From: a virus | Lineage: Duplodnaviria; Heunggongvirae; Uroviricota; Caudoviricetes | IMG/VR virus record: IMGVR_UViG_2541047753_000004 | Strand: one strand, 5' to 3' | Length of the DNA stretch: 54,394 nucleotides | Shown here: positions 1-54,394 of the stretch, in pieces | Numbering within the stretch: position 1 is the first letter of the stretch | Layout of the letters: the number at the start of each line of letters is the position of its first letter | Made by a program: the position numbers and the translations under genes | Notes under the pieces: generated by a model | Database searches by the model: none | What the model saw: the letters and a program-made list of their open reading frames with translations, nothing else | What the model was told of the DNA's origin: nothing

Positions 1-1209
1 ATGTCGGTTTTTCATAACTGGCTGCTTGATATCGCAAGCGGGAATTACTTTATCTACATCAAACGCCTTTCTGCAAACGACACTGGCGCAACAGGTGGCC
101 ATCAGGTCGGACTTTATATCCCCTCAAATATCGTTGAAAAGCTTTTTCCATCTATCAATCATACTCGCGAACTGAACCCTTCAGTCTTCCTTACTGCGCA
201 TGTATCATCCCATGATTGCCCTGATACCCAAGCACGCGCAATTTATTACAACAACCGTTATTTTGGTAAGACCCGAAACGAAAAAAGAATTACGCGCTGG
301 GGGAGAGGAAGTCCATTACAGAACCCTGAAAATACAGGAGCTCTCACAATTCTTGCTTTCAGGTTAAACGAACAGAACACTGACTGTTCCGAGGTAGATA
401 TATGGGTCTGCGTCAATCCCGATGAAGAGGATATCATCGAGTCTGCTATTGGCGAAATCATACCTGGAACCCTAATTTCCGGCCCTGCCGGACAAATTTT
501 GGGCGGATTGTCTCTTCAGCAAACTCCAGTAAATCATAAATATGTTATTCCTGAAGACTGGAAGAAGCGTTTTCCTTCTGGAAACGAAATTATTCAATAT
601 GCTGCTGGCCATTATGCTAAAAACTCCAAGGATCCAGATGAGCAACTGATTGACCGTCGGCGTGTCGAGTATGATATTTTTCTACTCGTCGAGGAATTAC
701 ATGTTCTTGATATTATTAAGAAAGGATTCGATTCTGTAGATGAGTTTATTGCATTAGCCAACTCTGTCAGTAATCGACGTAAATCAAGGGCAGGTAAATC
801 ACTTGAACTTCACCTAGAGAAGCTTTTTATCGAGCACGGACTACGGCATTTCTCCACTCAGGCAGTTACTGAAGGTAATAAAAAACCAGATTTCCTGTTT
901 CCTTCAGCAGAGGCATATCATAACGCTGAATTTCCTGTAGAAAACTTACGTATGCTGGCAGTAAAGACCACCTGCAAAGATCGCTGGCGTCAGATACTGA
1001 ATGAAGCAGATAAAATCCATCAGGTACATTTATTTACGCTGCAAGAAGGTGTTTCTTCAGCACAATACCGAGAAATGAAAGATGCGGGTGTCAGACTCGT
1101 TGTACCATCAACTTTACATAAAAAATACCCAGAAGCAGTTAGAGAAGAATTAATAACGCTCGGAGCATTCATTACTGAGCTGATAGAACTTTACACTGAA
1201 CTATCATAG
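1..1209 (+). CDS. ecoRIIR: Type IIE restriction endonuclease, EcoRII family
   Basis: 402-aa ORF; N-terminus MSVFHNWLL...YIKRLSANDTGATGGHQVGLYIP matches the EcoRII sequence as I recall it; convergent with a C5-cytosine methyltransferase. Confidence 0.8.
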   Translation: MSVFHNWLLDIASGNYFIYIKRLSANDTGATGGHQVGLYIPSNIVEKLFPSINHTRELNPSVFLTAHVSSHDCPDTQARAIYYNNRYFGKTRNEKRITRWGRGSPLQNPENTGALTILAFRLNEQNTDCSEVDIWVCVNPDEEDIIESAIGEIIPGTLISGPAGQILGGLSLQQTPVNHKYVIPEDWKKRFPSGNEIIQYAAGHYAKNSKDPDEQLIDRRRVEYDIFLLVEELHVLDIIKKGFDSVDEFIALANSVSNRRKSRAGKSLELHLEKLFIEHGLRHFSTQAVTEGNKKPDFLFPSAEAYHNAEFPVENLRMLAVKTTCKDRWRQILNEADKIHQVHLFTLQEGVSSAQYREMKDAGVRLVVPSTLHKKYPEAVREELITLGAFITELIELYTELS

Positions 1210-1243
1210 GCTGACTCCCGGCTTAAAAGGCCGGGAGGTGTTC

Positions 1244-2677
1244 TCAAGGCTGCCCAGTCTTACCAGCATCAGCAGAAACAGCTTTGAGGATATAGGGTTC
1301 CAGAAGTCTGGCAACGGCTTCAAATACTGGCACCACAACGGAGTTACCGAACTGCCGATATGACTGAGTATCTGAAACCGGAATACGGAATGGTTTCCCT
1401 CCAGGTTTTTCAAACCCCATAAGGCGTGCGCACTCTCGGGGAGTCAGCCTGCGTGGTCGACGAGCCTGGTTACTCTCATTCATAAAGTCAGCCTCTCCCG
1501 TTGCCATATCCCAACCACGATCAATAAGAATTTCTGATCCGTCTTTGTGATATCTGGCAGAAAGTGTGCGTGCAATGCTTTCCTTATTCTCAGGATTGAC
1601 CAACCCAAAGCCAAAACCATTCCCCTTGGCTGCATGCTTTTTGGCGTAGTTATAAAGGTACTCCCATAGTTTTGGCGTAAGTATATATTTACTGTCGACT
1701 ACAGGCTCCAGCAATTCACCAAATGATGGGCGGTGTTCCGGATAAAAACGACTGATATCACGCAAGGTAAACCCCTTGTGAATATTCAGATCTCGTCTAA
1801 ATCCGACCAGAACAATGCGTTCACGATGCTGAGGCAAAAAATGCTTCCCATCGATAATCTTTGGATCGTTTTTTCCCATTTCTGCAGCATCGGCAACTTC
1901 GTAGCCCAGCTCGTCAAGGGTCTCCATAATGACTTTGAAAGTTTTACCCTTATCATGGCTCTTCAGATTTTTGACATTTTCCAGCACAAAAATTGCCGGT
2001 TTTTTTGCTCGTATAATACGTGCCACGTCAAAAAAAAGTGTTCCTTGTGCTTCACATTCAAAACCATGCGCACGACCAAGTGAGTTTTTCTTACTAACAC
2101 CAGCAAGGCTAAATGGCTGGCACGGGAACCCCGCAAGAAGCACATCATGATCCGGCACATGCTCATCAATATATGCATAAGCATCCGTTTCCAATACATC
2201 GGTTTTATCACTCAGCGTGACTTCCCGAATATCGAGATTGAATTTATGCACCTGTTCATCGTTAAACCAGTTGGCCTTGTATGTACGCACAGCATCTTTA
2301 TTCCATTCACTGGTAAAAACACACTGACCTCCAATGGCCTCAAAACCTTTCCGTATCCCTCCAATTCCAGCAAATAAGTCAATGAAGCGGAAAGCATATT
2401 CCGGATGGTTTGCAGGTGGTTCTGGTAGCATCTTACGCAGAAGAGACTCTTCTACTGAAGTCAACGATTTTGGTAAACACTTGCCATTAATCCAGCGGTT
2501 AATGGTTTCACGGCTCCACTCATTTTTTCCGACTTTTCTCAGTAATTCAGCCACATACTTCTGATCATAGATTTCCAGCACTTTCTCGATAAGCTTTTTA
2601 TCATTTTCCTGTCGCAGCTTTTCTTCCGCCTCGGCTTCCTTCAGCAGATGCTGTGCCAACACTTCAAATTCAGACAT
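1244..2677 (-). CDS. ecoRIIM: DNA (cytosine-5) methyltransferase, M.EcoRII/Dcm-like
   Basis: C5-MTase motifs [10 protein letters not shown] (motif I), FPCQPFS (PCQ, motif IV), ENV (FVLENVKNL), QFGNSV; likely start at MSEFEVLAQ giving 477 aa; ORF track extends 14 codons upstream. Confidence 0.85.
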
Positions 2678-2895
2678 AATTCCTCCAAGGGGTCTAATGG
2701 GTGAAACTTTATCACTCATTCAACCCAGAAGGAAATGTTTTATCTGGATATTTAAACAGTGACTACAACGTAATCTAGCACTGGTGATGCTTTGTTAGGC
2801 ATAGAGAATCATTCTATATACGACTAATGACAGAAAAACAGCAGACAAGTAGTTTGTTCATAAATTAACGCATACAACGTGCCTGCGGTTTTTGA

Positions 2896-3852
<957 letters not shown>

Positions 3853-3909
3853 GTCTTTAAGTGATAAGCATAAACCGCAGCACGATCTTGCATACGACGT
3901 GCTACGGTT

Positions 3910-4464
3910 TCATTTATCTCCGACCGGAAACTTCTTATACAGTGTCGATATACCAACATCATAGATGATCGCCACCTTCTGGCGAGGAACGCCTGATGCA
4001 ATTAATCGCCCGGCCTGCGCCCATTGTTCTGGTGTAAGTTTGGGACGACGTCCACCAATTCGTCCCTGTGCGCGAGCAGCTTCCAGTCCAGCTTTTGTTC
4101 GTTCAACAATCAGTTCTCGTTCCATTTCAGCCAGGGCACCCATCACATGAAAGAAAAAACGCCCCATCGGTGTGCTGGTATCAATAGCATCCGTCAGGCT
4201 GCGAAAATTAACGCCACGTTCGCGCAACTCCTCAACCAGAATGACCAGATGCCGCATACTACGCCCTAGCCGATCCAGCTTCCAGACAACCAGAGTGTCA
4301 CCTGCCGATAATGTCCTGAGCAGTTTTTTCAGTCCCGGCCTTTCGGACTTTGTACCGCTTATCTTGTCTTCAAAAATCAGCTCGCATCCTGCACAGTTCA
4401 GCGCATTACGTTGTAGATCTGTGTTCTGGTCATTTGTTGACACACGTACATAGCCAATAAGCAT
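3910..4464 (-). CDS. pin: Serine recombinase, DNA invertase Pin/Gin/Hin family
   Basis: MLIGYVRVSTNDQNTDLQRNAL... with catalytic Ser context and C-terminal HTH; 184 aa from MLIGY start; adjacent to inverted crossover sites. Confidence 0.9.
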   Translation of the reverse strand: MLIGYVRVSTNDQNTDLQRNALNCAGCELIFEDKISGTKSERPGLKKLLRTLSAGDTLVVWKLDRLGRSMRHLVILVEELRERGVNFRSLTDAIDTSTPMGRFFFHVMGALAEMERELIVERTKAGLEAARAQGRIGGRRPKLTPEQWAQAGRLIASGVPRQKVAIIYDVGISTLYKKFPVGDK

Positions 4465-4490
4465 GGTAGATCTCCCTGACAAAAGCAGGA

Positions 4491-4883
4491 ATGATGCCAT
4501 TTGCTCGTTATTTCTGCATTTTCATAAACGTTGGTTTGGGAGAAGGTTCAGCATTACCTGTTGGTGCACCTGCGCCTCAGCTTCCTGATATACCTACAAC
4601 TGTGTGGCTTAATTCCGTCCCAGCAGATCTTACTTCTGAAGACGGTTTAGATCTTCAAAGGGCTCACATGGCTGATCCACTGCCGTCTCTGGGCGGTGTA
4701 ATTATTTTTGCCAGGGCAGATTCGAGTGGGTGTGATACGGGATTTTCAACTCAGGGTTGTACTCCCGCAACTTTTAATGTTAGAGATTTACATGATGCTG
4801 GTGATAACCAGGTGCATATTAATTTCAATTCCAGTATCGCCGTAGCTGGTGTCGATGCTGTTTTTATTGCATTAGACTCATAA
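4491..4883 (+). CDS. Alternative tail-fibre C-terminal segment (silent in current orientation)
   Basis: ORF reads through the left crossover site (…GLGEGSALPV…); inversion would fuse it in frame to the constant fibre N-terminus at 6444-6721. Confidence 0.45.
   Translation: MMPFARYFCIFINVGLGEGSALPVGAPAPQLPDIPTTVWLNSVPADLTSEDGLDLQRAHMADPLPSLGGVIIFARADSSGCDTGFSTQGCTPATFNVRDLHDAGDNQVHINFNSSIAVAGVDAVFIALDS
4519..4544. repeat. Invertase crossover site (ix-like), left copy
   Basis: 26-bp site ttttcataaacgttggtttgggagaa; reverse complement TTCTCCCAAACC AA CGTTTATGAAAA resembles hix/gix-type sites. Confidence 0.7.
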
Positions 4884-4909
4884 TATCCTTTAGCTGGAAG
4901 GAATAGAAA

Positions 4910-5149
4910 ATGAATTCCATATATAGCGCATATCTACATACCGTGTATCCCTTGGACAGCGGAGGGTATTACAAGCGGGCCATCGATATCACAGCGGACT
5001 CGGTTCAATTTGTTGAATTAGAGCATGATGGGTGTTTAAGATATAAGGCCAAATTAAATATCGATATTGCTGGCGCGAAGGCGTGGCATGTTTGTTTTTA
5101 TAATCCTCAAGGTAAACAAGAAGAATATATTGCTGCAGCCGCACAGTAA
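4910..5149 (+). CDS. Short tail-fibre assembly/chaperone-like protein (putative)
   Basis: 79-aa ORF directly after the alternative fibre segment inside the invertible region; assigned by position only. Confidence 0.3.
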   Translation: MNSIYSAYLHTVYPLDSGGYYKRAIDITADSVQFVELEHDGCLRYKAKLNIDIAGAKAWHVCFYNPQGKQEEYIAAAAQ

Positions 5150-6382
5150 CATCAGCAAGTGATTAATAATCCCGCATATTACAGGATAAGTGCACAAGGA
5201 ACAGGTAAAGCGGGTTATGCCCTTTGGAGCGGTGCGGAATTAGAGCAATGGAAATAGTGGCCAGATTATCGGGGAGAACTGGTGTAGGTCAACAAATTGA
5301 GTGAGGCAGATGTAAAATCACCTACGGGTGCGGAACTCGAAAACAGAAGACCTCTCGCGCCGTGATCGTATTTGGATCAGTGACATCGTCAATAAAGTCT
5401 AACCGAGTGTGAAGTAGGGAATCCCCCGCCTGCATAAGCTGCAGCCGCACAGGTTCTTTCACTGGTTGAAGACGAAATGACGTCCTTGAAGTTTATTTCA
5501 CTGACAGTAGCGGTTCGGCTGCAGCTTCTACTGGCAGAGGACGCTGTACCTAAGTATCGGTTAGCTATTTTTCACCCTCCGATTTCTCGTAAGGCGTGAA
5601 TCGCGCGGGAGGTCATGTAGCTTCAGGTGCCGGAGCCGGAGTCCATACAATTTCTGCCGCACCGATTTCATTGTTCAGGTCCAGTTCTCCCAGATGGTCC
5701 AGCAACAAATTCTATTGCGCTAGTTCCTCACCGTGGAGAATGGCAAAAGCCGCTTTATCAGCTCCTTGTGTATTTAAACAATAACCGTTCGCATGACTAA
5801 CAAAAAGCGCATTATTTTGTTTTGCTGTGGCAATATATTCTCCATGTGCACGTTGTTAATTTTCAAACCTAGCATGCACCCCCTTTGTTGCAACAATATC
5901 GATTTTTACTTCGGCCGGTTACATTGAAAAGCCAATATACAGTAGCTCAATGAAAGGATAAGCATCAGCTGTGAATTCCACGCCCCGGTTGAAATATCCT
6001 TCGATGTCCAAGGAGTACAAATAATTTGTAGATGTGCTAAATCAGTAATACAATTTTCACTCCATACTGCTAAAGGATAATATCACCTTACAGCAATTAA
6101 TGAAGAACCAATAGCGGGTAAGGCTATACTGAAATTAAATTTCACAGTGACATGGTTACAACCGGCACCAGGTATAGCTCTAACATTAACTCTTCCGGGC
6201 TTGTAATTTAGCAATGCAAGTACCGGAACAATCCCTCTCGGAACTTCACACGCACGAAAGAACTCTCCACGTTGATCCGTCAGCTGATCAGTCAGTTACC
6301 CCTATGCCAGATTTGAATATTATGGCGCAGATAGATATGCAGGATCTCATGCCAGCAACATAGTACGACCCATCTCTGATGT
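5150..6382 (-). pseudogene. Degenerate tail-fibre-assembly arm of the invertible segment
   Basis: ~1.2 kb with no ORF of 60 aa or more on the minus strand; minus-strand fragments such as LLDHLGELDLNNEIGAAEIVWTPAPAPE are interrupted by stops. Confidence 0.3.
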
Positions 6383-6721
6383 CTACTGAGCAGCTGTCCC
6401 AACATGTAATGTAGACGCTTCTCCCAAACCAAGGTTTTCGAGAGCCGTTTTCACGGTGCCATCCGATTTGATATCGTCAAACGGATTCTTGCGGCTTAAC
6501 AGCAGCGCACGAAGCGCGGTAAGCAGCTGGTCATGCCGCCCCTTCTCCAGGCTGGCACCGGATGCCTCCACCACGCCACAAAGCTCTTCCTGCAACATGT
6601 CAAAGTAGTCATCATCCAGATCGGTGGCAGGCGTGCCAGTCTGGGGGTTACCACGGGTAAAACCGTTCTTACCCGCGCCGAACTTATCCTTCTGCGCGGT
6701 TTTCGTGTCTATACGATGCAT
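6383..6721 (-). CDS. Tail fibre protein, constant N-terminal part joined to a very short C-terminus in this orientation
   Basis: Directly downstream of the YmfQ-like baseplate gene; crossover site encodes residues ~93-101 (ALENLGLGE); ORF stops 11 codons later. Confidence 0.55.
6419..6444. repeat. Invertase crossover site (ix-like), right copy, inverted relative to the left copy
   Basis: ttctcccaaaccaaggttttcgagag shares 14 nt TTCTCCCAAACCAA with the left copy in opposite orientation; lies inside the 3' end of the tail-fibre gene. Confidence 0.7.
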
Positions 6722-6724
6722 GGA

Positions 6725-7309
6725 TTACTCCGGATATTTAAAAATTACGTAGGTATGCGACGGGCAGAGTTTGTTAAGCACACACTCGACAACGGTGTCA
6801 CCCCAGATACGCAGTGCGGAATCACAGGGATCGCCACATGTCATCCAGGTGGTGTTGGTGGTGGTTGGCATGTTGACCTGCCAGTAATACCGCCATTCCG
6901 GCGCATTCACCGCGTCAGTACAGGCCGATGAGCAGGTGAACGTGCTTTTGTCGTATCGCGTGATGGTGGCATCTGGTCTGCCCAGGGCAGCAAGCTGTGC
7001 AAGATAAAAATCCTCGTTGATGCCGCCCGCCAGGTTAACCTTCGCATCCAGCCGTTGCTGACGCTGGCGAAGGGTCTGCGTTCCCGCCGGAATACATTCA
7101 TCCGGCAGACCGCACAGACGCTCCCAGCGGTTTATCAGTTCAGTGGTGGTGCGCGGATCCAGCTCCCGCATCAGGGCATCCGCACGCTGATGAACACGGG
7201 TTAATGACGGTGCCGCACCGGCAATCGCCGGATCGCTGGCTGACCACGCCGGACCAGGCGGCAACAGTGCCGATAACAGGCGGATGTAATCATCGTTTGT
7301 CACGTCCAT
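6725..7309 (-). CDS. Phage tail protein, YmfQ/DUF2313-like (Mu gp48-like)
   Basis: 194 aa, position after baseplate J gene; family assigned from recalled similarity to e14 YmfQ. Confidence 0.65.
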
Positions 7310-8358
7310 GAAATCGTCCCCAGTACCGCCAGTTCGTTTTTCGCAATGGAGATATTGTCCACCGGTGCAAGCAACTGATGGCTGTATTCCCCGTTCGCAC
7401 CGGAAATCGCCTCACTGATACGCGATACCTTCAGTTCTCCCTGCGGATAACCATCACGCAGCAGGAACGAACGCAACTCCGCGGTAATGGCAGCCCGTAT
7501 TTCCGGTGTGTCCGGCGTCACGCGGATATGAAAATCCACCGTATGTGCCACCGGCCTGAATACATACAAATCAGAGCCTGCCACCGGGGCCAGTGGCCCG
7601 ATATGTTGTCTTGCTGCCGTTTCCGTTGATTCTTCCGGAATGGGATTAATCAGGTCACTGCTGGCAATCATCACACCGACAGTTCCCGTTCCCATCCAGT
7701 GACGGTATGTCCATGCGCGGGTAATGCCGGGCACTTCTTTAGCCCAGACGACATAGTCCCCGTCAGCCCCGCCCTGAGGCGTCCAGTAATACCGCTCAAT
7801 GACGCGGGCGCGCCACGTTTCCAGCTCTTCAGTATCAAATCCACCTGTCAGGGTATCTGCCACGCCGGAAGACGGCAGACCATTAACCGGCGTGACCAGG
7901 ATTAATGACGTACCGTCGTCAGCGTTACCGACCGCGCCTGCACTTGAGCAGGCGATCGGCACGCGCAGGACACCACCGGAGCTGGTTGCATCGGCAGTTG
8001 CCGTGTACTGAACCAGGTCATCGCGCTGAATAACACTCCCGGCGGTCACCTTCAGGCCATCGCTGACACCTTCCCAGCGCATATACCCGCTGGCAGCCGT
8101 GGCCCCCTTGCGCGGACACCGTTTCATCGCAGCATGTCGCGCCAGCCAGGACTCATCGCACAGGTCAGGCAGCATGTTCATTGCCAGATAATCGATGTAC
8201 CCGTAAACCGTATGCAGCGCCGCCGCATACACCTTTGCCCGCACGTCTTCATCCATGCGCCGGAGCGTGTCGCTGACGTCCAGCCTGGCGAATAAATCGT
8301 TACGGAGCATACTGATATTTTCTGCCAGCGTCGGGCGCTGAAATTCACTGTCCGCCAT
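7300..8358 (-). CDS. Baseplate J-like protein (Mu gp47-like)
   Basis: 352 aa, position and size in Mu-type baseplate module. Confidence 0.8.
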
Positions 8359-8773
8359 GCGTTATCGCACTCCACAGATCATCAAAAGAAATCATTACCG
8401 GTCCGTCACGACGCCAGAGAGTGATACTGTTACCCAGTTCATTAATCCCGGTGCGGCGGATATCCAGATCAATACGGGACACCACGCCGTCATCAATCAT
8501 CCATTGCAGGCATTCGCGGATATACCCCCTTACTGTCTGCACCAGCTGATTGGTCAGTTTGCTGCGCTGAAGCAGCCACAGTCGGGAGCCGTAACGGTCA
8601 TTCTGTACCGCAGGCCAGGTATCCCCCCACCATCCCATCGGGACGTCGGCATTGTCATCAGGCTCCGCCCGCCGCCAGGTGAACAGGGAAATCACCACAG
8701 CGCGGGTCAGCGGCTCCAGCGGTGCGCTGGCGCAGGTGCGTTTACCGTTCATCGTCAGCCACAGTTCCATCAT
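8345..8773 (-). CDS. Baseplate protein, Mu gp46-like
   Basis: 142 aa between gpV-like and J-like genes, overlapping starts typical of baseplate operons. Confidence 0.65.
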   Translation of the reverse strand: MMELWLTMNGKRTCASAPLEPLTRAVVISLFTWRRAEPDDNADVPMGWWGDTWPAVQNDRYGSRLWLLQRSKLTNQLVQTVRGYIRECLQWMIDDGVVSRIDLDIRRTGINELGNSITLWRRDGPVMISFDDLWSAITHGGQ

Positions 8774-9318
8774 GCCTCCATCGCTTTATCAGGTTTGTCG
8801 GTGTTACTGCCCTGACCGTTCTCTCTGTGACGATGCCCGTTATAGGCAAGCCGCATCGCTGACATGGTGGTGCCGCCGGAGTCGCACAGGTCTTTCACCT
8901 GTCCGGTCACTTCCAGGTCCATTTCAAAACGTGCTCTGGGCGCATTACGAAACGTGATCGTTTTACCTGCACCGTCCACCACGATACCCGCCCGGGTCAG
9001 CGTCACGGACTGCCCCTGATCGTCATAGACAGCCACCTCACCCGTCTGCAGCCCTTTCAGGCGGTAGCGCCGGTCCGACACCGTAACAACCACCGCATGA
9101 GAACGGTCGCCATCCGGAAACAACACCACCGCTTCCGCACCGCTGTTTGCCCTTGCGGTAAAACCGTAGGGTTCAAGATGTTCAACCCCGGCTTTGGGTT
9201 CACCGGCAATCAGGAACACATCCACGGTCTGACATTTCGTGGCGGCACTGATGCTTTTCACCACGGCCCGCCCAATCAGGCCGAGGAGTTGTCGCTGCAT
9301 GGCTTCAATCGTCCTCAT
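8770..9318 (-). CDS. Baseplate assembly protein V / spike (Mu gp45-like)
   Basis: 182 aa, position in module. Confidence 0.7.
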   Translation of the reverse strand: MRTIEAMQRQLLGLIGRAVVKSISAATKCQTVDVFLIAGEPKAGVEHLEPYGFTARANSGAEAVVLFPDGDRSHAVVVTVSDRRYRLKGLQTGEVAVYDDQGQSVTLTRAGIVVDGAGKTITFRNAPRARFEMDLEVTGQVKDLCDSGGTTMSAMRLAYNGHRHRENGQGSNTDKPDKAMEA

Positions 9319-10397
9319 CAGAACGGGTCCTCCTGTACTCTGGCTTTTTTCTTTTTCCGCGCGCCGGGGGCTTCGGGTTCAGGCAGATAAGCATCAGGTG
9401 GGCCGACACGGATTTCCGTCAGGGTGCCGTTCTGGTCCTGAGTAAACGTGACTTCCGAGACAAGCAGTTCGGTATTGTCGAAACCACAGACCGGATCGAA
9501 GACAATCACCCGCTGGTTGGGCTGCCACAGCGTACCGTTACCCTGTCGCCAGCCCTGCACCACATAGGTGGTTTCATCCGTCCGCGCCGCCCGTTGTCGG
9601 GCTTCAAAGTCAGCACGCGCAATACAGCCTGCCCCCGTAGCCTGCCCTGTCTGCCTGATATACATCGGACGATAACGGGCAATAAATGCGTCCTCTGTGC
9701 GGGCCCGCAGCGCAGTTGTGGTGGCCTCACCGAAATCATCGTCGTTTCCGGCACGCTGCCCCGCCACCTGGTAAACAGAAAACCGCTCCCGGATACTCTT
9801 CTCCGTATCGCAGGAAAGGATGTTTTCCCCGAGTACCAGCGCGGTATGTGCCCGCGTTGAGCCAATACCGCCAATCACCAGCCTGCCGTGCGGGTCGTCA
9901 TAAGCCAGCGCCTGCTGCTGACCGAGTATTTTGTTAATCACCTCGATCACCGTTTCACCGTGATCAGGCTGGACATCAGGAATAACACCCGACGGCGCAC
10001 CGCTGTTCACCACCTCAATGCCGAAGGGCGCAGCAAGCGCCTGCGCAATCTGTACCAGTGATCGTCCGTTAAACTGTGTCGGTTCGGCTGCACAATCAAT
10101 CAGGTCAGCGGTCAGACTGCGTCCGGCAATACCGGTGCTGACCGAACGGGCATCGTAACGAACGGGCGTCGCCTCCACCCAGCCGGTGATCACCAGCTCA
10201 TCACCAATCAGCACCTCCACTTTTGAACCGTTTTTAATGCGCGGCTGAAGCGTGGTGATACCCTCATCACCCGGCCACTGGCGGGTGATCTCCACACTGA
10301 AATCCCGCGCCAGTCGTTCAACACCGGCACCGATGCGCACCGATGTCCAGCTATTCCACTCCCGGCCATTTACCCGTAGCGTGACATTGTCGTTCAT
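9318..10397 (-). CDS. Baseplate hub / late control D-family protein (Mu gp44-like)
   Basis: 359 aa upstream of gpV-like gene. Confidence 0.65.
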   Translation of the reverse strand: MNDNVTLRVNGREWNSWTSVRIGAGVERLARDFSVEITRQWPGDEGITTLQPRIKNGSKVEVLIGDELVITGWVEATPVRYDARSVSTGIAGRSLTADLIDCAAEPTQFNGRSLVQIAQALAAPFGIEVVNSGAPSGVIPDVQPDHGETVIEVINKILGQQQALAYDDPHGRLVIGGIGSTRAHTALVLGENILSCDTEKSIRERFSVYQVAGQRAGNDDDFGEATTTALRARTEDAFIARYRPMYIRQTGQATGAGCIARADFEARQRAARTDETTYVVQGWRQGNGTLWQPNQRVIVFDPVCGFDNTELLVSEVTFTQDQNGTLTEIRVGPPDAYLPEPEAPGARKKKKARVQEDPF

Positions 10398-11722
10398 TGC
10401 ACTGGCACCTTCAGAGGGATCACCGGCACAAAGCCGGGATGCGTAATGGCATTACGCCGGATAATGTCCGCATCACGCGCCGCGTTATCAAACCAGGTCG
10501 CCGCCAGCACCAGCGCGGGTAAAACCTCATCCGGTGTGCGCTGAATGATCCGTGCAGACTGTTCAAGGCGCGTGTTGATATCCGCATTCAGATCTGCTTT
10601 CACCCGGCGCAGTGCCAGAAACAGCGCATCACTGGTTGTACGGGACAACTCCTTATCAATTGCCGTATTCAGTGTGTCGCGAATGTCAGTCAGTTCTTCC
10701 CACGTTGGCAGGTCAACCGTGTTTTTCACCGCCGGTGCATTGTTCAGTGCCGGATGCGTGACAGAAGGCCAGCCGGTGCTCTGCGCGGGTGTTGTTGACT
10801 GCCCCACTGTGGCATTCTGCATCACCGCGGAAGTTGTGGGCGCAGGCAATCGTGTGACGGCATACGCCGCTTCGCTGATTGCGGTAGTACGAAGGGTGCT
10901 GGCAACCACGTTACGCTGCTGCGTCGCCGTGGCGGTGGTTTTACTGTCCGTTTTCCAGACGCCGCGCGGTTGCAGATCGCTGCCGAGGCTGACACCGGAA
11001 AGCGTTTTGATCATGGTGACCAGGTCGCTGGCGTTACCATAAAGGCGTTTCCCGGTACGCCACATTTTCTGCACCTGCTCAACGAAATTTTTGCCTGACG
11101 ATGGTGGCGGCAGAAGTACCGAGATATCCCCCTGCAACAGCCTGGCAGCATCCGATACGGCAGAATCCACCACTTTCATCGCATCAGAAACATACCCAAG
11201 CATTGTGCTGGCATTACCGATAACGTCGTTCTGCACAAAATCCGCCACGCCATCGATACTGAAACCGCTGAAGCTGTCACTGATGCAGTCATCCAGTGCA
11301 GAACAGGATGACATCAGCGTCTGCGCCGTCGCCGCACCTGATGTGGGGTAAGAGAGTTCTCCCGCTTCGACAAACTTCAGGTCAAAGCGGACAATACGCC
11401 CTTCACTCTTCGATGTGCTGACCCGAACCTCTCCGTCAACACAGACTTTCAGCTCACCGTAAGTCGGATGGACAAGCGTGCCGGGACCGGGTTTATTCAG
11501 CGCGTCAATCAGGCGATCGCGCTGGTCAAAGCAGTCATCTCCCACCACATAAGCCGTGATGGACGGGCGGAAAGTGATTTTCCCCAGGTCTTCGGTATAG
11601 GGTTTGTCGCGGTTCGGGTATTCGTGCGTTTCCACACGACGACCGGTTCCCGCACTTTCTTCTTCAACCTTAAACGGCACACCGCGAAATGACGCGTCCT
11701 GAAGTCTGTCTTTCCACGTCAT
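10394..11722 (-). CDS. DNA circulation protein (Mu N / gp43-like)
   Basis: Follows tape measure gene; start set at MTWKDRL with GGAG 7 nt upstream; ORF track extends 14 codons further. Confidence 0.65.
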   Translation of the reverse strand: MTWKDRLQDASFRGVPFKVEEESAGTGRRVETHEYPNRDKPYTEDLGKITFRPSITAYVVGDDCFDQRDRLIDALNKPGPGTLVHPTYGELKVCVDGEVRVSTSKSEGRIVRFDLKFVEAGELSYPTSGAATAQTLMSSCSALDDCISDSFSGFSIDGVADFVQNDVIGNASTMLGYVSDAMKVVDSAVSDAARLLQGDISVLLPPPSSGKNFVEQVQKMWRTGKRLYGNASDLVTMIKTLSGVSLGSDLQPRGVWKTDSKTTATATQQRNVVASTLRTTAISEAAYAVTRLPAPTTSAVMQNATVGQSTTPAQSTGWPSVTHPALNNAPAVKNTVDLPTWEELTDIRDTLNTAIDKELSRTTSDALFLALRRVKADLNADINTRLEQSARIIQRTPDEVLPALVLAATWFDNAARDADIIRRNAITHPGFVPVIPLKVPVQ

Positions 11723-11735
11723 ATAAACTCCGTAC

Positions 11736-11759
11736 ATAAAAAATCCCACCGGAGTGGGA
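11736..11759 (-). terminator. Intrinsic terminator-like hairpin between tape measure and DNA-circulation genes
   Basis: Minus strand TCCCACTCCGGTGGGA followed by TTTTTT. Confidence 0.4.
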
Positions 11760-11782
11760 CTCATTAACAGATTAATTTTTCA

Positions 11783-13618
11783 TTACCTGCCAAAGCGCGT
11801 ATAGCCAACATCATGGCTGACATCAAAACCGCTGGATCGCGTTTCCATAACCCGCATACCCGGAGGCGAATTCACAAAAGAGACCTTGATCTCACCATCA
11901 ACTTTTGGCGCAGTAGCTTTATTAATCATGAAGGGATTCGGGCCTGTGGCATCGGAGGCGTTGTTTGACTGAGCCAGATCTACCGCCGGATAAGGTGTGT
12001 ATCCCCGTGCCGGTATTCCCGTCCCATAAGCATCATAAGCACCCGCGCCCCACTGCGCAGAGTTAATGGCATCGACCGTGTCTCCGGAACTGTCGGTAAA
12101 CCACTCAATAATTGGCTTCAGCTTGTCCCACATATCCTGAAACCACTTAACAACCGGCCCCCAGTTATTGATCACCATCCCCAGCGGCGACCAGGCAAAA
12201 ACTTTCTTAAGGAGTTCCCAGCCAGCCTCAAAATAAGGACCAATGGTTTCCCAGAGTTTCTTAAAATAAGGTCCGACAACATCCCAGTTAGTGATAATTA
12301 ATCCCGCAGCCAGGGCTATCGCCGTCGCAATCATGCCAATCGGCGTCATCGACATGATCCTGCTGACAATACTGATGGCACCGCCAACTCCCATCAATCC
12401 CAGTTTCAGAATCGCAAGACCGGCAGCAAGCCCGACGACGCCGCGAATAACCCGGGGATTTTCATCCGCAAACTTCGTGAATTTTTCCCCCAACTCCCCC
12501 AGCCATTGCGTGATATTTTTAGCGTCACCAGAAAATGCGCCGCCAATAGCTGCAAGACCGTTAGTTGCGGTCCCCGTCATTGCCTCCCACAGGTTGGACA
12601 GCGTACCAAGCTGTGCCTGAACACGTTTATTCAGGCTGGCCTGTTTATTCATCTTCTGCTGGATCTGATCGTAACCATCCTTTCCTTTATCGATCAGAGC
12701 ATTGACCACCTGAAGGGTTTCGGCATCATCACCAAATATTGCCTTAAGTACACCTGTTCGCTTAACGTCGGTCAGTTTTCGCAGCTTTGCCAGTTGCTTA
12801 AACATGTTATCAAGACCGCCAAAACTCCCTTTGCCGTCAGTAAAATCGAGCTGCACTCCGAGTTTCTGGCGGGCCATGACTTTATTGACGTCCCTGATTT
12901 TCTTAACGCTTAATCCGGACTGGATAACTTTTCGCAGGGCATTACCTGCCGACTCCCCGTTCATCCCCATCTGATCCATCATGACGCTGATAGGGGCAAG
13001 GCTCTGTGCAGCCTGAAGACCGTCCTTATTCACCATCTTCAGAACAGAACTGGTTTTAGTGAAGAAGGACAACATGTTGGTATCGTCAACGCCCAGATAA
13101 AACGCTTTCTGGATAGTGTCGAACAGCCCCATCATGTCTTCTGACGCCGTTCCGGTAGCATCCTGCATCTTTGCAGCAAACTCGGCAGCCGCTTCCGGTG
13201 TTTTTTTCAGTTGTACCGCAAGATAAGCTGTCGCTTTACCCACACCACCCAGAATGTTTTCTGCCGGGATCCCCTGACGCACCAGCATCTGCATCATGTT
13301 CTGGAAATCAGCCGTTGTACCGGGTAGCTGGTTACCCAGGCCAATAGCCAGTTTATTGATGTCCTGAAAGCTCTTTCCAACCTCGCCGTTCGCATCCATC
13401 ATGGCGACTTTCAGCCCGGTGGCGGCGTTTTCCTGATCGGCATAAGATTTCAGGGAAAGCGTCAGACCCGCTGCCAGTCCGCCACCAAGCGGCAGCCCAC
13501 CCTGTGACGCTTCTTCCGCCTGGCGTTTAAATCCCCGGATTTTCTTTTGCATTTTCGACAGCGCCGGAGAAAGCCTGTCGACACCGGTGATCAACGCCTT
13601 AAGCTCAAATTCAGCCAT
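11783..13618 (-). CDS. Tail tape measure protein
   Basis: 611 aa, Ala/Gly-rich helical segments, hydrophobic region near C-terminal third, position after chaperone genes. Confidence 0.85.
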   Translation of the reverse strand: MAEFELKALITGVDRLSPALSKMQKKIRGFKRQAEEASQGGLPLGGGLAAGLTLSLKSYADQENAATGLKVAMMDANGEVGKSFQDINKLAIGLGNQLPGTTADFQNMMQMLVRQGIPAENILGGVGKATAYLAVQLKKTPEAAAEFAAKMQDATGTASEDMMGLFDTIQKAFYLGVDDTNMLSFFTKTSSVLKMVNKDGLQAAQSLAPISVMMDQMGMNGESAGNALRKVIQSGLSVKKIRDVNKVMARQKLGVQLDFTDGKGSFGGLDNMFKQLAKLRKLTDVKRTGVLKAIFGDDAETLQVVNALIDKGKDGYDQIQQKMNKQASLNKRVQAQLGTLSNLWEAMTGTATNGLAAIGGAFSGDAKNITQWLGELGEKFTKFADENPRVIRGVVGLAAGLAILKLGLMGVGGAISIVSRIMSMTPIGMIATAIALAAGLIITNWDVVGPYFKKLWETIGPYFEAGWELLKKVFAWSPLGMVINNWGPVVKWFQDMWDKLKPIIEWFTDSSGDTVDAINSAQWGAGAYDAYGTGIPARGYTPYPAVDLAQSNNASDATGPNPFMINKATAPKVDGEIKVSFVNSPPGMRVMETRSSGFDVSHDVGYTRFGR

Positions 13619-13793
13619 GTGTGCGTTTCTCCTGCTCTATCCTGTTTGCCTGACTGACCAGTAAGGGAATTTCACTGATCGGCATATTCAGCAATTCGAA
13701 AGGATTAATGCGCCAGTAACTGGCGCAGTCAAAGAAGCGATCAGTGAGGTATTCAGCCGTCAGGCCTGGAGGAAAAAACCGGCCACAAGCCAC
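13611..13793 (-). CDS. Tail assembly chaperone -1 frameshift extension (GT-like)
   Basis: Overlaps the 3' end of the chaperone ORF in the -1 frame; slippery heptamer T_TTT_TTC at 13772-13778 (minus strand). Confidence 0.45.
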   Translation of the reverse strand: MACGRFFPPGLTAEYLTDRFFDCASYWRINPFELLNMPISEIPLLVSQANRIEQEKRTHG

Positions 13794-14029
13794 GCCGCTG
13801 CATTCAGGTCTGCCGGAGACATCTGGTCGACAGAGCTTTGCGGCACTTTCGCCAGCCGCACGATGTATTTCGATACCACATGCGCCAGAAGTCTGACGGA
13901 CTCATCCTGATTCATCTGGTAGGGATATCCCAGCTCGCGGACATCTTTCCCGGTGGGCTCATCAAACTCCAGTACGGAGAGTGTCTCGCCATGAGCGGTA
14001 ATCGGTTTCTTTAACTCAAGCTCTTTCAT
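13760..14029 (-). CDS. Tail assembly chaperone (G-like, frame 0)
   Basis: 89 aa between tail tube and tape measure genes; ends in a slippery site. Confidence 0.55.
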   Translation of the reverse strand: MKELELKKPITAHGETLSVLEFDEPTGKDVRELGYPYQMNQDESVRLLAHVVSKYIVRLAKVPQSSVDQMSPADLNAAAWLVAGFFLQA

Positions 14030-14385
14030 TACTGGTAATCCCCTTCTTCACCGTGGAACTCAAGATCAACCGTGCCTTCTTCGGCATTATGGTTCGCTTC
14101 GCCGTGCAGCCAGGCAGACGACAGTACATAGACCTGACCGTTCGCCAGCTCGGCAGTGATTGTCATCTCATCAGACGAGGTGATTTTGTTCACCGGAAAA
14201 TTCTTCGGCACCTTGAAGGTCCCTTTGACATAAGGCGCACGGTGAGTTTCCTTGCGGTCCACTGAGCCGTCCAGGCCGATGATGTCATCATTGACCGTCC
14301 TGTTCATGGGCACCTCAATGCCGCCGGTCAGCGATAGCTGCTGACCGTCAATTTTGAAATAACAGGTTCCCCCGATACGGGCCAT
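14029..14385 (-). CDS. Tail tube protein (contractile tail)
   Basis: 118 aa directly downstream of sheath gene. Confidence 0.7.
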   Translation of the reverse strand: MARIGGTCYFKIDGQQLSLTGGIEVPMNRTVNDDIIGLDGSVDRKETHRAPYVKGTFKVPKNFPVNKITSSDEMTITAELANGQVYVLSSAWLHGEANHNAEEGTVDLEFHGEEGDYQ

Positions 14386-15881
14386 TATGCAGACTCCTCT
14401 GAATACTGAAGACGGAACTGGTTAACCACGGCAAAGACACGCAACTGGTTAACATAGTCAGGCGGGAACAGCGTGTTCAGGCGGTTCGGATCGCTGGCAT
14501 CACGCTCCACAACCAGGTACTGCTTAAACAGTTCGTAGTTTTCCACGATCCCCGCACGCTCGAGCTGACGGTAGGTTGCCAGCAGTTCCCCTTTGATCAC
14601 CGCCGGGGTGACAATCGCCTGACCGGGACCAAAGCGGGTACCGTCACTGGCAAGCTTGTGACGCCCGTACTTACTGGTAATGACGGATTTCAGTTTGCGC
14701 AGTACATACGCACTGGTATGCAGCGTCTCGCTGTCGAGGTAGCTGTTATCCGCAACCCCGTAAGCATTTTTCCTGTACGTGGTGACATCACGCTGAATGC
14801 GCAGCACCCCGCTTTCGACATACGCCGTTGCCACGCCATGAGACAGCAGGGTCTGTTGTTCGGTCATCGTGAACCGTTTCCCCTTCGGCGCAGGCAGCAT
14901 ACCCACCAGCTCACCGGTCTGCGTGGGACGTGCCGGATCGTTGCGAATAAACACCGCTGCGCGGGCGGCACGGCTTGCCGCCAGCTCGTCGGCAGGCGTC
15001 TGGGTCTCTTTTTCGTACCCCGCCAGGGTAATGTGCTGCTGGTTAAACTGGTCACCTGCGGTCACCAGTTCTGACAGCGTGCCGATCTTTGCCGTATACA
15101 CATGACCATACAGCTGACGCGCATAGCTCCAGCGACCGCTGGTATCGTTCATCTCGGTCACCAGCGTGTTAACGGAGGCCGTGTCGTTGAACGGAAGACC
15201 GATATAATCAAACGGCTCATCCGCCATTGCAGCCACCGCGCCGGTGAGAACAGGAGCCCCCGTTCCGGCGGTCCCCGCCGCCACGGCAATCTGTACGCCC
15301 GCAGGCAGCACTTCTCCCCCACCGAAGCCGTAGTAATTGAGGCTGACTGGAATTTCATTCCCGCAAAGCCCCTTATGACGCGCGGTCAGTGTGACCACGC
15401 CAGCCGAAGATGAGGCCGTAAACGGCAGGGCCGGAACGGCATTGATGGCATCCTGGATACTGCCGGCAATCGTCGCGACGTTATCGCCATTGGTCACCGG
15501 TGCCTGCACGCGGGTACGTCCCACATAAACATTCACCGTGCCGGTTTCGGTTGCCGCCCCGGTCACCGTCAGCGTAACCGTTGCCGCCGCGCCTGTGGCT
15601 TCCGGAACGGCAATCACATACAGCTCGCCAAACGGGTCAGTCTGGCGATAAGCCTCGACCATACGCGCCAGCTGACTTCCCGCACCACAAATCTGGCGTG
15701 CATAGTCTGCCGACGGCATCAGTACCAGACTGTTGGCAACAATCTCTGCACCGTTATTGGCATGACCAATCAGCAGCGATGCTCCGCTGTCCTGTGCAGT
15801 ATTCGCCGCCTGGTTATCCATTTCCGCATAAAACAACGGAACCAGCGTATTCGACGGAATGGTGTTAAAGCTTATCGTCAT
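14385..15881 (-). CDS. Tail sheath protein
   Basis: 498 aa; size and position, sheath-tube-chaperone-TMP order. Confidence 0.85.
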   Translation of the reverse strand: MTISFNTIPSNTLVPLFYAEMDNQAANTAQDSGASLLIGHANNGAEIVANSLVLMPSADYARQICGAGSQLARMVEAYRQTDPFGELYVIAVPEATGAAATVTLTVTGAATETGTVNVYVGRTRVQAPVTNGDNVATIAGSIQDAINAVPALPFTASSSAGVVTLTARHKGLCGNEIPVSLNYYGFGGGEVLPAGVQIAVAAGTAGTGAPVLTGAVAAMADEPFDYIGLPFNDTASVNTLVTEMNDTSGRWSYARQLYGHVYTAKIGTLSELVTAGDQFNQQHITLAGYEKETQTPADELAASRAARAAVFIRNDPARPTQTGELVGMLPAPKGKRFTMTEQQTLLSHGVATAYVESGVLRIQRDVTTYRKNAYGVADNSYLDSETLHTSAYVLRKLKSVITSKYGRHKLASDGTRFGPGQAIVTPAVIKGELLATYRQLERAGIVENYELFKQYLVVERDASDPNRLNTLFPPDYVNQLRVFAVVNQFRLQYSEESA

Positions 15882-16035
15882 CGGTATTCACCTTTTTATT
15901 CACGCGCCGGATATCACCCGCTGCTTCACGGCGCAGCCAGTAGTTGTTCTCGTCAACATTTCGCCCTTCGGCGGGCAAAAGGTCGCCGCGGGCAGGATCA
16001 GGAACTGACCGCCCTTTAACAGGTTTGACAAACAT
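15865..16035 (-). CDS. Small hypothetical protein (56 aa) upstream of sheath gene
   Basis: Hand-translated ATG ORF MFVKPVKGRS...; below the ORF-track length cut-off; overlaps sheath start. Confidence 0.25.
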   Translation of the reverse strand: MFVKPVKGRSVPDPARGDLLPAEGRNVDENNYWLRREAAGDIRRVNKKVNTDDDKL

Positions 16036-16043
16036 GAGGATCC

Positions 16044-16604
16044 TCAGGAAGGAAGGGTTATTTCGGTGTGATGTTCGATATCGCCGTCAGGCCCGTTACC
16101 GGGCTCGAGATAATCAACATCAATCGCCAGCGTTTGCAGTTCATCCAGACTGTTCAGATCATCCTGCTGGCGGGTATCGTCTTCAGTCAGCTCGCTGATG
16201 ACCGAAAAATCGAACTGATAAATCAGCTCATGACGATTCAGATCCAGCAGCGTGCCGCCGTCATAGGTAATCGGGTTACCGCACGCCTCCGGGTTCCAGC
16301 CCAGCAGAGCCTTAAAGAGCATCTGCCGGACATCGTCCACCACATCATACGAGGCAAACTGACCGCGCTCATCACGCCCGTTACTCAGTATGACAACCAC
16401 GGAGAAACCCTCTTTCAGCTCCTGCCAGTAGTCGGTCTGGCTTTTGTTTTCTCCCGGAGAATCATCACCCGGTACAACATATGCCGCCGGGAGTTTCAGC
16501 TTTCCGACCTCCGGCAGATTTTTGAACTGGGCCGCGCCTGCAACCCGGTTTTCAAAATACGGACAGCGGGCACGCAGTGCAGCAATAACAGGCGTCAGTT
16601 TCAT
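16044..16604 (-). CDS. Tail/neck protein (Mu gp38-like, putative)
   Basis: 186 aa, position between head-completion genes and sheath. Confidence 0.45.
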   Translation of the reverse strand: MKLTPVIAALRARCPYFENRVAGAAQFKNLPEVGKLKLPAAYVVPGDDSPGENKSQTDYWQELKEGFSVVVILSNGRDERGQFASYDVVDDVRQMLFKALLGWNPEACGNPITYDGGTLLDLNRHELIYQFDFSVISELTEDDTRQQDDLNSLDELQTLAIDVDYLEPGNGPDGDIEHHTEITLPS

Positions 16605-17107
16605 CTGTGTCGTCGCTCCGGCTTCAGTGATTTACGCAATTCCCGCGCCAGAAAATAGCGTGTCCAGCTGCGGTTCTTTTCAAGCGTTTCCACCATGAAG
16701 TTATTACGTGGAGCCAGTCGCCAGCCGCTGCCACCGGATGCGCCACGATGATGGCTGCGACGACGCTTTGCCCCTCGCCTCACGCCATAGAACAAAAAAG
16801 CCGGATAAAAATCACCGGTGATACGGCGGTTTCCCTCTCCATTACGCTGGTTAGGGGCTATACGTGCCATAAAACCAGGGCGATGTTTACTGGCTCTGGG
16901 TACCATGTAACCAATCGAACGAGCCAGGCGTCCGGTCTGATAACCGGGGTTTTCACCCGGTGCCGACCGCGCACGGCGCATCACCAGCCGACGGGCATCA
17001 CGCATATGACGCTGACCAATCGTGACAAACGCCCGCCGGACACGGGCGCGGTTAAAGCGCATCTCCGCGGGCTGCTGAAAATCAACGTGCAAAAAGGAAG
17101 TCGTCAT
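16601..17107 (-). CDS. Virion morphogenesis / tail completion protein (putative)
   Basis: 168 aa, basic, position. Confidence 0.45.
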   Translation of the reverse strand: MTTSFLHVDFQQPAEMRFNRARVRRAFVTIGQRHMRDARRLVMRRARSAPGENPGYQTGRLARSIGYMVPRASKHRPGFMARIAPNQRNGEGNRRITGDFYPAFLFYGVRRGAKRRRSHHRGASGGSGWRLAPRNNFMVETLEKNRSWTRYFLARELRKSLKPERRHR

Positions 17108-17492
17108 TGTTGCCTCCGTGACTCTGCCTACATTCGCCCAGCTCCGTACACTCCAGCAGCAGAAAGCGCCGCGCCCCGTTCAGATCGCGCTGACGTTTCA
17201 CCCGGTACACACTGTCACCGCAGACCACCTCATAATCAGCGGTGATCCCCCGGCGGTAACGAATGGTGATGTAATGGGTGATGGCGTCCCCGGTCTGCGC
17301 GGTTTCCTGCCAGGTGGTGGCACTGGTCTGGATAACCTTCGCCCATGTCCGGAACGTAACCGGGTATTGAGGCTCCACGCCAAAGTTATCCGCGGGCATA
17401 TCCACCCGCAGGCGGATCAGGACGCATTTATTCAGTTCACCGGGGTCCGGCAGAATGTAAGTTGCGCTGGTCTGCGCCTGACGAATTTTCAT
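17082..17492 (-). CDS. Head-tail joining / head closure protein (putative)
   Basis: 136 aa, position after connector gene. Confidence 0.45.
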   Translation of the reverse strand: MKIRQAQTSATYILPDPGELNKCVLIRLRVDMPADNFGVEPQYPVTFRTWAKVIQTSATTWQETAQTGDAITHYITIRYRRGITADYEVVCGDSVYRVKRQRDLNGARRFLLLECTELGECRQSHGGNNDDFLFAR

Positions 17493-17812
17493 TGCGGAAA
17501 GTACCTGTACGGGCCGACAAGCCAGCCAAAACTCTGCGGCATGTCGAGTTTCTCCACTTCCGTAACCGACGAGCGGTTTTCGTAAAAATGGCTGATAAGC
17601 ATCAGCATCCCCAGACGAATATCATCCGGCAGGTGCAGCCCGTCCGGATCGCTGTCCGGAATGGATTCATCCGGTGCATAGAGCTTCCGGTTCAGATACG
17701 TTTCCGTCCGCTTTTGCGCCGCACAGGCCAGCAGTTGCAGATGGCGGTCATCAGCATCGAAATCCTCATCCAGCCGGAGTTGGGCTTTAATCTCTTCCAT
17801 TGTCAGAAGCAT
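17489..17812 (-). CDS. Head-tail connector protein (gp6-like)
   Basis: 107 aa directly downstream of capsid gene region. Confidence 0.55.
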   Translation of the reverse strand: MLLTMEEIKAQLRLDEDFDADDRHLQLLACAAQKRTETYLNRKLYAPDESIPDSDPDGLHLPDDIRLGMLMLISHFYENRSSVTEVEKLDMPQSFGWLVGPYRYFPQ

Positions 17813-17814
17813 AC

Positions 17815-18015
17815 TCAGCTCTCTTTACTGGTCGTGGCTTTTTTCTCTTTTGCCGCTTTACTGCTTTTTGCACTGGTTCCGCGCTCAGCTAACCCGGCCT
17901 GAAGTGCAATCTCCTGCACCCGGGCAGGAAGCGCCCCGTCGTCATACTCACCGGCCCGAATGACCTCAACACGCATACCGTCCGGTGACCATTTCAGATC
18001 TTGTTTCAGGATCAT
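17815..18015 (-). CDS. Small hypothetical protein (possible head decoration/scaffold accessory)
   Basis: 66 aa, Lys/Ala-rich C-terminus, located after major capsid gene. Confidence 0.3.
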   Translation of the reverse strand: MILKQDLKWSPDGMRVEVIRAGEYDDGALPARVQEIALQAGLAERGTSAKSSKAAKEKKATTSKES

Positions 18016-18064
18016 GATTCTTCACCCGTCAGAACAGGGGGCGCGGTTCCGCGCCCCTGAATGA

Positions 18065-19270
18065 TTACGCCGCTGCAATCTTCAGCAGTTTGATGGCCTG
18101 CGAATCGACCAGCATCCCGCCGGTGCGCTTGGTGGTATAAAAACCGACAAACGGTTTATTGGTGTACGGATCACGCAGAATGCGGGTGCCGATACGGTCA
18201 ACGATGGTGTAACCCCGTTTGAAGTTACCAAATGCAATGGCTTTCGCATCAGCGGCGATATCCGGCATCTGTTCGTTTTCAGCGATACCGTAACCCGCCA
18301 GAGAGGACGGCTGCCCCAGTTCCAGCCCCGGACGCCACAGATAGTTACCCTCGGTGTCTTTCAGCAGACGGATGGCAAACAGGCTGTTGTTGTTCATCAT
18401 GAACTTCGCGCCAGTGCGGTGTGCCTTTCGCAGCGTGTAAATCAGTTTGATAATGGCGTCTGCGGTCACCGCGGTCGCTTCGCCGGATACAATATGCTGA
18501 AGTTTGCCGAACGCCCGGACCTTATCGGTTTCATCAGTGGATTCATACGCCAGGAACCCTTTCGGCTTCTTGGTACCATCGCCGGTGGTAAAGGCAATTT
18601 CTTCCTGTTCGGCAAATTCGGTTGCCAGCTCGCTGTTGATCCAGGCCTCCACGTTGAAGAAGGCATCATCCAGCATTTTCTGGGTGGCCTGCGGGTTGCC
18701 GTAGATTTCCCCCATGAGAGGTTCAATCAGCTCCAGTCTGGAGGTGGCAGTCTGGGATCGCGTATCCGTTTCCCCCACCCATCCGGAAGCCGTGCCGCCC
18801 AGATTCACCAGTTTTTTGTAGTCGGAACCGCCAACGGTGATCACCGTGGCTTCCTGGCGCATCACCACTTCATCTTTCAGCAGGGTGAGAATGTTGCGAT
18901 CCAGCGCTTCCGGCACGGCATAGCCACCGTCTTCATCGGTGCCCACCTGCAATGCCTTACGCTCCAGATCGCGCAGACCATCTTCACGGCCTTTACGCAA
19001 AAAGCCCACAAACGCTTCTTTATGCTCGGTGGCCAGTTTATTTTGCGCGCCACCTGCCGGACGTTTCAGCTCAAGCAGCTCTTTTTCAAGATCGCTTTTG
19101 AGATTTTCCAGCTCGCTGAGTTTCCCGTTCAGGGTTTCCACCTGCCCGGCAAGCTTGCCTTTTTCCTGCTCAATCGCATCCACGCGCTTGTCGTTCTTTG
19201 CTTTGAAGTCGTCAAACTTCTGCTGCAGCTCCTGCGCGACCTGTTCGACATCTTTAATATCTACCGCCAT
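18065..19270 (-). CDS. Major capsid protein, HK97 family
   Basis: 401 aa with N-terminal coiled-coil delta-like domain followed by capsid fold region; downstream of prohead protease. Confidence 0.9.
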   Translation of the reverse strand: MAVDIKDVEQVAQELQQKFDDFKAKNDKRVDAIEQEKGKLAGQVETLNGKLSELENLKSDLEKELLELKRPAGGAQNKLATEHKEAFVGFLRKGREDGLRDLERKALQVGTDEDGGYAVPEALDRNILTLLKDEVVMRQEATVITVGGSDYKKLVNLGGTASGWVGETDTRSQTATSRLELIEPLMGEIYGNPQATQKMLDDAFFNVEAWINSELATEFAEQEEIAFTTGDGTKKPKGFLAYESTDETDKVRAFGKLQHIVSGEATAVTADAIIKLIYTLRKAHRTGAKFMMNNNSLFAIRLLKDTEGNYLWRPGLELGQPSSLAGYGIAENEQMPDIAADAKAIAFGNFKRGYTIVDRIGTRILRDPYTNKPFVGFYTTKRTGGMLVDSQAIKLLKIAAA

Positions 19271-19284
19271 CGTATTTCTCCTGA

Positions 19285-19935
19285 TTAGAAGTTCAGATTT
19301 TTCAGTGCATTCAGTGCAGAGCCCACATCCTCAGCGTCGCGCAGGGACAGTGCGCCATAGCCCCCGGCCATGAATGCTTTGGCCTGGGTACGGGAGAGTC
19401 CGACATCACGCAGGACTCTTTCGATTTTTTTCTGTTCGGGGATTTCCCCGCGGGCCAGCGCGTTCTTGACGTCGCTGATCCGCGCCTCGTCGTTAGACGG
19501 AAACGTCACCAGACTGACTTCCCAGAGGTCGATTTCTTTCAGCAGAAAGGCTTCTTTCGTCCGGTCGTATTCCCAGTCCTTCAGGACGTACCCAATAGAA
19601 AGGCCGGTTAACGAACCGGCCTTCATGTGTGCATGTGCGCGTTTTGCCAGGGGATCATCATCAATGAGCAACCGCCCCCTGACGTAAAGCCCGACATCGT
19701 CTTCCTTCATTTCGGTGTAAACACCGATGGGTTCATCCATGCGGTGCTGCCAGAGCAGCGCAGGTAACGCTTTTCTGTCACTCCACGCCCGCAGGGAAGC
19801 AGCAAATGCCCCGGACATCACCACATCATCGTGGCTGTCCTTTACACCAAAGACGGAGCCATACCCTTCAAACTCACCGGAGTCACTGACAGATTTCAGA
19901 CTCAGCGGTACATCAAGACGTTGTTTCGTCTGCAT
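19285..19935 (-). CDS. Prohead protease, HK97 family
   Basis: Between portal and capsid; start probably MQTKQRLDV; ORF track extends 12 codons upstream. Confidence 0.8.
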   Translation of the reverse strand: MQTKQRLDVPLSLKSVSDSGEFEGYGSVFGVKDSHDDVVMSGAFAASLRAWSDRKALPALLWQHRMDEPIGVYTEMKEDDVGLYVRGRLLIDDDPLAKRAHAHMKAGSLTGLSIGYVLKDWEYDRTKEAFLLKEIDLWEVSLVTFPSNDEARISDVKNALARGEIPEQKKIERVLRDVGLSRTQAKAFMAGGYGALSLRDAEDVGSALNALKNLNF

Positions 19936-21154
19936 TGGCGTTATCCTTCTGCTTACCGGCTTTACTGCCATCGGAGGGTTTCGTGGTCATGTTCATCGGT
20001 GTGAGATAGACATCACCACCGGGACGCGGATTCATATCTTCCAGGTCGCGGCAGTCATTGGGAGAGTAAATTCCCCAGTTGATCCCGGTGGCGTAGGCTT
20101 CAAAACGGGACTTCATATCCCCGCGCAGTAACGCCCCGGCGTTAAATTTGGCGTAATAAACGCCCTGCTTACTTTTTCGTACCAGTCCGGTGTTGATCCG
20201 CTGTTCGATGCGGGTCAGATACGGCACCAGTGAATAGTTGATAAATCCCAGCCCCAGCTCTTCGATATTGTTGAAGGTGGCGCGATCGGTGTTCTGCACC
20301 ATGTGCAACGGCACCCGGAACAGACGACAGATTTCTTCAAGCTGAAACTTGCGGGTTTCCAGGAACTGGCTGTCCTCGGCGTTCAGCGCCATCGACTTCC
20401 AGTCCAGCCCCATCTCAAGGATCATCGGGCGGTGAGCATTGCCAAGCCCGGTGTGACGCTCCTCAAAATCTTTCTTCAGGCGCTCATAAGCCTGATCTGA
20501 CAGCGTCTGCTCTGTACGCAACACACCCGACGTCACCGCGCCATTGCTGAACAGTCTGGCCCCGTGCTCTTCGGTCGCTGCCGCCAGCGATATTGCCTCG
20601 CGGGCATAGGCGATGGGATTCAGCCCCACCAGTCCGTCCAGCGTCAGCGTGCGCACATGCCAGATATCCTCCTGGCTCAGTACATCCGTGGAGCCATCCG
20701 GGAATGTGACCTGATAGACCGGCTCCCAGCTACTGTTAAGCTTCGGTACCACACAGCCGGGATCGACGGGCAGCAGTTCAGCCACTTCGCCAAATGCTTT
20801 CACTTTGTAGGCGTAAAAGTTTCCCCGCAGGCACAGACAGGTGACCACCAGCTCCCAGAACTCCTGCGGCGTCATATAGCCATTGGGATGCGTGGAGATC
20901 AGCTTATGCAGACGTTCGCCAGTGGCTCTCTGCTTCAGGCTGCCGTTCAGGTGATACAGGTTGCAGGGCAACATCCCGACCGACTCCGCCAGCACCCTGA
21001 CACAGGAAAAAACCGCCGTCAGTCGCATGGCCCGCTGGCTGCTGATCTGCTTTCCGGTATAGGTGTCGTAGGACAACCCGATAGCATCCGCCAGCTCTGC
21101 TGGCGTGGTCACCGGTGCGTCACTTTTTCGTTGAAATAATCCCGAAAAGAACAC
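19913..21154 (-). CDS. Portal protein
   Basis: 413 aa, between terminase large subunit and protease. Confidence 0.85.
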   Translation of the reverse strand: MFFSGLFQRKSDAPVTTPAELADAIGLSYDTYTGKQISSQRAMRLTAVFSCVRVLAESVGMLPCNLYHLNGSLKQRATGERLHKLISTHPNGYMTPQEFWELVVTCLCLRGNFYAYKVKAFGEVAELLPVDPGCVVPKLNSSWEPVYQVTFPDGSTDVLSQEDIWHVRTLTLDGLVGLNPIAYAREAISLAAATEEHGARLFSNGAVTSGVLRTEQTLSDQAYERLKKDFEERHTGLGNAHRPMILEMGLDWKSMALNAEDSQFLETRKFQLEEICRLFRVPLHMVQNTDRATFNNIEELGLGFINYSLVPYLTRIEQRINTGLVRKSKQGVYYAKFNAGALLRGDMKSRFEAYATGINWGIYSPNDCRDLEDMNPRPGGDVYLTPMNMTTKPSDGSKAGKQKDNANADETTS

Positions 21155-21336
21155 TATTTACCTCCGCCGACAGACGACTGTGTACGGTCGAGATATCGCG
21201 CCACCAGCCACGACCAGAACAGACACAACGCCCCGGCAACAACAAACCCCGCCGGGGGATAAATCAGCCAGGCACCATACGCCAGCAAAAGCGCCCCCAG
21301 CACGCCCACCAGAGGCGCGAGAATCAGCATGATCAT
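21154..21336 (-). CDS. Small hydrophobic protein (hypothetical)
   Basis: 60 aa with two predicted TM stretches, between terminase and portal. Confidence 0.3.
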
Positions 21337-21347
21337 AATTACCTCAG

Positions 21348-23081
21348 TTAAAGCGAGCGGATCCCATAGGACTCAATGTGGTCAGACAGCGTGTCTTCTT
21401 TCTCGTACAGCATGGCTCTGCCAACCGCCATAATCAGCGCAACTGCACCATCGATTTTGTTTTCCGCCTGCTCTTTGACGGGCTTCACCACATCATCGTT
21501 ACCCGGAATGGTTTTGCCGACCACGTTGCCGATACACCAGGTCATGATGGGATTGCCATCATGATGAAAGCGCCCCGATTCAATTGCCGCTTCCAGCTCT
21601 TTCATCGGGTCGGACATGTTGGTGTAGTTCTGAATGATAGTGATGGGGTTCAGGTCTTCATCAGCAAGGTCATGTGACAATCCGGTCGCCCCGAAGGGGT
21701 CGATGGGTGACTCACTGACCGGGCTGATTTTGTTCGCCGCTTTGGCCTCCTCGAGGATGTAGCGATAATCCACCTCCGCACCATCGGTAACGGTCAGAAC
21801 GCCCATTTCCACCCATTTCTGAAAGCGTTCGGCTGTCCGTCGATCTTCATTTTTCTCGACGCTGTACACCGTGTCATACGGTACCCAGAAACGCGGGGCC
21901 ACACTGTAGTAATGCGTTTTACCGTCAATCTCGCGGGTATAAAGTCGCGCCATGCTGTTCATATCCAGCTTACGCGCCAGGTCAAAGGCCAGAATGCACG
22001 GCTGCCCCTCGAACTGCTCAAGGGTCAGTGATTTATCCTCGCAGCTCTGCCAGCTCACCAGGTTGAAATACGCCGAACGCGCCGACACCCAGATATTGAG
22101 GTGTTTTGTTTTAAAGACGTTTGCCAGACGGGCGTTATTTTTCGCACGCTGCTGCTGACTTAACAAAAATTCGCGATAAACCGACACGCCAATATTTGGA
22201 TTGGCTTTTTCCAGCACCTGCGGGTCGGTCCAGTCGTCACCTTCATCAACGGTATAGATGATCCCGAACAGTTCATCGTTGGGTACCGACCCGTTGAGCA
22301 TCTCGATAACTTCCCGCCGCTTGTCGTAGCACGGCCCCTCAATGTTGTACCCGGCAGTAGTAATGGCCCACATCAGTGGCTGACGTCGCGCCCCCATCCC
22401 GGTAAGCATCGTGGTGTAAAGCGCATCGGTGGCGTGCTCGTGATATTCATCCACCACCGCACAGTGGGGTGATGATCCATCACCGGGGTTACCGATCAGC
22501 GGTTCAAACCGCGCGCCATCCTCCGGACGGTTCATGTTTGAGGCGTTAACCTCAATCCCGAACGCTTCCGTCAGCATGGGTGTGCGTTTACACATCAGTC
22601 GCGCCGGGCGAAAGACTTCCCACGCCTGTTTCTCTGTCGTGGCACCGGAATACACTTCCGCGCCAAACTCGTTATCACAGGCAAAACAATACAGGGCGAC
22701 ACCGGCAGAGATTGCCGATTTGCCGTTCTTACGGGGGATTTCGGTATACACCTCCCGGAAGCGGCGCAGCCGGGTACCTTTATTGACCCAGCCAAACGCA
22801 CAGCAGATCACAAAGAGCTGCCACGGCTCCAGCGTGATGGGCATCCGTTTGAATGCCCACTCACCCTTGGTATGCGGCAACAGCTGAATAAATTTGGCGG
22901 CCCGTTCAGCCAGGTCCTTGTCGAAGCGGTAACGAAACGACTTACTTTTTTCCGCCATCAGGTCATCAAGATGGCGCTGGCAGGCCTGAATCACAAACTG
23001 GCAGGCCACAATCTTTCCGCGCACGACATCACGGGCATACTGATTGGCTGCATTTACGTTGGGGTAAGATTTCCGGCTCAT
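21348..23081 (-). CDS. Terminase large subunit
   Basis: 577 aa; ATPase region with Walker A-like segment EIPRKNGKS and C-terminal nuclease domain; follows small subunit. Confidence 0.9.
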
Positions 23082-23094
23082 GATTCGATGATTT

Positions 23095-23580
23095 TCAGAT
23101 TGTCAGAAACGGGTTAGTGGCTTTCTTCTTCCCCGCCAGGCCAATCAGACGCTGGCGGCTGCTGGGGTCGAGTCCGAGCATTGCCCCCGTGCTGCTCATC
23201 TCGGACTCCTGTTCTTTTTTGGCGGTCAGCTCCGGATTTTTGACCATGCCGCCCATTGCACCGGTGATGGTGTTGCCCTGTCTGGCAATATTTTTCACGG
23301 CACGTCGCCAGAATTCATAGGCCACACACCACCGCTCAAGTACCGCCAGGTCAGTCACGCACAGCAGGCCCTGACCGCAGAGTTCTTTGGTTGTCAGTTG
23401 CCACATGATCGTGGCGAGAGGGAGATCTTCTTCAGCGAACCACTCCGGTGGCTCAACACCTTTGATGGGCGTAAAAACAGGTTCATCTTTATTCAGGGCT
23501 CGCTTGCCGGGGTTTCCGGCCAGCGCCTTGCGCGCCGTTGGCTTGGGGCGACGCCCGGAACGCCCCGCCGTTCCAGCCAT
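23095..23580 (-). CDS. Terminase small subunit (P27-family-like)
   Basis: Starts [14 protein letters not shown], typical of P27-family small terminases. Confidence 0.75.
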
Positions 23581-23705
23581 ATGCGGCACTCCTGGTTAAA
23601 TTTCATTTTTCGCGGGTATAAAAAAACGATGGGGCGGGCAGTCCGGAAGACGTCAGGTCACAGAGATTTGACCCGCCCCTCCCCTCAGACAGTCGAGAAT
23701 TATTA

Positions 23706-24056
23706 TCACTTAAGTCGTTCACGGGCCGTCTTCGCCTTATGACACGGCCAGCACAGACTCTGCAGATTACAGTCGGCATCAGTGCCGCCATGCGCTTTAG
23801 GGATGATGTGGTCAACGGTTTTCGCCTCACGCACCACACCAGCACGCAGACATAACTGACACAGGCCTTTGTCACGCTTCAGGACACCCGCGCGGATACT
23901 GTCCCACTTCGAACCATAACCGCGCTGATGACGGGATTGTCCTGGCTTGTATTGCTTCCAGCCCTCGCTTTTGTGGCTTTCGCAATAGCCTGACGGATCA
24001 GTAGTGGTATTGCGGCAACCGCGAAAACGGCAGGCTTTTGGGGTTCGTGGTGGCAT
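23706..24056 (-). CDS. HNH endonuclease
   Basis: 116 aa with CxxC...HIIPKAHGG...CWPCHKAK zinc-finger/HNH motif; immediately upstream of terminase genes. Confidence 0.8.
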   Translation of the reverse strand: MPPRTPKACRFRGCRNTTTDPSGYCESHKSEGWKQYKPGQSRHQRGYGSKWDSIRAGVLKRDKGLCQLCLRAGVVREAKTVDHIIPKAHGGTDADCNLQSLCWPCHKAKTARERLK

Positions 24057-24222
24057 TTATATCCCCTCTTTGGTGCACGCTTACAATGCGTAAAAAAGCC
24101 TCGCATTAGCGAGGCTCGTTTATATCTTGAAGGTGAATACTTATTGTCTTATCTATCCACGGGAAACATTAAGATTATTACACCCGTTAGTTGGGAAATA
24201 AAACAAAATGCAGGTGGTTTAT

Positions 24223-24447
24223 TTATTCTTTGCTGATTGCTTTCTGAATGGCATCGGCTAATGGTTCAATTAAGCCAATAGCTGCTTTTAATTCCTGTTC
24301 AAATTTTGCACTTGTAGCCTGACCACCTGCAGAAGAAAGTGAGGCCTTAACTAATTCAAGGGCAGCTTGAACAGCTATAACCCTCTGTTTTTGAGCTTGA
24401 GTTACAGGCTGAGCACCTATTCCTGAAGGGAAATAATTCTCTAACAT
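24223..24447 (-). CDS. Small hypothetical protein
   Basis: 74-aa helical ORF between lysis cassette and HNH gene. Confidence 0.3.
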   Translation of the reverse strand: MLENYFPSGIGAQPVTQAQKQRVIAVQAALELVKASLSSAGGQATSAKFEQELKAAIGLIEPLADAIQKAISKE

Positions 24448-24714
24448 TACAACCTCCGTATTAAAAAGTGAGGTTACACATTACCCTTAAGATTACTCTT
24501 AGTGAAGAGGTATCTCATAATTATCACCCTTACCAATAACGCTTGATGAAATTTGTAATGGACTGGCTCTTATTTCAACGCAACCACTTACCGCGCGCCA
24601 GATGCTTAACCTCAAACATTAGCAATGAGATGTTTAATCTGAATCCACTCCAGAAGTAATCACCACTCTGTCTACAGGGCCTGATGTGAAGGATGATGAG
24701 TAAAATTATCGCTA

Positions 24715-25176
24715 TCATCGAAGGCATTGCGTCCTGATGTACTCCTGCAGGTAGTTAACCTGTGCGGTTATCCTGTCGATTCCACTTCGGAGACGGTAAT
24801 AATTGAGTTCAGCATCTGCTGTAAGTCCTGGGCTTTCTCCATCGCCCATGCCGCTGGCTCTGGTCGTTGATTTTGCACAGGTGGCGGCGACTTGCAGGCG
24901 CTTACGCCCAGAAGAAACATCAGCACGGAGACTTTCGATAGTCGCGTTAGCATCAGCAAGCTCCTTTGTGTATCTGGCGTCAAGTTCTGCTACGTCACGT
25001 TGACGCTTCTGCATATCAGAGATAGTCGCCATAGCCGAATCTAATGCCATAGCATTCTCATCACGCTGCTTTTTGTATTCGATGGCTTTGCTGTGGTAAT
25101 AATTTGCTGAACAGATAAAAGAACCAATGACAGTAACGAAGAATGCAGCGATAACCAGCTTATAGCTCAACTTCAT
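24715..25176 (-). CDS. Rz: i-spanin Rz
   Basis: 153 aa, N-terminal TM then coiled coil; ...YKKQRDENA...DMQKRQRDVAELDARYTKELADA closely parallels lambda Rz. Confidence 0.85.
   Translation of the reverse strand: MKLSYKLVIAAFFVTVIGSFICSANYYHSKAIEYKKQRDENAMALDSAMATISDMQKRQRDVAELDARYTKELADANATIESLRADVSSGRKRLQVAATCAKSTTRASGMGDGESPGLTADAELNYYRLRSGIDRITAQVNYLQEYIRTQCLR
24768..24983 (-). CDS. Rz1: o-spanin Rz1 (embedded in Rz, +1 frame)
   Basis: Lipobox LLGVSAC followed by Pro-rich segment; fully embedded in Rz. Confidence 0.7.
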   Translation of the reverse strand: MTPDTQRSLLMLTRLSKVSVLMFLLGVSACKSPPPVQNQRPEPAAWAMEKAQDLQQMLNSIITVSEVESTG

Positions 25177-25636
25177 TTACCACCCCGCCAGCCTCTTTGA
25201 ATCGGGCAATCAGGTCACCGATTTTATGTTCATACTGACCGTAACCAGCGCCCGGCAGTGAAGCCCAGATATTGCTGCAACGATCGATAGCCTGACGAAT
25301 ATCGCCGCGATCAATCATCGGTAAAGCGCCACGCTCTTTAATCTGCTGCAATGCCACAGCATCCTGGCTTTTTGGAGAGAAGTCTTTCAGCCCAAGCTGC
25401 TTGCGGTAAGCATCCCACCAGCGTGAAAGAAGTTGATAACGGCCTGCAGCTGTTGATTTGAGTTTGGGGTTTAGCGTGACAAGTTTGCGAGGGTGATCGG
25501 AGTAATCAGTGAATAGTTCACCACCGACAATAATATCATAACCGTGGTTACGTGTCGGTTGTCGCCCGTTATCCGTTCCTTCTGACCATGCCACCATATC
25601 GAGGAAAGCTTTACGCTGAGGATTAAGATTTTGCAT
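25160..25636 (-). CDS. R: Endolysin, lambda R-like lytic transglycosylase
   Basis: 158 aa; QRKAFLDMVAWSEGTDNGRQPTRNHGYDIIVGGELFTDYSDHPRK nearly identical to lambda R as I recall it. Confidence 0.9.
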   Translation of the reverse strand: MQNLNPQRKAFLDMVAWSEGTDNGRQPTRNHGYDIIVGGELFTDYSDHPRKLVTLNPKLKSTAAGRYQLLSRWWDAYRKQLGLKDFSPKSQDAVALQQIKERGALPMIDRGDIRQAIDRCSNIWASLPGAGYGQYEHKIGDLIARFKEAGGVVNEVEL

Positions 25637-26027
25637 TTTTCACCCCTGTCAGTCGTTCCCAGAAGTACGTCAGTGCAACCGAACCCATCGCACCACTAAT
25701 CCCCGCTGTCGCGAGAATCATGTAAATACTGAATCCACTTTCGATGCTGATCAGGCCACCAATAACACCGGTGAATCCTGATACCACTATCTGAGCCAGA
25801 GCATTTATCCAACTCCACGTTGCTTTACTCTGCTTCACATCTATCAGGTAGCGGACCAGACCGCCCCAACCTGCGATGATCAGCAAAACGAGCCAGAACG
25901 CTCCAGCAAGATTCTCTTTTTCGTGCATATGAATAGCCGCAGTTTCGCCTCCGACAGAAAATCGGAGCGTGAAATGATATGTTGATTTATTATTAATTCG
26001 AAAATTACATTCTAATTCATCAGGCAT
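25623..26027 (-). CDS. Holin
   Basis: Immediately upstream of endolysin; three hydrophobic helices; true start may be the internal MHEKEN at 25928. Confidence 0.7.
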   Translation of the reverse strand: MPDELECNFRINNKSTYHFTLRFSVGGETAAIHMHEKENLAGAFWLVLLIIAGWGGLVRYLIDVKQSKATWSWINALAQIVVSGFTGVIGGLISIESGFSIYMILATAGISGAMGSVALTYFWERLTGVKNAKS

Positions 26028-26044
26028 TGATGATTTTATAATAA

Positions 26045-26069
26045 TAAAGGCCGTTCGTTACGGCCTTTA
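26045..26069 (-). terminator. Intrinsic terminator-like hairpin between cargo gene and holin
   Basis: AAAGGCCG ttcgtta CGGCCTTT with T-rich flanks. Confidence 0.5.
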
Positions 26070-26079
26070 TTATTGATAT

Positions 26080-26415
26080 TTATTTTACATCCCAAGGTAG
26101 TTCCTCAAGAGAGAAGACTAATTCATTATCAATAATTTCGTATTCTGCATAACCTTCAACCTCTCCTGAGAAGTTATTGTCAACGCATCCTTCATAATAG
26201 CTATATGGTGCTATAAAGTGAAACCCATATTCATCTATCTCTGTGATTTCAAAATTGTAGTAATCGTAAGAATATCGAATATCATCATCAGAAATAGAAC
26301 TAAGTACATAGTTATTAAATTTATCGGAATGCTTAACGATAAGCTCTGACAACGCGTCAAGATTCTCTGGAGAGATATTTCCTAACGGTAATCTGTACTC
26401 AACGGCATTAATCAT
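26080..26415 (-). CDS. Hypothetical acidic protein (late-operon cargo gene)
   Basis: 111 aa, AT-rich codon usage unlike flanking phage genes, strong SD AAAGGAGG; between Q-associated terminator and holin. Confidence 0.5.
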   Translation of the reverse strand: MINAVEYRLPLGNISPENLDALSELIVKHSDKFNNYVLSSISDDDIRYSYDYYNFEITEIDEYGFHFIAPYSYYEGCVDNNFSGEVEGYAEYEIIDNELVFSLEELPWDVK

Positions 26416-26472
26416 ACAACCTCCTTTTTAACTGATATGGGGTTATATAATGTGTTTCAGTACAAGTAAATA

Positions 26473-26495
26473 AAAACCCGCTCAACAGCGGGTTC
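26473..26495 (-). terminator. tR'-like intrinsic terminator downstream of Q
   Basis: Minus strand AACCCGCTGTTGAGCGGGTTTTTATTT. Confidence 0.55.
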
Positions 26496-26540
26496 GTGAA
26501 AATTATCAACGGCAGACATACAAAGCCCATCGTTGAGAAA

Positions 26541-26569
26541 ATCTTATCCATATTTTTTGAAAAATGCAA
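26541..26569 (-). promoter_or_regulatory. Candidate late promoter pR' (-35 TTGCAT, 17-nt spacer, -10 TAAGAT)
   Basis: Sigma-70-like hexamers read on the minus strand between Q stop and terminator. Confidence 0.35.
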
Positions 26570-26600
26570 GCTTCATGTCGCCATCTTCGGCGAAAATCAC

Positions 26601-27359
26601 TTATCTCGTCACCTTTCTCAATTGTGTTTCAGCATATGCTTCTTCCTGCCAGCACTTTGTTACCAGTTTATCAATGACGTCTGCATATCCTTTGTACCAC
26701 TGATAATCAGTCAGGTCTGGAACCAGCTTCTGGACATGACGTCGTGCCAGTGTAGTTGGTAAACGGCTAAACCGGTTTCCATTGCAACGCCCACAAATCT
26801 TATAAACAGGCGTGCCATGAAGCCGGGTCCTTTTTTCATCCAGGACAATACCTTTACCCTTACACCCTCTGCACGCTGTGCTGACTTCTCCCTTACCATG
26901 ACAATGCTGGCATAGTTCCTTCACCCACTCTTCCTTGATAACAGATTCCCCGCTTCTGGAGTGTTTCACCACCTCGCGCAATACATTATGAAATCCAGTA
27001 CCAGCACAATGCTCACAGCGAGCCTTACTTGCCGCAGACCTGGAATAATCAGCAAAGGCAAAATTCACAAGGTAAGGAATGATCTGTAGCCGGGTTTCTT
27101 CACTCAATTTATTCAATGTCGGGTTATCCAGTGCCATCGCGTAATTGAGCAGACCTTCAATCGCAAACTGAGGATCCTGAACACCAACTTTTGCCAGGAA
27201 TAAGGCAAACCCAAGCGGTGCTTTCGACTGCACCATCCCCTGCGCAGCCATCACATCCGTAATCGTTAAACCACCAGAGCCTGTCGCCGGTGCGTCATCG
27301 CTCAGTTTTGGAGATTTCGGGGAGTAATATTTCGGTAAGGCTTCAAGGTTCATGCTCAT
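26601..27359 (-). CDS. Q: Antitermination protein Q (phage 82 Q-like family)
   Basis: 252 aa with repeated CxxCxGxG zinc-finger motifs; located before late promoter/terminator and lysis genes. Confidence 0.7.
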   Translation of the reverse strand: MSMNLEALPKYYSPKSPKLSDDAPATGSGGLTITDVMAAQGMVQSKAPLGFALFLAKVGVQDPQFAIEGLLNYAMALDNPTLNKLSEETRLQIIPYLVNFAFADYSRSAASKARCEHCAGTGFHNVLREVVKHSRSGESVIKEEWVKELCQHCHGKGEVSTACRGCKGKGIVLDEKRTRLHGTPVYKICGRCNGNRFSRLPTTLARRHVQKLVPDLTDYQWYKGYADVIDKLVTKCWQEEAYAETQLRKVTR

Positions 27360-27366
27360 TCTCCAC

Positions 27367-28362
27367 TTACGCCAGTACGCCTATTGCCAGCGCACGATCG
27401 ATAAAACGAAATATCAGCTCCAGCTGGGAACCATACTTCTCTTCAAATGCCACGGTATCCGCATGCAGCTCGTCGTGATGCTTTCTGCACAAAGGCAACA
27501 CAAAGAGGTCATGCGCTTTTGTACCCATTCCCCCCTGACCGTGGCCTATCAGGTGGTGGGGATCATCAGCAGCCTTTCCACAACATGCACACGGCTGTGT
27601 CTTAACCCAGCGTGTGTACTTTTCATTAACCCAGCGGCGACGTTTTGGGCGTAACATAAAAGACTCCGGCGACTCCGGATCCACTTTCAGCGCCAGCACC
27701 TTTTTCGCCTTATCCTGGATGATGCTGGTGGCAGGAACCGAAGGCACAAGGTCACTTTCCCGGGTGACAGACGGCACAACAGGCTTCGGTAATCTCAGTG
27801 CCTTACGGGCTGCACTTTCCGGTAAGGCATCCGCCAGGTCATTACGAATCAGCCACCAGCACAGTTCCGGCATTGTCACAACGTGACTATCATCAAAACC
27901 GAGATCCCGACGCACAACAGACAACACCCAGCGGGCACAGTTATCCGTTGCCATTGATTCCAGCCGTTCCGTGAACTGATCGCGCAGCTGGTTATCGCAG
28001 TGCCAGCACAGACGGATTGCGCCCGGCGCGTGTCGCATTGTTGTCATGTTCTCGCTGTGCCAGTCGGAATGAGGCCACTGGCAGCCTTTTTCACGAAGTA
28101 ACCAGCTTTCAAGACATTCCACGCCACCAGCACGACGGATCACTGCCTCATTGCGGAACACGGCCCGAACGTCAGGATCATCCGCCAGCGGTTGTGATGC
28201 CGCCGGAACAGCACCACTGGCGAAAGATGAATAACGTTCCGGCTCAGGCTCCAGCAGGACACGCCCCTGCATAAACAGGGGCATCAGCTCTGAACCTGGT
28301 CTGAACAATACGATCCCCATACGCGGGGCAATTTCAGGGGTCAGTAGTGCTCTCACGGTCAC
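27367..28362 (-). CDS. DUF968-family prophage protein (YdfU-like)
   Basis: 331 aa with C-terminal Cys/His cluster CACCG...HHLIGHG...CRKHHDELH; position in nin-like region. Confidence 0.6.
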   Translation of the reverse strand: MTVRALLTPEIAPRMGIVLFRPGSELMPLFMQGRVLLEPEPERYSSFASGAVPAASQPLADDPDVRAVFRNEAVIRRAGGVECLESWLLREKGCQWPHSDWHSENMTTMRHAPGAIRLCWHCDNQLRDQFTERLESMATDNCARWVLSVVRRDLGFDDSHVVTMPELCWWLIRNDLADALPESAARKALRLPKPVVPSVTRESDLVPSVPATSIIQDKAKKVLALKVDPESPESFMLRPKRRRWVNEKYTRWVKTQPCACCGKAADDPHHLIGHGQGGMGTKAHDLFVLPLCRKHHDELHADTVAFEEKYGSQLELIFRFIDRALAIGVLA

Positions 28363-28363
28363 C

Positions 28364-29173
28364 TCAATGAACGGTATCGAGCAGCTTTAACAGCTCAGGG
28401 AATCGGGATTCGAAGAAATGCGGCTGCGTCTCACGCGGATTTGCGGGACTGGTGATGTTCTTGCCGAACATGCAGCCTTTCGCCGTCAGCGACCAGAATT
28501 TTTTGATGTTGTTAATCGCGGTACGGCTGTATCGTTCGCGCTGCTCGACGATCCCCAGTTTCACCATCTGGTGATATGCCTGATTAGCCGTCAGGCGGAT
28601 ACCATACTGCTTCAGCAGTGCACTCAGTGACAGCGTGGGGCGGCTTGAGCCATCAGGCGCGTCAGCAGGAGCATCAATGGCATAGCGCGGTGCCAGATTC
28701 GGTAAGCCAACAGCCTCCTGGAGTTTCTGACAGGCACCAAGCACTGAAGAGTTAGACAGGTTTAACTCCCGGCGCATAAAGTCCAGCAGGATCACGCCAG
28801 CCTGCATCTTGTCAGCAGCCTGCCCGGATAATTTTTCCGGTGCGCTGGTTACCATATCGAAAGTACGGATCACCTTCAGATGGAATGACGGGCTGATCCA
28901 CATTGCATAGGCATACACCAGTTCTTTGCAGACATACGTCCCCTGGTTATTTCCGCCATTAATGACGCTAACTGGTTGATTTTGTTCCAGAGGCGGAATT
29001 CCACCCTCGGTGAAAAGTTGTTCAATCAATTCACAGGTTTGCTTATTGGAGAGCCAGTATTTCGGGCGGTTTTTTTGTTCTCCCCCGGCTGCCCTGTGCA
29101 GATCGTTCAGGCTGTAACGCCCATAAGCATCACGACGAACTTCAATACCATCAATAACCATCAGATTATTCAT
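28364..29173 (-). CDS. KilA-N domain protein / antirepressor-like
   Basis: 269 aa; N-terminal MNNLMVIDGIEVRRDAYGRYSLNDLHRAAGG typical of KilA-N. Confidence 0.65.
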   Translation of the reverse strand: MNNLMVIDGIEVRRDAYGRYSLNDLHRAAGGEQKNRPKYWLSNKQTCELIEQLFTEGGIPPLEQNQPVSVINGGNNQGTYVCKELVYAYAMWISPSFHLKVIRTFDMVTSAPEKLSGQAADKMQAGVILLDFMRRELNLSNSSVLGACQKLQEAVGLPNLAPRYAIDAPADAPDGSSRPTLSLSALLKQYGIRLTANQAYHQMVKLGIVEQRERYSRTAINNIKKFWSLTAKGCMFGKNITSPANPRETQPHFFESRFPELLKLLDTVH

Positions 29174-29192
29174 ACTTCGTTTCTCCTCTTAA

Positions 29193-29582
29193 TCAGGCGG
29201 CTGCACCCGCCGGTTTCTCATACTTACTGATAGTGATCTCGACCTTCCCTTTCGGGATAACCGGTCCCCACTCCACCAGCATTCTTTTCACCTGTCTGTC
29301 GTCTTCCCACACACCCGCGTGGGTCAGGGCGTCAAACAGCGCCTTGTTATAGTTGTCCAGATCGCGGATCCGGTTATCCGGAGGAAACAACACGATCTCC
29401 ACTGAAGCAGGTGCCGACGTTGGTTTTGGCAGACGACGTAACTGCTCAACTATTGCTGCGCACGCCGCGCTCTGAAATTTTCGCCCCGCCGCGCTTATCA
29501 GGCTCTTACCAGCAAATGCCCCTTTGTTGGGGTGTCGCCAGTAGGTGTTCACGCTGGGCGGGAAAGGCAGGATCAGCTTCAT
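29193..29582 (-). CDS. rusA: Holliday junction resolvase RusA
   Basis: 129 aa; PPSVNTYW...RDLDNYNKALFDALTHAGVWEDDRQV matches RusA catalytic region. Confidence 0.85.
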   Translation of the reverse strand: MKLILPFPPSVNTYWRHPNKGAFAGKSLISAAGRKFQSAACAAIVEQLRRLPKPTSAPASVEIVLFPPDNRIRDLDNYNKALFDALTHAGVWEDDRQVKRMLVEWGPVIPKGKVEITISKYEKPAGAAA

Positions 29583-29905
29583 ACTTTCAGGCCCCTCTCA
29601 TGTAACCAGTGGGCTGCACGCAGCCTGGCGTTTTCCTCACCGACAAGCAGTGAGCGGATAATCCCGACCGCCTCGCTGTCGTCGTCCTTCACCGCGGTAT
29701 GAAGCGTGATCCCCCGGGCCACACCACGCTTTATCGTGATGACGCCTTTTTTCTCCAGTGCGCGAAGATGCTCCACCGCTGCATTCACCGAACGGTATCC
29801 CAGCATGGTTGCCACCTCCTGATTGGTTGGCGGGAAGCCACGCTCTTTCTGATAAGAAATCAGCATATCCAGCACCTGCTGCTGGCATTGAGTTAACGTC
29901 GTCAT
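29579..29905 (-). CDS. LexA N-terminal DNA-binding-domain protein (no peptidase domain)
   Basis: LTQCQQQVLDMLISYQKERGFPPTNQEVATMLGYRSVNAAVEHLRALEKKGVI parallels the LexA winged HTH; only 108 aa. Confidence 0.6.
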   Translation of the reverse strand: MTTLTQCQQQVLDMLISYQKERGFPPTNQEVATMLGYRSVNAAVEHLRALEKKGVITIKRGVARGITLHTAVKDDDSEAVGIIRSLLVGEENARLRAAHWLHERGLKV

Positions 29906-30555
29906 GCCGCCATCTCCCTGACCAGCTTTTCCGCCTGCAGGCGAACCTGCGCCAGAAACGCCTCACCACATGCCTCAAGTTCATCGCGCCCGATGTAGCT
30001 GATTGCCGGTCCCTTCCAGGTCTTGTCGAAAACAGCAATAGCACCAGCGAAGAAAGCGCCTGTCGGCACCTGCTTCTCATCCTTCGGGATAAACCAGGCA
30101 GGCAGTTCAAAACCAATACGCCCGCGAATAAAAGCAATATGATCTGCATCTTCCGGCCACCACACTTCGCTGGTGGCAGCTTTGATCAGGAAAACATAGC
30201 GCCCGCCCTTATCACGCATGGCACTGGCATGCTTCATGATGTAACGCATGCCGGTGATGTATTGCCCCTCATGCTGACTGGCGCGGCTGTATGGGGGATT
30301 TCCAAAGGCAGCACCTTTAAGCTCCGCAAGGCGTTCTGACCAGTCATGCGCCAGCGCGTTGTCTTCCGCCGTGTAATACGCAGCACATTTGGCGTTATCA
30401 CCGTCAGTGAACAGATCCAGAACAAACGGACCAAACAGGGTGTTAATTCCCCAGAAAATGTTGTCCGGCGTGCGCCACTGATCGCCCACTTCCTTCAGTT
30501 CATGGGCTGGTTTGTTCCGCAGTTCCACCAGCTCCTGGCAATATTTATTACTCAT
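29902..30555 (-). CDS. Phage N6-adenine DNA methyltransferase (orphan)
   Basis: FGNPPYS (NPPY) motif; phage orphan MTase architecture. Confidence 0.8.
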   Translation of the reverse strand: MSNKYCQELVELRNKPAHELKEVGDQWRTPDNIFWGINTLFGPFVLDLFTDGDNAKCAAYYTAEDNALAHDWSERLAELKGAAFGNPPYSRASQHEGQYITGMRYIMKHASAMRDKGGRYVFLIKAATSEVWWPEDADHIAFIRGRIGFELPAWFIPKDEKQVPTGAFFAGAIAVFDKTWKGPAISYIGRDELEACGEAFLAQVRLQAEKLVREMAA

Positions 30556-31049
30556 TAAGCCCCCACGTAATTCCCTGACAGATACCACTCTTCACCTGAT
30601 GCAGCCCGCTTACTGCTTTTCCGTAAACACCGTTCACGACGCGCCAGAAAATTGTTTCGTTCTGGCTGGGAGTAGCTTTCACGGAATGCCGCCATCCACA
30701 CCGTTGCAGCACGACGGTATAAGCCCCTGGACTCCAGTTCTTCCGCCTGGCGGGTCAGGCACAAAATCACCCGGGGATCGTTAGTGCCGACATAGAAATT
30801 GCGCACAGGTCTGGTTTCACGAACTGGTTGTGGTTCCGGCTCCTGCGCTCTCTCAGTCAGGCGTGGGAAATGTCTGCGTGTATCTCCTTCACAACGGTGA
30901 GCCACACGCCCACTCTGACGTAACTTGCTTGCTGACTGCAGAACGCGCTGCCGTGAGTAACCTGCAAAAGCATCCGCAATGTCTCCGGAAGTACAGCCCG
31001 GATGGGCTTCAATGAATTTCTGAACGTCATTCAAAAGACTCATGATCAC
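30555..31049 (-). CDS. Hypothetical regulator, PerC-like C-terminal region
   Basis: ESRGLYRRAATVWMAAF resembles the PerC family signature as I recall it. Confidence 0.4.
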   Translation of the reverse strand: MIMSLLNDVQKFIEAHPGCTSGDIADAFAGYSRQRVLQSASKLRQSGRVAHRCEGDTRRHFPRLTERAQEPEPQPVRETRPVRNFYVGTNDPRVILCLTRQAEELESRGLYRRAATVWMAAFRESYSQPERNNFLARRERCLRKSSKRAASGEEWYLSGNYVGA

Positions 31050-31987
31050 CCCCTGAATCCTGCCGGGATCTGGCTGTAGTCCACGTTGTCGTAACTGGCT
31101 TTGAAGTACGGGTCTTCGCGTTTTTCGGTGTACGTGCTGACGGACGGCGATAAGCGCAGGGAAAGCTCATCCCATTTTTCCCGCAACTTCGACGGGCTGA
31201 GCACGTTACGGCACCAGAACGGATCGCGGCTGACGCGGCTGTACATCTCGCAGATTTGTTTGTGAGTACGACCATCCTGCACACACATCAGGCGAATTTC
31301 GTTTGCCCATGCTGTCCAGTTAGGTTCTTTGGGACGAACCACCTCGCCGTCACATTCGGCGGCCTGCTCGTACAGGGCGATGATTTTTTTCCAGAGCCAC
31401 TGTGCGCAGGTCAAATCATCCTGCGTCCCCCACTGGCGCTTTTTAGGGCTGAATACAACCGCATCAGGATGGCGAGTTAAAAAATCCTGTTCATCCGTCT
31501 GCGTGTCCGGTTGCGAAGCGTCCGGACGAGAAGGTTTTTTATCTGACGGATCATGTTTTGATTTTACTGACGGATCCCCGCCAGATTCTGACGGGTGAAA
31601 ACCCGCTTTTTTGCCAGATTTCGACGCATCAAATTTTGACGGGTCAGATTTTGATGCGTCAGATTTTGACGGGTCAGAATCTGACAGTTGAGAAAATGCC
31701 GCTGCCTGAAGCTTCGCAACGTTAAGCTGATAAACATTCGACGCATTGCGGTTACCCTGGCGACGCGCCTTACGCGTTAACCAGCCTTCTGCTTCCAGCC
31801 GTGCGATAGCCGTTCTGACGGTACTCATCCCCGCGCCAATCTGACGGGCAATAGTTTCAATTGATGGCCAGCACACACCTTCGTCATTACTGAAATCAGC
31901 CAGGCGGGCCATAATTGCCACGCTGGATAATTTCATGCCTGACGCAGCGCAACCATCCCATACATAGCCGGTTAATTTAGTGCTCAT
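31046..31987 (-). CDS. Replication initiation protein (O-like, N-terminal wHTH)
   Basis: 313 aa; N-terminal HTH, internal repeated peptide SDSDPSKSDASKSDPSKFDASKS encoded by DNA iterons; downstream of cro/cII-like genes. Confidence 0.7.
   Translation of the reverse strand: MSTKLTGYVWDGCAASGMKLSSVAIMARLADFSNDEGVCWPSIETIARQIGAGMSTVRTAIARLEAEGWLTRKARRQGNRNASNVYQLNVAKLQAAAFSQLSDSDPSKSDASKSDPSKFDASKSGKKAGFHPSESGGDPSVKSKHDPSDKKPSRPDASQPDTQTDEQDFLTRHPDAVVFSPKKRQWGTQDDLTCAQWLWKKIIALYEQAAECDGEVVRPKEPNWTAWANEIRLMCVQDGRTHKQICEMYSRVSRDPFWCRNVLSPSKLREKWDELSLRLSPSVSTYTEKREDPYFKASYDNVDYSQIPAGFRG
31539..31690. repeat. Putative replication origin iterons inside the O-like gene
   Basis: Tandem ~15-bp units (ATTTTGACGGGTCAG and variants) repeated about 6-8 times. 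Confidence 0.6.
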
Positions 31988-31996
31988 GACCGACCT

Positions 31997-32335
31997 CTAT
32001 TTCCCTGAATTTACGACGAAACTGTTCGAGCGGGCTAAAGCACTCATGCTCATAGCCTTCACGGAGGTAGATAACCCGTTGTGTTTCCGGCTCCCAACGA
32101 ATGACTCTGACGGGCACTCCGTAGTGATCTTTGAACCAGCGGTTAACTTGTCGCAAAGGACTGTCTCCTTCTGCCGGTTGAAATCCCCCACAGCCCACTC
32201 AGCAAAGCTGTGGGTTACAATTTCCCTGTCACCTGGTACATTTACTGCATAGCAATACTCCACCTTCGCTTTTCCACCCGGTACAGGAAGCGCAATCAGT
32301 TGCGAGCGACGGTAGTGTGTTGTTAAACTGTTCAT
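31997..32335 (-). CDS. Hypothetical protein
   Basis: 112 aa; ATGA start/stop overlap with upstream YdaT-like gene suggests translational coupling. Confidence 0.4.
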
Positions 32336-32889
32336 GCGTTAGTTTCTCCACAACCAGAAGCAATCGACGCCACGACGCCCGGAGCTGCACACTCGCGGGC
32401 GTCATTACTTTCTGAAACGCAAAAAATTTTGTAGACAAGTGCTGCATGCTCCTGCAGCTTCGAAATTGAGAGGTACAGCTCGTCGTTAATTGCTGTCTTC
32501 TCATGCGGTTCCACTACACCGTCTTCGATTGCCGAACGAATCTGTTTTGAATAACTGCCGATCTGTTCAATGACTTCCAGTAAACGCTGGTTAATATCGG
32601 CATTGTCCACATCCTCGACGTCAGGAAGAGACACAAAGACGCCATTTGCAGACTGCGCCACAGCGTCAGCAATGAAGTGAGTGCCACCAGCACGTTGTAA
32701 AATCATTGCCCATCCCAGCGGGAAAATCTGATCGCCATCGGCACGAAGGCGGTTAAATAATGCGTTCTCTGTTACATCCAGCCACTCAGCAGCTTCAGCG
32801 TAACCCCCCGGCAACGCCGCGATAGTTTTTCTGACAGCTTTCACGTACCACTCAGGCTGTTTTTCCACTTTCCAGTGATGATTACCCAC
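32332..32889 (-). CDS. CII-like / YdaT-family regulatory protein
   Basis: 185 aa immediately downstream of cro-like gene. Confidence 0.5.
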
Positions 32890-33142
32890 GGCTTACCTCC
32901 TGTTCCTGTGGTTTAAACCCATTCTGGTTTTGGCTAGATTGAAAACGTGCCGGATAAAGAATCTGCATTTCGCTGATTTCACCCTTAAAAAAATTGGCCA
33001 GACGTTCTGCAAGATCGATAGATGGAATTTGTTCCAGTCTTTCAATACGACTCAGCGTCGCTGGATTGACCTGAACGCCAGCAGCAACATGCTGCAAAGT
33101 AAATCCGTGCGCCTTACGCACATTCCGTAATGGTGATTGCAT
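32882..33142 (-). CDS. cro: Cro-like HTH repressor (XRE family)
   Basis: 86 aa; HTH GFTLQHVAAGVQVNPATLSRIE; divergent from the CI-like repressor. Confidence 0.8.
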   Translation of the reverse strand: MQSPLRNVRKAHGFTLQHVAAGVQVNPATLSRIERLEQIPSIDLAERLANFFKGEISEMQILYPARFQSSQNQNGFKPQEQEVSRG

Positions 33143-33239
33143 ATGACCTCCACATATTGCGTGATAAGCATATTATTTCACGCAAATATTTTGCGCAAGT
33201 TGATTTGCTTAACGCGCAATAAAGAAATGTAATAAACGC
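33143..33239. promoter_or_regulatory. Immunity operator/promoter region
   Basis: Repeated palindromic half-sites TTGCGTGA / TCACGCAA / TTGCGCAA / CGCGCAA between the divergent cro and repressor starts. Confidence 0.55.
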
Positions 33240-33932
33240 ATGAACATAGGAAACCGAGTCAGACAACTTCGCCAGGCGAAGAACATGAAAATCGCCGATC
33301 TCGCTGAAGCAATAGGAGTGGATGCGGCGAATATCTCACGCCTGGAAACAGGTAAGCAGAAACAATTCACTGAACAAGCCCTGAGTAATATTGCCAGGAG
33401 CTTAGGTGTTGATATTGCTGATCTCTTTACCTCAGACTTCAAAAGTAATACTGTATGTAAAAACAGTATTAGTGAGGATGTTGCGCAGGTGAAGGATGTA
33501 TTCCGTATTGAAATGCTGGATGTCAGTGCCAGTGCGGGAAATGGCCTTATCCAGGGCGGTGATGTCATTGATGTGATTCATGCCATTGAATACAGAACTG
33601 ATAATGCTGTATCGATGTTTGGCGGACGGCCAGCCAATCACATTAAAGTTATCAACGTTCGTGGGGACAGTATGTGTCCAACCATTGAGCCAGGAGATCT
33701 CATCTTCGTTGATGTCAGTATCAATCAGTTTGATGGAGATGGTATCTATGTATTTGGTTTTGATGATAAAATTTATGTCAAACGACTGCAAATGATACCT
33801 GACAAACTACTGGTGATTTCTGATAACCAGATTTACCGTGAATGGGGAATTACCAGCGAAAATGAACACCGGTTTATGGTCTTTGGAAAGGTCTTAATCA
33901 GCCAGTCACAAACCCTTAAGCGACACAATTAA
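33240..33932 (+). CDS. cI: CI-like repressor (HTH + S24 LexA-like peptidase)
   Basis: N-terminal HTH IADLAEAIGVDAANISRLE; C-terminal VRGDSMCPTIEPGD (catalytic Ser) and KRL (Lys); no SD upstream, possibly leaderless. Confidence 0.9.
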   Translation: MNIGNRVRQLRQAKNMKIADLAEAIGVDAANISRLETGKQKQFTEQALSNIARSLGVDIADLFTSDFKSNTVCKNSISEDVAQVKDVFRIEMLDVSASAGNGLIQGGDVIDVIHAIEYRTDNAVSMFGGRPANHIKVINVRGDSMCPTIEPGDLIFVDVSINQFDGDGIYVFGFDDKIYVKRLQMIPDKLLVISDNQIYREWGITSENEHRFMVFGKVLISQSQTLKRHN

Positions 33933-34634
33933 CCCTTACCTCCTCATCAATTAGCCACCCAAAGGTGGCTTTTCATTACCCTTTAAATTGCATATCTCGC
34001 AACAAAAACACTTGCATAATGCGCAACTTCATTTTATCTTTCTTTCCAGACAAACAAACAAGGTACTAACAAAATTTGGTTGTAACACGGCGTATGGCAC
34101 ATGCGTCGTTAGCGGTCTGGGGACGTTAAAGGGGACAATCCACTCCTTGCTCGGGCAAACAAACCAGGTAGCCGGAATGTGCAAGTCAATGATGATGCTG
34201 ATAAGACGCCTAACCAGCGTGGCGATTCGGTTTGACGCCTGGGAAGAGACCAGGGTGCAACGATGAGGGCATTTATGGAGCCGCGACAAAGTGTGGTGCT
34301 GTAACTGGCTAAGTGCTCTCAGCGTTGTGGTAATCCGCGAAATGGCGCGGCGGTAAGTATGGCGGGGTTACTCTTTCCCCGTTGAGGACACCGGATTGTC
34401 AGGTTGACCATACGCCTGAGTGACAAGCCCACCACAACAGCCACTGCTTTGGCGGTACCAGTTTGTACACTTGCTTCCGGCTGGTACCGCTCTTTTTACA
34501 AAACAGAGAAGAGCATCACCGGACGACGGGCTCATAACCCAATCCATCCGGGCGGCTGCCACCGCAGGTGTTCTTCTCTGTTTTGTGGAGAAACCAACCG
34601 ACCTTGCAGGGTCGATATGATGAGGAGCAGCAAA

Positions 34635-34997
34635 ATGGCTAGCGAACGCAGTACTGATGTGCAGGCATTTATCGGGGAGCTGGACGGCGGCGTATTTGAA
34701 ACCAAAATCGGCGCAGTTCTCAGTGAAGTCGCTTCCGGTGTGATGAACACAAAAACCAAAGGTAAGGTCTCACTCAACCTGGAAATCGAACCATTTGATG
34801 AGAACCGTGTGAAAATCAAACACAAACTCTCATATGTTCGCCCGACTAACCGCGGGAAAATTTCCGAAGAAGACACCACCGAAACGCCGATGTATGTCAA
34901 TCGCGGTGGTCGCCTGACTATTCTGCAGGAAGACCAGGGACAATTACTGACTCTTGCCGGTGAACCTGACGGAAAACTACGCGCAGCAGGTCATTAA
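34635..34997 (+). CDS. Hypothetical early protein (YfdP-like by size and context)
   Basis: 120 aa from ATG with GAGGAG 7 nt upstream; ORF track extends further upstream without SD. Confidence 0.4.
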   Translation: MASERSTDVQAFIGELDGGVFETKIGAVLSEVASGVMNTKTKGKVSLNLEIEPFDENRVKIKHKLSYVRPTNRGKISEEDTTETPMYVNRGGRLTILQEDQGQLLTLAGEPDGKLRAAGH

Positions 34998-35062
34998 TAT
35001 CGTTCTTAATTAACTGATTATTTATCTCATCACTGAATATCTTTATATAGTGAGGACTTATT

Positions 35063-35887
35063 ATGTCTCAGAACTTAGACGCAACCGCAATTAATCAAAT
35101 CCATGCCCTTATTTCTGCTCAGGGTGTTAATGAAATTATCAGTAAGATTGGTGCCGATGCTGTGGCATTGCCTGAGAATTTCCGCATTCATGATCTGGAA
35201 AAATTTAATTTAAATCGCTTCCGTTTCCGTGGCGCGCTTTCCACTGCCAGCATCGATGATTTTACCCGTTATTCTAAAGATCTTGCGGATGAAGGCACCC
35301 GCTGCTTTATCGATGCCGATAATATGCGTGCCGTCAGTGTGCTTAACCTGGGTACTATTGATGAGCCTGGTCACGCAGATAACACCGCCACTCTCAAACT
35401 GAAAAAGACAGCACCGTTCTCTGCTCTGTTGTCTGTTAACGGCGAGCGTAACTCCCAGAAGTCACTGGCAGAATGGATTGAAGACTGGGCCGACTACCTT
35501 GTGGGCTTTGATGCTAATGGTGATGCCATTCAGGCAACAAAAGCGGCTGCGGCAGTCCGTAAAATCACGATTGAAGCAAACCAGACCGCTGATTTTGAAG
35601 ACAATGACTTCAGCGGCAAACGCTCCCTGATGGAGTCTGTCGAAGCGAAGACCAAAGATATTATGCCAGTGGCATTTGAATTTAAATGCGTTCCGTTTGA
35701 AGGCCTGAAAGAACGTCCGTTTAAATTACGCCTCAGCATTATCACTGGCGATCGTCCTGTACTGGTTCTGCGCATTATTCAGCTGGAAGCAGTGCAGGAA
35801 GAAATGGCTAACGAATTTCGTGATCTGCTTGTTGAGAAATTCAAGGACAGCAAAGTAGAAACCTTTATTGGTACTTTTACCGCCTGA
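35063..35887 (+). CDS. YfdQ-like DUF2303-family protein
   Basis: 274 aa, same size and context as CPS-53 YfdQ. Confidence 0.5.
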
Positions 35888-36014
35888 TTTCATTACTGCA
35901 AATGCCCCTGCGGGGGCATTTATGGAAACGTAATTGACTCAATAATCGCCGGATGGTGAGGGCTTTCTTTTACCAGAATTCAGCGCGGTGCAGCGCATAT
36001 ACGTGGAGAACAAA

Positions 36015-36539
36015 ATGTCATTTATTAAAACTTTTTCCGGGAAGCATTTTTATTATGACAGGATAAATAAAGACGACATCGTTATTAACGATATCGCGGT
36101 TTCTCTTTCAAATATCTGTCGCTTTGCAGGACATCTTTCACATTTCTACAGCGTCGCCCAACATGCGGTGCTTTGCAGCCAACTGGTACCGCAGGAATTT
36201 GCTTTTGAAGCGTTAATGCATGATGCAACAGAAGCGTATTGCCAGGACATCCCGGCGCCACTGAAACGCCTTCTTCCTGACTATAAACGGATGGAAGAAA
36301 AAATAGACGCCGTAATCCGTGAGAAATACGGGTTACCCCCGGTTATGAGTACGCCCGTGAAATATGCCGATCTCATCATGCTGGCAACCGAACGCCGCGA
36401 TCTCGGGCTTGATGATGGCTCTTTCTGGCCCGTACTGGAAGGTATCCCGGCAACAGAGATGTTCAAAGTTATTCCACTGTCGCCAGGCCATACCTATGGG
36501 ATGTTTATGGAACGCTTTAAAGAGTTAACTGAGTCGTAA
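36015..36539 (+). CDS. HD-domain phosphohydrolase (YfdR-like)
   Basis: HD motif context HAVLCSQLVPQEF...ALMHDATEAY; start at MSFIKTF. Confidence 0.65.
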   Translation: MSFIKTFSGKHFYYDRINKDDIVINDIAVSLSNICRFAGHLSHFYSVAQHAVLCSQLVPQEFAFEALMHDATEAYCQDIPAPLKRLLPDYKRMEEKIDAVIREKYGLPPVMSTPVKYADLIMLATERRDLGLDDGSFWPVLEGIPATEMFKVIPLSPGHTYGMFMERFKELTES

Positions 36540-36647
36540 AAATCAGCACGTACGAATTCAAACTCTGCCATAAAAGAACATATAAGTAATTTATTAACAT
36601 ATAGATATAGGTTATATTACAAATTGAAAAATTATTGGAGAGCAACA

Positions 36648-37514
36648 ATGAATCAAAATCCATTCTCATTCTATGACTTTCTTGGATATTTAATACCAGG
36701 TGGTTTTTTTATCCTATTAATGTATTTCTGTGGTTTGACATTCGATCTAGATATTGTTATTGACTTAAGTGAATTACTCAGAGGTCAAAGTCAAATCTTT
36801 GGCATTTTGAACTACGCTTCAATAGTTATTATATCTTATATAGCTGGACATTTTATTTCTATCACGTCAGCATTTTTTATCGAAAAATACATGAATAAAG
36901 AATTAGGATATCCTTCCAAATATCTATTTAAAAAATTGATAGATACCTCAGAAAGCATTTGTAGCCCATCATGCGATGAGAGAAGCGCTGATAAAAAAAC
37001 AAAAATAAAGAATCGCATAATCAAATGCGTATTATGTCCAATAATACTATGGGATTTTATAACACAAAAACTATGTTATTCTCAATCTCTACCATTTCAT
37101 TTAGCTAATACAACATGGTTAATGATCAAAGAAGGTTATGAGAAAAAGTTCATAACAAATCGCCAATTATTACAAGATAAAAACGGACTTGATGATGATC
37201 TCTTCAGATTGGCATATCATTATGTTTATGAGTTTTCAAAACAACATCAAACAAAAATTCAAAACTATGTTGCATTATATGGTTTTTGCAGAAACATATG
37301 TTTAATCTTTATAATTTCATTTTGGGTATCAGTTCCAACCTTTATTTATCGATTATGTACTCATAGTGATTATCTTTATAGTTTACTTTCAATAATGCTT
37401 AGCTTTTTCTTCGTCTATGTTTTCTATGTTGGTTTTGTTAAATTTTATAGAAGATATACTTTAGAAGTATTAATGGCATTTGCTGTACTTCAAAGTAACG
37501 ACACTATTCGTTAA
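36648..37514 (+). CDS. AT-rich multi-pass membrane protein (cargo gene, unknown function)
   Basis: 288 aa from ATG with GGAGAG SD; hydrophobic helices at both ends; strongly AT-rich relative to neighbours. Confidence 0.55.
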   Translation: MNQNPFSFYDFLGYLIPGGFFILLMYFCGLTFDLDIVIDLSELLRGQSQIFGILNYASIVIISYIAGHFISITSAFFIEKYMNKELGYPSKYLFKKLIDTSESICSPSCDERSADKKTKIKNRIIKCVLCPIILWDFITQKLCYSQSLPFHLANTTWLMIKEGYEKKFITNRQLLQDKNGLDDDLFRLAYHYVYEFSKQHQTKIQNYVALYGFCRNICLIFIISFWVSVPTFIYRLCTHSDYLYSLLSIMLSFFFVYVFYVGFVKFYRRYTLEVLMAFAVLQSNDTIR

Positions 37515-37555
37515 TAATGTTGCTCCCGTGTGCAGACGGGATAATGGAGAAACGT

Positions 37556-37762
37556 ATGCTGAACCTCGATTGTGTTCCTATCTCAACTTATTGCAAAGAA
37601 ACTGGCGAAACTCCTGAAGCAATAAACAAACGTGTACAGCGCGGTGTTTGGCGTGAAGGTGTTCAGGTTTTAAAGGTTGAAGGCGTTAAGGAGAGGTGGA
37701 TTGATCTTAGTGAGGTTGCAAAATGGGCCAGACAAAACTGCTCAAACTACCGCGCGGCGTAA
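37556..37762 (+). CDS. xis: Excisionase (Xis-like)
   Basis: Small basic protein immediately upstream of and overlapping int; start uncertain (37517, 37544 or 37556). Confidence 0.55.
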   Translation: MLNLDCVPISTYCKETGETPEAINKRVQRGVWREGVQVLKVEGVKERWIDLSEVAKWARQNCSNYRAA

Positions 37763-38895
37763 CAATCAGGAAACACCGCCAGGGAGAAACGATCAATATA
37801 ACTTTCACCTACAAAGGAGTTAGATGTCGTGAGCCGCTTTCCAATCTGGAAGTAACACCAAAGAACATTAAATACGCCGAGCGTACACTCGGCGAAATCC
37901 ATAATAAGATCGAAAGGGGAACATTCATTTATGCAGAATATTTTCCCCGTTCTGCTCGTTTGAAAATTTTTGGTAATGCTGCTGCAGGCAAAACGGTAAA
38001 GGTGTACCTGGACGAATATCTTGAAATCTGCGAAACAAGAAAACTTTCACCCTCTACGATTGGTGGCTATAAAAAATGCCGTAGTGCGTTAGCCTCACTT
38101 CACATTTGCCCTGCAAGTGAATTAACACCAGCAACCCTGAAAGCGTGGATTCAAAGCCAGAAAACAACCTTAAAAACCATTCGCAACCAGTTATCTTTCC
38201 TACGGTCAGCACTTGATGAAGCCGTGACCGATGGGGTACTTCAAATTAACCCCGTATCGTTAGTAACAGCTTCGCGCTACCAAAGTGATAAGTCAGAAGC
38301 AGAAAGCAGCTATGTGGTTGATCCGCTATCACCAGCAGAAGTTGATGCATTACTAGCAGCAGCCGGAAACAAACAATGGGAAAATCTGTTCCGGTTCGCC
38401 ATACATACAGGCCTGCGTAGTTCTGAATTATGTGCCCTACGATGGCATGATATCGACTTTGTTGGAAAAACAGCCCATGTTCAGAGCGCAAGTGTTGTCG
38501 GAGTTATCAAAGGAACAAAGACAAAAGCCGGTACCCGTAAAGTTGAACTGACTGAAGAAGCAATGTTGGCGTTGATAAACCAGAAGCCATTTACATTCAT
38601 GAAGGATGCTACTGTCTTTGAAGATCCAAAGACCAATAAACCCTGGGCAAGTGCTGATGCAATTAGGAAAAAAGCATGGGTGCCAACATTGCGAAAAGCA
38701 GGTATTCGTTACAGAAACCCATATCAAACCAGGCATACATTCGCCACCAGCCATATCAGCCGGGGAGCAAACCTGTTTTGGCTTGCGGCTCAAATGGGCC
38801 ATAAAGGGCCTGAAATGTTATTCAGGCACTATGGACAATACTTGAAAGAGTATGATGGGAGGGCAAGTATCAAGGATAAAAAGGCTTTATTTTAA
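37723..38895 (+). CDS. int: Tyrosine integrase (lambda Int family)
   Basis: 390 aa; C-terminal catalytic region R...HTFATSHISRGANLFWLAAQMGHKGPEMLFRHYGQY with conserved R, H-x-x-R and Tyr. Confidence 0.9.
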   Translation: MGQTKLLKLPRGVTIRKHRQGETINITFTYKGVRCREPLSNLEVTPKNIKYAERTLGEIHNKIERGTFIYAEYFPRSARLKIFGNAAAGKTVKVYLDEYLEICETRKLSPSTIGGYKKCRSALASLHICPASELTPATLKAWIQSQKTTLKTIRNQLSFLRSALDEAVTDGVLQINPVSLVTASRYQSDKSEAESSYVVDPLSPAEVDALLAAAGNKQWENLFRFAIHTGLRSSELCALRWHDIDFVGKTAHVQSASVVGVIKGTKTKAGTRKVELTEEAMLALINQKPFTFMKDATVFEDPKTNKPWASADAIRKKAWVPTLRKAGIRYRNPYQTRHTFATSHISRGANLFWLAAQMGHKGPEMLFRHYGQYLKEYDGRASIKDKKALF

Positions 38896-39486
38896 GTCAT
38901 TATGCCAATCGTCTACTGTTTGAAACCAAATTTTTAACCTTTGCATAAAGGTACGATCCTTTTTGGGAGGGTGGTACCTTTGAAAAGAAGTATGTAACGC
39001 TTCGATAACTCCCATACAAGCATCAATTACTTCTTGTGCTTTAACCGGGCGATCGGTATCTGAAAGCTTGTGAGCGACCTCACAATCCAGAGTTGCTTTC
39101 TCTAGTACAGATGAGAACACCTCGTCAGGTATATACAGTCCTCTGCTTTCCAAAATGCAAATCAGTTTGGAAACTTGTTGAGCTTTAGCCAAGATAGTTA
39201 ACAAGTATGAAACAGAAGCCTTTGTTCTATCCTTTTGCAACCTTAACAATCGATGCTTTGATGCTCTAATTTTAGGTTGAGTTGTCTGACTGAGCCAATA
39301 GTTAGAAGAAATATCAGAAATTTCAATAACTAACTTTGAAATAGCATCAATAATTGATTTCGATTCAGAACGTGTCGCCAGTTTTACAGAATTATTGTAC
39401 GCAACTCGCCATCCAATGAAAACTAAGCAGACGCTAACTACTGTGATACACCACGAATACTGTCCTATTTGTGCTACTAATGACAT
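38887..39486 (-). CDS. Single-pass membrane protein, unknown function (cargo operon gene 3)
   Basis: N-terminal TM helix WCITVVSVCLVFIGW, helical soluble domain; last gene of a 3-gene minus-strand operon; start at internal ATG 39486 (ORF track begins at TTG 39504). Confidence 0.5.
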   Translation of the reverse strand: MSLVAQIGQYSWCITVVSVCLVFIGWRVAYNNSVKLATRSESKSIIDAISKLVIEISDISSNYWLSQTTQPKIRASKHRLLRLQKDRTKASVSYLLTILAKAQQVSKLICILESRGLYIPDEVFSSVLEKATLDCEVAHKLSDTDRPVKAQEVIDACMGVIEALHTSFQRYHPPKKDRTFMQRLKIWFQTVDDWHNDLK

Positions 39487-39514
39487 TGGTTCCGTACTGA
39501 TCAACTATCGCCTC

Positions 39515-39841
39515 TTATACTCTTTCTGGTTGTGCTAAATCAATAAATTTATCAATCTGTTCTTTGTAGAACGGAACATCACTTTTTATAATCAAACGTG
39601 CTTTAACGTTGGCTTTAGGTATCCCTTCCTTACGGATGAGACCTCCAAACGCCTCTTCTAAGAAAGAGGAACCAACACCCAGTGCTATACCGCGAAAATC
39701 AACCACAATCTCCTGTTCAGTACCCTTCAGCGCAGGCACCAAAAACTCTCTACGAAATCTTTCCGCACTGTGTGGGCTATCCGTTGTGTAACGTCCGAAA
39801 GGTGTTCTGGAGAACTCCTTCGCTATGACGATATTTCTCAT
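39515..39841 (-). CDS. STAS-like small protein (DUF4325-like) (cargo operon gene 2)
   Basis: 108 aa; IVVDFRGIALGVGSSFLEEAFGG resembles the STAS / anti-sigma-antagonist core; AGGAG SD; starts 4 nt after upstream stop. Confidence 0.55.
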   Translation of the reverse strand: MRNIVIAKEFSRTPFGRYTTDSPHSAERFRREFLVPALKGTEQEIVVDFRGIALGVGSSFLEEAFGGLIRKEGIPKANVKARLIIKSDVPFYKEQIDKFIDLAQPERV

Positions 39842-39845
39842 AAAA

Positions 39846-40757
39846 TCATCTCCTGGGAACCAGCGACCATTGTAGTAAAGTACCCGGTATGTACTCAGCT
39901 AGCTTCTCACATCGAGGACTACTGTCATTAGAATTATAGCTATAACGAGCCCTTCCTGTTAGTATCAGAAGTGTCTCATTATCCTCACAACCTGCCCCAA
40001 TAGGTCTCTTGATATCTTCAGAGCCATTTCCCCGTCCGGAACCAACAAAGCGGGATTCCCCTACTAACATAGCTCTTTCCACAGAAGATACTTCGTTTTG
40101 AATGCTATGACCATCACCATTAGGCACGAAACTTCTATAAATCCCCAATCCAAGGTCACAAACGATAAAAACGACTTTATTTTCATCACGATTGAACCAA
40201 GCGCACTGCCACCATCGTTTACCTTTGAGAAGCTGAATATCTGACTCGAACCCCTCATCTTCATACGCATGATGAGAAACATTGAGCAAAGCTTCACTAA
40301 TCGCTGTCAGCAGTAAGCCTAACTGTTCATTATTAAGCAGAGCACTTTTCTGCAGCATGAGTACTGTTTCAACAATATGCTCGTAAGGTTCGACAGCTGA
40401 CTGAAAGTATCGTTCCTCCCTCGTAAGTGCATTCAGTTTCTCTTCTGTGCCAGCAAGCAAAGCACGAGCAAGTCCAGTACCAACGATCCATCTATGCCCA
40501 GATGGGTTATCATCCTTTTTAGGCCATTTAAAACGTATAAAATTAGGGTCCCGGGTTAAAAATTGAGCTCTATTTACTATGGCAAAGAACAGTACCGATG
40601 CCGCAGCTGAGGCAAATTTTACCTTGGACAAATCAACTATAACTCGACCTTTATTTTTTACTCCAATCGATTCAATCGAGTTGATGAAGTTCAATGTCCC
40701 AGCCCTAGAATCATCTGAGTAAATGCAAAATTTGCTTGGGGGTACCAGTATGGTCAT
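39846..40757 (-). CDS. GHKL-type ATPase/kinase with N-terminal STAS-like region (cargo operon gene 1)
   Basis: Bergerat-fold motifs: N-box EALLNVSHHAY, G1 DLGLGI, G2 GSGRGNG; N-terminal RVIVDLSKVKFASAAASVLFFAI resembles STAS beta-strand/helix. Confidence 0.6.
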   Translation of the reverse strand: MTILVPPSKFCIYSDDSRAGTLNFINSIESIGVKNKGRVIVDLSKVKFASAAASVLFFAIVNRAQFLTRDPNFIRFKWPKKDDNPSGHRWIVGTGLARALLAGTEEKLNALTREERYFQSAVEPYEHIVETVLMLQKSALLNNEQLGLLLTAISEALLNVSHHAYEDEGFESDIQLLKGKRWWQCAWFNRDENKVVFIVCDLGLGIYRSFVPNGDGHSIQNEVSSVERAMLVGESRFVGSGRGNGSEDIKRPIGAGCEDNETLLILTGRARYSYNSNDSSPRCEKLAEYIPGTLLQWSLVPRR

Positions 40758-40909
40758 AGCGATGTCATTCTTATACGATGGATTTATAGATTATCTACTA
40801 TTCATAGTTGGTTATGAAGACTGGGATATAACAGTAAAAGATACGTGTAAGATCCGCAAGATAGTTAATGTCGAAAAAAATCATTAATTACATCAAGTTA
40901 GTGATATTT

Positions 40910-40941
40910 GGACTCGGGTTCAACTCCCGCCAGCTCCACCA
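40910..40941 (+). other. ssrA: 3'-terminal ~32 nt of ssrA (tmRNA): attachment-site repeat
   Basis: GGACTCGGGTTCAACTCCCGCCAGCTCCACCA matches the ssrA 3' end (T-arm, acceptor, CCA) with one mismatch; upstream sequence is not ssrA. Confidence 0.75.
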
Positions 40942-40974
40942 CTTGCTCTTCCGGATACGTCCGGAGAAATCCTG

Positions 40975-41010
40975 AAAGCCCGCATGGCACAAGCTTTGCG
41001 GGCTTTTTTG
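40975..41010 (+). terminator. Intrinsic terminator (ssrA terminator-like)
   Basis: AAAGCCCGCA...TGCGGGCTTTTTTG. Confidence 0.6.
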
Positions 41011-41125
41011 TGTCTATCTTTGTCCGAGGATATCCAGCTAAATCCAGTGATTATTGGTATATGTTTAGGTATACGGTAAGATGTATACCTAAAAGCGTAT
41101 ACCAATACTCTGAGGTAGGATAATC

Positions 41126-42319
41126 GTGGCACGTACAACACGCCCTCTTACTAACACTGAACTATCACGTGCTAAAGCAACTGAAAAGGATCTAACGCTA
41201 CATGATGGTGATGGGCTTTTTCTACTCATAAAAACGAACGGAAGGAAGTTGTGGCGTTTCCGATACCAGAAGCCTGTATCAAAACAGAGAACCATGATTA
41301 GTTTAGGAACGTTCCCCGCCCTATCTCTGGCTGAGGCCAGAAACGTGCGTGCTGAGTATCTTTCCTTATTAGCCCGGGGTATTGATCCACAAACATACAG
41401 TAAGCAAGTCTCAGAACATCAACAGATTGCGATTGATAGTATTTTTTCAAAAGTTGCCACAAATTGGTTTGCCATAAAAAGCAATAACGTCACACCTGAT
41501 TATGCAAAGGATATATGGCGATCCTTAGAGAGGGACATTTTCCCTGCTATCGGTGAGATTCCTGTTCAGGAAATAAAAGCCCGCACATTAATTGAAGCCC
41601 TAGAGCCAATTAAAGCTCGTGGGGCACTTGAGACTGTTCGTCGTTTAGTACAACGTATTAATGAAATTATGATTTATGCTGTTAATACTGGTCTGATAGA
41701 TGCTAACCCTGCTTCAGGCATTGGTATGGCATTTGAAAAACCTAAAAAACAGCACATGCCAACGCTTAGACCTGAAGAATTACCGAAACTCATGCGTTCA
41801 ATAACAATGTCTAATTTATCTATTCCAACTCGTTGTTTGATTGAATGGCAACTCTTAACACTTGTACGCCCTGCAGAAGCTTCCAATGCAAAGTGGATAG
41901 AGATCGATTTCGAAGCTAAACTATGGATAATACCAGCCAATAGAATGAAGGCAAAGCGGGAACATATTGTTCCATTATCACTTCAGACATTAGATATTCT
42001 TGAAATTATGAAGCCAATCAGTTCACATCGAGAATATATTTTTCCTAGCAGGAATAACCCCAATCAACCAATGAACAGTCAGACGGCAAATGCAGCCTTA
42101 AAGCGCATCGGTTATGGTGGTAAGTTGGTTGCACACGGACTGCGTTCGATAGCAAGTACAGCAATGAATGAAGCTGGTATAAATCCAGATATTATCGAAG
42201 CAGCACTTTCCCATTGTGATAAAAATGAGGTTAGAAGAGCATATAATCGAACAACCTACTTGGAACAAAGAAAAGAGCTTATGAATTGGTGGGGTAGTTT
42301 CATTTCAAAAAACAAATAA
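41126..42319 (+). CDS. int: P4-type tyrosine integrase
   Basis: 397 aa, GTG start, N-terminal MARTTRPLT...DGDGL...LGTFPALSLAEAR typical of P4/CP4-57 IntA; adjacent to ssrA 3' end. Confidence 0.9.
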   Translation: MARTTRPLTNTELSRAKATEKDLTLHDGDGLFLLIKTNGRKLWRFRYQKPVSKQRTMISLGTFPALSLAEARNVRAEYLSLLARGIDPQTYSKQVSEHQQIAIDSIFSKVATNWFAIKSNNVTPDYAKDIWRSLERDIFPAIGEIPVQEIKARTLIEALEPIKARGALETVRRLVQRINEIMIYAVNTGLIDANPASGIGMAFEKPKKQHMPTLRPEELPKLMRSITMSNLSIPTRCLIEWQLLTLVRPAEASNAKWIEIDFEAKLWIIPANRMKAKREHIVPLSLQTLDILEIMKPISSHREYIFPSRNNPNQPMNSQTANAALKRIGYGGKLVAHGLRSIASTAMNEAGINPDIIEAALSHCDKNEVRRAYNRTTYLEQRKELMNWWGSFISKNK

Positions 42320-42329
42320 GGATATAGTG

Positions 42330-43445
42330 ATGAATAATAAAGATTTTCCATGCAAAGCCTCAAATATCTATGATAAAAATATAAATTTTTTATTTGGCTC
42401 AGGCTCCTCTGCTTCATATATTCCTACTCTCTATCTAGATAAAAACACTACTTATGAAACATTACTTACACATGAGGATTGTGAGGGTGTCAAGGACTTC
42501 ATATTATGTTCTTATTTCAATAATATCATTAGAAAAACATTTTGTGTTAAACCTAATAGTGAAGACAAAAAATATAATTCTACTTTAGCAAACTATAGCT
42601 ACTTTATTGATGAACTAATCAAATTATTAGAGAAAAAAGGGGCAAATCAAATAAGGCGAGCGAATATTTTTACAACAAATTATGATCTTTTTTTCGAAAC
42701 TGCGGCTGATGATATTTTAAATAATAAAACATTTCATTTCAATGACGGTGGTCTAGGTTTCAAAAGCCGGAAATTGAACATTAGTAATTTTCATATTACT
42801 GCTTGGCATCAAGGTACGCATGATATGTACAAACATGAAATTCCAACAGTAAACTTAATAAAAATGCATGGTTCTGTTTCTTGGTGTAGAGATATTAATG
42901 AAACGATTAGTATTAATTACACTCAAGAAGAACCACCAAAGTTTAGACTAGATACAAAAAAAGACATTAATGATTTAGTCACCACCTTAAACGAAACAAG
43001 CGATAATCTCGTTAGTTATTTAAATTTATCTACAAGCGATCAAGAAACACTTCAAGAATTTAAATCTTATTACAACAACTTAGCTATAGTTAGCCCAACT
43101 AAAGAAAAATTTTCTGAAACTGTTTTTCAACAACATTATTACCAATGTTTACGATTGCTAAGTTATGAATTAGAGAAACCACAAACTGTATTAATTTGTT
43201 TTGGTTTTTCTTTTCAAGATGAACACATACGTGAGATTATAAAAAGATCATTAAGTAACCCTACTCTTAAGGTCTTTGTTTTTTGCTACTCAAAATCCAG
43301 CATGGAAAGTATACAGCACATTATCAATGACCAACGAATAACCTATATTCTTCCTATAGAAGATGATCATACAATTTCATTTAAACCGTTTATAGATAGA
43401 GTATTTAGATCTGAACACGGAGATTGGATTACATGGAAGAACTAA
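42330..43445 (+). CDS. SIR2-like domain protein (NADase-type defence effector)
   Basis: FLFGSGSS (Rossmann Gly-rich), TTNYDLFFE, MHGSVSW motifs; AT-rich; AAGGA SD. Confidence 0.7.
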   Translation: MNNKDFPCKASNIYDKNINFLFGSGSSASYIPTLYLDKNTTYETLLTHEDCEGVKDFILCSYFNNIIRKTFCVKPNSEDKKYNSTLANYSYFIDELIKLLEKKGANQIRRANIFTTNYDLFFETAADDILNNKTFHFNDGGLGFKSRKLNISNFHITAWHQGTHDMYKHEIPTVNLIKMHGSVSWCRDINETISINYTQEEPPKFRLDTKKDINDLVTTLNETSDNLVSYLNLSTSDQETLQEFKSYYNNLAIVSPTKEKFSETVFQQHYYQCLRLLSYELEKPQTVLICFGFSFQDEHIREIIKRSLSNPTLKVFVFCYSKSSMESIQHIINDQRITYILPIEDDHTISFKPFIDRVFRSEHGDWITWKN

Positions 43446-45205
43446 TTGTTGGTAATGTTACCCAAATAAAGGGCACAACAGTAAGGGCCAAAATCAATCA
43501 TGACTTTTTTCAGTCAACATACTTTCATAAAGGTAAAATACTACGAGGTATCTCTATAAATGAATTTGTTTTGATTAAAAAAGGTTATCACGATATCGTC
43601 GGAAAGATTATTGGTGAAGAAATTGTTGAAAACATCAATATTAGAAGCGATGAAATTGAACAAAAAAAATATGACCGTTTTGTAGAACTGAATATTTTAG
43701 GGTATTTTTTTGAGAGTTCATTTTATTCCGGTATAAAATTTTTACCAATGATAAATGACAGCTTACACTTAATTTCAGACGAGAAGATATCAGAAATATA
43801 TAAGTTTAGCAAAAACACTAAAGCACCTTTAATAAACATAGGGAAATCTATGTTAGAGGAGTTGCCAATTAACATACCAATAAATGGTATTTTTAATTCA
43901 CACATAGGCATATTTGGAAACACTGGAAGTGGCAAGTCCAACACTCTTGCAAAACTTTATCACTCTCTAATAAACCTTATAACAACAAAAGAAAGAGTTA
44001 TATCAAAATCAAGTTTTGTTTTGATTGATTTTAATGGTGAATACAGCACATTTGCTACGTCATTTCCAGATTTGTGCGAACAAGTCAATCTCAACACAAA
44101 GAATTCCGGTGATAAACTAACTTTCACTGATGATGAATTTTGGGATGATGAATTATTATCGGTATTGTTTTCTGCAACTGAAAAAACTCAAAAGCCATTT
44201 CTTAGTCATTTAATTAAAAATAGAGAAAAATATAATGGTAAATTGGAGGATTACTTACAAACAACTATCCACAGTATGTTTTCTCCTAATCCACACAGGG
44301 AAACAATAAATTTATTAAAAAGCCTTGCCCCTTACTTTTCAGAGAGAGCACAGGGTAAAATACTTGAAGAGTTATCACAATTCTCATGGCATTCTGGGCA
44401 AAATAAGTATTTGCACTCAAAATACAACTTCATTGATAAAATGGAAGATGCTTTACAGGCTTTAGATGCAACATATAAATCCAAGTTTAAGTTAAACAGC
44501 GTTTTTGATGAAGTTGCAATCCGATCTATTCTACAACTAATTAATTCAGTATCACGTAATTATGTACAATATGATCATATATATCCGCTAATTAATAAAA
44601 TAACGGCAATGACTCCTGCCCTATCCAAAGTAATTAATATCAGAAACGAAACAAAAAATAAAAAACCTATATATATAGTGTCATTAAAAGAGTGCAATCA
44701 ATTAATCAAAAAAACCATTCCAATGATGCTTGCAAAATGTTCATTCTTAGAGCACAAGTCATCTAAAAATACAAAGGAAAGCTTCCACCTAATTATAGAT
44801 GAAGCACACAACATATTGTCTGAAACATCTGTCAGAGAGGCGGAAACATGGAAAGATTATAGGCTTGAGTTATTTGAGGAAATAATAAAAGAGGGAAGGA
44901 AGTTTGGGTTCTTCGTTACAATTTCGAGTCAACGACCTTTTGACATCTCTCCCACAATTGTTTCCCAACTTCATAATTATTTTATTCATCGATTAGTGAA
45001 CGAAAATGATTTGTTTTTGTTAAAAAATACTTTAAGCACCCTTGATGCGGCATCAAGATCACTAATTCCAACACTTCCTCCTGGTGGGTGTATAGTTTCA
45101 GGAACAGCTTTCCACACCCCATTACTTGTTCAAATCGACAGATTAGCTGAGGAAAATGCTCCTAACAGCGATACTCTTGATTTAGAAAAATTGTGGGATA
45201 TTTAA
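43424..45205 (+). CDS. HerA-like ATPase (DUF87)
   Basis: Walker A GIFGNTGSGKSNT, Walker B LIIDEAHN; overlaps SIR2 gene by 22 nt. Confidence 0.75.
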   Translation: MDYMEELIVGNVTQIKGTTVRAKINHDFFQSTYFHKGKILRGISINEFVLIKKGYHDIVGKIIGEEIVENINIRSDEIEQKKYDRFVELNILGYFFESSFYSGIKFLPMINDSLHLISDEKISEIYKFSKNTKAPLINIGKSMLEELPINIPINGIFNSHIGIFGNTGSGKSNTLAKLYHSLINLITTKERVISKSSFVLIDFNGEYSTFATSFPDLCEQVNLNTKNSGDKLTFTDDEFWDDELLSVLFSATEKTQKPFLSHLIKNREKYNGKLEDYLQTTIHSMFSPNPHRETINLLKSLAPYFSERAQGKILEELSQFSWHSGQNKYLHSKYNFIDKMEDALQALDATYKSKFKLNSVFDEVAIRSILQLINSVSRNYVQYDHIYPLINKITAMTPALSKVINIRNETKNKKPIYIVSLKECNQLIKKTIPMMLAKCSFLEHKSSKNTKESFHLIIDEAHNILSETSVREAETWKDYRLELFEEIIKEGRKFGFFVTISSQRPFDISPTIVSQLHNYFIHRLVNENDLFLLKNTLSTLDAASRSLIPTLPPGGCIVSGTAFHTPLLVQIDRLAEENAPNSDTLDLEKLWDI

Positions 45206-45219
45206 TATCGCTACGCGCA

Positions 45220-45238
45220 GTGCTTTCCCCGCCTCGCC
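45220..45238. other. cos cohesive-end sequence (P2/P4 type)
   Basis: gtgctttccccgcctcgcc is the reverse complement of the 19-nt GGCGAGGCGGGGAAAGCAC I recall for P2/P4. Confidence 0.7.
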
Positions 45239-45402
45239 CGCACGCTTTGCGGGGCGGTTTTAATGCAGTTGCACTGACACGCTCAGACCGCGCCGGGAAT
45301 GGCGCGGTCTGCAGAAAATGAGGCAGGGAAACGCATGCAAAGCCATGCACCTTATCGATGCATGGCTTTTTTCAGTAAAAACAGGCGGATTTTCGGGAAA
45401 TT

Positions 45403-45975
45403 TTACACAGACTGACGTGATGCCAGTTGCGCACTTTTACGCGAAAAAATCATGTTCTGCGCAGGGGTAAATTTTTCACGGCTGTCGTCCACCGAAGCCG
45501 CGTCAGGCCTGAATCCGATGGTCGTTAAAATGTCGCTATCCTGTGCGGAATAATTAATTTTTTCCCCCTTCGCAAGCCAGGACAGAAGGGCTTCACGCAG
45601 GGCATCTGTGGCACGCTGTATGGCACAGTTTCGGGCAATGGCCGTCAGCTCACTGTAGCCCATCAGCTCCGGTGCCAGTGCCGCCGCCAGTGCTGTGCCG
45701 TGCTGCTGCATAAAATCATTCAGCCGGTCGCGGATGCTGATGTGCTGAACGGCTTCATGCGAACGAATATAACGACCAGCGGCCTGATTCACCTGCCATT
45801 TTCTGACTTCGATAATATTGCGTAATTCGTCCAGGCGACTGACGTTTCTGCCTTCTCCTGACAGAAGCCGCAGATATTCCTGTTCGGCCGCTGCCAGCTC
45901 ATTTTTGCGTTGCAGCCATGCTGCTTTGTTATTCTGACAGGTGTCAAAGGCCTGCTGTAAGGCTGTGCTTTCCAT
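45403..45975 (-). CDS. psu: Polarity suppression protein Psu
   Basis: 190 aa, length and sequence as recalled for P4 Psu. Confidence 0.85.
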   Translation of the reverse strand: MESTALQQAFDTCQNNKAAWLQRKNELAAAEQEYLRLLSGEGRNVSRLDELRNIIEVRKWQVNQAAGRYIRSHEAVQHISIRDRLNDFMQQHGTALAAALAPELMGYSELTAIARNCAIQRATDALREALLSWLAKGEKINYSAQDSDILTTIGFRPDAASVDDSREKFTPAQNMIFSRKSAQLASRQSV

Positions 45976-46048
45976 CGTTATCTCTTTCTCATCATGCTGA
46001 AGAATAAAAATACGGTGTGCGGCGACGGCCGGTGTTAACCGGCAGCCC

Positions 46049-46549
46049 TCATTCCAGACGCAGCGAATATGATTGTGTTTTTAAGCGTACTGGCGGCAGT
46101 TCCTGTTTTTCATGCAGGCTTTCTGCCAGTTCGTCCGGCGTGACCGGGCGGACAATGAAACGGTTGATGGTCTGAAGCGTTTTAAACACCAGACCACAGC
46201 CCGGATCCGTGCACACATAAAAACGCTCGGTGACTTCCTGAGACAGACGCCGCGATGTTCTTGACAGTGCAAGGCCTTTACATCTCCGACAACAATATCC
46301 GGTAACAAGCATTCTTTTCGGGCGTTTCATACTGCCGGAGGCTGACGTCAGTGAATCGCGGTATCTCTGTTTGCCTGAAATGTATTCCATTCCTGAATCT
46401 TTACTGTCAGAGAAAAAGCTTTCACTCGCTTCAAATGTCGCAGAGCAATAAATATTCCGGCACTGTGCAATCATTATCTTGGTGCCATCGTCCATGAAAT
46501 GTGCGCGGCGGGTGTGAGCAACATGACCACACGACGGGCAGTAAATCAT
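46049..46549 (-). CDS. delta: Late gene activator Delta (Ogr/Delta zinc-finger family)
   Basis: 166 aa with two CxxC...CxxC zinc-finger units (MIYCPSCGH..., ...CCRRCKG...CTDPGCG). Confidence 0.85.
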   Translation of the reverse strand: MIYCPSCGHVAHTRRAHFMDDGTKIMIAQCRNIYCSATFEASESFFSDSKDSGMEYISGKQRYRDSLTSASGSMKRPKRMLVTGYCCRRCKGLALSRTSRRLSQEVTERFYVCTDPGCGLVFKTLQTINRFIVRPVTPDELAESLHEKQELPPVRLKTQSYSLRLE

Positions 46550-47280
46550 GACAGCAGTCCTCTGGCCTTAAGCACTGCTCCCTGCTGGTCTATTTTGTCC
46601 TGCCACACCTTGCGCTGTGCCGGTGTGCCTGCCACCTCATAATCCATGTGAGGAAGTGTTGCCGCTGACAGTCCGGTCAGCCGGAGAACCGGCTCGCCGG
46701 TGAGGCTGATTTGCATCTGTTTAATTTTCTGTTCCAGCGATGATTTCACCTGCTGCATGACAGCCTTTTCCGGTGCGACGTAGCCCTGATGGCCGGTGGT
46801 GTTGGCGAGCGGATTTTCCTGTACCAGAATGCTCAGATGCATTGCCCGGACAAGCGCCTCACAGGTTTCATTCAGGGCGTGTTCCAGCTCATGCTCTGCA
46901 TACAGACTCAGAAGGTGATGATGTGCCTTCCGGTAGGCGGTGGCCGTGCTGTCACACGCCCCTTTCAGGCGTTCGCGTTCAAAATTCAGCACCACGGCCA
47001 GATTGTCATATTCCTGTACCAGTTCCCGGCGTGCCACGCGCTCAATGTGGCGCTGTTTCAGCTCGTCGCTCAGGACACCACCGGCTGCACGAAAGGCCGT
47101 GCGCCAGTCGTCAGCGTCGTTTCCGTCGGCCTGCGCCAGCGCATTTTTTTCCTGCTCTGCCCGTTCAATGGCCGTGACGGTCTCATCCATCAGGCGGGCG
47201 TTCTCAAGATGGGCGGCTCTGGCCTTTTCCAGTTGTGCCAGTGCGGGTTGCAGATATTCAGGGATGGTGTTGTCAGACAT
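46546..47280 (-). CDS. sid: Capsid size determination protein Sid
   Basis: 244 aa from MSDNTIPEY; position in psu-delta-sid operon. Confidence 0.8.
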   Translation of the reverse strand: MSDNTIPEYLQPALAQLEKARAAHLENARLMDETVTAIERAEQEKNALAQADGNDADDWRTAFRAAGGVLSDELKQRHIERVARRELVQEYDNLAVVLNFERERLKGACDSTATAYRKAHHHLLSLYAEHELEHALNETCEALVRAMHLSILVQENPLANTTGHQGYVAPEKAVMQQVKSSLEQKIKQMQISLTGEPVLRLTGLSAATLPHMDYEVAGTPAQRKVWQDKIDQQGAVLKARGLLS

Positions 47281-47298
47281 TTTCCGGCTCCTCGTCAC

Positions 47299-47832
47299 TT
47301 CAGGTTAAGAAAATTGTGACGTACACCGGACAACAACACGACGCATTGCAGATGTGCCAGCCCTGACACAGGAGACTCATCCTCAGACCGGCAAGCCAGG
47401 AAAAGGTCGCAGGAAAAACCGGCTTACTGTTTGTTTTTTTATATTTTACTGTTCACCTCTGTTCACCATAAGAAAAAAGACAAGTAATACAGTAAGTTAA
47501 ATGGTGAACAATCGCAGTAATGACTGTTCACCGTCTGTTCACCACTGTTCACCCGTTGATGGGCTTTTTGTGCTGTTTATTACTGTTTGTTTTTATTAAT
47601 TCGCCGGGAATGAATAAGAAAAAACGATTTGTATTTCACTATAAAAATTACGAATTGCTTTAAGTGGCTTTAAATGACTTTAAGTGGAGATGAACAAAAA
47701 ACACACAAGCATTATAAGACTGCCGGAACAAATCCCCCCTGTTGCGTCTGCTGAAAATATTCACAAAATAAAGCGCTACCCGAAGCCGGACGGACTTATC
47801 CGGTGCTGTATGGACATTAACGAGGTAGCCCG
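47299..47832. promoter_or_regulatory. P4-like Psid/PLL/PLE promoter and immunity region (expected site of CI RNA)
   Basis: Intergenic region between sid and orf88 by P4 gene order; no RNA gene could be delimited by eye. Confidence 0.35.
47449..47553. repeat. ori-like cluster of TGTTCACC octamers (alpha-binding type I repeats)
   Basis: Six copies of TGTTCACC/GGTGAACA within ~105 bp, ~4.8 kb from crr. Confidence 0.65.
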
Positions 47833-48099
47833 ATGCAAGCTGTTTTTTCTTCCCCGTCTCCCGCCCCTGTGACGCCACTGATGCCGCTGCCGGACATCAC
47901 GCAGGAGCGTTTTTTACGTCTGCCGGAAGTGATGCACCTGTGCGGCCTGTCACGCTCGACCATCTATGAACTCATCCGTAAGGGGGAATTTCCGCCGCAG
48001 GTGAGTCTTGGCGGTAAAAATGTGGCCTGGCTGCACTCTGAAGTCACTGCATGGATGGCCGGGCGCATTGCCGGACGCAAACGGGGGTACGACGCATGA
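47833..48099 (+). CDS. AlpA-family HTH regulator (P4 orf88-like)
   Basis: 88 aa; [29 protein letters not shown]; GAGG SD. Confidence 0.7.
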
Positions 48100-48695
48100 T
48101 GATGCCCGCTCTGCAAAAACGCCCTTTTTCTGGCTTGCCTTTTTCCGGCATTTGCGGATATAGTTTTTCCGCTGCCGCAAAATCGGCAGCCGGGCGTGGA
48201 AACCCGAGCAATTCACAGGCGACATATGACGCGCCATGCGTCTTTTTTTGTGTCGCAATCAACGCCACAGAGCGCCAGATTATGGTGTGGTGTGTGGTCA
48301 GTCGTGCAGATGGCATTCCGTGCATCCTGCCCGCGTCCGCTCATTATGCCGCAGAGTCAATGGTAGCTCAGGCGGGGCAGCCTCCGGGCTGGCCGGTATC
48401 CTGTGAAGCCGGTATTTCCACCCCCGTCTGGGCTATCGCCATCGAGCGTGGAAACTCCGGCGATAGCGTTATTTGCTATTCACAGGAGGCTGCCATCATG
48501 GCTACAACCCTTACCCCCTCACACCCTGAATTTGTCTTTGTGTTTGCGGCTGTCCGTCGCGCAGACCGTCATCCCCGTATCTGTATGCTTCGCACCGTCG
48601 CCGGTGATGAACGCAGTGCCCGCCGTTCCCTTGTCCGTGACTATGTGCTCTCCCTTGCTGCCCGTCTGCCGGTGGTGGAGGTGTCCCGTGCGTAA
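48096..48695 (+). CDS. Hypothetical protein (P4 orf199-like)
   Basis: 199 aa from MMMPALQ; size and position. Confidence 0.45.
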
Positions 48696-48975
48696 TAAAA
48701 AAGCCCCTCAGACCGTCTCAGCGCGTCATGACGCCCGTGAACACCTCAGCATTGAGGCTTACCATAAGCTCAACCGCGCCAGCGCCGTATCCCGGTTTGT
48801 TGGGGGTGATTTGATTCACCGTGAACTCTCCGGCCTGCATCAGCTCTACATTCCGCATATTTTCAGCTACCTGAATGAAGATATTGATTTTGTGCTGAAT
48901 GAGCTGAAAGCCAAAGGCCTGTGCCGCGATTTTCTCGCCCAGCAGAAAGACCGGGGAGACAGGACGCATGTTTGA
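48688..48975 (+). CDS. eps: Epsilon-like derepression protein (putative)
   Basis: 95 aa from GTG with GGAGG 7 nt upstream, overlapping upstream stop; position before orf151. Confidence 0.45.
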
Positions 48976-49423
48976 TTTTCCCCAGCCCGGTGAGATTTAC
49001 CGTTCTGCCGGTTTTCCCGATGTGGCCGTGGTCGGCATTCTGGAAGACGGTATTCCGTGGGAAATGCCGTACCGCTGCCCGGACATTGTCTGGAACCCGT
49101 ACCGCCGTAAATTCAGTATCCTTGTGCGTATCCTCGCTGACGGGCGCACCACAGACATCCCGCTGGGGCGTTTTCTGCGGGAATTTACCTGTGACCGTCC
49201 TGACCTGTTTAAACGCAGCCCCGTAAACCGGCATGCGGTACTGAAAGAAATGGCCGGAGACCCGGAATTACAGAAATGGCGGGAGAAATATCTGGATATT
49301 TACCCGCAGGACACTGTTCCGGCCAGCCGGGCGGCACCGGTGGCGCGGGAATGGCGGGAAATTCCCCGCACGGAGCCTGACCCGGAAATCACCCCGGATA
49401 ACAGTTACCGCAATTATCTGTAA
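48968..49423 (+). CDS. P4 orf151-like protein
   Basis: 151 aa, size and position. Confidence 0.6.
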   Translation: MFDFPQPGEIYRSAGFPDVAVVGILEDGIPWEMPYRCPDIVWNPYRRKFSILVRILADGRTTDIPLGRFLREFTCDRPDLFKRSPVNRHAVLKEMAGDPELQKWREKYLDIYPQDTVPASRAAPVAREWREIPRTEPDPEITPDNSYRNYL

Positions 49424-49558
49424 TTAAAAAACGACACCCGAAAAATTAAATGTGCGTATTCGCGCAGGGATACGCACGTCTTCAGGAGACGCAGATATGC
49501 CTTATCAGTTAATGCAACCGGCACGGAATGCAGTCATCTGTCACAGGGAGGAAAGCAA

Positions 49559-49879
49559 ATGAAAACACCCTTACCGCCCGTCTTACGCGCTGCCCTTTAC
49601 CGTCGCGCTGTCGCCTGTGCCTGGCTGACCGTGTGCGAACGTCAGCACCGCTACCCGCATCTCACCCTTGAGTCACTGGAGGCGGCCATCGCCGCTGAGC
49701 TGGAAGGCTTTTATCTGCGCCAGCACGGTGAGGAAAAAGGGCGTCAGATAGCCTGTGCCCTGCTGGAAGATTTAATGGAATCCGGCCCCCTGAAGGCCGC
49801 GCCGTCGCTGTCCTTTCTCGGGCTGGTTGTGATGGATGAACTCTGTGCCCGTCACATAAAAGCGCCGGTACTGCACTGA
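49559..49879 (+). CDS. P4 orf106-like protein
   Basis: 106 aa immediately upstream of alpha. Confidence 0.55.
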
Positions 49880-49893
49880 AGGAGAACAACACC

Positions 49894-52227
49894 ATGAAAA
49901 TGAACGTAACCGCCACCGTCAGCCATGCGCTCGGCCACTGGCCGCGTATTCTCCCGGCGCTGGGGATTCAGGTGCTGAAGAACCGTCATCAGCCCTGTCC
50001 GGTCTGTGGCGGGAGTGACCGCTTCCGTTTTGATGACAGGGAGGGGCGTGGCACCTGGTACTGCAATCAGTGTGGTGCCGGTGACGGCCTGAAACTGGTT
50101 GAAAAGGTGTTTGGTGTTTCCCCGTCCGACGCGGCCGCAAAGGTGGCTGCCGTGACCGGCAGCCTGCCACCGGCTGACCCGGCAGTGACGGCCGCCGCCG
50201 TTGCTGAAACAGAAGCCGCCCGGAAGAACGCCGCCGCACTGGCACAAACCCTGATGGCGAAAACCCGTCCCGGAACCGGTAACGCCTACCTGACCCGCAA
50301 GGGCTTTCCCGGCCGGGAATGCCGGATGCTGACCGGCACACACAGAGCCGGTGGCGTGAGCTGGCGCGCCGGTGACCTTGTGGTGCCACTGTATGACGAC
50401 AGCGGCGAACTGGTTAACCTTCAGTTAATCAGTGCTGACGGCCGTAAGCGCACCCTGAAAGGCGGACAGGTCAGGGGCACCTGTCACATCCTTGAAGGAC
50501 AGAATCAGACCGGAAAACGTCTGTGGATAGCGGAGGGATACGCGACCGCACTTACCGTGCATCACCTGACCGGTGAAACGGTGATGGTGGCGCTTTCTTC
50601 CGTGAACCTCCTTTCTCTGGCCAGCCTTGCCCGGCAGAAGCATCCGGCCTGTCAGATTGTCCTTGCCGCAGACCGTGACCTCAGCGGTGACGGCCAGAAA
50701 AAAGCCGCCGCAGCCGCAGATGCGTGTGAAGGTGTTGTTGCCCTGCCGCCGGTCTTCGGTGACTGGAATGATGCCTTCACGCAGTACGGCGGGGAAGCCA
50801 CCCGTAAGGCCATTTACGATGCCATCCGGCCACCGGCTGAAAGCCCGTTCGACACCATGAGCGAAGCGGAGTTTTCCGCCATGAGTACCAGCGAAAAGGC
50901 CATGCGTATCTATGAGCATTACGGCGAGGCGCTCGCGGTCGATGCCAACGGCCAGCTTCTGTCCCGCTATGAAAATGGTGTCTGGAAGGTGCTGCCGCCA
51001 CAGGACTTTGCCCGGGATGTGGCCGGGCTGTTTCAGCGGCTGCGCGCGCCGTTCTCCTCCGGGAAGGTGGCCTCCGTGGTGGACACCCTGAAGCTGATTA
51101 TTCCGCAGCAGGAAGCCCCCTCCCGCCGCCTGATTGGCTTTCGTAACGGCGTGCTCGACACGCAGAACGGCACGTTCCACCCGCACAGTCCGTCACACTG
51201 GATGCGCACCCTGTGCGATGTGGATTTCACCCCACCGGTGGAAGGGGAAACGCTGGAAACCCACGCCCCCGCGTTCTGGCGCTGGCTTGACCGTGCCGCC
51301 GGTGGCCGTGCGGAAAAACGCGACGTGATTCTGGCCGCACTGTTTATGGTGCTGGCAAACCGCTACGACTGGCAGCTCTTTCTGGAGGTGACCGGTCCCG
51401 GCGGCAGCGGCAAAAGTATCATGGCCGAAATAGCCACCCTGCTGGCCGGGGAGGATAACGCCACGTCGGCCACCATTGAGACGCTGGAATCCCCGCGTGA
51501 ACGTGCCGCGTTAACTGGCTTCTCACTGATACGCCTGCCGGACCAGGAAAAATGGAGCGGCGACGGTGCCGGACTCAAGGCCATCACCGGCGGCGATGCG
51601 GTGTCCGTGGACCCGAAATACCGGGATGCGTACTCCACGCATATCCCGGCGGTGATTCTGGCCGTGAACAATAACCCGATGCGCTTCACCGACCGCAGCG
51701 GCGGCGTGTCACGCCGGCGGGTGATTATTCACTTCCCGGAACAGATAGCCCCGCAGGAGCGCGACCCGCAGCTTAAGGACAAAATCACCCGCGAGCTGGC
51801 GGTCATCGTGCGTCACCTGATGCAGAAATTCAGCGACCCGATGCTCGCCCGGTCACTGCTTCAGTCCCAGCAGAACTCAGACGAGGCGCTGAACATCAAA
51901 CGGGATGCCGACCCGACGTTTGATTTTATCGGCTATCTGGAAACCCTGCCGCAGACCAGCGGCATGTATATGGGGAACGCCAGTATCATCCCGCGCAATT
52001 ACCGTAAATACCTCTATCACGCCTATCTGGCCTACATGGAGGCAAACGGCTACCGGAATGTACTCAGTCTGAAAATGTTCGGGCTGGGGCTGCCGGTGAT
52101 GCTGAAGGAATACGGACTGAATTACGAGAAGCGCCATACCAAACAGGGGATACAGACCAACCTGACGCTGAAAGAGGAAAGCTACGGCGACTGGCTGCCA
52201 AAATGTGACGACCCTGCGACAGCCTGA
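49894..52227 (+). CDS. alpha: Alpha primase-helicase
   Basis: 777 aa; N-terminal zinc-binding CPVCGGSDRFRFDD...YCNQCG primase region, central Walker A GPGGSGKS helicase region. Confidence 0.9.
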   Translation: MKMNVTATVSHALGHWPRILPALGIQVLKNRHQPCPVCGGSDRFRFDDREGRGTWYCNQCGAGDGLKLVEKVFGVSPSDAAAKVAAVTGSLPPADPAVTAAAVAETEAARKNAAALAQTLMAKTRPGTGNAYLTRKGFPGRECRMLTGTHRAGGVSWRAGDLVVPLYDDSGELVNLQLISADGRKRTLKGGQVRGTCHILEGQNQTGKRLWIAEGYATALTVHHLTGETVMVALSSVNLLSLASLARQKHPACQIVLAADRDLSGDGQKKAAAAADACEGVVALPPVFGDWNDAFTQYGGEATRKAIYDAIRPPAESPFDTMSEAEFSAMSTSEKAMRIYEHYGEALAVDANGQLLSRYENGVWKVLPPQDFARDVAGLFQRLRAPFSSGKVASVVDTLKLIIPQQEAPSRRLIGFRNGVLDTQNGTFHPHSPSHWMRTLCDVDFTPPVEGETLETHAPAFWRWLDRAAGGRAEKRDVILAALFMVLANRYDWQLFLEVTGPGGSGKSIMAEIATLLAGEDNATSATIETLESPRERAALTGFSLIRLPDQEKWSGDGAGLKAITGGDAVSVDPKYRDAYSTHIPAVILAVNNNPMRFTDRSGGVSRRRVIIHFPEQIAPQERDPQLKDKITRELAVIVRHLMQKFSDPMLARSLLQSQQNSDEALNIKRDADPTFDFIGYLETLPQTSGMYMGNASIIPRNYRKYLYHAYLAYMEANGYRNVLSLKMFGLGLPVMLKEYGLNYEKRHTKQGIQTNLTLKEESYGDWLPKCDDPATA

Positions 52228-52278
52228 CCCACCTGACCGGCATCTGCCGGTCTTTTTTTATCCCTGAATTCCCCGAAG

Positions 52279-52551
52279 GTGAACAATCCACTGTTCACCC
52301 TTCACCGTATATTCACCTGTTATCACACTGAAATTAAAAGAGAAAAACGAAAGGTGAACAGTGTGAACAATCAAATCAAAAAAAACTTTTTTTCTCCCTG
52401 TGTGATTTCAGTACGGGGGATTAATCACCGGTATGAGTCACACCGGCAGAATGCCGGAGGTGAAGAATCGAATGTTCACCCTTCACCCATTATTCACCAC
52501 CTATCATACTGAAATAAAAGGAGAAAAAAGAAAGGTGAACAGTGTGAACAG
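52279..52551. repeat. crr (cis replication region): two ~120-bp direct repeats rich in TGTTCACC octamers
   Basis: Duplicated block ...TGTTCACCCTTCACC...ATTCACC...GAAAGGTGAACAGTGTGAACA separated by ~60 bp, downstream of alpha. Confidence 0.75.
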
Positions 52552-52712
52552 TTCTTTCGAAAAAAAATTTTTTTTCTGTACGATATAGCATCAATCCAAG
52601 TAAAAATGCGCTTTCATTTCACATTAACTTACAGCCATTGGTATACGATTAGGTATACGTACAAAAACTGAATTAAACAAAATCATTAAAAATCAAAACA
52701 ATACAGCATTTA

Positions 52713-52735
52713 TTCAAACTCCGCCAGCCCACCAA
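52713..52735 (+). other. Degenerate ssrA 3'-end repeat (candidate right junction of the satellite)
   Basis: ttcaaactccgccagcccaccaa aligns to ssrA TTCAACTCCCGCCAGCTCCACCA with about 4 differences. Confidence 0.4.
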
Positions 52736-52861
52736 TCATGATTGGACGGTGTAAGGACTACACCAACAAAAACAGGAAGTTATAAGTCTCAGCAGGACAC
52801 CGACCAGACGGTGAGGAGACAAAAAAGGATACGCAACGGAGTCGCGACTCCCTATGACATT

Positions 52862-52890
52862 AAAGCCCGCTGATGCGGGCTTTTTTATTG
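52862..52890 (+). terminator. Intrinsic terminator
   Basis: AAAGCCCGC tgat GCGGGC TTTTTT. Confidence 0.55.
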
Positions 52891-53317
52891 GTCCTGACCC
52901 GCCCTGAATAGAATTCATCCAATTACAGTCCAGACATATACAGTATCCCTCAGCTCAGTATCAGCTTCTCGACAAATGGTCACTGTTATTTACCCGTTGC
53001 CAGAAAGAGAATAATTTGCCCCCATAGCCAGCCTTCCCGGAATCTGTATATTCATTAATATTGTTATCGATTCCATCAAGTAACATAGGTTGGATGCGAT
53101 TGATCTTACTCACATTAGTCGACACGGAACTCAGTAAGTTGAACTCTGGAAAAGCAGTTTAAATAGCATTTAAACAAATGCCACCAGTTCGAAAAAGAGT
53201 ATAAGCACACTTAATATATTGTTTTAATTATTCATTTCCTTTCAACCCAATTCTTATCCCTCACATTATTTGTTATTAATTTGTTGTTTTTGATCACAAT
53301 AAGAAAACAATATGTAA

Positions 53318-54394
<1,077 letters not shown>

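Follow-up and report, generated by a model that had tools for sequence, protein, structure and literature searches.

The window, i.e. the whole stretch of DNA analyzed here (54,394 nucleotides, IMG/VR record IMGVR_UViG_2541047753_000004), carries three minus-strand genes between a prophage tyrosine integrase and the prophage/chromosome junction. The integrase (37723-38895, plus strand; phrog_1 integrase, E 3e-63) bounds this int-att cargo slot and is convergent with gene 3, with an overlap of 9 nt. On the attR side, the junction is marked by a 3' fragment of the tmRNA gene ssrA (40908-40941, plus strand), in which GGTTCAACTCCCGCCAGCTCCACCA at 40917-40941 agrees with the ssrA 3' end in all 25 nt, where 0 matches are expected by chance; a complete tmRNA gene was not found in the window. 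Gene 1 (39846-40757) encodes 303 amino acids, gene 2 (39515-39841) 108 and gene 3 (38887-39504) 205 when read from a TTG codon. RefSeq takes an alternative ATG at 39486, giving 199 residues for gene 3; a GAGG precedes the TTG by 6 nt, and homologues start with 'MI' at the same position. Genes 1 and 2 are separated by 4 nt; between genes 2 and 3 the gap is 28 nt if the ATG is taken as the start and 10 nt with the TTG, in agreement with the compact operon with gaps of 4 and about 28 nt given in a preliminary description of this DNA. The AT-richness reported there was also recovered, with a GC content of 41.1% compared to 52.3% in the prophage body. According to the ORF list, the cassette consists of these three genes only, with no separate effector gene. 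The non-coding region upstream of gene 1 (40758-40907, minus strand) contains a candidate operon promoter from a consensus scan (-35 TTCATA, 17 nt spacer, -10 GATAAT at 40818-40790, minus strand), a candidate only, as the number of sites in the promoter/terminator scan was not above that in shuffled sequence.

The same trio was present in every relative sampled, and genes 2 and 3 co-occurred in all cases. All 38 IMG/VR loci and another 10 loci showed a collinear order; this recurrence and the RefSeq annotation mark the trio as real genes and not chance ORFs. A related integrase follows gene 3 in 17 of the 38 viral loci, and in other strains the same integrase is found with different cargo. The trio also occurs outside prophages, without a nearby integrase, in Photobacterium, Rheinheimera and Acinetobacter, and these non-prophage copies adjoin NERD or type IV restriction genes. 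Hosts of the cassette include UTI89, NU14, APEC O18 and the E. coli type strain; UTI89 and ATCC 11775 carry it as natural lysogens. A tblastn search of GenBank phage genomes (INPHARED) with gene 1 gave no match, so that records of the cassette come from prophages and IMG/VR contigs and not from free phages that have been sequenced. At E <= 0.001, the kinase profile of gene 1 retrieved 2368 protein clusters; 102 remained at E <= 1e-30.

In gene 1, a STAS domain (residues ~1-120), which is the first fold and is not preceded by an N-terminal HTH, is followed by a GHKL serine kinase domain of the anti-sigma-factor type (~134-303). The Bergerat-fold N, G1 and G2 boxes of RsbW/SpoIIAB type noticed earlier are present (EALLNVSHHAY at 155-165, DLGLGI at 201-206, GSGRGNG at 239-245), and neither of two homologue sets, of 59 and 31 sequences, varies at E155, N159, H163, D201, G203, G205, R242, G243 or G245. 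The motifs stand, but the score against Pfam HATPase_c_2 (PF13581), 22.9 bits (E 9e-5), lies below the gathering cut-off of 27.4 bits; some orthologues have a precomputed PF13581 match. The proposed N-terminal STAS-like stretch could be substantiated by homology to VapK, which spans both domains. VapK is the kinase of VapKSC, a kinase-controlled toxin-antitoxin defence system with the STAS antitoxin VapS and the PIN toxin VapC (Chambers et al., EMBO J 2026, PMC13373217). We attribute gene 1, on its sequence, to the STAS-GHKL serine kinases homologous to VapK. Its own STAS domain is non-phosphorylatable (A51-A52-A53), and its clade has a specific R-W-W-Q-x-x-W motif. CapK and VapK are triggered by ssDNA from DNA damage or phage infection via a conserved aromatic residue, VapK F54 or CapK W68 (PMC13373217). 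In gene 1 and its homologues, 26 of 31 sequences have F or Y at position 48, with VapK F54 one column off in an HMM alignment whose placement is approximate, so that ssDNA sensing by gene 1 is at most a possibility.

Gene 2 (WP_001244589.1) matched Pfam DUF4325 (PF14213) with 51.9 bits (E 6e-14), above the cut-off of 23 bits, and contains no other domain, notably no winged-helix, so that the earlier assignment to a stand-alone STAS-like protein holds. The 28 distinct sequences compared all have S58, S59, F60, E62, E63, F65, G66, G67, L68 and R70. S58 aligns with VapS S48 and is the candidate phospho-acceptor; gene 2 can thus be assigned to the VapS family of DUF4325 STAS proteins, as a putative kinase substrate and inhibitor whose serine at the site phosphorylated in VapS never varies. 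Its N-terminal extension is conserved (F10, S11, P14, F15, G16, R17). At the C-terminal end, VapS is ~20 residues longer in the alignment than gene 2 and its orthologues. In VapS, the C-terminal helix 94-116 reaches the toxin active site and blocks VapC (PMC13373217); as gene 2 lacks this helix, its inhibition mode cannot equal that of VapS on VapC. A PDB sequence search with the gene 1 profile and gene 2 gave RsbW as best match at E 0.3, and VapS and CapS went undetected.

Gene 3, which always occupies the third position, encodes a conserved helical protein anchored in the membrane and is the putative effector. As expected from the preliminary description, a single N-terminal transmembrane helix is predicted; it is followed by a helical bundle, and the predicted topology is nearly all cytoplasmic, with residues 36-205 as the cytoplasmic domain. 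The juxtamembrane motif G31 W32 ... T44 R45 x E47 x K49 ... D53 is conserved. Neither PIN nor any other Pfam match was found, nor a recognisable toxic or enzymatic fold in comparisons of the AF2 model, an all-helical membrane-anchored bundle. Its best structural neighbours include the four-helix-bundle sensor domains of histidine kinases and chemoreceptors; these similarities are generic, designed bundles scoring highest. Gene 3 evolves fastest: its mean identity is 41%, whereas gene 1 reaches 58% and gene 2 70%. All 37 loci compared gave gene 3 a lower identity than gene 1, and DNA identity collapses within gene 3 past about codon 68.

By homology, the cassette is a previously unlinked relative of VapKSC, with a membrane protein where the nuclease stands. 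None of the three proteins matched a system model of PADLOC-DB v2 (2023) at E <= 1, NCBIfam has no assignment for them, and no paper on the function of the trio was found in the literature. The statement that it matches no named defence system nevertheless has to be abandoned in view of the VapKSC homology and of a published test: the exact trio, under the name "VPUS", was among the candidates that the DefensePredictor screen (Science 2026) predicted to be defensive and put to the test. We give a probability of about 45% to the reading that the cassette is a prophage-borne, kinase-gated, three-component toxin-antitoxin-like module of the VapKSC type, in which the membrane protein replaces the PIN nuclease. 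Its mechanism and phenotype, which we infer by analogy with VapKSC, would be as follows. In the resting cell, gene 2 would be bound to the cytoplasmic part of gene 3 and restrain it. Some trigger would switch on the gene 1 kinase, which would phosphorylate gene 2 at Ser58, and phosphorylated gene 2 would release gene 3. Freed gene 3 would then act on the inner membrane, which it would plausibly depolarise after forming oligomers, and growth arrest or aborted infection would result.

This extends the earlier suggestion of a partner-switching sensor gating a membrane effector, of which the kinase and its STAS partner are supported by homology, whereas phage protection, for which a plating assay had been proposed, did not appear in the published screen. 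There, the identical trio under its native promoter in MG1655 was scored defensive = FALSE, with no protection against 24 phages (Science 2026). We counted this against the VapKSC-type reading. VapKSC itself protects against one phage only, Bas42 (PMC13373217), and a 24-phage panel can therefore miss a narrow specificity. The generic nature of the helical bundle, the missing VapS helix, the approximate placement of the aromatic residue matching VapK F54 and the HATPase_c_2 score below cut-off were also counted against it, and the fast evolution of gene 3 against its role as effector.

This last feature would also fit a sensor. Gene 3 may be a sensor or membrane anchor whose variable cytoplasmic bundle responds to a cue from phage or envelope and, via gene 2, activates gene 1, which would phosphorylate other host or phage proteins. 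The identity drop inside gene 3, the sensor bundles among its neighbours and the lack of an enzymatic fold agree with such a role; we nevertheless consider it unlikely, since the homologous VapKSC has its sensor in the kinase and its effector in the third gene (PMC13373217), the bundle similarity is generic, and the cassette encodes no other effector. Similarly unlikely is a tripartite toxin-antitoxin that responds to DNA damage or stress and benefits the prophage through addiction or stabilisation, with no direct anti-phage role. It would agree with the negative "VPUS" result, with the location at the prophage end, with the constant pairing of genes 2 and 3 and with the blurred line that the VapKSC authors see between stress response and immunity (PMC13373217). 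However, the copies outside prophages, beside NERD or type IV restriction genes, and the hot-spot setting with divergent alleles, typical of defence cargo, argue against it, as does the possibility that a specificity as narrow as that of VapKSC escapes such a panel.

Membrane exclusion proteins are common among the int-att morons of temperate phages, and gene 3, being membrane-anchored and non-enzymatic, could be a superinfection-exclusion or envelope-modifying protein that genes 1 and 2 only regulate, without cell killing. This we regard as improbable, given its nearly all-cytoplasmic topology, unlike that of periplasm-facing exclusion proteins, the lack of protection in the "VPUS" screen (24 phages, taken without regard to panel composition) and the presence of the trio outside prophages. 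Finally, a CapK/CapS-type transcriptional regulator pair for neighbouring genes, although sharing the kinase and STAS-substrate logic, was rejected as highly improbable because the cassette proteins have no DNA-binding domain (neither an HTH in gene 1 nor a winged-helix in the 108 residues of gene 2), and gene 3 is followed by the convergent integrase, not by a downstream immune operon.

Returning to the VapKSC-type module, a wider proposal, possible but rather doubtful, is that the trio represents a large branch, so far unrecognised, of tripartite modules that are gated by a kinase and serve as toxin-antitoxin or immune systems. Each would place a dedicated, co-evolving helical protein with a membrane anchor under the control of a VapK-like kinase and a DUF4325 protein. 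Phage proteins would be met by the hypervariable cytoplasmic bundle of this helical protein, which would either sense them or be the target of phage inhibitors, and the switch would couple an intracellular cue to membrane permeabilisation. With 2368 clusters retrieved by the kinase profile, the branch is not small. If the model holds, the CapK/VapK kinase and STAS switch, described only in 2026 (PMC13373217), would be a general control device that bacteria and prophages use for very different effectors, so far a transcription factor and a nuclease, to which this cassette would add a membrane protein. It also provides a mechanistic hypothesis for a candidate that was negative in a large defence screen, and thereby suggests triggers (DNA damage) and phages worth trying for "VPUS"; the presence of the cassette in well-studied pathogens and in the E. 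coli type strain makes it directly testable.

Among known systems, Lit of e14 shares the slot: as had been proposed, lit likewise lies between int and att, convergent with intE, and this position and orientation are the likeness to Lit and other int-att morons. The proteins are unrelated, Lit being a peptidase. With SpoIIAB-SpoIIAA and RsbW-RsbV, the cassette has in common a GHKL serine kinase with N, G1 and G2 boxes; gene 1, however, carries its own STAS domain, and its partner is a DUF4325 protein instead of a canonical STAS. A classical sigma-factor partner switch was rejected because none of the three genes matches a sigma factor or a PP2C phosphatase. In CapK-CapS, a STAS-GHKL kinase phosphorylates its STAS partner on a conserved serine, and the pair regulates CBASS/Bub operons (PMC13373217); the cassette follows this logic without kinase HTH, substrate winged-helix or regulated operon. 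VapKSC is closest in architecture, with three genes in the same order, a ~300-residue kinase homologous over both domains, a ~110-residue DUF4325 substrate with the conserved serine at an equal position, and other defence genes nearby. It differs in that its third gene is the PIN nuclease VapC and not a single-pass membrane helical protein, that VapS has the C-terminal inhibitory helix where gene 2 has its N-terminal extension, that VapK lacks the tryptophan-rich motif of gene 1, that pairwise sequence similarity is very low, and that it protects against one phage, the cassette trio against none of 24.

The preliminary description had placed three tightly packed ORFs on the minus strand, and these are present exactly where it put them. 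Gene 1 (39846-40757, 303 aa) is followed after 4 nt by gene 2 (39515-39841, 108 aa), the last part of gene 1 containing an AGGAGA, and gene 3 (38887-39504) begins 28 nt further on if the RefSeq ATG is taken as its start, or 10 nt further on at a TTG; both originally reported gaps, 4 and ~28 nt, were recovered. We prefer the TTG as the probable start, giving 205 aa, because a GAGG lies 6 nt upstream and homologues begin with 'MI' at this position. The integrase (37723-38895) is convergent with gene 3 and overlaps it by 9 nt. On the other side, 150 nt of non-coding DNA upstream of gene 1 lead to an ssrA 3' end (40908-40941), recognized by an exact 25-mer (0 expected by chance), and no complete tmRNA gene is found within the window. 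With 41.1% GC versus 52.3% in the prophage body the cassette is AT-rich, as had been noted. RefSeq labels the three genes hypothetical, STAS-like and hypothetical.

The cargo in the slot between integrase and att varies. In sister prophages whose integrase is 94-98% identical, the slot is filled instead by a pair of unrelated hypothetical genes, by a ParA-family gene with two hypotheticals, or by a ~52%-identical allele of the trio. The parallel drawn earlier with lit of e14 holds, lit being convergent with intE in the equivalent position. The alternative cargo found with this integrase family lies at L017 5687-6875 and L018 5927-7849, the two-hypothetical version encoding proteins of 127 and 271 aa; both it and the ParA version are uncharacterised and might serve other moron or defence roles. 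Of 5426 complete E. coli genomes, 126 have genes 2 and 3 together and 125 a full-length gene 1; the copies of the cassette are chromosomal and near-identical. Carriers include UTI89, NU14, UM146, APEC O18 and the type strain ATCC 11775.

The window contains many known defence genes. Its left end (1-3852) is a second defence cluster, composed of an EcoRII restriction-modification pair (1-2719; EcoRII-type restriction enzyme at 1-1209, cytosine methylase at 1244-2719 on the minus strand) and a PD-T4-3 homologue (3028-3852; PADLOC E 2.7e-140), and is adjoined by a resolvase/invertase (3910-4500). On the right-hand side of the ssrA fragment, the same ssrA site carries a tandemly integrated P4-like satellite (41126-54394), with its integrase at 41126-42319, a SIR2 + HerA defence pair of 30.9% GC in the hot-spot at 42327-45205, Psu at 45403-45975, the isrK and C4 antisense RNAs at 48158-48443 and a primase-helicase at 49894-52227. 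A very AT-rich plus-strand ORF with several hydrophobic segments (36624-37514, 296 aa, 28.3% GC) lies between a yfdR-like gene and the excisionase/integrase and looks like a second moron. It matches phrog_12528 and, weakly, the PADLOC model (E 1.4e-5) of Csx27, a membrane protein associated with type VI-B CRISPR, and has no Pfam match; sister prophages have either this ORF or two small phage genes instead. In strain 0-4, an island adjoining the prophage (L001 16164-19632) pairs a 572-aa 'ATP-binding protein' with a 582-aa 'response regulator receiver domain' protein; in strain 1500 the receiver-domain gene occupies the corresponding position. The strain 0-4 pair may be of the same kind as the HATPase + REC candidate named in a DefensePredictor figure legend (PMC13092281).

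Gene 1 had been read as a Bergerat-fold kinase with a STAS stretch, and this is borne out by an N-box, SEALLNVSHHAY, that is the signature of RsbW/SpoIIAB, by the invariant residues E155, N159, H163, D201, G203, G205, R242, G243 and G245, and by an internal STAS domain. The HATPase profile search returned a match to Pfam HATPase_c_2, but at 22.9 bits it is below the cut-off of 27.4. The AlphaFold2 model, for which an alignment of 59 homologues served as input, is confident (pLDDT 87, pTM 0.88). Because alanines A51-A53 occupy the position of the antagonists' phospho-serine, the internal STAS domain is no substrate itself. An invariant R-W-W-Q-x-x-W occupies residues 181-187 (window 40197-40217) in a kinase-domain strand and is kept as K/R-W-W in 25%-identical Acinetobacter and Rhodospirillaceae proteins; this motif might bind a ligand or gene 3. 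Distant relatives of 350-390 aa (L011 3842-4957, L014 3905-5014) have an additional Lys/Arg-rich N-terminal extension of ~50 residues, at the position of the HTH in the kinase CapK, which could be a nucleic-acid-binding tail.

Gene 2 is by its profile match (E 6e-14) a clear member of Pfam DUF4325 ('STAS-like domain'), in agreement with its first assignment, and its serine S58 is invariant. Gene 3 has no family match in Pfam, NCBIfam or PADLOC. Its single hydrophobic helix (residues 17-35) fits the single-pass membrane protein proposed before, and since basic residues come after this helix the protein is predicted to be almost entirely cytoplasmic. The model (pLDDT 80.8) is all-helical, the membrane helix continuing into a bundle.

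The linkage of the three genes is obligate: the same collinear order, often with overlaps, was present in every locus examined, including Salmonella, Photobacterium, Rheinheimera, Acinetobacter baumannii and a Rhodospirillaceae element, the surroundings of four metagenomic kinase relatives, and 38 of 38 IMG/VR viral contigs, 17 of which have a related integrase convergent directly after gene 3. According to a published table, Francisella phage KIRK has adjacent 293-aa, 112-aa DUF4325 and 125-aa membrane proteins between repressor and integrase. With the gene 1 profile, 2368 protein clusters are retrieved at E <= 0.001, of which 102 reach E <= 1e-30. In A. baumannii the trio adjoins a variable slot (L011 7428-8836 versus L012 4471-6583) holding a PvuRts1I-like/SRA type IV restriction gene in one strain and PfkB/nucleoside-deoxyribosyltransferase and QueC-like genes in another. 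The third proteins are mutually homologous across most of the range examined and have in common a membrane helix with G-W at its end, the juxtamembrane motif T-R-x-E-x-K ... D and a C-terminal Y/H-x-P. Gene 3 is the fastest-diverging of the three, with a mean identity to the window of 41% (gene 1, 58%; gene 2, 70%) and a value below that of gene 1 at all 37 loci. DNA identity falls abruptly within gene 3 past about codon 68, which suggests diversifying selection or allele swapping in the cytoplasmic bundle. For the relatives L026-L028, DNA identity is 70-90% in genes 1 and 2; in gene 3 it is ~70% across the membrane helix and the juxtamembrane motif, then 34-60% over the C-terminal two thirds (window 38887-39300).

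As mechanism we propose, by analogy with the related VapKSC operon, a kinase-gated release of gene 3, to which we give slightly less than even odds (about 0.45). Gene 2 would hold back the cytoplasmic part of gene 3 until a trigger, possibly single-stranded DNA arising in DNA damage or infection, switches on the gene 1 kinase; phosphorylation of S58 would then free gene 3, which would damage or depolarise the membrane and so stop growth. The rapid evolution of gene 3 and its sensor-like bundle support a rival reading in which it would be the sensor and not the effector. If kinase-gated release is true, the cassette, which is both widespread and cleanly testable, would broaden a new regulatory principle.

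The proteins have already been through a defence screen. DefensePredictor Supplementary Table S6 contains the identical WP_000060412.1, WP_001244589.1 and WP_000154254.1, grouped into transcription unit 'VPUS', of 1871 nt like the cassette, with a maximum defence log-odds of 5.75, the category 'structural defense homolog', a score of defensive = FALSE and no DS name (PMC13092281). Each unit was carried on a low-copy plasmid in MG1655, under the native promoter predicted for it, and exposed to 24 phages; 42 of 94 were protective (PMC13092281). The trio is thus flagged by machine learning and was negative, with no phenotype, in one screen. This negative result is genuine evidence that the trio has no broad anti-phage role, and it supports the rival view of the trio as a stress-responsive addiction module without anti-phage function. 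It is not decisive, because the related VapKSC operon itself protected against a single phage; expression or host background may also be relevant. Gene 3 might otherwise be an exclusion protein under the control of the switch. A CapKS-like regulator is contradicted by the cassette proteins, which have no DNA-binding domain.

PADLOC (2023) models gave no match for the cassette. The preliminary description, accurate in its structural reading, had found no named defence system to match; this has to be revised, since the cassette is related to VapKSC, described in 2026 (PMC13373217). In the same work CapK, an HTH-STAS-GHKL kinase activated by single-stranded DNA, phosphorylates the STAS-wHTH repressor CapS, and VapKSC is a three-gene operon of a 302-aa STAS-GHKL kinase (VapK), a 116-aa STAS antitoxin (VapS) with its phospho-site S48 buried in the toxin interface, and a PIN toxin (VapC), protective against phage Bas42; its catalogue has a single E. 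coli entry, strain E4736 (PMC13373217). The paper mentions neither a membrane variant nor DUF4325. Using the VapK and VapS sequences from its supplementary model file, we found VapS to be a DUF4325 protein itself (E 2.7e-17), with S48 aligned to S58 of gene 2; an older PIN survey had already recorded PIN genes in coupling with DUF4325 genes. The gene 1 profile aligned with VapK over both domains (hhalign E 1.3e-4, 237 columns), and VapK scored 56.9 bits (E 1e-19 for a single comparison) against a broader 188-sequence HMM. On these alignments, and with VapS in DUF4325, genes 1 and 2 belong to the VapK and VapS families as distant members. VapK lacks the R-W-W-Q-x-x-W motif of gene 1. Gene 2 lacks the C-terminal inhibitory helix of VapS and has a conserved N-terminal extension instead. 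In summary, the cassette is a VapKSC-type kinase/STAS switch in which the defining third component, a PIN nuclease in VapKSC, is replaced by a membrane protein.

Follow-up and report, generated by a model that had tools for sequence, protein, structure and literature searches.

The element integrated at positions 40910-52735 (about 11.8 kb) of the window, as we call the whole 54,394-nucleotide stretch of DNA that was analysed, is very probably a P4-family satellite which carries the replication, immunity and helper-exploitation modules of P4, and whose left arm has been swapped for an IntA-type integrase and a SIR2-HerA cassette. By megablast, window positions 45239-52573 align to positions 11624-4291 of P4 (NC_001609/X51522) in one block of 98.5% identity, which spans cos, psu-delta-sid, ori, the left operon, alpha and crr; the part divergent from P4 is limited to the left 4.3 kb. 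Nine P4 proteins, used as tblastn queries, find full-length matches at 98-100% identity, none of them disrupted. Apart from its left arm the element is an ordinary intact P4 copy, and belongs to an already described kind.

All seven components by which P4-like satellites have been defined (PMC8628076, PMC10085698) are present and undisrupted, as are cos, ori and crr: an integrase recognized by its Pfam domains (41126-42319), adjacent psu, delta and sid on the minus strand (45403-47280), an AlpA-type regulator (orf88/vis) and Epsilon/Ash, found by Pfam and 99-100% identical to P4, an Alpha primase-helicase, and a P2-type cos with the exact 19-mer, in an element whose size is compatible with small capsids (11,794 bp from att to att, i.e. 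52735 minus 40941, vs 11,624 bp in P4). The element shares this complete set, 'Type A', and a variable cargo between int and psu/cos with the satellites described by Rousset et al. 2022 (PMC9122126) and by Moura de Sousa and Rocha 2021 (PMC8628076), from which we see no substantive difference. The first-pass annotation, which had called a complete P4-like satellite with the P4 hallmarks in P4 order and proteins of P4 size, is borne out: each feature it listed lies at or near the place it had been assigned, the alignment to P4 is not poor and no essential gene is broken.

In the core, psu (45403..45975, minus strand), encoding a capsid decoration protein and Rho antagonist of 190 aa, is 99.5% identical to P4 Psu by tblastn and scores 296 bits with Pfam Psu. 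It is followed on the same strand by delta (46049..46549, 166 aa, 98.2% to P4 Delta, Pfam Ogr_Delta in two stretches), for the activator of P2/P4 late promoters, and by sid (46546..47280, 99.2% to P4 Sid over its full length), for the external scaffold forcing the small capsid; the ORF called by the program for Sid has 250 aa from a GTG, and starting at the ATG equivalent to that of P4 gives 244 aa. Relatives in RefSeq are annotated as Sid too. The plus strand carries orf88/vis (47833..48099, 98.9% to P4 Orf88, Pfam Phage_AlpA), an excisionase and regulator of the AlpA family; orf199 (48096..48695, 199 aa, Pfam Phage_ASH, NCBIfam Icd-like), which belongs to the Ash/Icd-like part of P4's left operon and is 98.6% identical by tblastn to the old P4 'cI137' frame; epsilon (48688..48975, 95 aa, 100% to P4 Epsilon, Pfam Derepression), the derepressor of P2 prophages; orf151 (48968..49423, 98.7% to P4 Orf151); orf106 (49559..49879, 100% to P4 Orf106, Pfam DUF5375); and alpha (49894..52227), whose 777-aa product, the primase-helicase and origin-binding replication protein, is 99.0% identical to P4 Alpha and contains the Pfam domains Zn_Ribbon_Prim, Toprim_3, D5_N and Pox_D5. 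A terminator-like site stands 3' of alpha, at 52235-52252.

The non-coding elements are equally those of P4: cos, octamers and CI RNA are the same in both, as are the order of the genes and the sizes of their proteins. The cos region, common to P2, occupies 45214..45285 on the minus strand; its 19-nt cohesive-end sequence GGCGAGGCGGGGAAAGCAC is exact at 45220-45238 and occurs once in the window, and its flanks match P2 over 25 nt at 100% for cosL and over 48 nt at 93.8% for cosR, P2-like phages also matching. The ori region, mapped through the alignment from the P4 annotation (P4 9086-9809), is at 47054..47777. The octamer TGTTCACC is found 14 times in the window when 2.07 copies are expected, with six copies inside ori (47450-47553) and another five inside crr (52278-52541). 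The latter (52273..52574, equivalent to P4 crr 4291-4590) consists of a direct repeat of some 120 bp with ori-type octamers (repeat family D1), present in two copies at 52273-52393 and 52454-52574. Rfam places the CI immunity RNA, a C4-type antisense RNA, at 48356..48443 on the plus strand, and its target sites together with an isrK-type RNA at 48158-48248; the scores (C4 76.6 bits, c4-a1b1 50.2, isrK 74.9) all exceed the gathering scores.

On the left, P4 positions 20-4290 are replaced: gop, beta and cII are missing and SIR2 and HerA stand in their place, while the attachment site is ssrA instead of leuX. An integrase had been counted among the P4 hallmarks, and there is one, a tyrosine integrase of 397 aa at 41126..42319 on the plus strand (Pfam Arm-DNA-bind_3, Phage_int_M and Phage_integrase), but it is not of P4's own type: its identity is 34% with P4 Int and 62% with IntA from CP4-57, a cryptic prophage of K-12. 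Its score with NCBIfam NF007246 (599 bits, cut-off 434) and its att sites at ssrA 3' ends assign it to the ssrA-specific integrases of the IntA/CP4-57 type. The attL site (40910..40941, plus strand) is the 3'-terminal 32 nt of ssrA, the tmRNA gene, with its CCA end; it matches the E. coli ssrA 3' end exactly over 25 nt (40917-40941), and was compared with ssrA of K-12 as well. ARAGORN and Rfam find no tmRNA gene in the window, of which only this 3' fragment is present. The proposed location "at ssrA" is thus right in substance, since the 3' end of ssrA forms both att sites, even though the gene itself lies outside the window. Downstream of the ssrA end, the element brings a hairpin followed by a T run (40985..41014, plus strand, repeat family D5), which by its position might act as a substitute terminator of ssrA; a similar arrangement follows ssrA in the CP4-57 of K-12. 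Between attL and int, four (T/A)GGTATA(C/T) motifs, one pair direct and the other inverted (41053..41104, repeat family D9), are likely arm-type integrase sites of the P' arm, by analogy with the annotated arm repeats of the P4 attP. At the other end, two to three GGTATAC-type motifs like those beside int (52637..52660), with a D9 repeat 91% identical to 41053-41075, are likewise predicted to be P-arm integrase sites.

The attR site, TTCAAACTCCGCCAGCCCACCA (52713..52735, plus strand), is an imperfect copy of the ssrA 3' end, identical to attL only over the 8-nt core CCGCCAGC. The attL site, for its part, doubles as attR of the SfV-like prophage on the left, which now lies between the satellite and the functional ssrA. 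Both the degenerate attR and this interposed prophage could point to a stranded or domesticated island, immobile in the host strain (through lack of a helper, or because its att is internal to a tandem array) and kept mainly for SIR2-HerA. We consider this unlikely. All genes are intact and 98-100% identical to those of a working phage; moreover, the last 17 nt of attR (ACTCCGCCAGCCCACCA) and the DNA downstream correspond to the right junction of K-12 CP4-57, where the annotation has a pseudogene, psaA, so that CP4-57 is bounded by the same degenerate attR, and CP4-57 is known to excise. The likeness with CP4-57 extends to the ssrA 3' end site, the downstream chromosomal DNA, the integrase and the AlpA-family regulator; on the other hand CP4-57 is a decayed island of 22 kb without psu, delta, sid, cos and P4 alpha, whereas here P4 is complete.

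The cassette between int and cos comprises two plus-strand genes, the end of the first overlapping the start of the second by 13 nt. One (42330..43445, 30% GC) encodes a SIR2-family protein of 371 aa, the predicted NADase effector (PADLOC PDLC04089, 218 bits; Pfam SIR2_2), which keeps the TTNYD and KMHGS motifs; the other (43433..45205) encodes its partner, a HerA-family ATPase of 590 aa (PADLOC PDLC04097, 640 bits over the full length; Pfam DUF87), with Walker A GNTGSGKS and Walker B IIDEAH kept. Gene adjacency and the catalytic and ATPase motifs are those of a SIR2-HerA system in the sense of the PADLOC models. By contrast, the SIR2 protein scores 80 bits with NCBIfam SIR2_antiphage (NF042942, cut-off 500), and HerA 119 or 111 bits with HerA_antiphage (NF042943/4, cut-offs 800 or 850). 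Matches to solved complexes of SIR2-HerA and HerA type are distant (E 2e-13 for SIR2, 3e-29 for HerA). With the solved SIR2-HerA (Nezha) systems, e.g. PDB 8j4u, 8su9 and 8yhx, the pair shares the two-gene operon, the SIR2 N/H and the HerA Walker A/B motifs; its similarity to 8j4u (E 2e-13 for SIR2, 1.6e-22 for HerA) and its scores below the NCBIfam equivalog cut-offs set it in a different subfamily (PDLC04089, PDLC04097). By its sequence, the pair belongs to the broader SIR2-HerA kind, outside the structurally studied NCBIfam subfamily, and its family membership suggests that it may be active here.

In related genomes with the same flanks, the int-cos stretch contains instead a DUF2326 protein, a P-loop NTPase or hypothetical proteins. 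This interval is a variable cargo hotspot, and the first-pass annotation had listed a hotspot there. SIR2 and HerA are among the P4 hotspot systems listed by Rousset et al. 2022 (PMC9122126), so that neither the defence system nor its occurrence at this place is new. The GC content follows the modules: 49-64% in the P4 core, 40-44% in the integrase module and 30% in the defence cassette.

The neighbouring prophage had been described as having a Mu-like tail and an HK97-like head, and as no P2-like helper, and we come to the same view. Its structural genes are 97-98% identical to those of the Shigella phages SfII, SfI and SfV, and it shares about 97% identity with vB_EcoM-689R6; it has an HK97-type capsid (PF05065) and a Mu-like baseplate. 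When it was searched by tblastn with 30 P2 proteins, nothing matched except the endolysin K (56%) and a stretch of 31 aa at chance level; of what marks a P2-like helper (gpQ, P, O, N, M and the P2 cos) it has neither homologous genes nor a second cos 19-mer, and no P2 head or terminase genes occur anywhere in the 54-kb window. Judged by sequence homology, this is an SfV/SfII-like prophage unrelated to P2. That it would nevertheless be the helper of the satellite, which would account for their tandem position, seems to us extremely improbable. The two elements are physically adjacent and use a common ssrA attachment site, and in E. coli EC13 the same two element types stand in tandem, in reverse order; however, for Sid, Psu, Delta and Epsilon the satellite has 98-100% identity with the proteins of P4, which are P2-specific, the neighbour's capsid is not P2 gpN, and the single P2/P4 cos 19-mer of the window is within the satellite. 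Besides, the adjacency needs no functional link because ssrA is a general integration hotspot, occupied by other islands in K-12 and in strain F8. A search of 5,426 complete genomes of E. coli did not turn up the exact tandem of this satellite with an SfV-like prophage. In E. coli E5, the same element has ssrA and glaH as its immediate neighbours, an intact ssrA directly preceding the same integrase.

No helper of the satellite is visible within the window. Near-identical satellites (98-99% identity) are present in 12 complete E. coli genomes from RefSeq, which cannot be counted as independent since they include four closely related ETEC isolates; 11 of the 12 carry P2 O-N capsid genes elsewhere, the base rate for which is about 28%. 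The first-pass annotation had left two options, a helper elsewhere or a stranded satellite; these genes favour the former, so that a helper elsewhere in the host genome is likely. The lack of P2 head and terminase genes in the window, and the one sibling, C11, whose chromosome gave no P2 O-N match, would again suit a stranded island; this is countered by the P2 capsid genes of the other siblings and by the established biology of P4, whose prophage needs no resident helper, an incoming P2 being sufficient. We maintain the reading of a P4-family satellite with a swapped left arm, which may be mobile in its host strain. By established P4/P2 biology, the CI RNA would keep the resident element repressed. 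Upon entry or induction of a P2-like phage, cross-activation by Cox and Ogr of P2 and by Epsilon and Delta of P4 would take place; Int and Vis would excise the satellite, Alpha would replicate it from ori and crr, Sid would divert P2 gpN to small capsids, and the P2 terminase would package it via the common cos. As a resident, SIR2-HerA would guard the host against unrelated phages, by depletion of NAD+ once activated.

It might also be imagined that the satellite is not strictly bound to P2, and that its recurrent pairing at ssrA with an SfV-like prophage, here and in reverse order in EC13, reflects a functional link; or, in a milder variant, that this SIR2-HerA subfamily spares P2-like helpers. 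We hold this to be very unlikely. If such a link existed, induction of the neighbour could trigger excision of the satellite, or both elements could be mobilized together through recombination involving the three ssrA-type copies of att; a helper-sparing SIR2-HerA, for its part, would account for the coexistence of satellite and P2 genes in so many of the siblings.

Beyond a correct annotation, the importance of this element is small. It offers a clean case of module swapping in the P4 family: a near-invariant core, an integrase module redirecting insertion to ssrA, and a foreign cassette beside cos. For the host strain, the gene content predicts that SIR2-HerA may confer resistance to some phages, and that the satellite would interfere with any P2-like phage.

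The core of the satellite (window 40910-52735) consists of an integrated P4 genome. The first-pass annotation had read here a complete P4-like satellite with its hallmarks, to be checked by alignment to the P4 reference; megablast of 40910-52735 against phage records gives a single unbroken alignment of 98.5% identity, in which window 45239-52573 corresponds to positions 11624-4291 of P4 (NC_001609, X51522). When annotated P4 proteins are used as tblastn queries, Psu, Delta, Sid, Orf88, Epsilon, Orf151, Orf106 and Alpha are found full-length and gap-free, at 98.2-100% identity and with the very protein sizes first listed. The old P4 "cI137" frame, which falls inside the 199-aa ORF, is recovered in the same way and in the same range of identity. 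Psu, Ogr_Delta, Phage_AlpA, Phage_ASH, Derepression family, DUF5375 and primase-helicase domains are matched by Pfam.

The cis-acting sites and the immunity RNA are also in place. The cohesive-end 19-mer of P2 and P4 is exact at 45220-45238 (minus strand), its sole copy in the window, and its flanks match P2 cosL and cosR; a hypothetical 62-aa ORF annotated in RefSeq relatives (45162-45350, minus strand) spans this cos site and is unlikely to be a true gene. Where 2.07 copies of the replication octamer TGTTCACC would be expected in the window, 14 are found; of these, ori (47450-47553) contains six and crr (52273-52574), a pair of direct repeats each about 120 bp long, contains five. Both repeats are kept here, like in P4; the copy of E. 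coli E5 (locus L002, 17380-17500) has one crr repeat of 120 bp. Above Rfam gathering scores, the P4 immunity RNA of the C4 family lies at 48356-48443, and targets of this RNA together with isrK-type elements at 48158-48248. The claim of completeness is thus borne out, and all seven components of the definition of P4-like satellites are present (PMC8628076, PMC10085698).

The left arm is not that of P4, since gop, beta and cII have no match in the window by tblastn with P4 proteins. P4 positions 20-4290 (gop, beta, cII, int and attP) are without counterpart in the satellite, P4 Int and the satellite integrase sharing only 34% identity by tblastn. Three plus-strand genes occupy this place. The first is the gene for a tyrosine integrase that bears an arm-binding domain (41126-42319, Pfam domain matches), 62% identical to IntA of CP4-57, the cryptic prophage of E. 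coli K-12 at ssrA, and above the NCBIfam NF007246 cut-off. The two others form a defence cassette: a SIR2-family protein (42330-43445; PADLOC SIR2 model, 218 bits) with intact TTNYD and KMHGS motifs, and a HerA-family ATPase (43433-45205; PADLOC HerA model, 640 bits) with intact Walker A (GNTGSGKS) and Walker B (IIDEAH). Both proteins are only distant in sequence from the solved SIR2-HerA complexes and score below the NCBIfam equivalog cut-offs; they belong to another subfamily within this type of system. With a GC content of 30-33% for the cassette, 40-44% for the integrase region and 49-64% for the P4 core, the satellite is a three-part mosaic. These values fit a recent acquisition of the cassette from a donor of low GC. 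The GC break is abrupt at cos (window 42100-45100 versus 45100-52300).

The position of this cargo, between int and cos, is the defence hotspot described by Rousset et al. 2022, who named SIR2 and HerA among its contents (PMC9122126). Near-identical satellites, at 98-99% identity over at least 80% of the query, were found in 12 of 5,426 complete E. coli genomes; a SIR2-HerA cassette at least 99.6% identical is confined to these 12, one copy in each. Elsewhere the same integrase and P4 flanks enclose other cargo: a DUF2326 protein, hypothetical proteins or, in EC13, a 908-aa P-loop NTPase. Different cargo between the same flanks confirms the hotspot. The satellite departs in nothing from the described picture, and the feature is already known.

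The element is bounded on the left, just before the integrase, by attL (40910-40941, GGACTCGGGTTCAACTCCCGCCAGCTCCACCA), which is the E. coli ssrA 3' end apart from a single mismatch, and on the right by attR (52713-52735, TTCAAACTCCGCCAGCCCACCA), an imperfect copy of attL sharing with it the 8-nt core CCGCCAGC. The att-to-att length, 11,794 bp, is close to the 11,624 bp of P4. GGTATAC-type motifs cluster on either side of the att sites (41053-41104 and 52637-52660) and may be the arm-type integrase sites expected there. The degenerate attR could be taken for a sign of decay; we rejected this reading, as this sequence also stands in K-12 at the right-hand CP4-57 junction, to which attR and about 150 bp beyond correspond; the 14-nt remnant there is the pseudogene psaA of the K-12 annotation. 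This makes attR an old ssrA-type site that belongs to the chromosome itself. The stretch that follows (52736-52885), conserved with the DNA right of CP4-57 in K-12, has a strong terminator hairpin at its end (52862-52883); it probably represents the original trailer and terminator of ssrA, pushed away by repeated insertions. No tmRNA or tRNA is detected within the window by ARAGORN or Rfam at gathering thresholds, only the ssrA 3' fragment. Because the ssrA gene itself lies outside, the proposed placement at ssrA is drawn from the att sequences and from sibling genomes: E. coli E5 has this satellite, SIR2-HerA pair included, directly between ssrA and glaH, and glaH/csiD is the downstream neighbour of the satellite.

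The neighbour on the left was described as a prophage with HK97-type head and Mu-like tail rather than a P2-like one, and this holds. It encodes an HK97-type capsid protein, a sheath, a Mu gp48-like and a baseplate J-like protein, and its structural genes are 97-98% identical to those of the Shigella phages SfII, SfI and SfV and about 97% to those of vB_EcoM-689R6. Thirty P2 proteins searched by tblastn gave there only an endolysin and a chance-level match of 31 aa. As this prophage also lacks the cos 19-mer, we rejected it as the P2-like helper. The prophage's right boundary falls precisely on the ssrA fragment in many E. coli genomes, so that 40910-40941 is at once its attR and the attL of the satellite; the two elements are a tandem array at ssrA.

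Between its integrase (37723-38895) and attR the prophage carries three minus-strand genes (38887-40757) for proteins of 205 aa (phrog_30059, of unknown function), 108 aa (STAS-like, DUF4325) and 303 aa (a weak, sub-threshold match to histidine-kinase-like ATPases). Their position is typical of moron or defence cargo; PADLOC gave no match for this cassette, nor did a literature search on DUF4325 bring anything informative. At the other end, a Gin/Cin-type serine invertase (3910-4500, minus strand) beside the tail-fibre region suggests invertible tail-fibre genes. Beyond it, an EcoRII-type restriction endonuclease, a C5 cytosine methyltransferase and a GIY-YIG domain protein (1-3852) look like prophage-borne restriction-modification cargo by the ssrA-proximal junction outside the window. 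The endonuclease ORF begins at the first base of the window and its true start may differ.

P4-like elements beside large prophages were noted previously (PMC8628076). The junction found here (36000-42400) is covered at 80% or more in none of the 5,426 complete E. coli genomes. EC13 shows the reverse tandem order, ssrA, P4-like element, then a remnant of an SfV-like prophage int and cargo, and strain F8 the prophage followed by another integrase fragment. In EC13 the 38887-40757 cassette persists beside the truncated integrase. Since ssrA is a general landing pad, the adjacency of the two elements needs no functional explanation.

For the helper we used as a proxy a chimeric query in which the P2 O-N genes were fused to the SIR2-HerA cassette. 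One or two additional match places were found in 11 of the 12 cassette genomes, which are not independent of one another; these are P2 O-N matches, given that a search with the cassette by itself yields a single place in each genome. The P2 head module is present in 1,536 of the 5,426 genomes (28%), and a P4-type psu-delta-sid in 867. The satellite lineage normally shares its chromosome with a P2-like prophage located elsewhere on it. A resident helper is not required, an infecting P2 activating a P4 prophage.

Direct observation covers which parts are present and that they are intact, the att sites, and the family to which the cargo belongs; how the parts work together is read from what is known of P4 and P2. 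The CI RNA would ensure lysogen immunity, and mutual activation with P2 would pass through Cox/Ogr and Epsilon/Delta. Int and Vis would excise the satellite, Alpha would replicate it at ori and crr, Sid would redirect capsid size, Psu would decorate the capsid and the P2 terminase would package the satellite via the shared cos site. Activated SIR2-HerA is predicted to exhaust NAD+, thereby aborting infections by unrelated phages.

What the first reader, a model, noticed from the sequence alone, without database searches (positions are those of the whole stretch)
40910..41010. ssrA 3'-end fragment marks a tandem-integration junction
Only the last ~32 nt of tmRNA plus its terminator are present, directly before the P4-type int; the sequence upstream is prophage cargo, not the ssrA body. 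This implies the prophage inserted into ssrA upstream of an already resident satellite, with an intact ssrA beyond the left edge of the window. A second degenerate copy sits near 52713-52735.
Basis: partly seen in the sequence, partly recalled or inferred. Interest (0 to 1): 0.45.

Follow-up and report, generated by a model that had tools for sequence, protein, structure and literature searches.

The report
Junction of two elements stacked in ssrA

Summary
Window 40910-40941 carries the last 32 nt of E. coli ssrA (27/27 exact, 31/32 overall). It is not a gene: ARAGORN finds no tmRNA in the window, and Rfam scores below threshold.

To its left lie a prophage integrase, an excisionase and three cargo genes. 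To its right lie a satellite-borne terminator, integrase arm-type repeats and a P4-type int. The satellite (40942-52734, 11.8 kb) is 98.5% identical to phage P4 over 7.3 kb. It carries a different int/att module and a SIR2-HerA cargo.

The satellite ends at a degenerate ssrA copy (52713-52734) that lacks T357. This is the same type as K-12 psaA, the right att site of CP4-57. The native ssrA trailer follows it.

I recovered the source contig (GCA_000457555.1, identical to the window). An intact 363-nt ssrA ends 234 nt upstream of window position 1. Other E. coli genomes show the empty site, the satellite alone, the prophage alone, and both elements in reverse order.

The order of integration cannot be read from the structure. 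Satellite-first is only modestly favoured.

Tandem arrays at ssrA are already known, so interest is low.

The parts
1..3852 (.). Left-end cargo of the prophage: EcoRII-like type II restriction enzyme (1-1209, +), Dcm-type methylase (1244-2719, -) and a PD-T4-3 GIY-YIG protein (3028-3852, +). The prophage's left att site (intact ssrA plus a 234-nt phage arm) lies just outside the window.
   Evidence: PADLOC hits. Pfam EcoRII-N/C in relatives. Source contig L031 shows ssrA at 4914-5276 and the restriction-enzyme ATG at 5511, which is window position 1.
3910..33200 (-). Prophage structural and lysis genes: tail-fibre invertase, Mu-like baseplate, sheath and tube, HK97-type capsid, portal, P27-type terminase.
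   Evidence: Pfam. RefSeq annotation of homologous prophages.
37517..37762 (+). Prophage excisionase.
   Evidence: phrog_2917 excisionase, E = 8e-45. Same position as xis of phage phiNP.
37723..38895 (+). Prophage tyrosine integrase (390 aa).
   Evidence: Arm-DNA-bind_2 plus Phage_integrase domains. 82.6% nt identity to the int of Citrobacter phage phiNP, whose record ends in the ssrA 3' end.
38887..40757 (-). Three prophage cargo genes between int and the att site: 205 aa unknown; 108 aa STAS-like DUF4325; 303 aa with a weak histidine-kinase-like ATPase match.
   Evidence: Pfam, PADLOC and PHROGs. Conserved at this position in 126 complete E. coli genomes.
40758..40909 (.). Non-coding right arm of the prophage att site.
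   Evidence: Identical next to the fragment in prophage-only and other tandem strains.
40910..40941 (+). Displaced ssrA 3' fragment (site S2), a hybrid att core. The T-loop at 40919-40925 is the inferred prophage crossover. The last 15 nt (40927-40941) are the core used by the P4-type integrase.
   Evidence: T-loop inference from secondary-site relatives. The 15-nt core comes from the K-12 CP4-57 and psaA annotation.
40942..41125 (+). Satellite att arm: hairpin 40947-40967; terminator hairpin 40974-41002 with U run to 41008; 22-bp arm-type repeat 41054-41075; two inverted GGTATAC at 41083-41103.
   Evidence: Fold. Repeat searches. 100% identical to the sequence that follows intact ssrA in the satellite-first strain ETEC1730.
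41126..42319 (+). P4-type integrase of the satellite (397 aa).
   Evidence: Pfam. Lies directly downstream of intact ssrA in many genomes.
42330..45205 (+). SIR2-HerA defence pair in the satellite's int-psu hotspot.
   Evidence: PADLOC SIR2 E = 4e-65 and HerA E = 1e-192. This system is described in the P4 hotspot in PMC9122126.
45214..45285 (.). Satellite cos region.
   Evidence: Matches the cos regions of P2 and pro147, and lies at P4 coordinate 11624/1.
45403..47298 (-). psu, delta and sid.
   Evidence: Pfam Psu and Ogr_Delta. phrog_6165. 98.5% identity to P4.
47833..48443 (+). AlpA/Vis-like regulator (47833-48099) and the P4 immunity RNA region (Rfam c4-a1b1, isrK and C4 at 48158-48443).
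49894..52227 (+). Alpha primase-helicase.
   Evidence: Pfam. 98.5% identity to P4.
52273..52574 (.). P4 crr replication region, with two 121-nt direct repeats.
   Evidence: 96.5% identity to P4 crr.
52638..52659 (+). Second copy of the 22-bp arm-type repeat, in the satellite's other att arm.
   Evidence: The pattern occurs only twice in the window, with 0 expected by chance.
52713..52734 (+). Degenerate ssrA 3' copy (site S3), the satellite's right att site. It lacks T357 and differs in the T-loop region.
   Evidence: Same type as K-12 psaA. Identical in the satellite-only strain EC100.
52735..52888 (+). Native ssrA trailer and native ssrA terminator (52862-52888). Chromosomal DNA continues from here to glaH/csiD at 53417.
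   Evidence: ssrA joined to window 52735-53036 is contiguous and 100% identical in Nissle 1917, ABU 83972 and others. Terminator scan and fold.

Best explanation
Window 40910-41010 is the internal junction of a two-element tandem array integrated in the 3' end of the E. coli tmRNA gene ssrA.

In the source genome the order is: smpB; intact ssrA (site S1, 234 nt before the window); prophage of about 41.2 kb; 32-nt ssrA fragment (S2, 40910-41941 region, precisely 40910-40941); P4 satellite of 11.8 kb; degenerate ssrA copy lacking T357 (S3, 52713-52734); native ssrA trailer; glaH.

Each element encodes its own tyrosine integrase, and each carries a replacement 3' end and terminator for ssrA in its att site. 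Integration therefore keeps ssrA whole and pushes the displaced 3' piece to the far end of the element.

S2 is a hybrid site. To its left is the prophage's arm. The core is ssrA sequence. To its right is the satellite's arm, with a terminator, arm-type integrase sites and int.

Inferred, not shown:
- The prophage integrase crosses over in the T-loop (40919-40925).
- The P4-type integrase crosses over in the last 15 nt (40927-40941).
- Prophage Int/Xis acting on S1 x S2 would release the prophage and leave ssrA joined to the satellite.
- Satellite Int acting on S2 x S3 would release the satellite without touching ssrA.
- Satellite Int acting on S1 x S3 would release both elements (53 kb) and could leave the T357-deleted, inactive ssrA reported for CP4-57 excision.

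Most likely history, at about 0.6: the satellite was resident and the prophage then entered the intact ssrA.
For: Fragment identity and uniqueness. No tmRNA gene in the window.

The source contig is identical to the window and has intact ssrA 234 nt upstream.

The empty site exists. ssrA joined directly to window 52735-53036 is 100% identical in Nissle 1917 and others, and 710 of 5426 genomes cover at least 80% of that construct.

Single-occupancy states exist with the same junctions: satellite only in EC100; prophage only in UM146 and strain C1.

The same two element types occur in reverse order in ETEC1730. The same satellite sits behind a P2-like prophage in GDAR2-2. The same prophage sits in front of other P4-type-int islands in 13C1079T and strain 0-4.

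Each element has its own integrase. The prophage has an excisionase. The satellite has an AlpA/Vis-like gene.

A 22-bp arm-type repeat occurs only in the two satellite arms.

The satellite is 98.5% identical to P4 over 7.3 kb, including cos and crr.

S3 has the same form as K-12 psaA. Loss of T357 on CP4-57 excision is reported in PMC10107115.

The prophage int is related to that of phage phiNP, whose record ends in the ssrA 3' end.

The principle of regenerated target, displaced fragment and tandem arrays is described in PMC4383910.
Against: Neither element's free att site (circular form) was found in any collection, so both crossover positions are inferred.

There are no excision or expression data.

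The order of integration cannot be decided from the sequence. The prophage's displaced fragment plus the native trailer is a complete target for the P4-type integrase, so the opposite order gives the same product.

The missing T357 in S3 does not fit a simple crossover to the left of T357 into a wild-type target, so the exact exchange point or the later decay of S3 is unexplained.
Confidence: 0.93

Rival explanations
1. Same tandem array, opposite history. The prophage integrated first, and the P4 satellite then integrated into the prophage's displaced 32-nt fragment (its right att site) rather than into the intact ssrA.
For: Prophage-only strains exist in which the displaced fragment is intact and is followed by the native trailer (strain C1). 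That gives the P4-type integrase a full copy of its 15-nt core with both flanks. ETEC1730 shows that the satellite can enter a genome already carrying this prophage type. The final sequence would be identical to the window.
Against: A prophage lysogen offers two equivalent satellite targets, and only one of them gives this order. A satellite lysogen offers the prophage a single target, and that always gives this order. This is roughly 2:1 for satellite-first by inference. The satellite-to-glaH junction of the window is the same as in 105 genomes, including the satellite-only strain EC100.
Confidence: 0.3
2. The array was not built by two integrations in this lineage. It was imported or reshuffled by homologous recombination, for example transduction or conjugation across the smpB-glaH region, or exchange between the ssrA-trailer copies that are 93-100% identical.
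For: The locus is highly mosaic among strains. Parts of the window match different genomes best: ETEC1730 at 100% for 1-3000, UM146 at 99.9% for 38900-40934, and EC100 at 99.0% for 51500-54394. Two or three copies of the ~150-nt trailer provide homology.
Against: The junctions are exactly those expected from site-specific recombination. This rival changes only where the integrations happened, not what the feature is.
Confidence: 0.07
3. The fragment is a decayed or duplicated ssrA pseudogene or a chance match, or a complete ssrA lies at 40580-40941.
For: None beyond the 32-nt match itself.
Against: 0 of 100 shuffles give the 26-mer. Identity upstream of the fragment is 26%. ARAGORN and Rfam do not call a gene. 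The upstream DNA is a conserved protein gene. The identity boundary is sharp and is the same in many genomes.
Confidence: 0.005

Closest known systems
CP4-57 cryptic prophage of E. coli K-12, with its right att site psaA (b4645)
   Same: A P4-type integrase gene lies directly after the ssrA 3' end. The att core is the last ~15 nt of ssrA. The element supplies a replacement terminator. The right att site is ...ACTCCGCCAGC-CCACCA, lacking T357, and is followed by the same native trailer ATCATGATTGGACGG. An AlpA-type regulator is present. Excision is reported to delete U357 and inactivate tmRNA (PMC10107115).
   Different: CP4-57 is a 22-kb degraded island with no P4 replication or capsid-hijacking genes, and it abuts the intact ssrA. 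Here the element is a near-complete P4 (psu, delta, sid, alpha, crr, cos), and its left site is only a 32-nt fragment because a prophage lies between it and ssrA.
[quoted passage not shown]
   Same: An intact target gene is followed by one displaced 3' fragment per element, and each element has its own integrase. Islander reports 125 tandem arrays of at least 2 elements, and the tmRNA gene as the most enriched target (PMC4383910).
   Different: Nothing of substance. This particular pairing (this prophage followed by this SIR2-HerA P4 variant) is absent from 5426 complete E. coli genomes, from the species-representative genomes and from the metagenome contigs. It is present in the source draft assembly.
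Satellite phage P4 (NC_001609 / X51522)
   Same: 98.5% nt identity over 7.3 kb: cos, psu, delta, sid, immunity region, alpha and crr.
   Different: The int/att module and the hotspot cargo are replaced. From my own knowledge, P4 integrates in leuX and carries gop-beta-cII. This variant targets ssrA and carries SIR2-HerA.
Citrobacter phage phiNP (OR565852)
   Same: The integrase and excisionase region is 82.6% identical at nt level. There is cargo between int and the att end. The record ends in ...GGACGCTGGTTCAACTCCCGCCAGCTCCACCA, the ssrA 3' end.
   Different: The cargo is different (an AAA ATPase plus a further unannotated ORF downstream of it; I did not search its family), and only the int region matches at megablast level.
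P2-like prophage plus the same satellite at ssrA in E. coli GDAR2-2
   Same: The satellite arm and int are identical behind a displaced ssrA fragment.
   Different: The upstream prophage there is a P2-like potential helper, and it carries a longer ssrA fragment (~45 nt). The window's prophage is not P2-like, so it is a neighbour rather than a helper.

Membership tests
Tandem integrative-element array at a tDNA (Islander criteria) | A fragment identical to the 3' end of the target gene, in the same orientation as the gene | tested here: met
   27/27 and 31/32 identity on the + strand. The intact ssrA is on the + strand in the source contig.
Tandem integrative-element array at a tDNA (Islander criteria) | Intact target gene at the proximal end of the array | tested here: met
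   L031 is identical to the window. ARAGORN finds a tmRNA at 4914-5276, ending 234 nt before window position 1.
Tandem integrative-element array at a tDNA (Islander criteria) | Each member has its own integrase gene and its own target fragment | tested here: met
   Prophage int 37723-38895 with S2. Satellite int 41126-42319 with S3.
Tandem integrative-element array at a tDNA (Islander criteria) | An unoccupied site exists whose sequence equals target plus distal flank | tested here: met
   The construct of ssrA plus window 52735-53036 is 100% identical and contiguous in many B2 strains.
Tandem integrative-element array at a tDNA (Islander criteria) | Elements excise at these sites (circular junctions detectable) | not testable with these tools
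   Needs PCR or read-level data. No free att site was found in the phage collection.
P4-like satellite | Core gene set: int, psu, delta, sid, alpha, with cos and crr, in about 11-12 kb | tested here: met
   98.5% identity to P4 over 7.3 kb including cos and crr. Length 11,793 bp.
P4-like satellite | Variable defence hotspot between int and psu | tested here: met
   SIR2-HerA at 42330-45205. Described for P4-like elements in PMC9122126.
P4-like satellite | Dependence on a P2-like helper for packaging | not testable with these tools
   No P2-like prophage is present in the window. The adjacent prophage has a Mu-like tail and an HK97-type head.
CP4-57-type ssrA attachment (psaA-type right site) | Right att site is an ssrA 3' copy lacking T357, followed by the native trailer | tested here: met
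   Window: TTCAAACTCCGCCAGC-CCACCA|ATCATG. K-12: TTCAGACTCCGCCAGC-CCACCA|ATCATG.
CP4-57-type ssrA attachment (psaA-type right site) | Excision inactivates tmRNA | tested here: not met
   This is a structural inference. The satellite's left site is the 32-nt fragment, not the gene, so S2 x S3 excision cannot alter ssrA. Only S1 x S3 could.
Functional tmRNA gene | Full tRNA-like domain, tag reading frame and pseudoknots | tested here: not met
   ARAGORN finds none. Rfam gives 21.9 and 30.9 bits against a gathering score of 47. Only the last ~35 nt align.

The most novel reading that the evidence does not exclude
Placing a prophage between ssrA and a CP4-57-type satellite rewires the known 'excision inactivates tmRNA' switch. 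Satellite excision (S2 x S3) becomes neutral for trans-translation. The P4-type integrase can still pair the intact gene with S3, which would excise a 53-kb prophage-plus-satellite composite and leave U357-deleted tmRNA. A side possibility is that the fragment plus satellite arm is transcribed as an IsrM-like small RNA, because it matches both ends of the Rfam IsrM model.
Probability: 0.15. Interest if true: 0.35.

Novelty: already known. Interest (0 to 1): 0.12.

Why it matters
The value is mainly practical. The three ssrA 3' copies delimit two separate mobile elements precisely: a prophage of about 41.2 kb and an 11.8-kb P4 variant. Prophage callers could otherwise merge them into one 53-kb region.

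The copies also define the sites needed to design excision PCRs or clean deletions.

The comparison across strains shows that ssrA in E. coli is a busy landing pad. The same elements occur alone, together, and in either order. Each carries swappable defence cargo: an EcoRII-like restriction-modification system with PD-T4-3, an uncharacterised three-gene module where relatives carry DarTG, and SIR2-HerA.

None of this changes current understanding of integration at tRNA-like genes.

Tried and rejected
- A complete ssrA at 40580-40941 is rejected.
- Free att sites of either element were searched for in the phage collection. Only P4 crr and the phiNP int region matched, with no circular junction.
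- Exact-junction scans of the species-representative genomes and the metagenome contigs found nothing.
- No complete E. coli genome has this exact prophage-to-satellite junction. The source was found only through exact-protein look-ups.
- I tried to read the order of integration from polymorphisms in the cores and trailers. Both histories predict the same sequence, and the window's trailer differs by two substitutions each from the satellite-only and prophage-only comparators.
- The simple terminator scan missed the 40974-41008 hairpin, so I folded it instead.
- Williams 2003 (PMC142792) is not held in the library, so it is cited only through the Islander reference list.
- A literature search for DUF4325 in defence found nothing relevant.
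- I considered whether the neighbouring prophage could be the satellite's helper. I rejected this because it is not P2-like.

Full report
**What is at the coordinates**

Window 40910-40941 reads GGACTCGGGTTCAACTCCCGCCAGCTCCACCA. The 26-mer GGGTTCAACTCCCGCCAGCTCCACCA occurs once in the 54-kb window, and never in 100 dinucleotide-preserving shuffles.

I compared the window with a real 363-nt E. coli ssrA, anchored at the 3' end. The last 27 nt are identical and the last 32 differ at one base. The 318 nt further upstream are 26% identical, which is random.

ARAGORN finds no tmRNA or tRNA in the window. The Rfam tmRNA model stays under its gathering score (21.9 and 30.9 bits against 47) and aligns with confidence only over the T-arm and the 3' acceptor strand. 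So this is a 3' fragment and not a gene.

Downstream, 40942-41012 folds into two hairpins. The second (40974-41002) is followed by a U run. The energy is -32.4 kcal/mol with z = -4.9. A P4-type integrase gene starts at 41126.

**The surroundings**

To the left of the fragment lies a prophage:
- an EcoRII-like restriction enzyme, a Dcm-type methylase and a PD-T4-3 GIY-YIG protein at 1-3852;
- an invertase, a Mu-like baseplate, sheath and tube, an HK97-type capsid, a portal and a terminase;
- a regulatory region, then an excisionase (37517-37762) and a tyrosine integrase (37723-38895);
- three minus-strand cargo genes at 38887-40757.

To the right of the fragment lies an 11,793-bp element (40942-52734). 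It carries int, SIR2-HerA, cos, psu, delta, sid, an AlpA/Vis-like gene, the P4 immunity RNA region (Rfam C4, isrK and c4-a1b1), the alpha primase and crr. From cos to crr it is 98.5% identical to phage P4 itself over 7.3 kb. It is therefore P4 with a different int/att module and different hotspot cargo. SIR2-HerA has been described in this P4 hotspot (PMC9122126).

**The third copy and the chromosomal flank**

At 52713-52734 the sequence TTCAAACTCCGCCAGC-CCACCA resembles the ssrA 3' end. It has T-loop differences and lacks T357. It is followed by ATCATGATTGGACGG... and a terminator at 52862-52888.

I joined ssrA to window 52735-53036 in silico. The construct is contiguous and 100% identical in Nissle 1917, ABU 83972 and other strains. 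In 710 of 5426 complete genomes one place covers at least 80% of it. This flank is therefore the native ssrA trailer. Everything between ssrA and 52734 is inserted DNA.

The K-12 counterpart of this third copy is psaA, the right end of CP4-57. It reads TTCAGACTCCGCCAGC-CCACCA and is followed by the same trailer.

A 22-bp motif, TTGGTATAYGNTTAGGTATACG, occurs only twice in the window: 113 nt right of the fragment and 54 nt left of the third copy. Five of the seven GGTATAC sites in the window lie in these two arms. This is what arm-type integrase binding sites of one element would look like.

**The intact gene beyond the left edge**

Exact-protein look-ups recovered the source contig, GCA_000457555.1 KE699806.1. 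It is identical to the window over 21,116 and 14,883 nt.

In that contig ARAGORN finds a 363-nt tmRNA gene with tag ANDENYALAA. It ends 234 nt upstream of window position 1, just after smpB.

Those 234 nt are the prophage's other att arm. They contain a 93%-identical copy (141/152) of the native trailer and terminator.

The full layout is: smpB; ssrA (S1); prophage; fragment (S2); P4 variant; copy lacking T357 (S3); native trailer; glaH. This is 52,968 bp of insertion relative to the empty site.

**Comparative evidence that these are att junctions**

All expected occupancy states exist in other genomes:
- Empty site.
- Satellite only, ssrA-satellite-glaH, in EC100, with an S3 identical to the window's.
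- Prophage only, in UM146 and strain C1.
- Both element types in the opposite order, ssrA-satellite-prophage, in ETEC1730.
- The same satellite behind a P2-like prophage in GDAR2-2.
- The same prophage in front of other P4-type-int islands in 13C1079T and strain 0-4.

The boundary of ssrA identity is the same in each of these.

The prophage integrase region is 82.6% identical to that of Citrobacter phage phiNP, whose record ends in the ssrA 3' end.

**Mechanism**

What follows from established knowledge: tyrosine integrases recombine an element's att site with the 3' end of a tRNA-like gene. The element carries a replacement 3' end, so the gene is regenerated, and the displaced fragment marks the far end. 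Tandem arrays show one fragment and one integrase per member (PMC4383910).

What is inferred here:
- The prophage probably crosses over in the T-loop. In relatives that sit at a non-ssrA site, ssrA identity begins exactly at TTCAAC.
- The P4-type integrase probably crosses over in the last 15 nt, as annotated for CP4-57.
- S2 therefore contains both cores side by side.

Three recombinations are possible: S1 x S2 (prophage out), S2 x S3 (satellite out, ssrA untouched) and S1 x S3 (both out). Excision of CP4-57 is reported to delete U357 and inactivate tmRNA (PMC10107115). In this array only the S1 x S3 event could do that.

**Order of integration**

The prophage's displaced fragment plus the native trailer, as seen in strain C1, is a complete target for the P4-type integrase. 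A prophage-first history would therefore give the same sequence.

A simple count of available targets favours satellite-first by about 2:1. Polymorphisms in the cores and trailers do not discriminate between the histories.

The missing T357 in S3, and the larger deletions seen in the displaced fragments of other strains (4 nt in ETEC1730 and GDAR2-2, 5 nt in UM146), are not explained by a simple crossover model. They may reflect decay of copies that are not under selection.

**Comparison with what is known, and verdict**

The feature matches the documented pattern of tandem islands at the tmRNA gene. S3 has a named K-12 counterpart (psaA). The satellite is P4 with a swapped integration module.

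This exact pairing is absent from 5426 complete E. coli genomes, from the species-representative genomes and from the metagenome contigs. That reflects combinatorial shuffling of known parts, not a new kind of system.

Novelty: already known. Interest is low.

Noticed in passing
window 38887-40757 (- strand): There is a three-gene cargo module between the prophage int and its att site: 205 aa (phrog_30059), 108 aa STAS-like DUF4325, and 303 aa with a weak HATPase_c_2 match (phrog_3364). It has no PADLOC match. The same slot holds DarT plus a NADAR antitoxin in ETEC1730, and in phage phiNP an AAA ATPase plus a further unannotated ORF. It looks like a variable cargo hotspot holding a possibly uncharacterised defence module.
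   Followed up: partly
window 40941-41009: This stretch matches both ends of the Rfam IsrM model (Salmonella island sRNA): the first 8 nt right after the ssrA CCA, and the terminator hairpin. It lacks the 274-nt middle (26.4 bits, far below the gathering score). IsrM may derive from the ssrA-proximal arm of a P4-type island.
   Followed up: no
loci L013, L015, L016 (about 9700-9770): Relatives of the prophage, with the identical restriction enzyme, sit at a different site. In L013 and L015 that site lies downstream of an XdhC/CoxI-family gene in a Fer2/FAD-binding/molybdopterin-dehydrogenase cluster; L016 is in a different gene context. ARAGORN finds no tRNA or tmRNA in L015 or L016 (L013 was not scanned). 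Their left junction reads GGCTGCGGT|TTCAACTCCCGCCAGCTCCACCA ATCATG. ssrA identity therefore starts at the T-loop, which suggests secondary-site integration with a T-loop crossover.
   Followed up: partly
window 52713-52734; L001 19748; L002 31809; L005 22019: Displaced ssrA fragments differ between strains. T357 is missing in the window, EC100 and K-12 psaA. Four nt are missing in ETEC1730 and GDAR2-2. Five nt are missing in the UM146 prophage right site. Precise excision from the last two would leave a broken acceptor stem.
   Followed up: partly
L001/L009 (E. coli ETEC1730) compared with the window: The same satellite type and the same prophage type occur in the opposite order (ssrA-satellite-prophage). 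There the prophage int is split by an IS3 element.
   Followed up: yes
window 1-3852: The prophage's other att-proximal end carries an EcoRII-like type II restriction-modification pair and a PD-T4-3 GIY-YIG gene. Defence cargo therefore flanks the prophage att site on both sides.
   Followed up: partly
window 48158-48443: Rfam C4, isrK and c4-a1b1 all hit above their gathering scores inside the satellite. This region lies within the 7.3-kb stretch that is 98.5% identical to phage P4 and corresponds to the P4 immunity (CI RNA) region, not to an independent sRNA locus.
   Followed up: partly
window 4545-6400: The tail-fibre segment next to the invertase has no megablast match in ten relatives that share the flanking genes. 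The 130-aa product of 4491-4883 was found on a single contig in the whole protein index. This is a strain-specific host-range cassette.
   Followed up: no

What the first reader, a model, noticed from the sequence alone, without database searches (positions are those of the whole stretch)
42330..45205. SIR2 + HerA-ATPase pair in the P4-like int-cos hotspot
Two overlapping AT-rich genes sit between the P4-type integrase and cos/psu, the known variable hotspot of P4-like satellites. One carries SIR2-type motifs (GSGSS, NYD, HGS), the other HerA motifs (Walker A GNTGSGKS, Walker B DEAH). This matches the described SIR2-HerA anti-phage family, so it is known rather than new, but it confirms this region as a defence island.
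Basis: partly seen in the sequence, partly recalled or inferred. Interest (0 to 1): 0.55.

Follow-up and report, generated by a model that had tools for sequence, protein, structure and literature searches.

The report
SIR2-HerA defence pair in P4-like satellite
Two intact, AT-rich genes filling the variable slot of a P4-like phage satellite encode a SIR2 enzyme that degrades NAD+ and a HerA ATPase, a known two-gene anti-phage system already catalogued at this exact spot in E. coli, so the finding is correct but ordinary.

Summary
The observation and the interpretation both hold. Window 42330-43445 (+) encodes a 371-aa SIR2 protein. Window 43433-45205 (+) encodes a 590-aa HerA ATPase. The genes overlap by 13 nt and have 29-32% GC, against 53-61% in the satellite core. 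They fill the whole interval between a P4-type integrase (stop at 42319) and an exact P2/P4 cos site (45220-45238), which is followed by psu, delta, sid, the CI/C4 RNA and alpha. PADLOC profiles call SIR2 (4e-65) and HerA (1e-192). In the whole PDB, a profile of the SIR2 subfamily matches only the SIR2 subunits of the three solved SIR2-HerA complexes. Catalytic Asn117 and His180 and Walker A and B are invariant across relatives. The gene pair is conserved, with identities that rise and fall together, from E. coli to Pantoea, Gilliamella and Listeria. Rousset et al. 2022 already name SIR2+HerA as a known system of the P4 psu-int hotspot, and their table lists near-identical proteins (WP_040073453 + WP_032172094). 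What remains open: the pair belongs to a divergent subfamily, not the Nezha lineage and probably not "type III". No phage assay or biochemistry for this subfamily could be traced.

The parts
40910..40941 (+). attL of the P4-like element. It is a copy of the 3' end of ssrA (tmRNA), with no full tmRNA gene in the window.
   Evidence: An exact 25-nt match to the ssrA 3' end lies at 40917-40941. From here rightwards the sequence is identical to the ssrA-int junction of E. coli P15-385; to the left it diverges. ARAGORN and Rfam find no tmRNA in the window.
41126..42319 (+). P4-type tyrosine integrase
   Evidence: Pfam Arm-DNA-bind_3, Phage_int_M and Phage_integrase. It is 100% identical to the integrase next to ssrA in P15-385.
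42330..43445 (+). SIR2 effector gene (371 aa), a predicted NADase
   Evidence: PADLOC SIR2 PDLC04089, 4.1e-65. Pfam SIR2_2, 45.6 bits. The subfamily profile hits only SIR2-HerA SIR2 chains in the PDB. The AF2 model (pLDDT 86) gives SIR2-HerA SIR2 subunits as its top 38 Foldseek hits. N117 and H180 align to the catalytic N226 and H287 of S. aureus Sir2 and are invariant in 25 relatives.
43433..45205 (+). HerA-family ATPase gene (590 aa). It overlaps the SIR2 gene by 13 nt.
   Evidence: PADLOC HerA PDLC04097, 1.1e-192 over the full length. Pfam DUF87, 66 bits. The best PDB profile hit is S. aureus SIR2-HerA HerA, 1.3e-38. The top Foldseek hits are all defence HerAs. Walker A G162-S169, D199, Walker B D456-H459 and R501 are invariant in 23 relatives.
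45220..45238 (-). P2/P4 cos core, the right edge of the hotspot, 14 nt after the HerA stop codon
   Evidence: Exact 19-nt match, with 0.01 matches expected by chance.
45339..45373 (+). Hairpin followed by a T-run between cos and the end of psu. It looks like a terminator for plus-strand transcripts leaving the cassette. A second strong hairpin lies at 45282-45312.
   Evidence: RNA folds of -16.1 kcal/mol (z -3.6) and -25.8 kcal/mol (z -5.9). The sequence was read. Function is inferred.
45403..45975 (-). psu (polarity suppression protein)
   Evidence: Pfam Psu, 1.3e-88.
46049..47298 (-). delta (Ogr/Delta zinc finger, 46049-46549) and a sid-like gene (46546-47298)
   Evidence: ORFs. Annotated as 'ogr/Delta-like zinc finger' and 'glycoprotein 3' at the same positions in P15-385.
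48158..48443 (+). P4 immunity RNA region (C4/CI antisense RNA, isrK, a1b1 targets)
   Evidence: Rfam RF01695 76.6 bits, RF01394 74.9 bits and RF03163 50.2 bits, all above their gathering scores.
49894..52227 (+). alpha primase-helicase
   Evidence: 777-aa ORF. Annotated as 'primase-helicase zinc-binding domain-containing protein' in P15-385, 98.7% identical.
52273..52574 (+). Two 121-nt direct repeats (83% identical) rich in TGTTCACC-type iterons, resembling the P4 crr
   Evidence: Repeat family D1; sequence read. The identification as crr rests on my knowledge of P4.
52713..52734 (+). Degenerate copy of the ssrA 3' end, the probable attR of the satellite
   Evidence: TTCAAACTCCGCCAGCCCACCA, read. 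An integrase arm-like repeat ATTGGTATA(N)TAGGTATACG occurs near both ends, at 41053 and 52637. Inference.

Best explanation
The two genes are an intact SIR2-HerA anti-phage system carried as the single cargo of the int-cos hotspot of an 11.8-kb P4-like satellite. That satellite is integrated at an ssrA 3'-end copy, in tandem with an SfI/SfII-like prophage. By analogy with the solved systems, HerA should form a hexameric ATPase that docks onto a double ring of SIR2 subunits. On infection, a phage cue (phage proteins or DNA ends, in the systems studied) is sensed through HerA. The SIR2 active site (N117, H180) is then released to hydrolyse NAD+ to ADP-ribose and nicotinamide, possibly along with HerA- or SIR2-linked DNA nicking and ATP consumption. 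The infected cell stops growing and the phage fails to spread (abortive infection). This protects the satellite's host lineage from competing phages. What is shown here: gene integrity, family and fold membership, conservation of the catalytic residues, conservation and co-divergence of the pair, and location in the hotspot. What is inferred: complex formation, NADase activity, the trigger, the abortive outcome, and co-transcription with int.
For: The PADLOC and Pfam calls are strong. The SIR2 subfamily profile hits only the three SIR2-HerA SIR2 proteins in the PDB, at 9.5e-21, 1.6e-20 and 7.9e-13. Foldseek of the pLDDT-86 model gives 38 top hits that are all SIR2-HerA SIR2 chains (E 5e-15 to 8e-10), followed by a 10^5-fold gap to SPARSA, Hst2 and ThsA. 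The HerA profile and fold are closest to defence HerAs. The catalytic N and H align with S. aureus Sir2 N226 and H287. The SIR2 motifs GSGxS, TTNYD, HGS and GFSFxDxH, and the HerA Walker A and B, are invariant in relatives down to about 38% and 44% identity respectively. The pair stays adjacent in other hosts, and the SIR2 and HerA identities rise and fall together: 99/99.8, 75/77, 66/73, 50/49 and 38/37% in E. coli P15-385, E. coli S21, Pantoea, Gilliamella and Listeria. The mechanism of the family is published: NADase activation on HerA binding and a supramolecular complex (PMC11514289, PMC11472057), and abortive infection and trigger gating in E. coli subtypes (PMC13434337). Placement in the P4 hotspot matches Rousset et al. 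2022 (PMC9122126).
Against: No experiment on this subfamily could be traced. It scores far below NCBIfam's anti-phage SIR2 and HerA equivalog cut-offs: 80 against 500 bits, and 119 against 800 bits. It is under 20% identical to Nezha. In the 2026 E. coli survey only four of eight Sir2-HerA clusters protected against a 110-phage panel, and I could not determine which cluster this one is. The HerA model is only moderate (pLDDT 72; the ATPase core at residues 458-547 is below 50), so its TM-scores are low at 0.3-0.4. No sigma-70-like promoter stands out upstream of the cassette: 16 sites found against 17.9 expected.
Confidence: 0.88

Rival explanations
1. It is a true SIR2-HerA homologue but effectively silent or very narrow in range. 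It would be one of the E. coli clusters that gave no protection in the published panel, so it contributes little or no defence in practice.
For: Only four of eight E. coli Sir2-HerA clusters were active against 110 phages (PMC13434337). The system is rare, found in 15 of 5,426 complete E. coli genomes. A Pantoea copy has a split HerA, so decay does happen.
Against: Both ORFs are intact here. All catalytic and nucleotide-binding residues are invariant across distant relatives. The pair has been kept as a unit from Enterobacterales to Firmicutes, which argues for selection on function.
Confidence: 0.1
2. Defence works mainly through HerA-driven DNA nicking and ATP consumption, with SIR2 acting as a regulator rather than as the killing NADase.
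For: In type III Sir2-HerA a HerA nickase (D218) is essential and ATP gates the NADase. Nuclease activity is reported for the Paenibacillus complex. HerA D199, about 30 residues after the Walker A lysine as in type III, is invariant here.
Against: The SIR2 NAD-binding and catalytic residues are invariant. In the systems studied the NADase is required or is the final effector. No sequence of type III was available, so D199 could not be aligned with D218.
Confidence: 0.07
3. It is not a defence system. Instead HerA would be a DNA translocase used by the satellite for its own replication or packaging, with a sirtuin regulator.
For: HerA belongs to the FtsK/HerA translocase clade and gives weak hits to terminase and FtsK profiles. 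The cassette lies next to cos.
Against: The same pair occurs outside satellites, in Listeria and Gilliamella. The slot is a variable hotspot holding unrelated systems in other P4-like elements. The best matches are defence-specific profiles and structures.
Confidence: 0.02

Closest known systems
SIR2+HerA in the psu-int hotspot of P4-like satellites (Rousset et al. 2022, PMC9122126)
   Same: The element type, slot and domain pair (SIR2_2 + DUF87) are the same. Their Table S1A lists WP_040073453 + WP_032172094, which are the proteins annotated in E. coli P15-385. Those proteins are 99.2% and 99.8% identical to the window's.
   Different: There is a difference of one to three amino acids. Here the satellite sits in tandem behind a prophage rather than directly next to ssrA. 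That study catalogued this pair but does not appear among its tested constructs.
E. coli Nezha / Gao-type SIR2-HerA (PDB 8J4U, 8SU9, 8SXX, 8UAE)
   Same: It has the same two-gene architecture. Its SIR2 is the best sequence hit in the PDB (2e-13 for the single sequence, 9.5e-21 for the profile) and is among the top fold hits. The TTNYD and HGS catalytic motifs align.
   Different: Identity is only 17-19%. NCBIfam equivalog scores are far below the cut-offs. The SIR2 here is shorter, 371 against 415 aa. The 2026 classification treats lineages this divergent as separate subtypes whose HerA proteins cannot be swapped.
Staphylococcus aureus Sir2-HerA (PDB 8YHO, 8YHX; PMC11514289)
   Same: It is the best HerA profile hit (1.3e-38) and the top HerA fold hit. 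Catalytic Sir2 N226 and H287 align with N117 and H180 here.
   Different: Identity is about 15-20%. SaSir2 is 428 aa and has extra N-terminal sequence.
E. coli Sir2-HerA types I-III (Zhang et al. 2026, PMC13434337)
   Same: These are divergent E. coli Sir2-HerA lineages that act by abortive infection. The window's system probably belongs to one of the eight clusters defined there.
   Different: The residue numbering of type III (Sir2 N238, HerA K188 and D218) does not fit N117, K168 and D199 here. No sequences or accessions were available to assign the cluster.
DUF4297-HerA defence system (PDB 9C1M, 8XAU, 8ZIQ)
   Same: Its HerA is as close by sequence as the SIR2-HerA HerAs (3e-29 for the single sequence, 5.5e-38 for the profile).
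   Different: The partner gene here is a SIR2, not a DUF4297/Cap4-like nuclease.

Membership tests
SIR2-HerA anti-phage system (Gao et al. 2020; PADLOC definition) | Adjacent, co-oriented SIR2 and HerA genes forming one operon | tested here: met
   The genes overlap by 13 nt on the same strand. The same adjacency is seen in five other loci.
SIR2-HerA anti-phage system (Gao et al. 2020; PADLOC definition) | The SIR2 protein matches SIR2 profiles of the system and has the SIR2-HerA-type fold | tested here: met
   PDLC04089 at 4.1e-65. The PDB profile search returns only SIR2-HerA SIR2s. The top 38 Foldseek hits are SIR2-HerA SIR2s.
SIR2-HerA anti-phage system (Gao et al. 2020; PADLOC definition) | The HerA protein matches HerA/DUF87 profiles, with an N-terminal beta-barrel plus a RecA-like ATPase carrying Walker A and B | tested here: met
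   PDLC04097 at 1.1e-192 over the full length. DUF87 scores 66 bits. Residues 5-113 are predicted as all beta-strand. GNTGSGKS and DEAH are invariant. The fold evidence is weakened by low pLDDT in residues 458-547.
SIR2-HerA anti-phage system (Gao et al. 2020; PADLOC definition) | Catalytic Asn and His of the SIR2 NADase are present | tested here: met
   N117 and H180 align with SaSir2 N226 and H287 and are invariant in 25 relatives.
SIR2-HerA anti-phage system (Gao et al. 2020; PADLOC definition) | [quoted passage not shown] | not testable with these tools
   Only monomer prediction is available. This needs co-purification, cryo-EM and a NADase assay.
SIR2-HerA anti-phage system (Gao et al. 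2020; PADLOC definition) | Confers phage resistance with NAD+ depletion | not testable with these tools
   This is an experimental test. No published test of this subfamily was found.
Nezha-type SIR2-HerA (NCBIfam NF042942 SIR2_antiphage, NF042943/NF042944 HerA_antiphage equivalogs) | Score at or above the curated equivalog cut-off | tested here: not met
   80.1 bits against a cut-off of 500, 119.2 against 800, and 110.9 against 850.
Type III E. coli Sir2-HerA (PMC13434337) | Same lineage as the studied type III proteins (Sir2 N238; HerA K188 and D218) | tested here: inconclusive
   The numbering here is N117, K168 and D199, which argues against type III. No type III sequence was available for alignment.
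P4-like phage satellite | Core set of int, psu, delta, sid, alpha, cos and the CI RNA in P4 order | tested here: met
   int, Psu and the alpha ORF. cos is an exact match. C4, isrK and a1b1 RNAs are found. Matching annotation in P15-385. The span from attL to attR is about 11.8 kb.
P4 psu-int defence hotspot (Rousset et al. 2022) | Variable cargo lying between int and the cos site next to psu | tested here: met
   The cassette occupies 42330-45205, 10 nt after int and 14 nt before cos. Its GC of 0.29-0.32 contrasts with the core. Listed in Table S1A.
DUF4297-HerA system | HerA paired with a DUF4297/Cap4-like nuclease | tested here: not met
   The partner is SIR2_2. There is no room for a third gene in the interval.

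The most novel reading that the evidence does not exclude
This AT-rich lineage (PADLOC SIR2 PDLC04089 / HerA PDLC04097; under 20% identical to Nezha) could be a Sir2-HerA subtype that has not been characterised biochemically, with its own trigger and gating logic. Unlike most hotspot cargo, it has stayed linked to the ssrA-specific P4 integrase during divergence from E. coli to Pantoea (int 75-80%, SIR2 66-75%, HerA 73-77% identical). It has no recognisable promoter of its own, which would imply read-through expression from int.
Probability: 0.3. Interest if true: 0.3.

Novelty: already known. Interest (0 to 1): 0.12.

Why it matters
The result correctly annotates a defence cassette and shows the window holds a tandem prophage plus P4-like satellite array at the tmRNA hotspot. 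It adds nothing conceptually new: the system, its location in P4 satellites and near-identical copies of these proteins are already in the literature. Its modest value is as a pointer to a Sir2-HerA subfamily for which I found no published phage assay or biochemistry. This subfamily is widespread in Enterobacterales and has relatives at about 40% identity in Firmicutes. Its trigger specificity could be compared with Nezha and types I-III.

Tried and rejected
(1) NCBIfam equivalogs for anti-phage SIR2 and HerA. Hits were far below the cut-offs, so membership of the Nezha-type lineage was rejected.

(2) Assigning the system to one of the eight E. coli clusters or types I-III of PMC13434337. No supplementary files are held and the text gives no accessions. 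Only residue numbering argues against type III.

(3) The promoter and terminator scan of 40900-45500 was uninformative: 16 promoter-like sites against 17.9 expected. A terminator-like hairpin after cos was found by reading and folding instead.

(4) The search for a tRNA or tmRNA gene as the integration site found none in the window. Only a 3' fragment of ssrA is present.

(5) The genome-contig scan with the SIR2 protein returned just one relative, in Gilliamella, because the method needs near-exact peptides. The wider distribution came from the protein searches.

(6) PADLOC on neighbouring prophage genes, to test the 'defence island' idea, gave no hits apart from one weak Csx27-like match.

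(7) A full-text search for the RefSeq protein accessions found no paper naming them in its main text.

(8) The HerA structure model was only of moderate quality, so fold TM-scores are low and were used only as supporting evidence.
Full report
**Observation**

The window has two long plus-strand ORFs at 42327/42330-43445 and 43424/43433-45205. The ATG starts match RefSeq annotation in near-identical loci and have ribosome-binding sites (AAGGA, GGAG). With those starts the products are 371 aa and 590 aa, and the genes overlap by 13 nt.
- SIR2: GSGSS at 23-27, NYD at 117-119, HGS at 180-182.
- HerA: GNTGSGKS at 162-169, DEAH at 456-459.

GC content is 0.293 and 0.319. That compares with 0.405 for the integrase, 0.53-0.61 for psu, sid and alpha, and 0.493 for the whole window.

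**Family assignment**

- PADLOC-DB gives SIR2 (best model PDLC04089, 4.1e-65, plus 23 further SIR2 models) and HerA (PDLC04097, 1.1e-192 across the whole length, plus 13 further HerA models and one other, mad8).
- Pfam gives SIR2_2 (45.6 bits, cut-off 24.5) and DUF87/HerA central domain (66.1 bits, cut-off 23.2).
- NCBIfam's anti-phage SIR2 and HerA equivalog models are hit only weakly: 80 against 500 bits, and 119 against 800 bits. The proteins are therefore not orthologues of the lineages those models were built from.
- In the PDB, the single SIR2 sequence matches only three proteins. These are the SIR2 subunits of E. coli Nezha (8J4U/8SU9, 2e-13), S. aureus (8YHX, 2e-10) and Paenibacillus (8W9L, 7e-7) (PDB identities).
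- A profile of 25 subfamily members strengthens those same three hits to 9.5e-21, 1.6e-20 and 7.9e-13, and finds nothing else at E below 0.01.
- HerA matches defence HerAs of both SIR2-HerA and DUF4297-HerA systems, as well as archaeal HerA.

**Structure**

- The AlphaFold2 model of SIR2 has pLDDT 86 and pTM 0.87. Its 38 best Foldseek hits in the PDB are all SIR2 subunits of those three SIR2-HerA complexes (E 5e-15 to 8e-10, TM 0.45-0.63). A large gap then follows to SPARSA, Hst2 and ThsA, at E of 2.5e-5 or worse.
- The HerA model is weaker: pLDDT 72, and below 50 in residues 458-547. It shows an N-terminal all-beta domain followed by an alpha/beta ATPase. Its top hits are all defence HerAs, led by S. 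aureus and Nezha at 2e-22 and 8e-21. TM-scores are low (0.3-0.4), so I treat this only as support.

**Active sites**

In the HMMER alignment to S. aureus Sir2, the window's T116, N117 and H180 align with T225, N226 and H287. N226 and H287 are that enzyme's catalytic residues, and T225 contacts ADP-ribose.

Invariant residues among 25 SIR2 relatives, down to 38% identity:
- G23, S24, G25, S27
- T115, T116, N117, Y118, D119
- H180, G181, S182
- F291-F295, D297, H299

Invariant residues among 23 HerA relatives, down to 44% identity:
- Walker A, G162-S169
- D199
- Walker B, D456-H459
- the SQRP arginine, R501

Both enzymes therefore look catalytically competent.

**Conservation of the pair**

The SIR2 subfamily has 1,610 hits at E of 1e-5 or better. 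It is widespread in Enterobacterales, including Escherichia, Enterobacter, Klebsiella, Salmonella, Pectobacterium, Pantoea, Serratia and Yersinia. Relatives at about 40% identity occur in Listeria, Planomicrobium and others, and almost all are annotated only as 'SIR2 family protein'. HerA shows the same distribution.

The two genes are adjacent in every locus inspected, and their identities to the window's proteins rise and fall together:

| Locus | SIR2 identity | HerA identity |
|---|---|---|
| E. coli P15-385 | 99.2% | 99.8% |
| E. coli S21 | 75% | 77% |
| Pantoea dispersa | 66% | 73% |
| Gilliamella | 50% | 49% |
| Listeria innocua | 38% | 37% |

The cassette stays AT-rich (GC 0.28-0.33) even where the surrounding locus has 0.46-0.51 GC, as in the E. 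coli S21 and Pantoea loci. One Pantoea genome has a split HerA, which is a decayed copy.

**Context**

The cassette lies in a P4-like satellite. The parts, in order, are:
- a copy of the ssrA 3' end at 40910-40941, acting as attL
- a P4-type integrase at 41126-42319
- the SIR2-HerA cassette
- an exact P2/P4 cos core at 45220-45238
- two hairpins, the second with a T-run
- psu (Pfam 1.3e-88), delta and a sid-like gene on the minus strand
- the C4/CI RNA, isrK and a1b1 targets
- the alpha primase-helicase at 49894-52227
- two 121-nt crr-like repeats
- a degenerate ssrA-end copy at about 52713-52734

The cassette starts 10 nt after the int stop codon and ends 14 nt before cos, so no further gene fits in the slot. 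No sigma-70-like promoter stands out upstream, and in Pantoea int and SIR2 overlap. I therefore infer co-transcription with int or a promoter inside int.

In 12 of 5,426 complete E. coli genomes the cassette is at least 99.6% identical, and in 3 more it is 76% identical. All 15 copies are chromosomal. In the two loci inspected, P15-385 and S21, the cassette lies in a P4-like element directly downstream of ssrA.

In this window the satellite instead follows an SfI/SfII-like myovirus prophage, whose right end carries the ssrA fragment. No complete genome in the collection has this exact junction. Tandem mobile elements at the tmRNA locus are a described E. coli hotspot (PMC10121019).

**Comparison with the literature**

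Rousset et al. 2022 defined the P4 psu-int hotspot next to cos. They name 'SIR2 + HerA (Gao et al., 2020)' among the known systems found there. Their supplementary table of hotspot loci lists 'SIR2_2 + DUF87: WP_040073453 + WP_032172094'. These are the proteins annotated in P15-385, which differ from the window's by three residues and one residue. The pair does not appear among their tested constructs.

Mechanistic work on other lineages shows the following:
- HerA binding allosterically activates the Sir2 NADase in a supramolecular complex (PMC11514289).
- A dodecamer or tetradecamer of SIR2 plus a HerA hexamer carries NADase, ATPase, helicase and nuclease activities (PMC11472057).
- E. coli has eight Sir2-HerA clusters. 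Nezha and types I-III gave abortive-infection-type defence. Type III is triggered by T7 Gp2.5 and Gp5.9 and is gated by ATP and DNA ends (PMC13434337).

The window's system is not Nezha. Its residue numbering does not fit type III. I could not tell which of the remaining clusters it belongs to.

**Verdict**

This is an intact member of the SIR2-HerA family in the known P4 hotspot, and it was already catalogued there. The remaining uncertainty is experimental. No phage assay or biochemistry could be traced for this particular subfamily, and half of the E. coli clusters tested in 2026 showed no activity against the panel used. Interest is low. The only open angle is subtype-specific trigger and gating, and the unusually stable linkage of this cassette to the ssrA-type integrase.

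Noticed in passing
window 38887-40757 (- strand): Three cargo genes lie between the integrase (37723-38895) of an SfI/SfII-like prophage and its ssrA-fragment attR. They are a 303-aa histidine-kinase-like ATPase (HATPase_c_2, 9e-5, below cut-off), a 108-aa STAS-like DUF4325 protein (6e-14) and a 205-aa protein with no domain. None hits PADLOC, their PHROGs families have unknown function, and no literature links DUF4325 to defence. The pair resembles an anti-sigma / anti-anti-sigma switch sitting in a typical accessory-gene slot, so it is a candidate uncharacterised module.
   Followed up: partly
window 36624-37514 (+): A very AT-rich (about 28% GC) 296-aa ORF inside the prophage. It has only a weak PADLOC match to Csx27 (1.4e-5) and a full-length match to a PHROG of unknown function.
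   Followed up: no
window 1-41017: Most of the window left of the satellite is an SfI/SfII/vB_EcoM-689R6-like myovirus prophage (97% identity over about 20 kb). Its right end carries the ssrA 3' fragment. The prophage and the P4-like satellite therefore form a tandem array at the tmRNA hotspot. This prophage is not P2-like and so is probably not the satellite's helper (the helper point rests on my own knowledge of P4 biology). No complete E. coli genome in the collection has this exact junction.
   Followed up: partly
window 52273-52393 and 52454-52574: Two 121-nt direct repeats (83% identical) containing repeated TGTTCACC-like motifs, downstream of alpha. They resemble the P4 cis replication region, crr.
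   Followed up: no
window 52713-52734: A degenerate copy of the ssrA 3' end (TTCAAACTCCGCCAGCCCACCA), followed at 52864-52890 by a terminator-like hairpin. It is the probable attR of the satellite. An integrase arm-like repeat occurs near both ends, at 41053-41075 and 52637-52659.
   Followed up: no
L005 8110-9883 (Pantoea dispersa GCA_031453715.1): The HerA homologue of the same cassette is split into 268-aa and 309-aa ORFs in this genome, while a second Pantoea contig (L004) has it intact. This is an example of decay of the system.
   Followed up: no
window 45162-45350 (- strand): A 62-aa ORF spans the HerA 3' end, cos and a hairpin. RefSeq annotates it as a hypothetical protein in most of the related genomes. 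It is most likely a spurious call over the cos region.
   Followed up: no
P0122 versus P0024 (Phytobacter diazotrophicus): The closest non-E. coli HerA (85% identity) and a SIR2 of only 54% identity are both reported from Phytobacter diazotrophicus. This means either two different cassettes in that species or partner exchange. It was not resolved.
   Followed up: no
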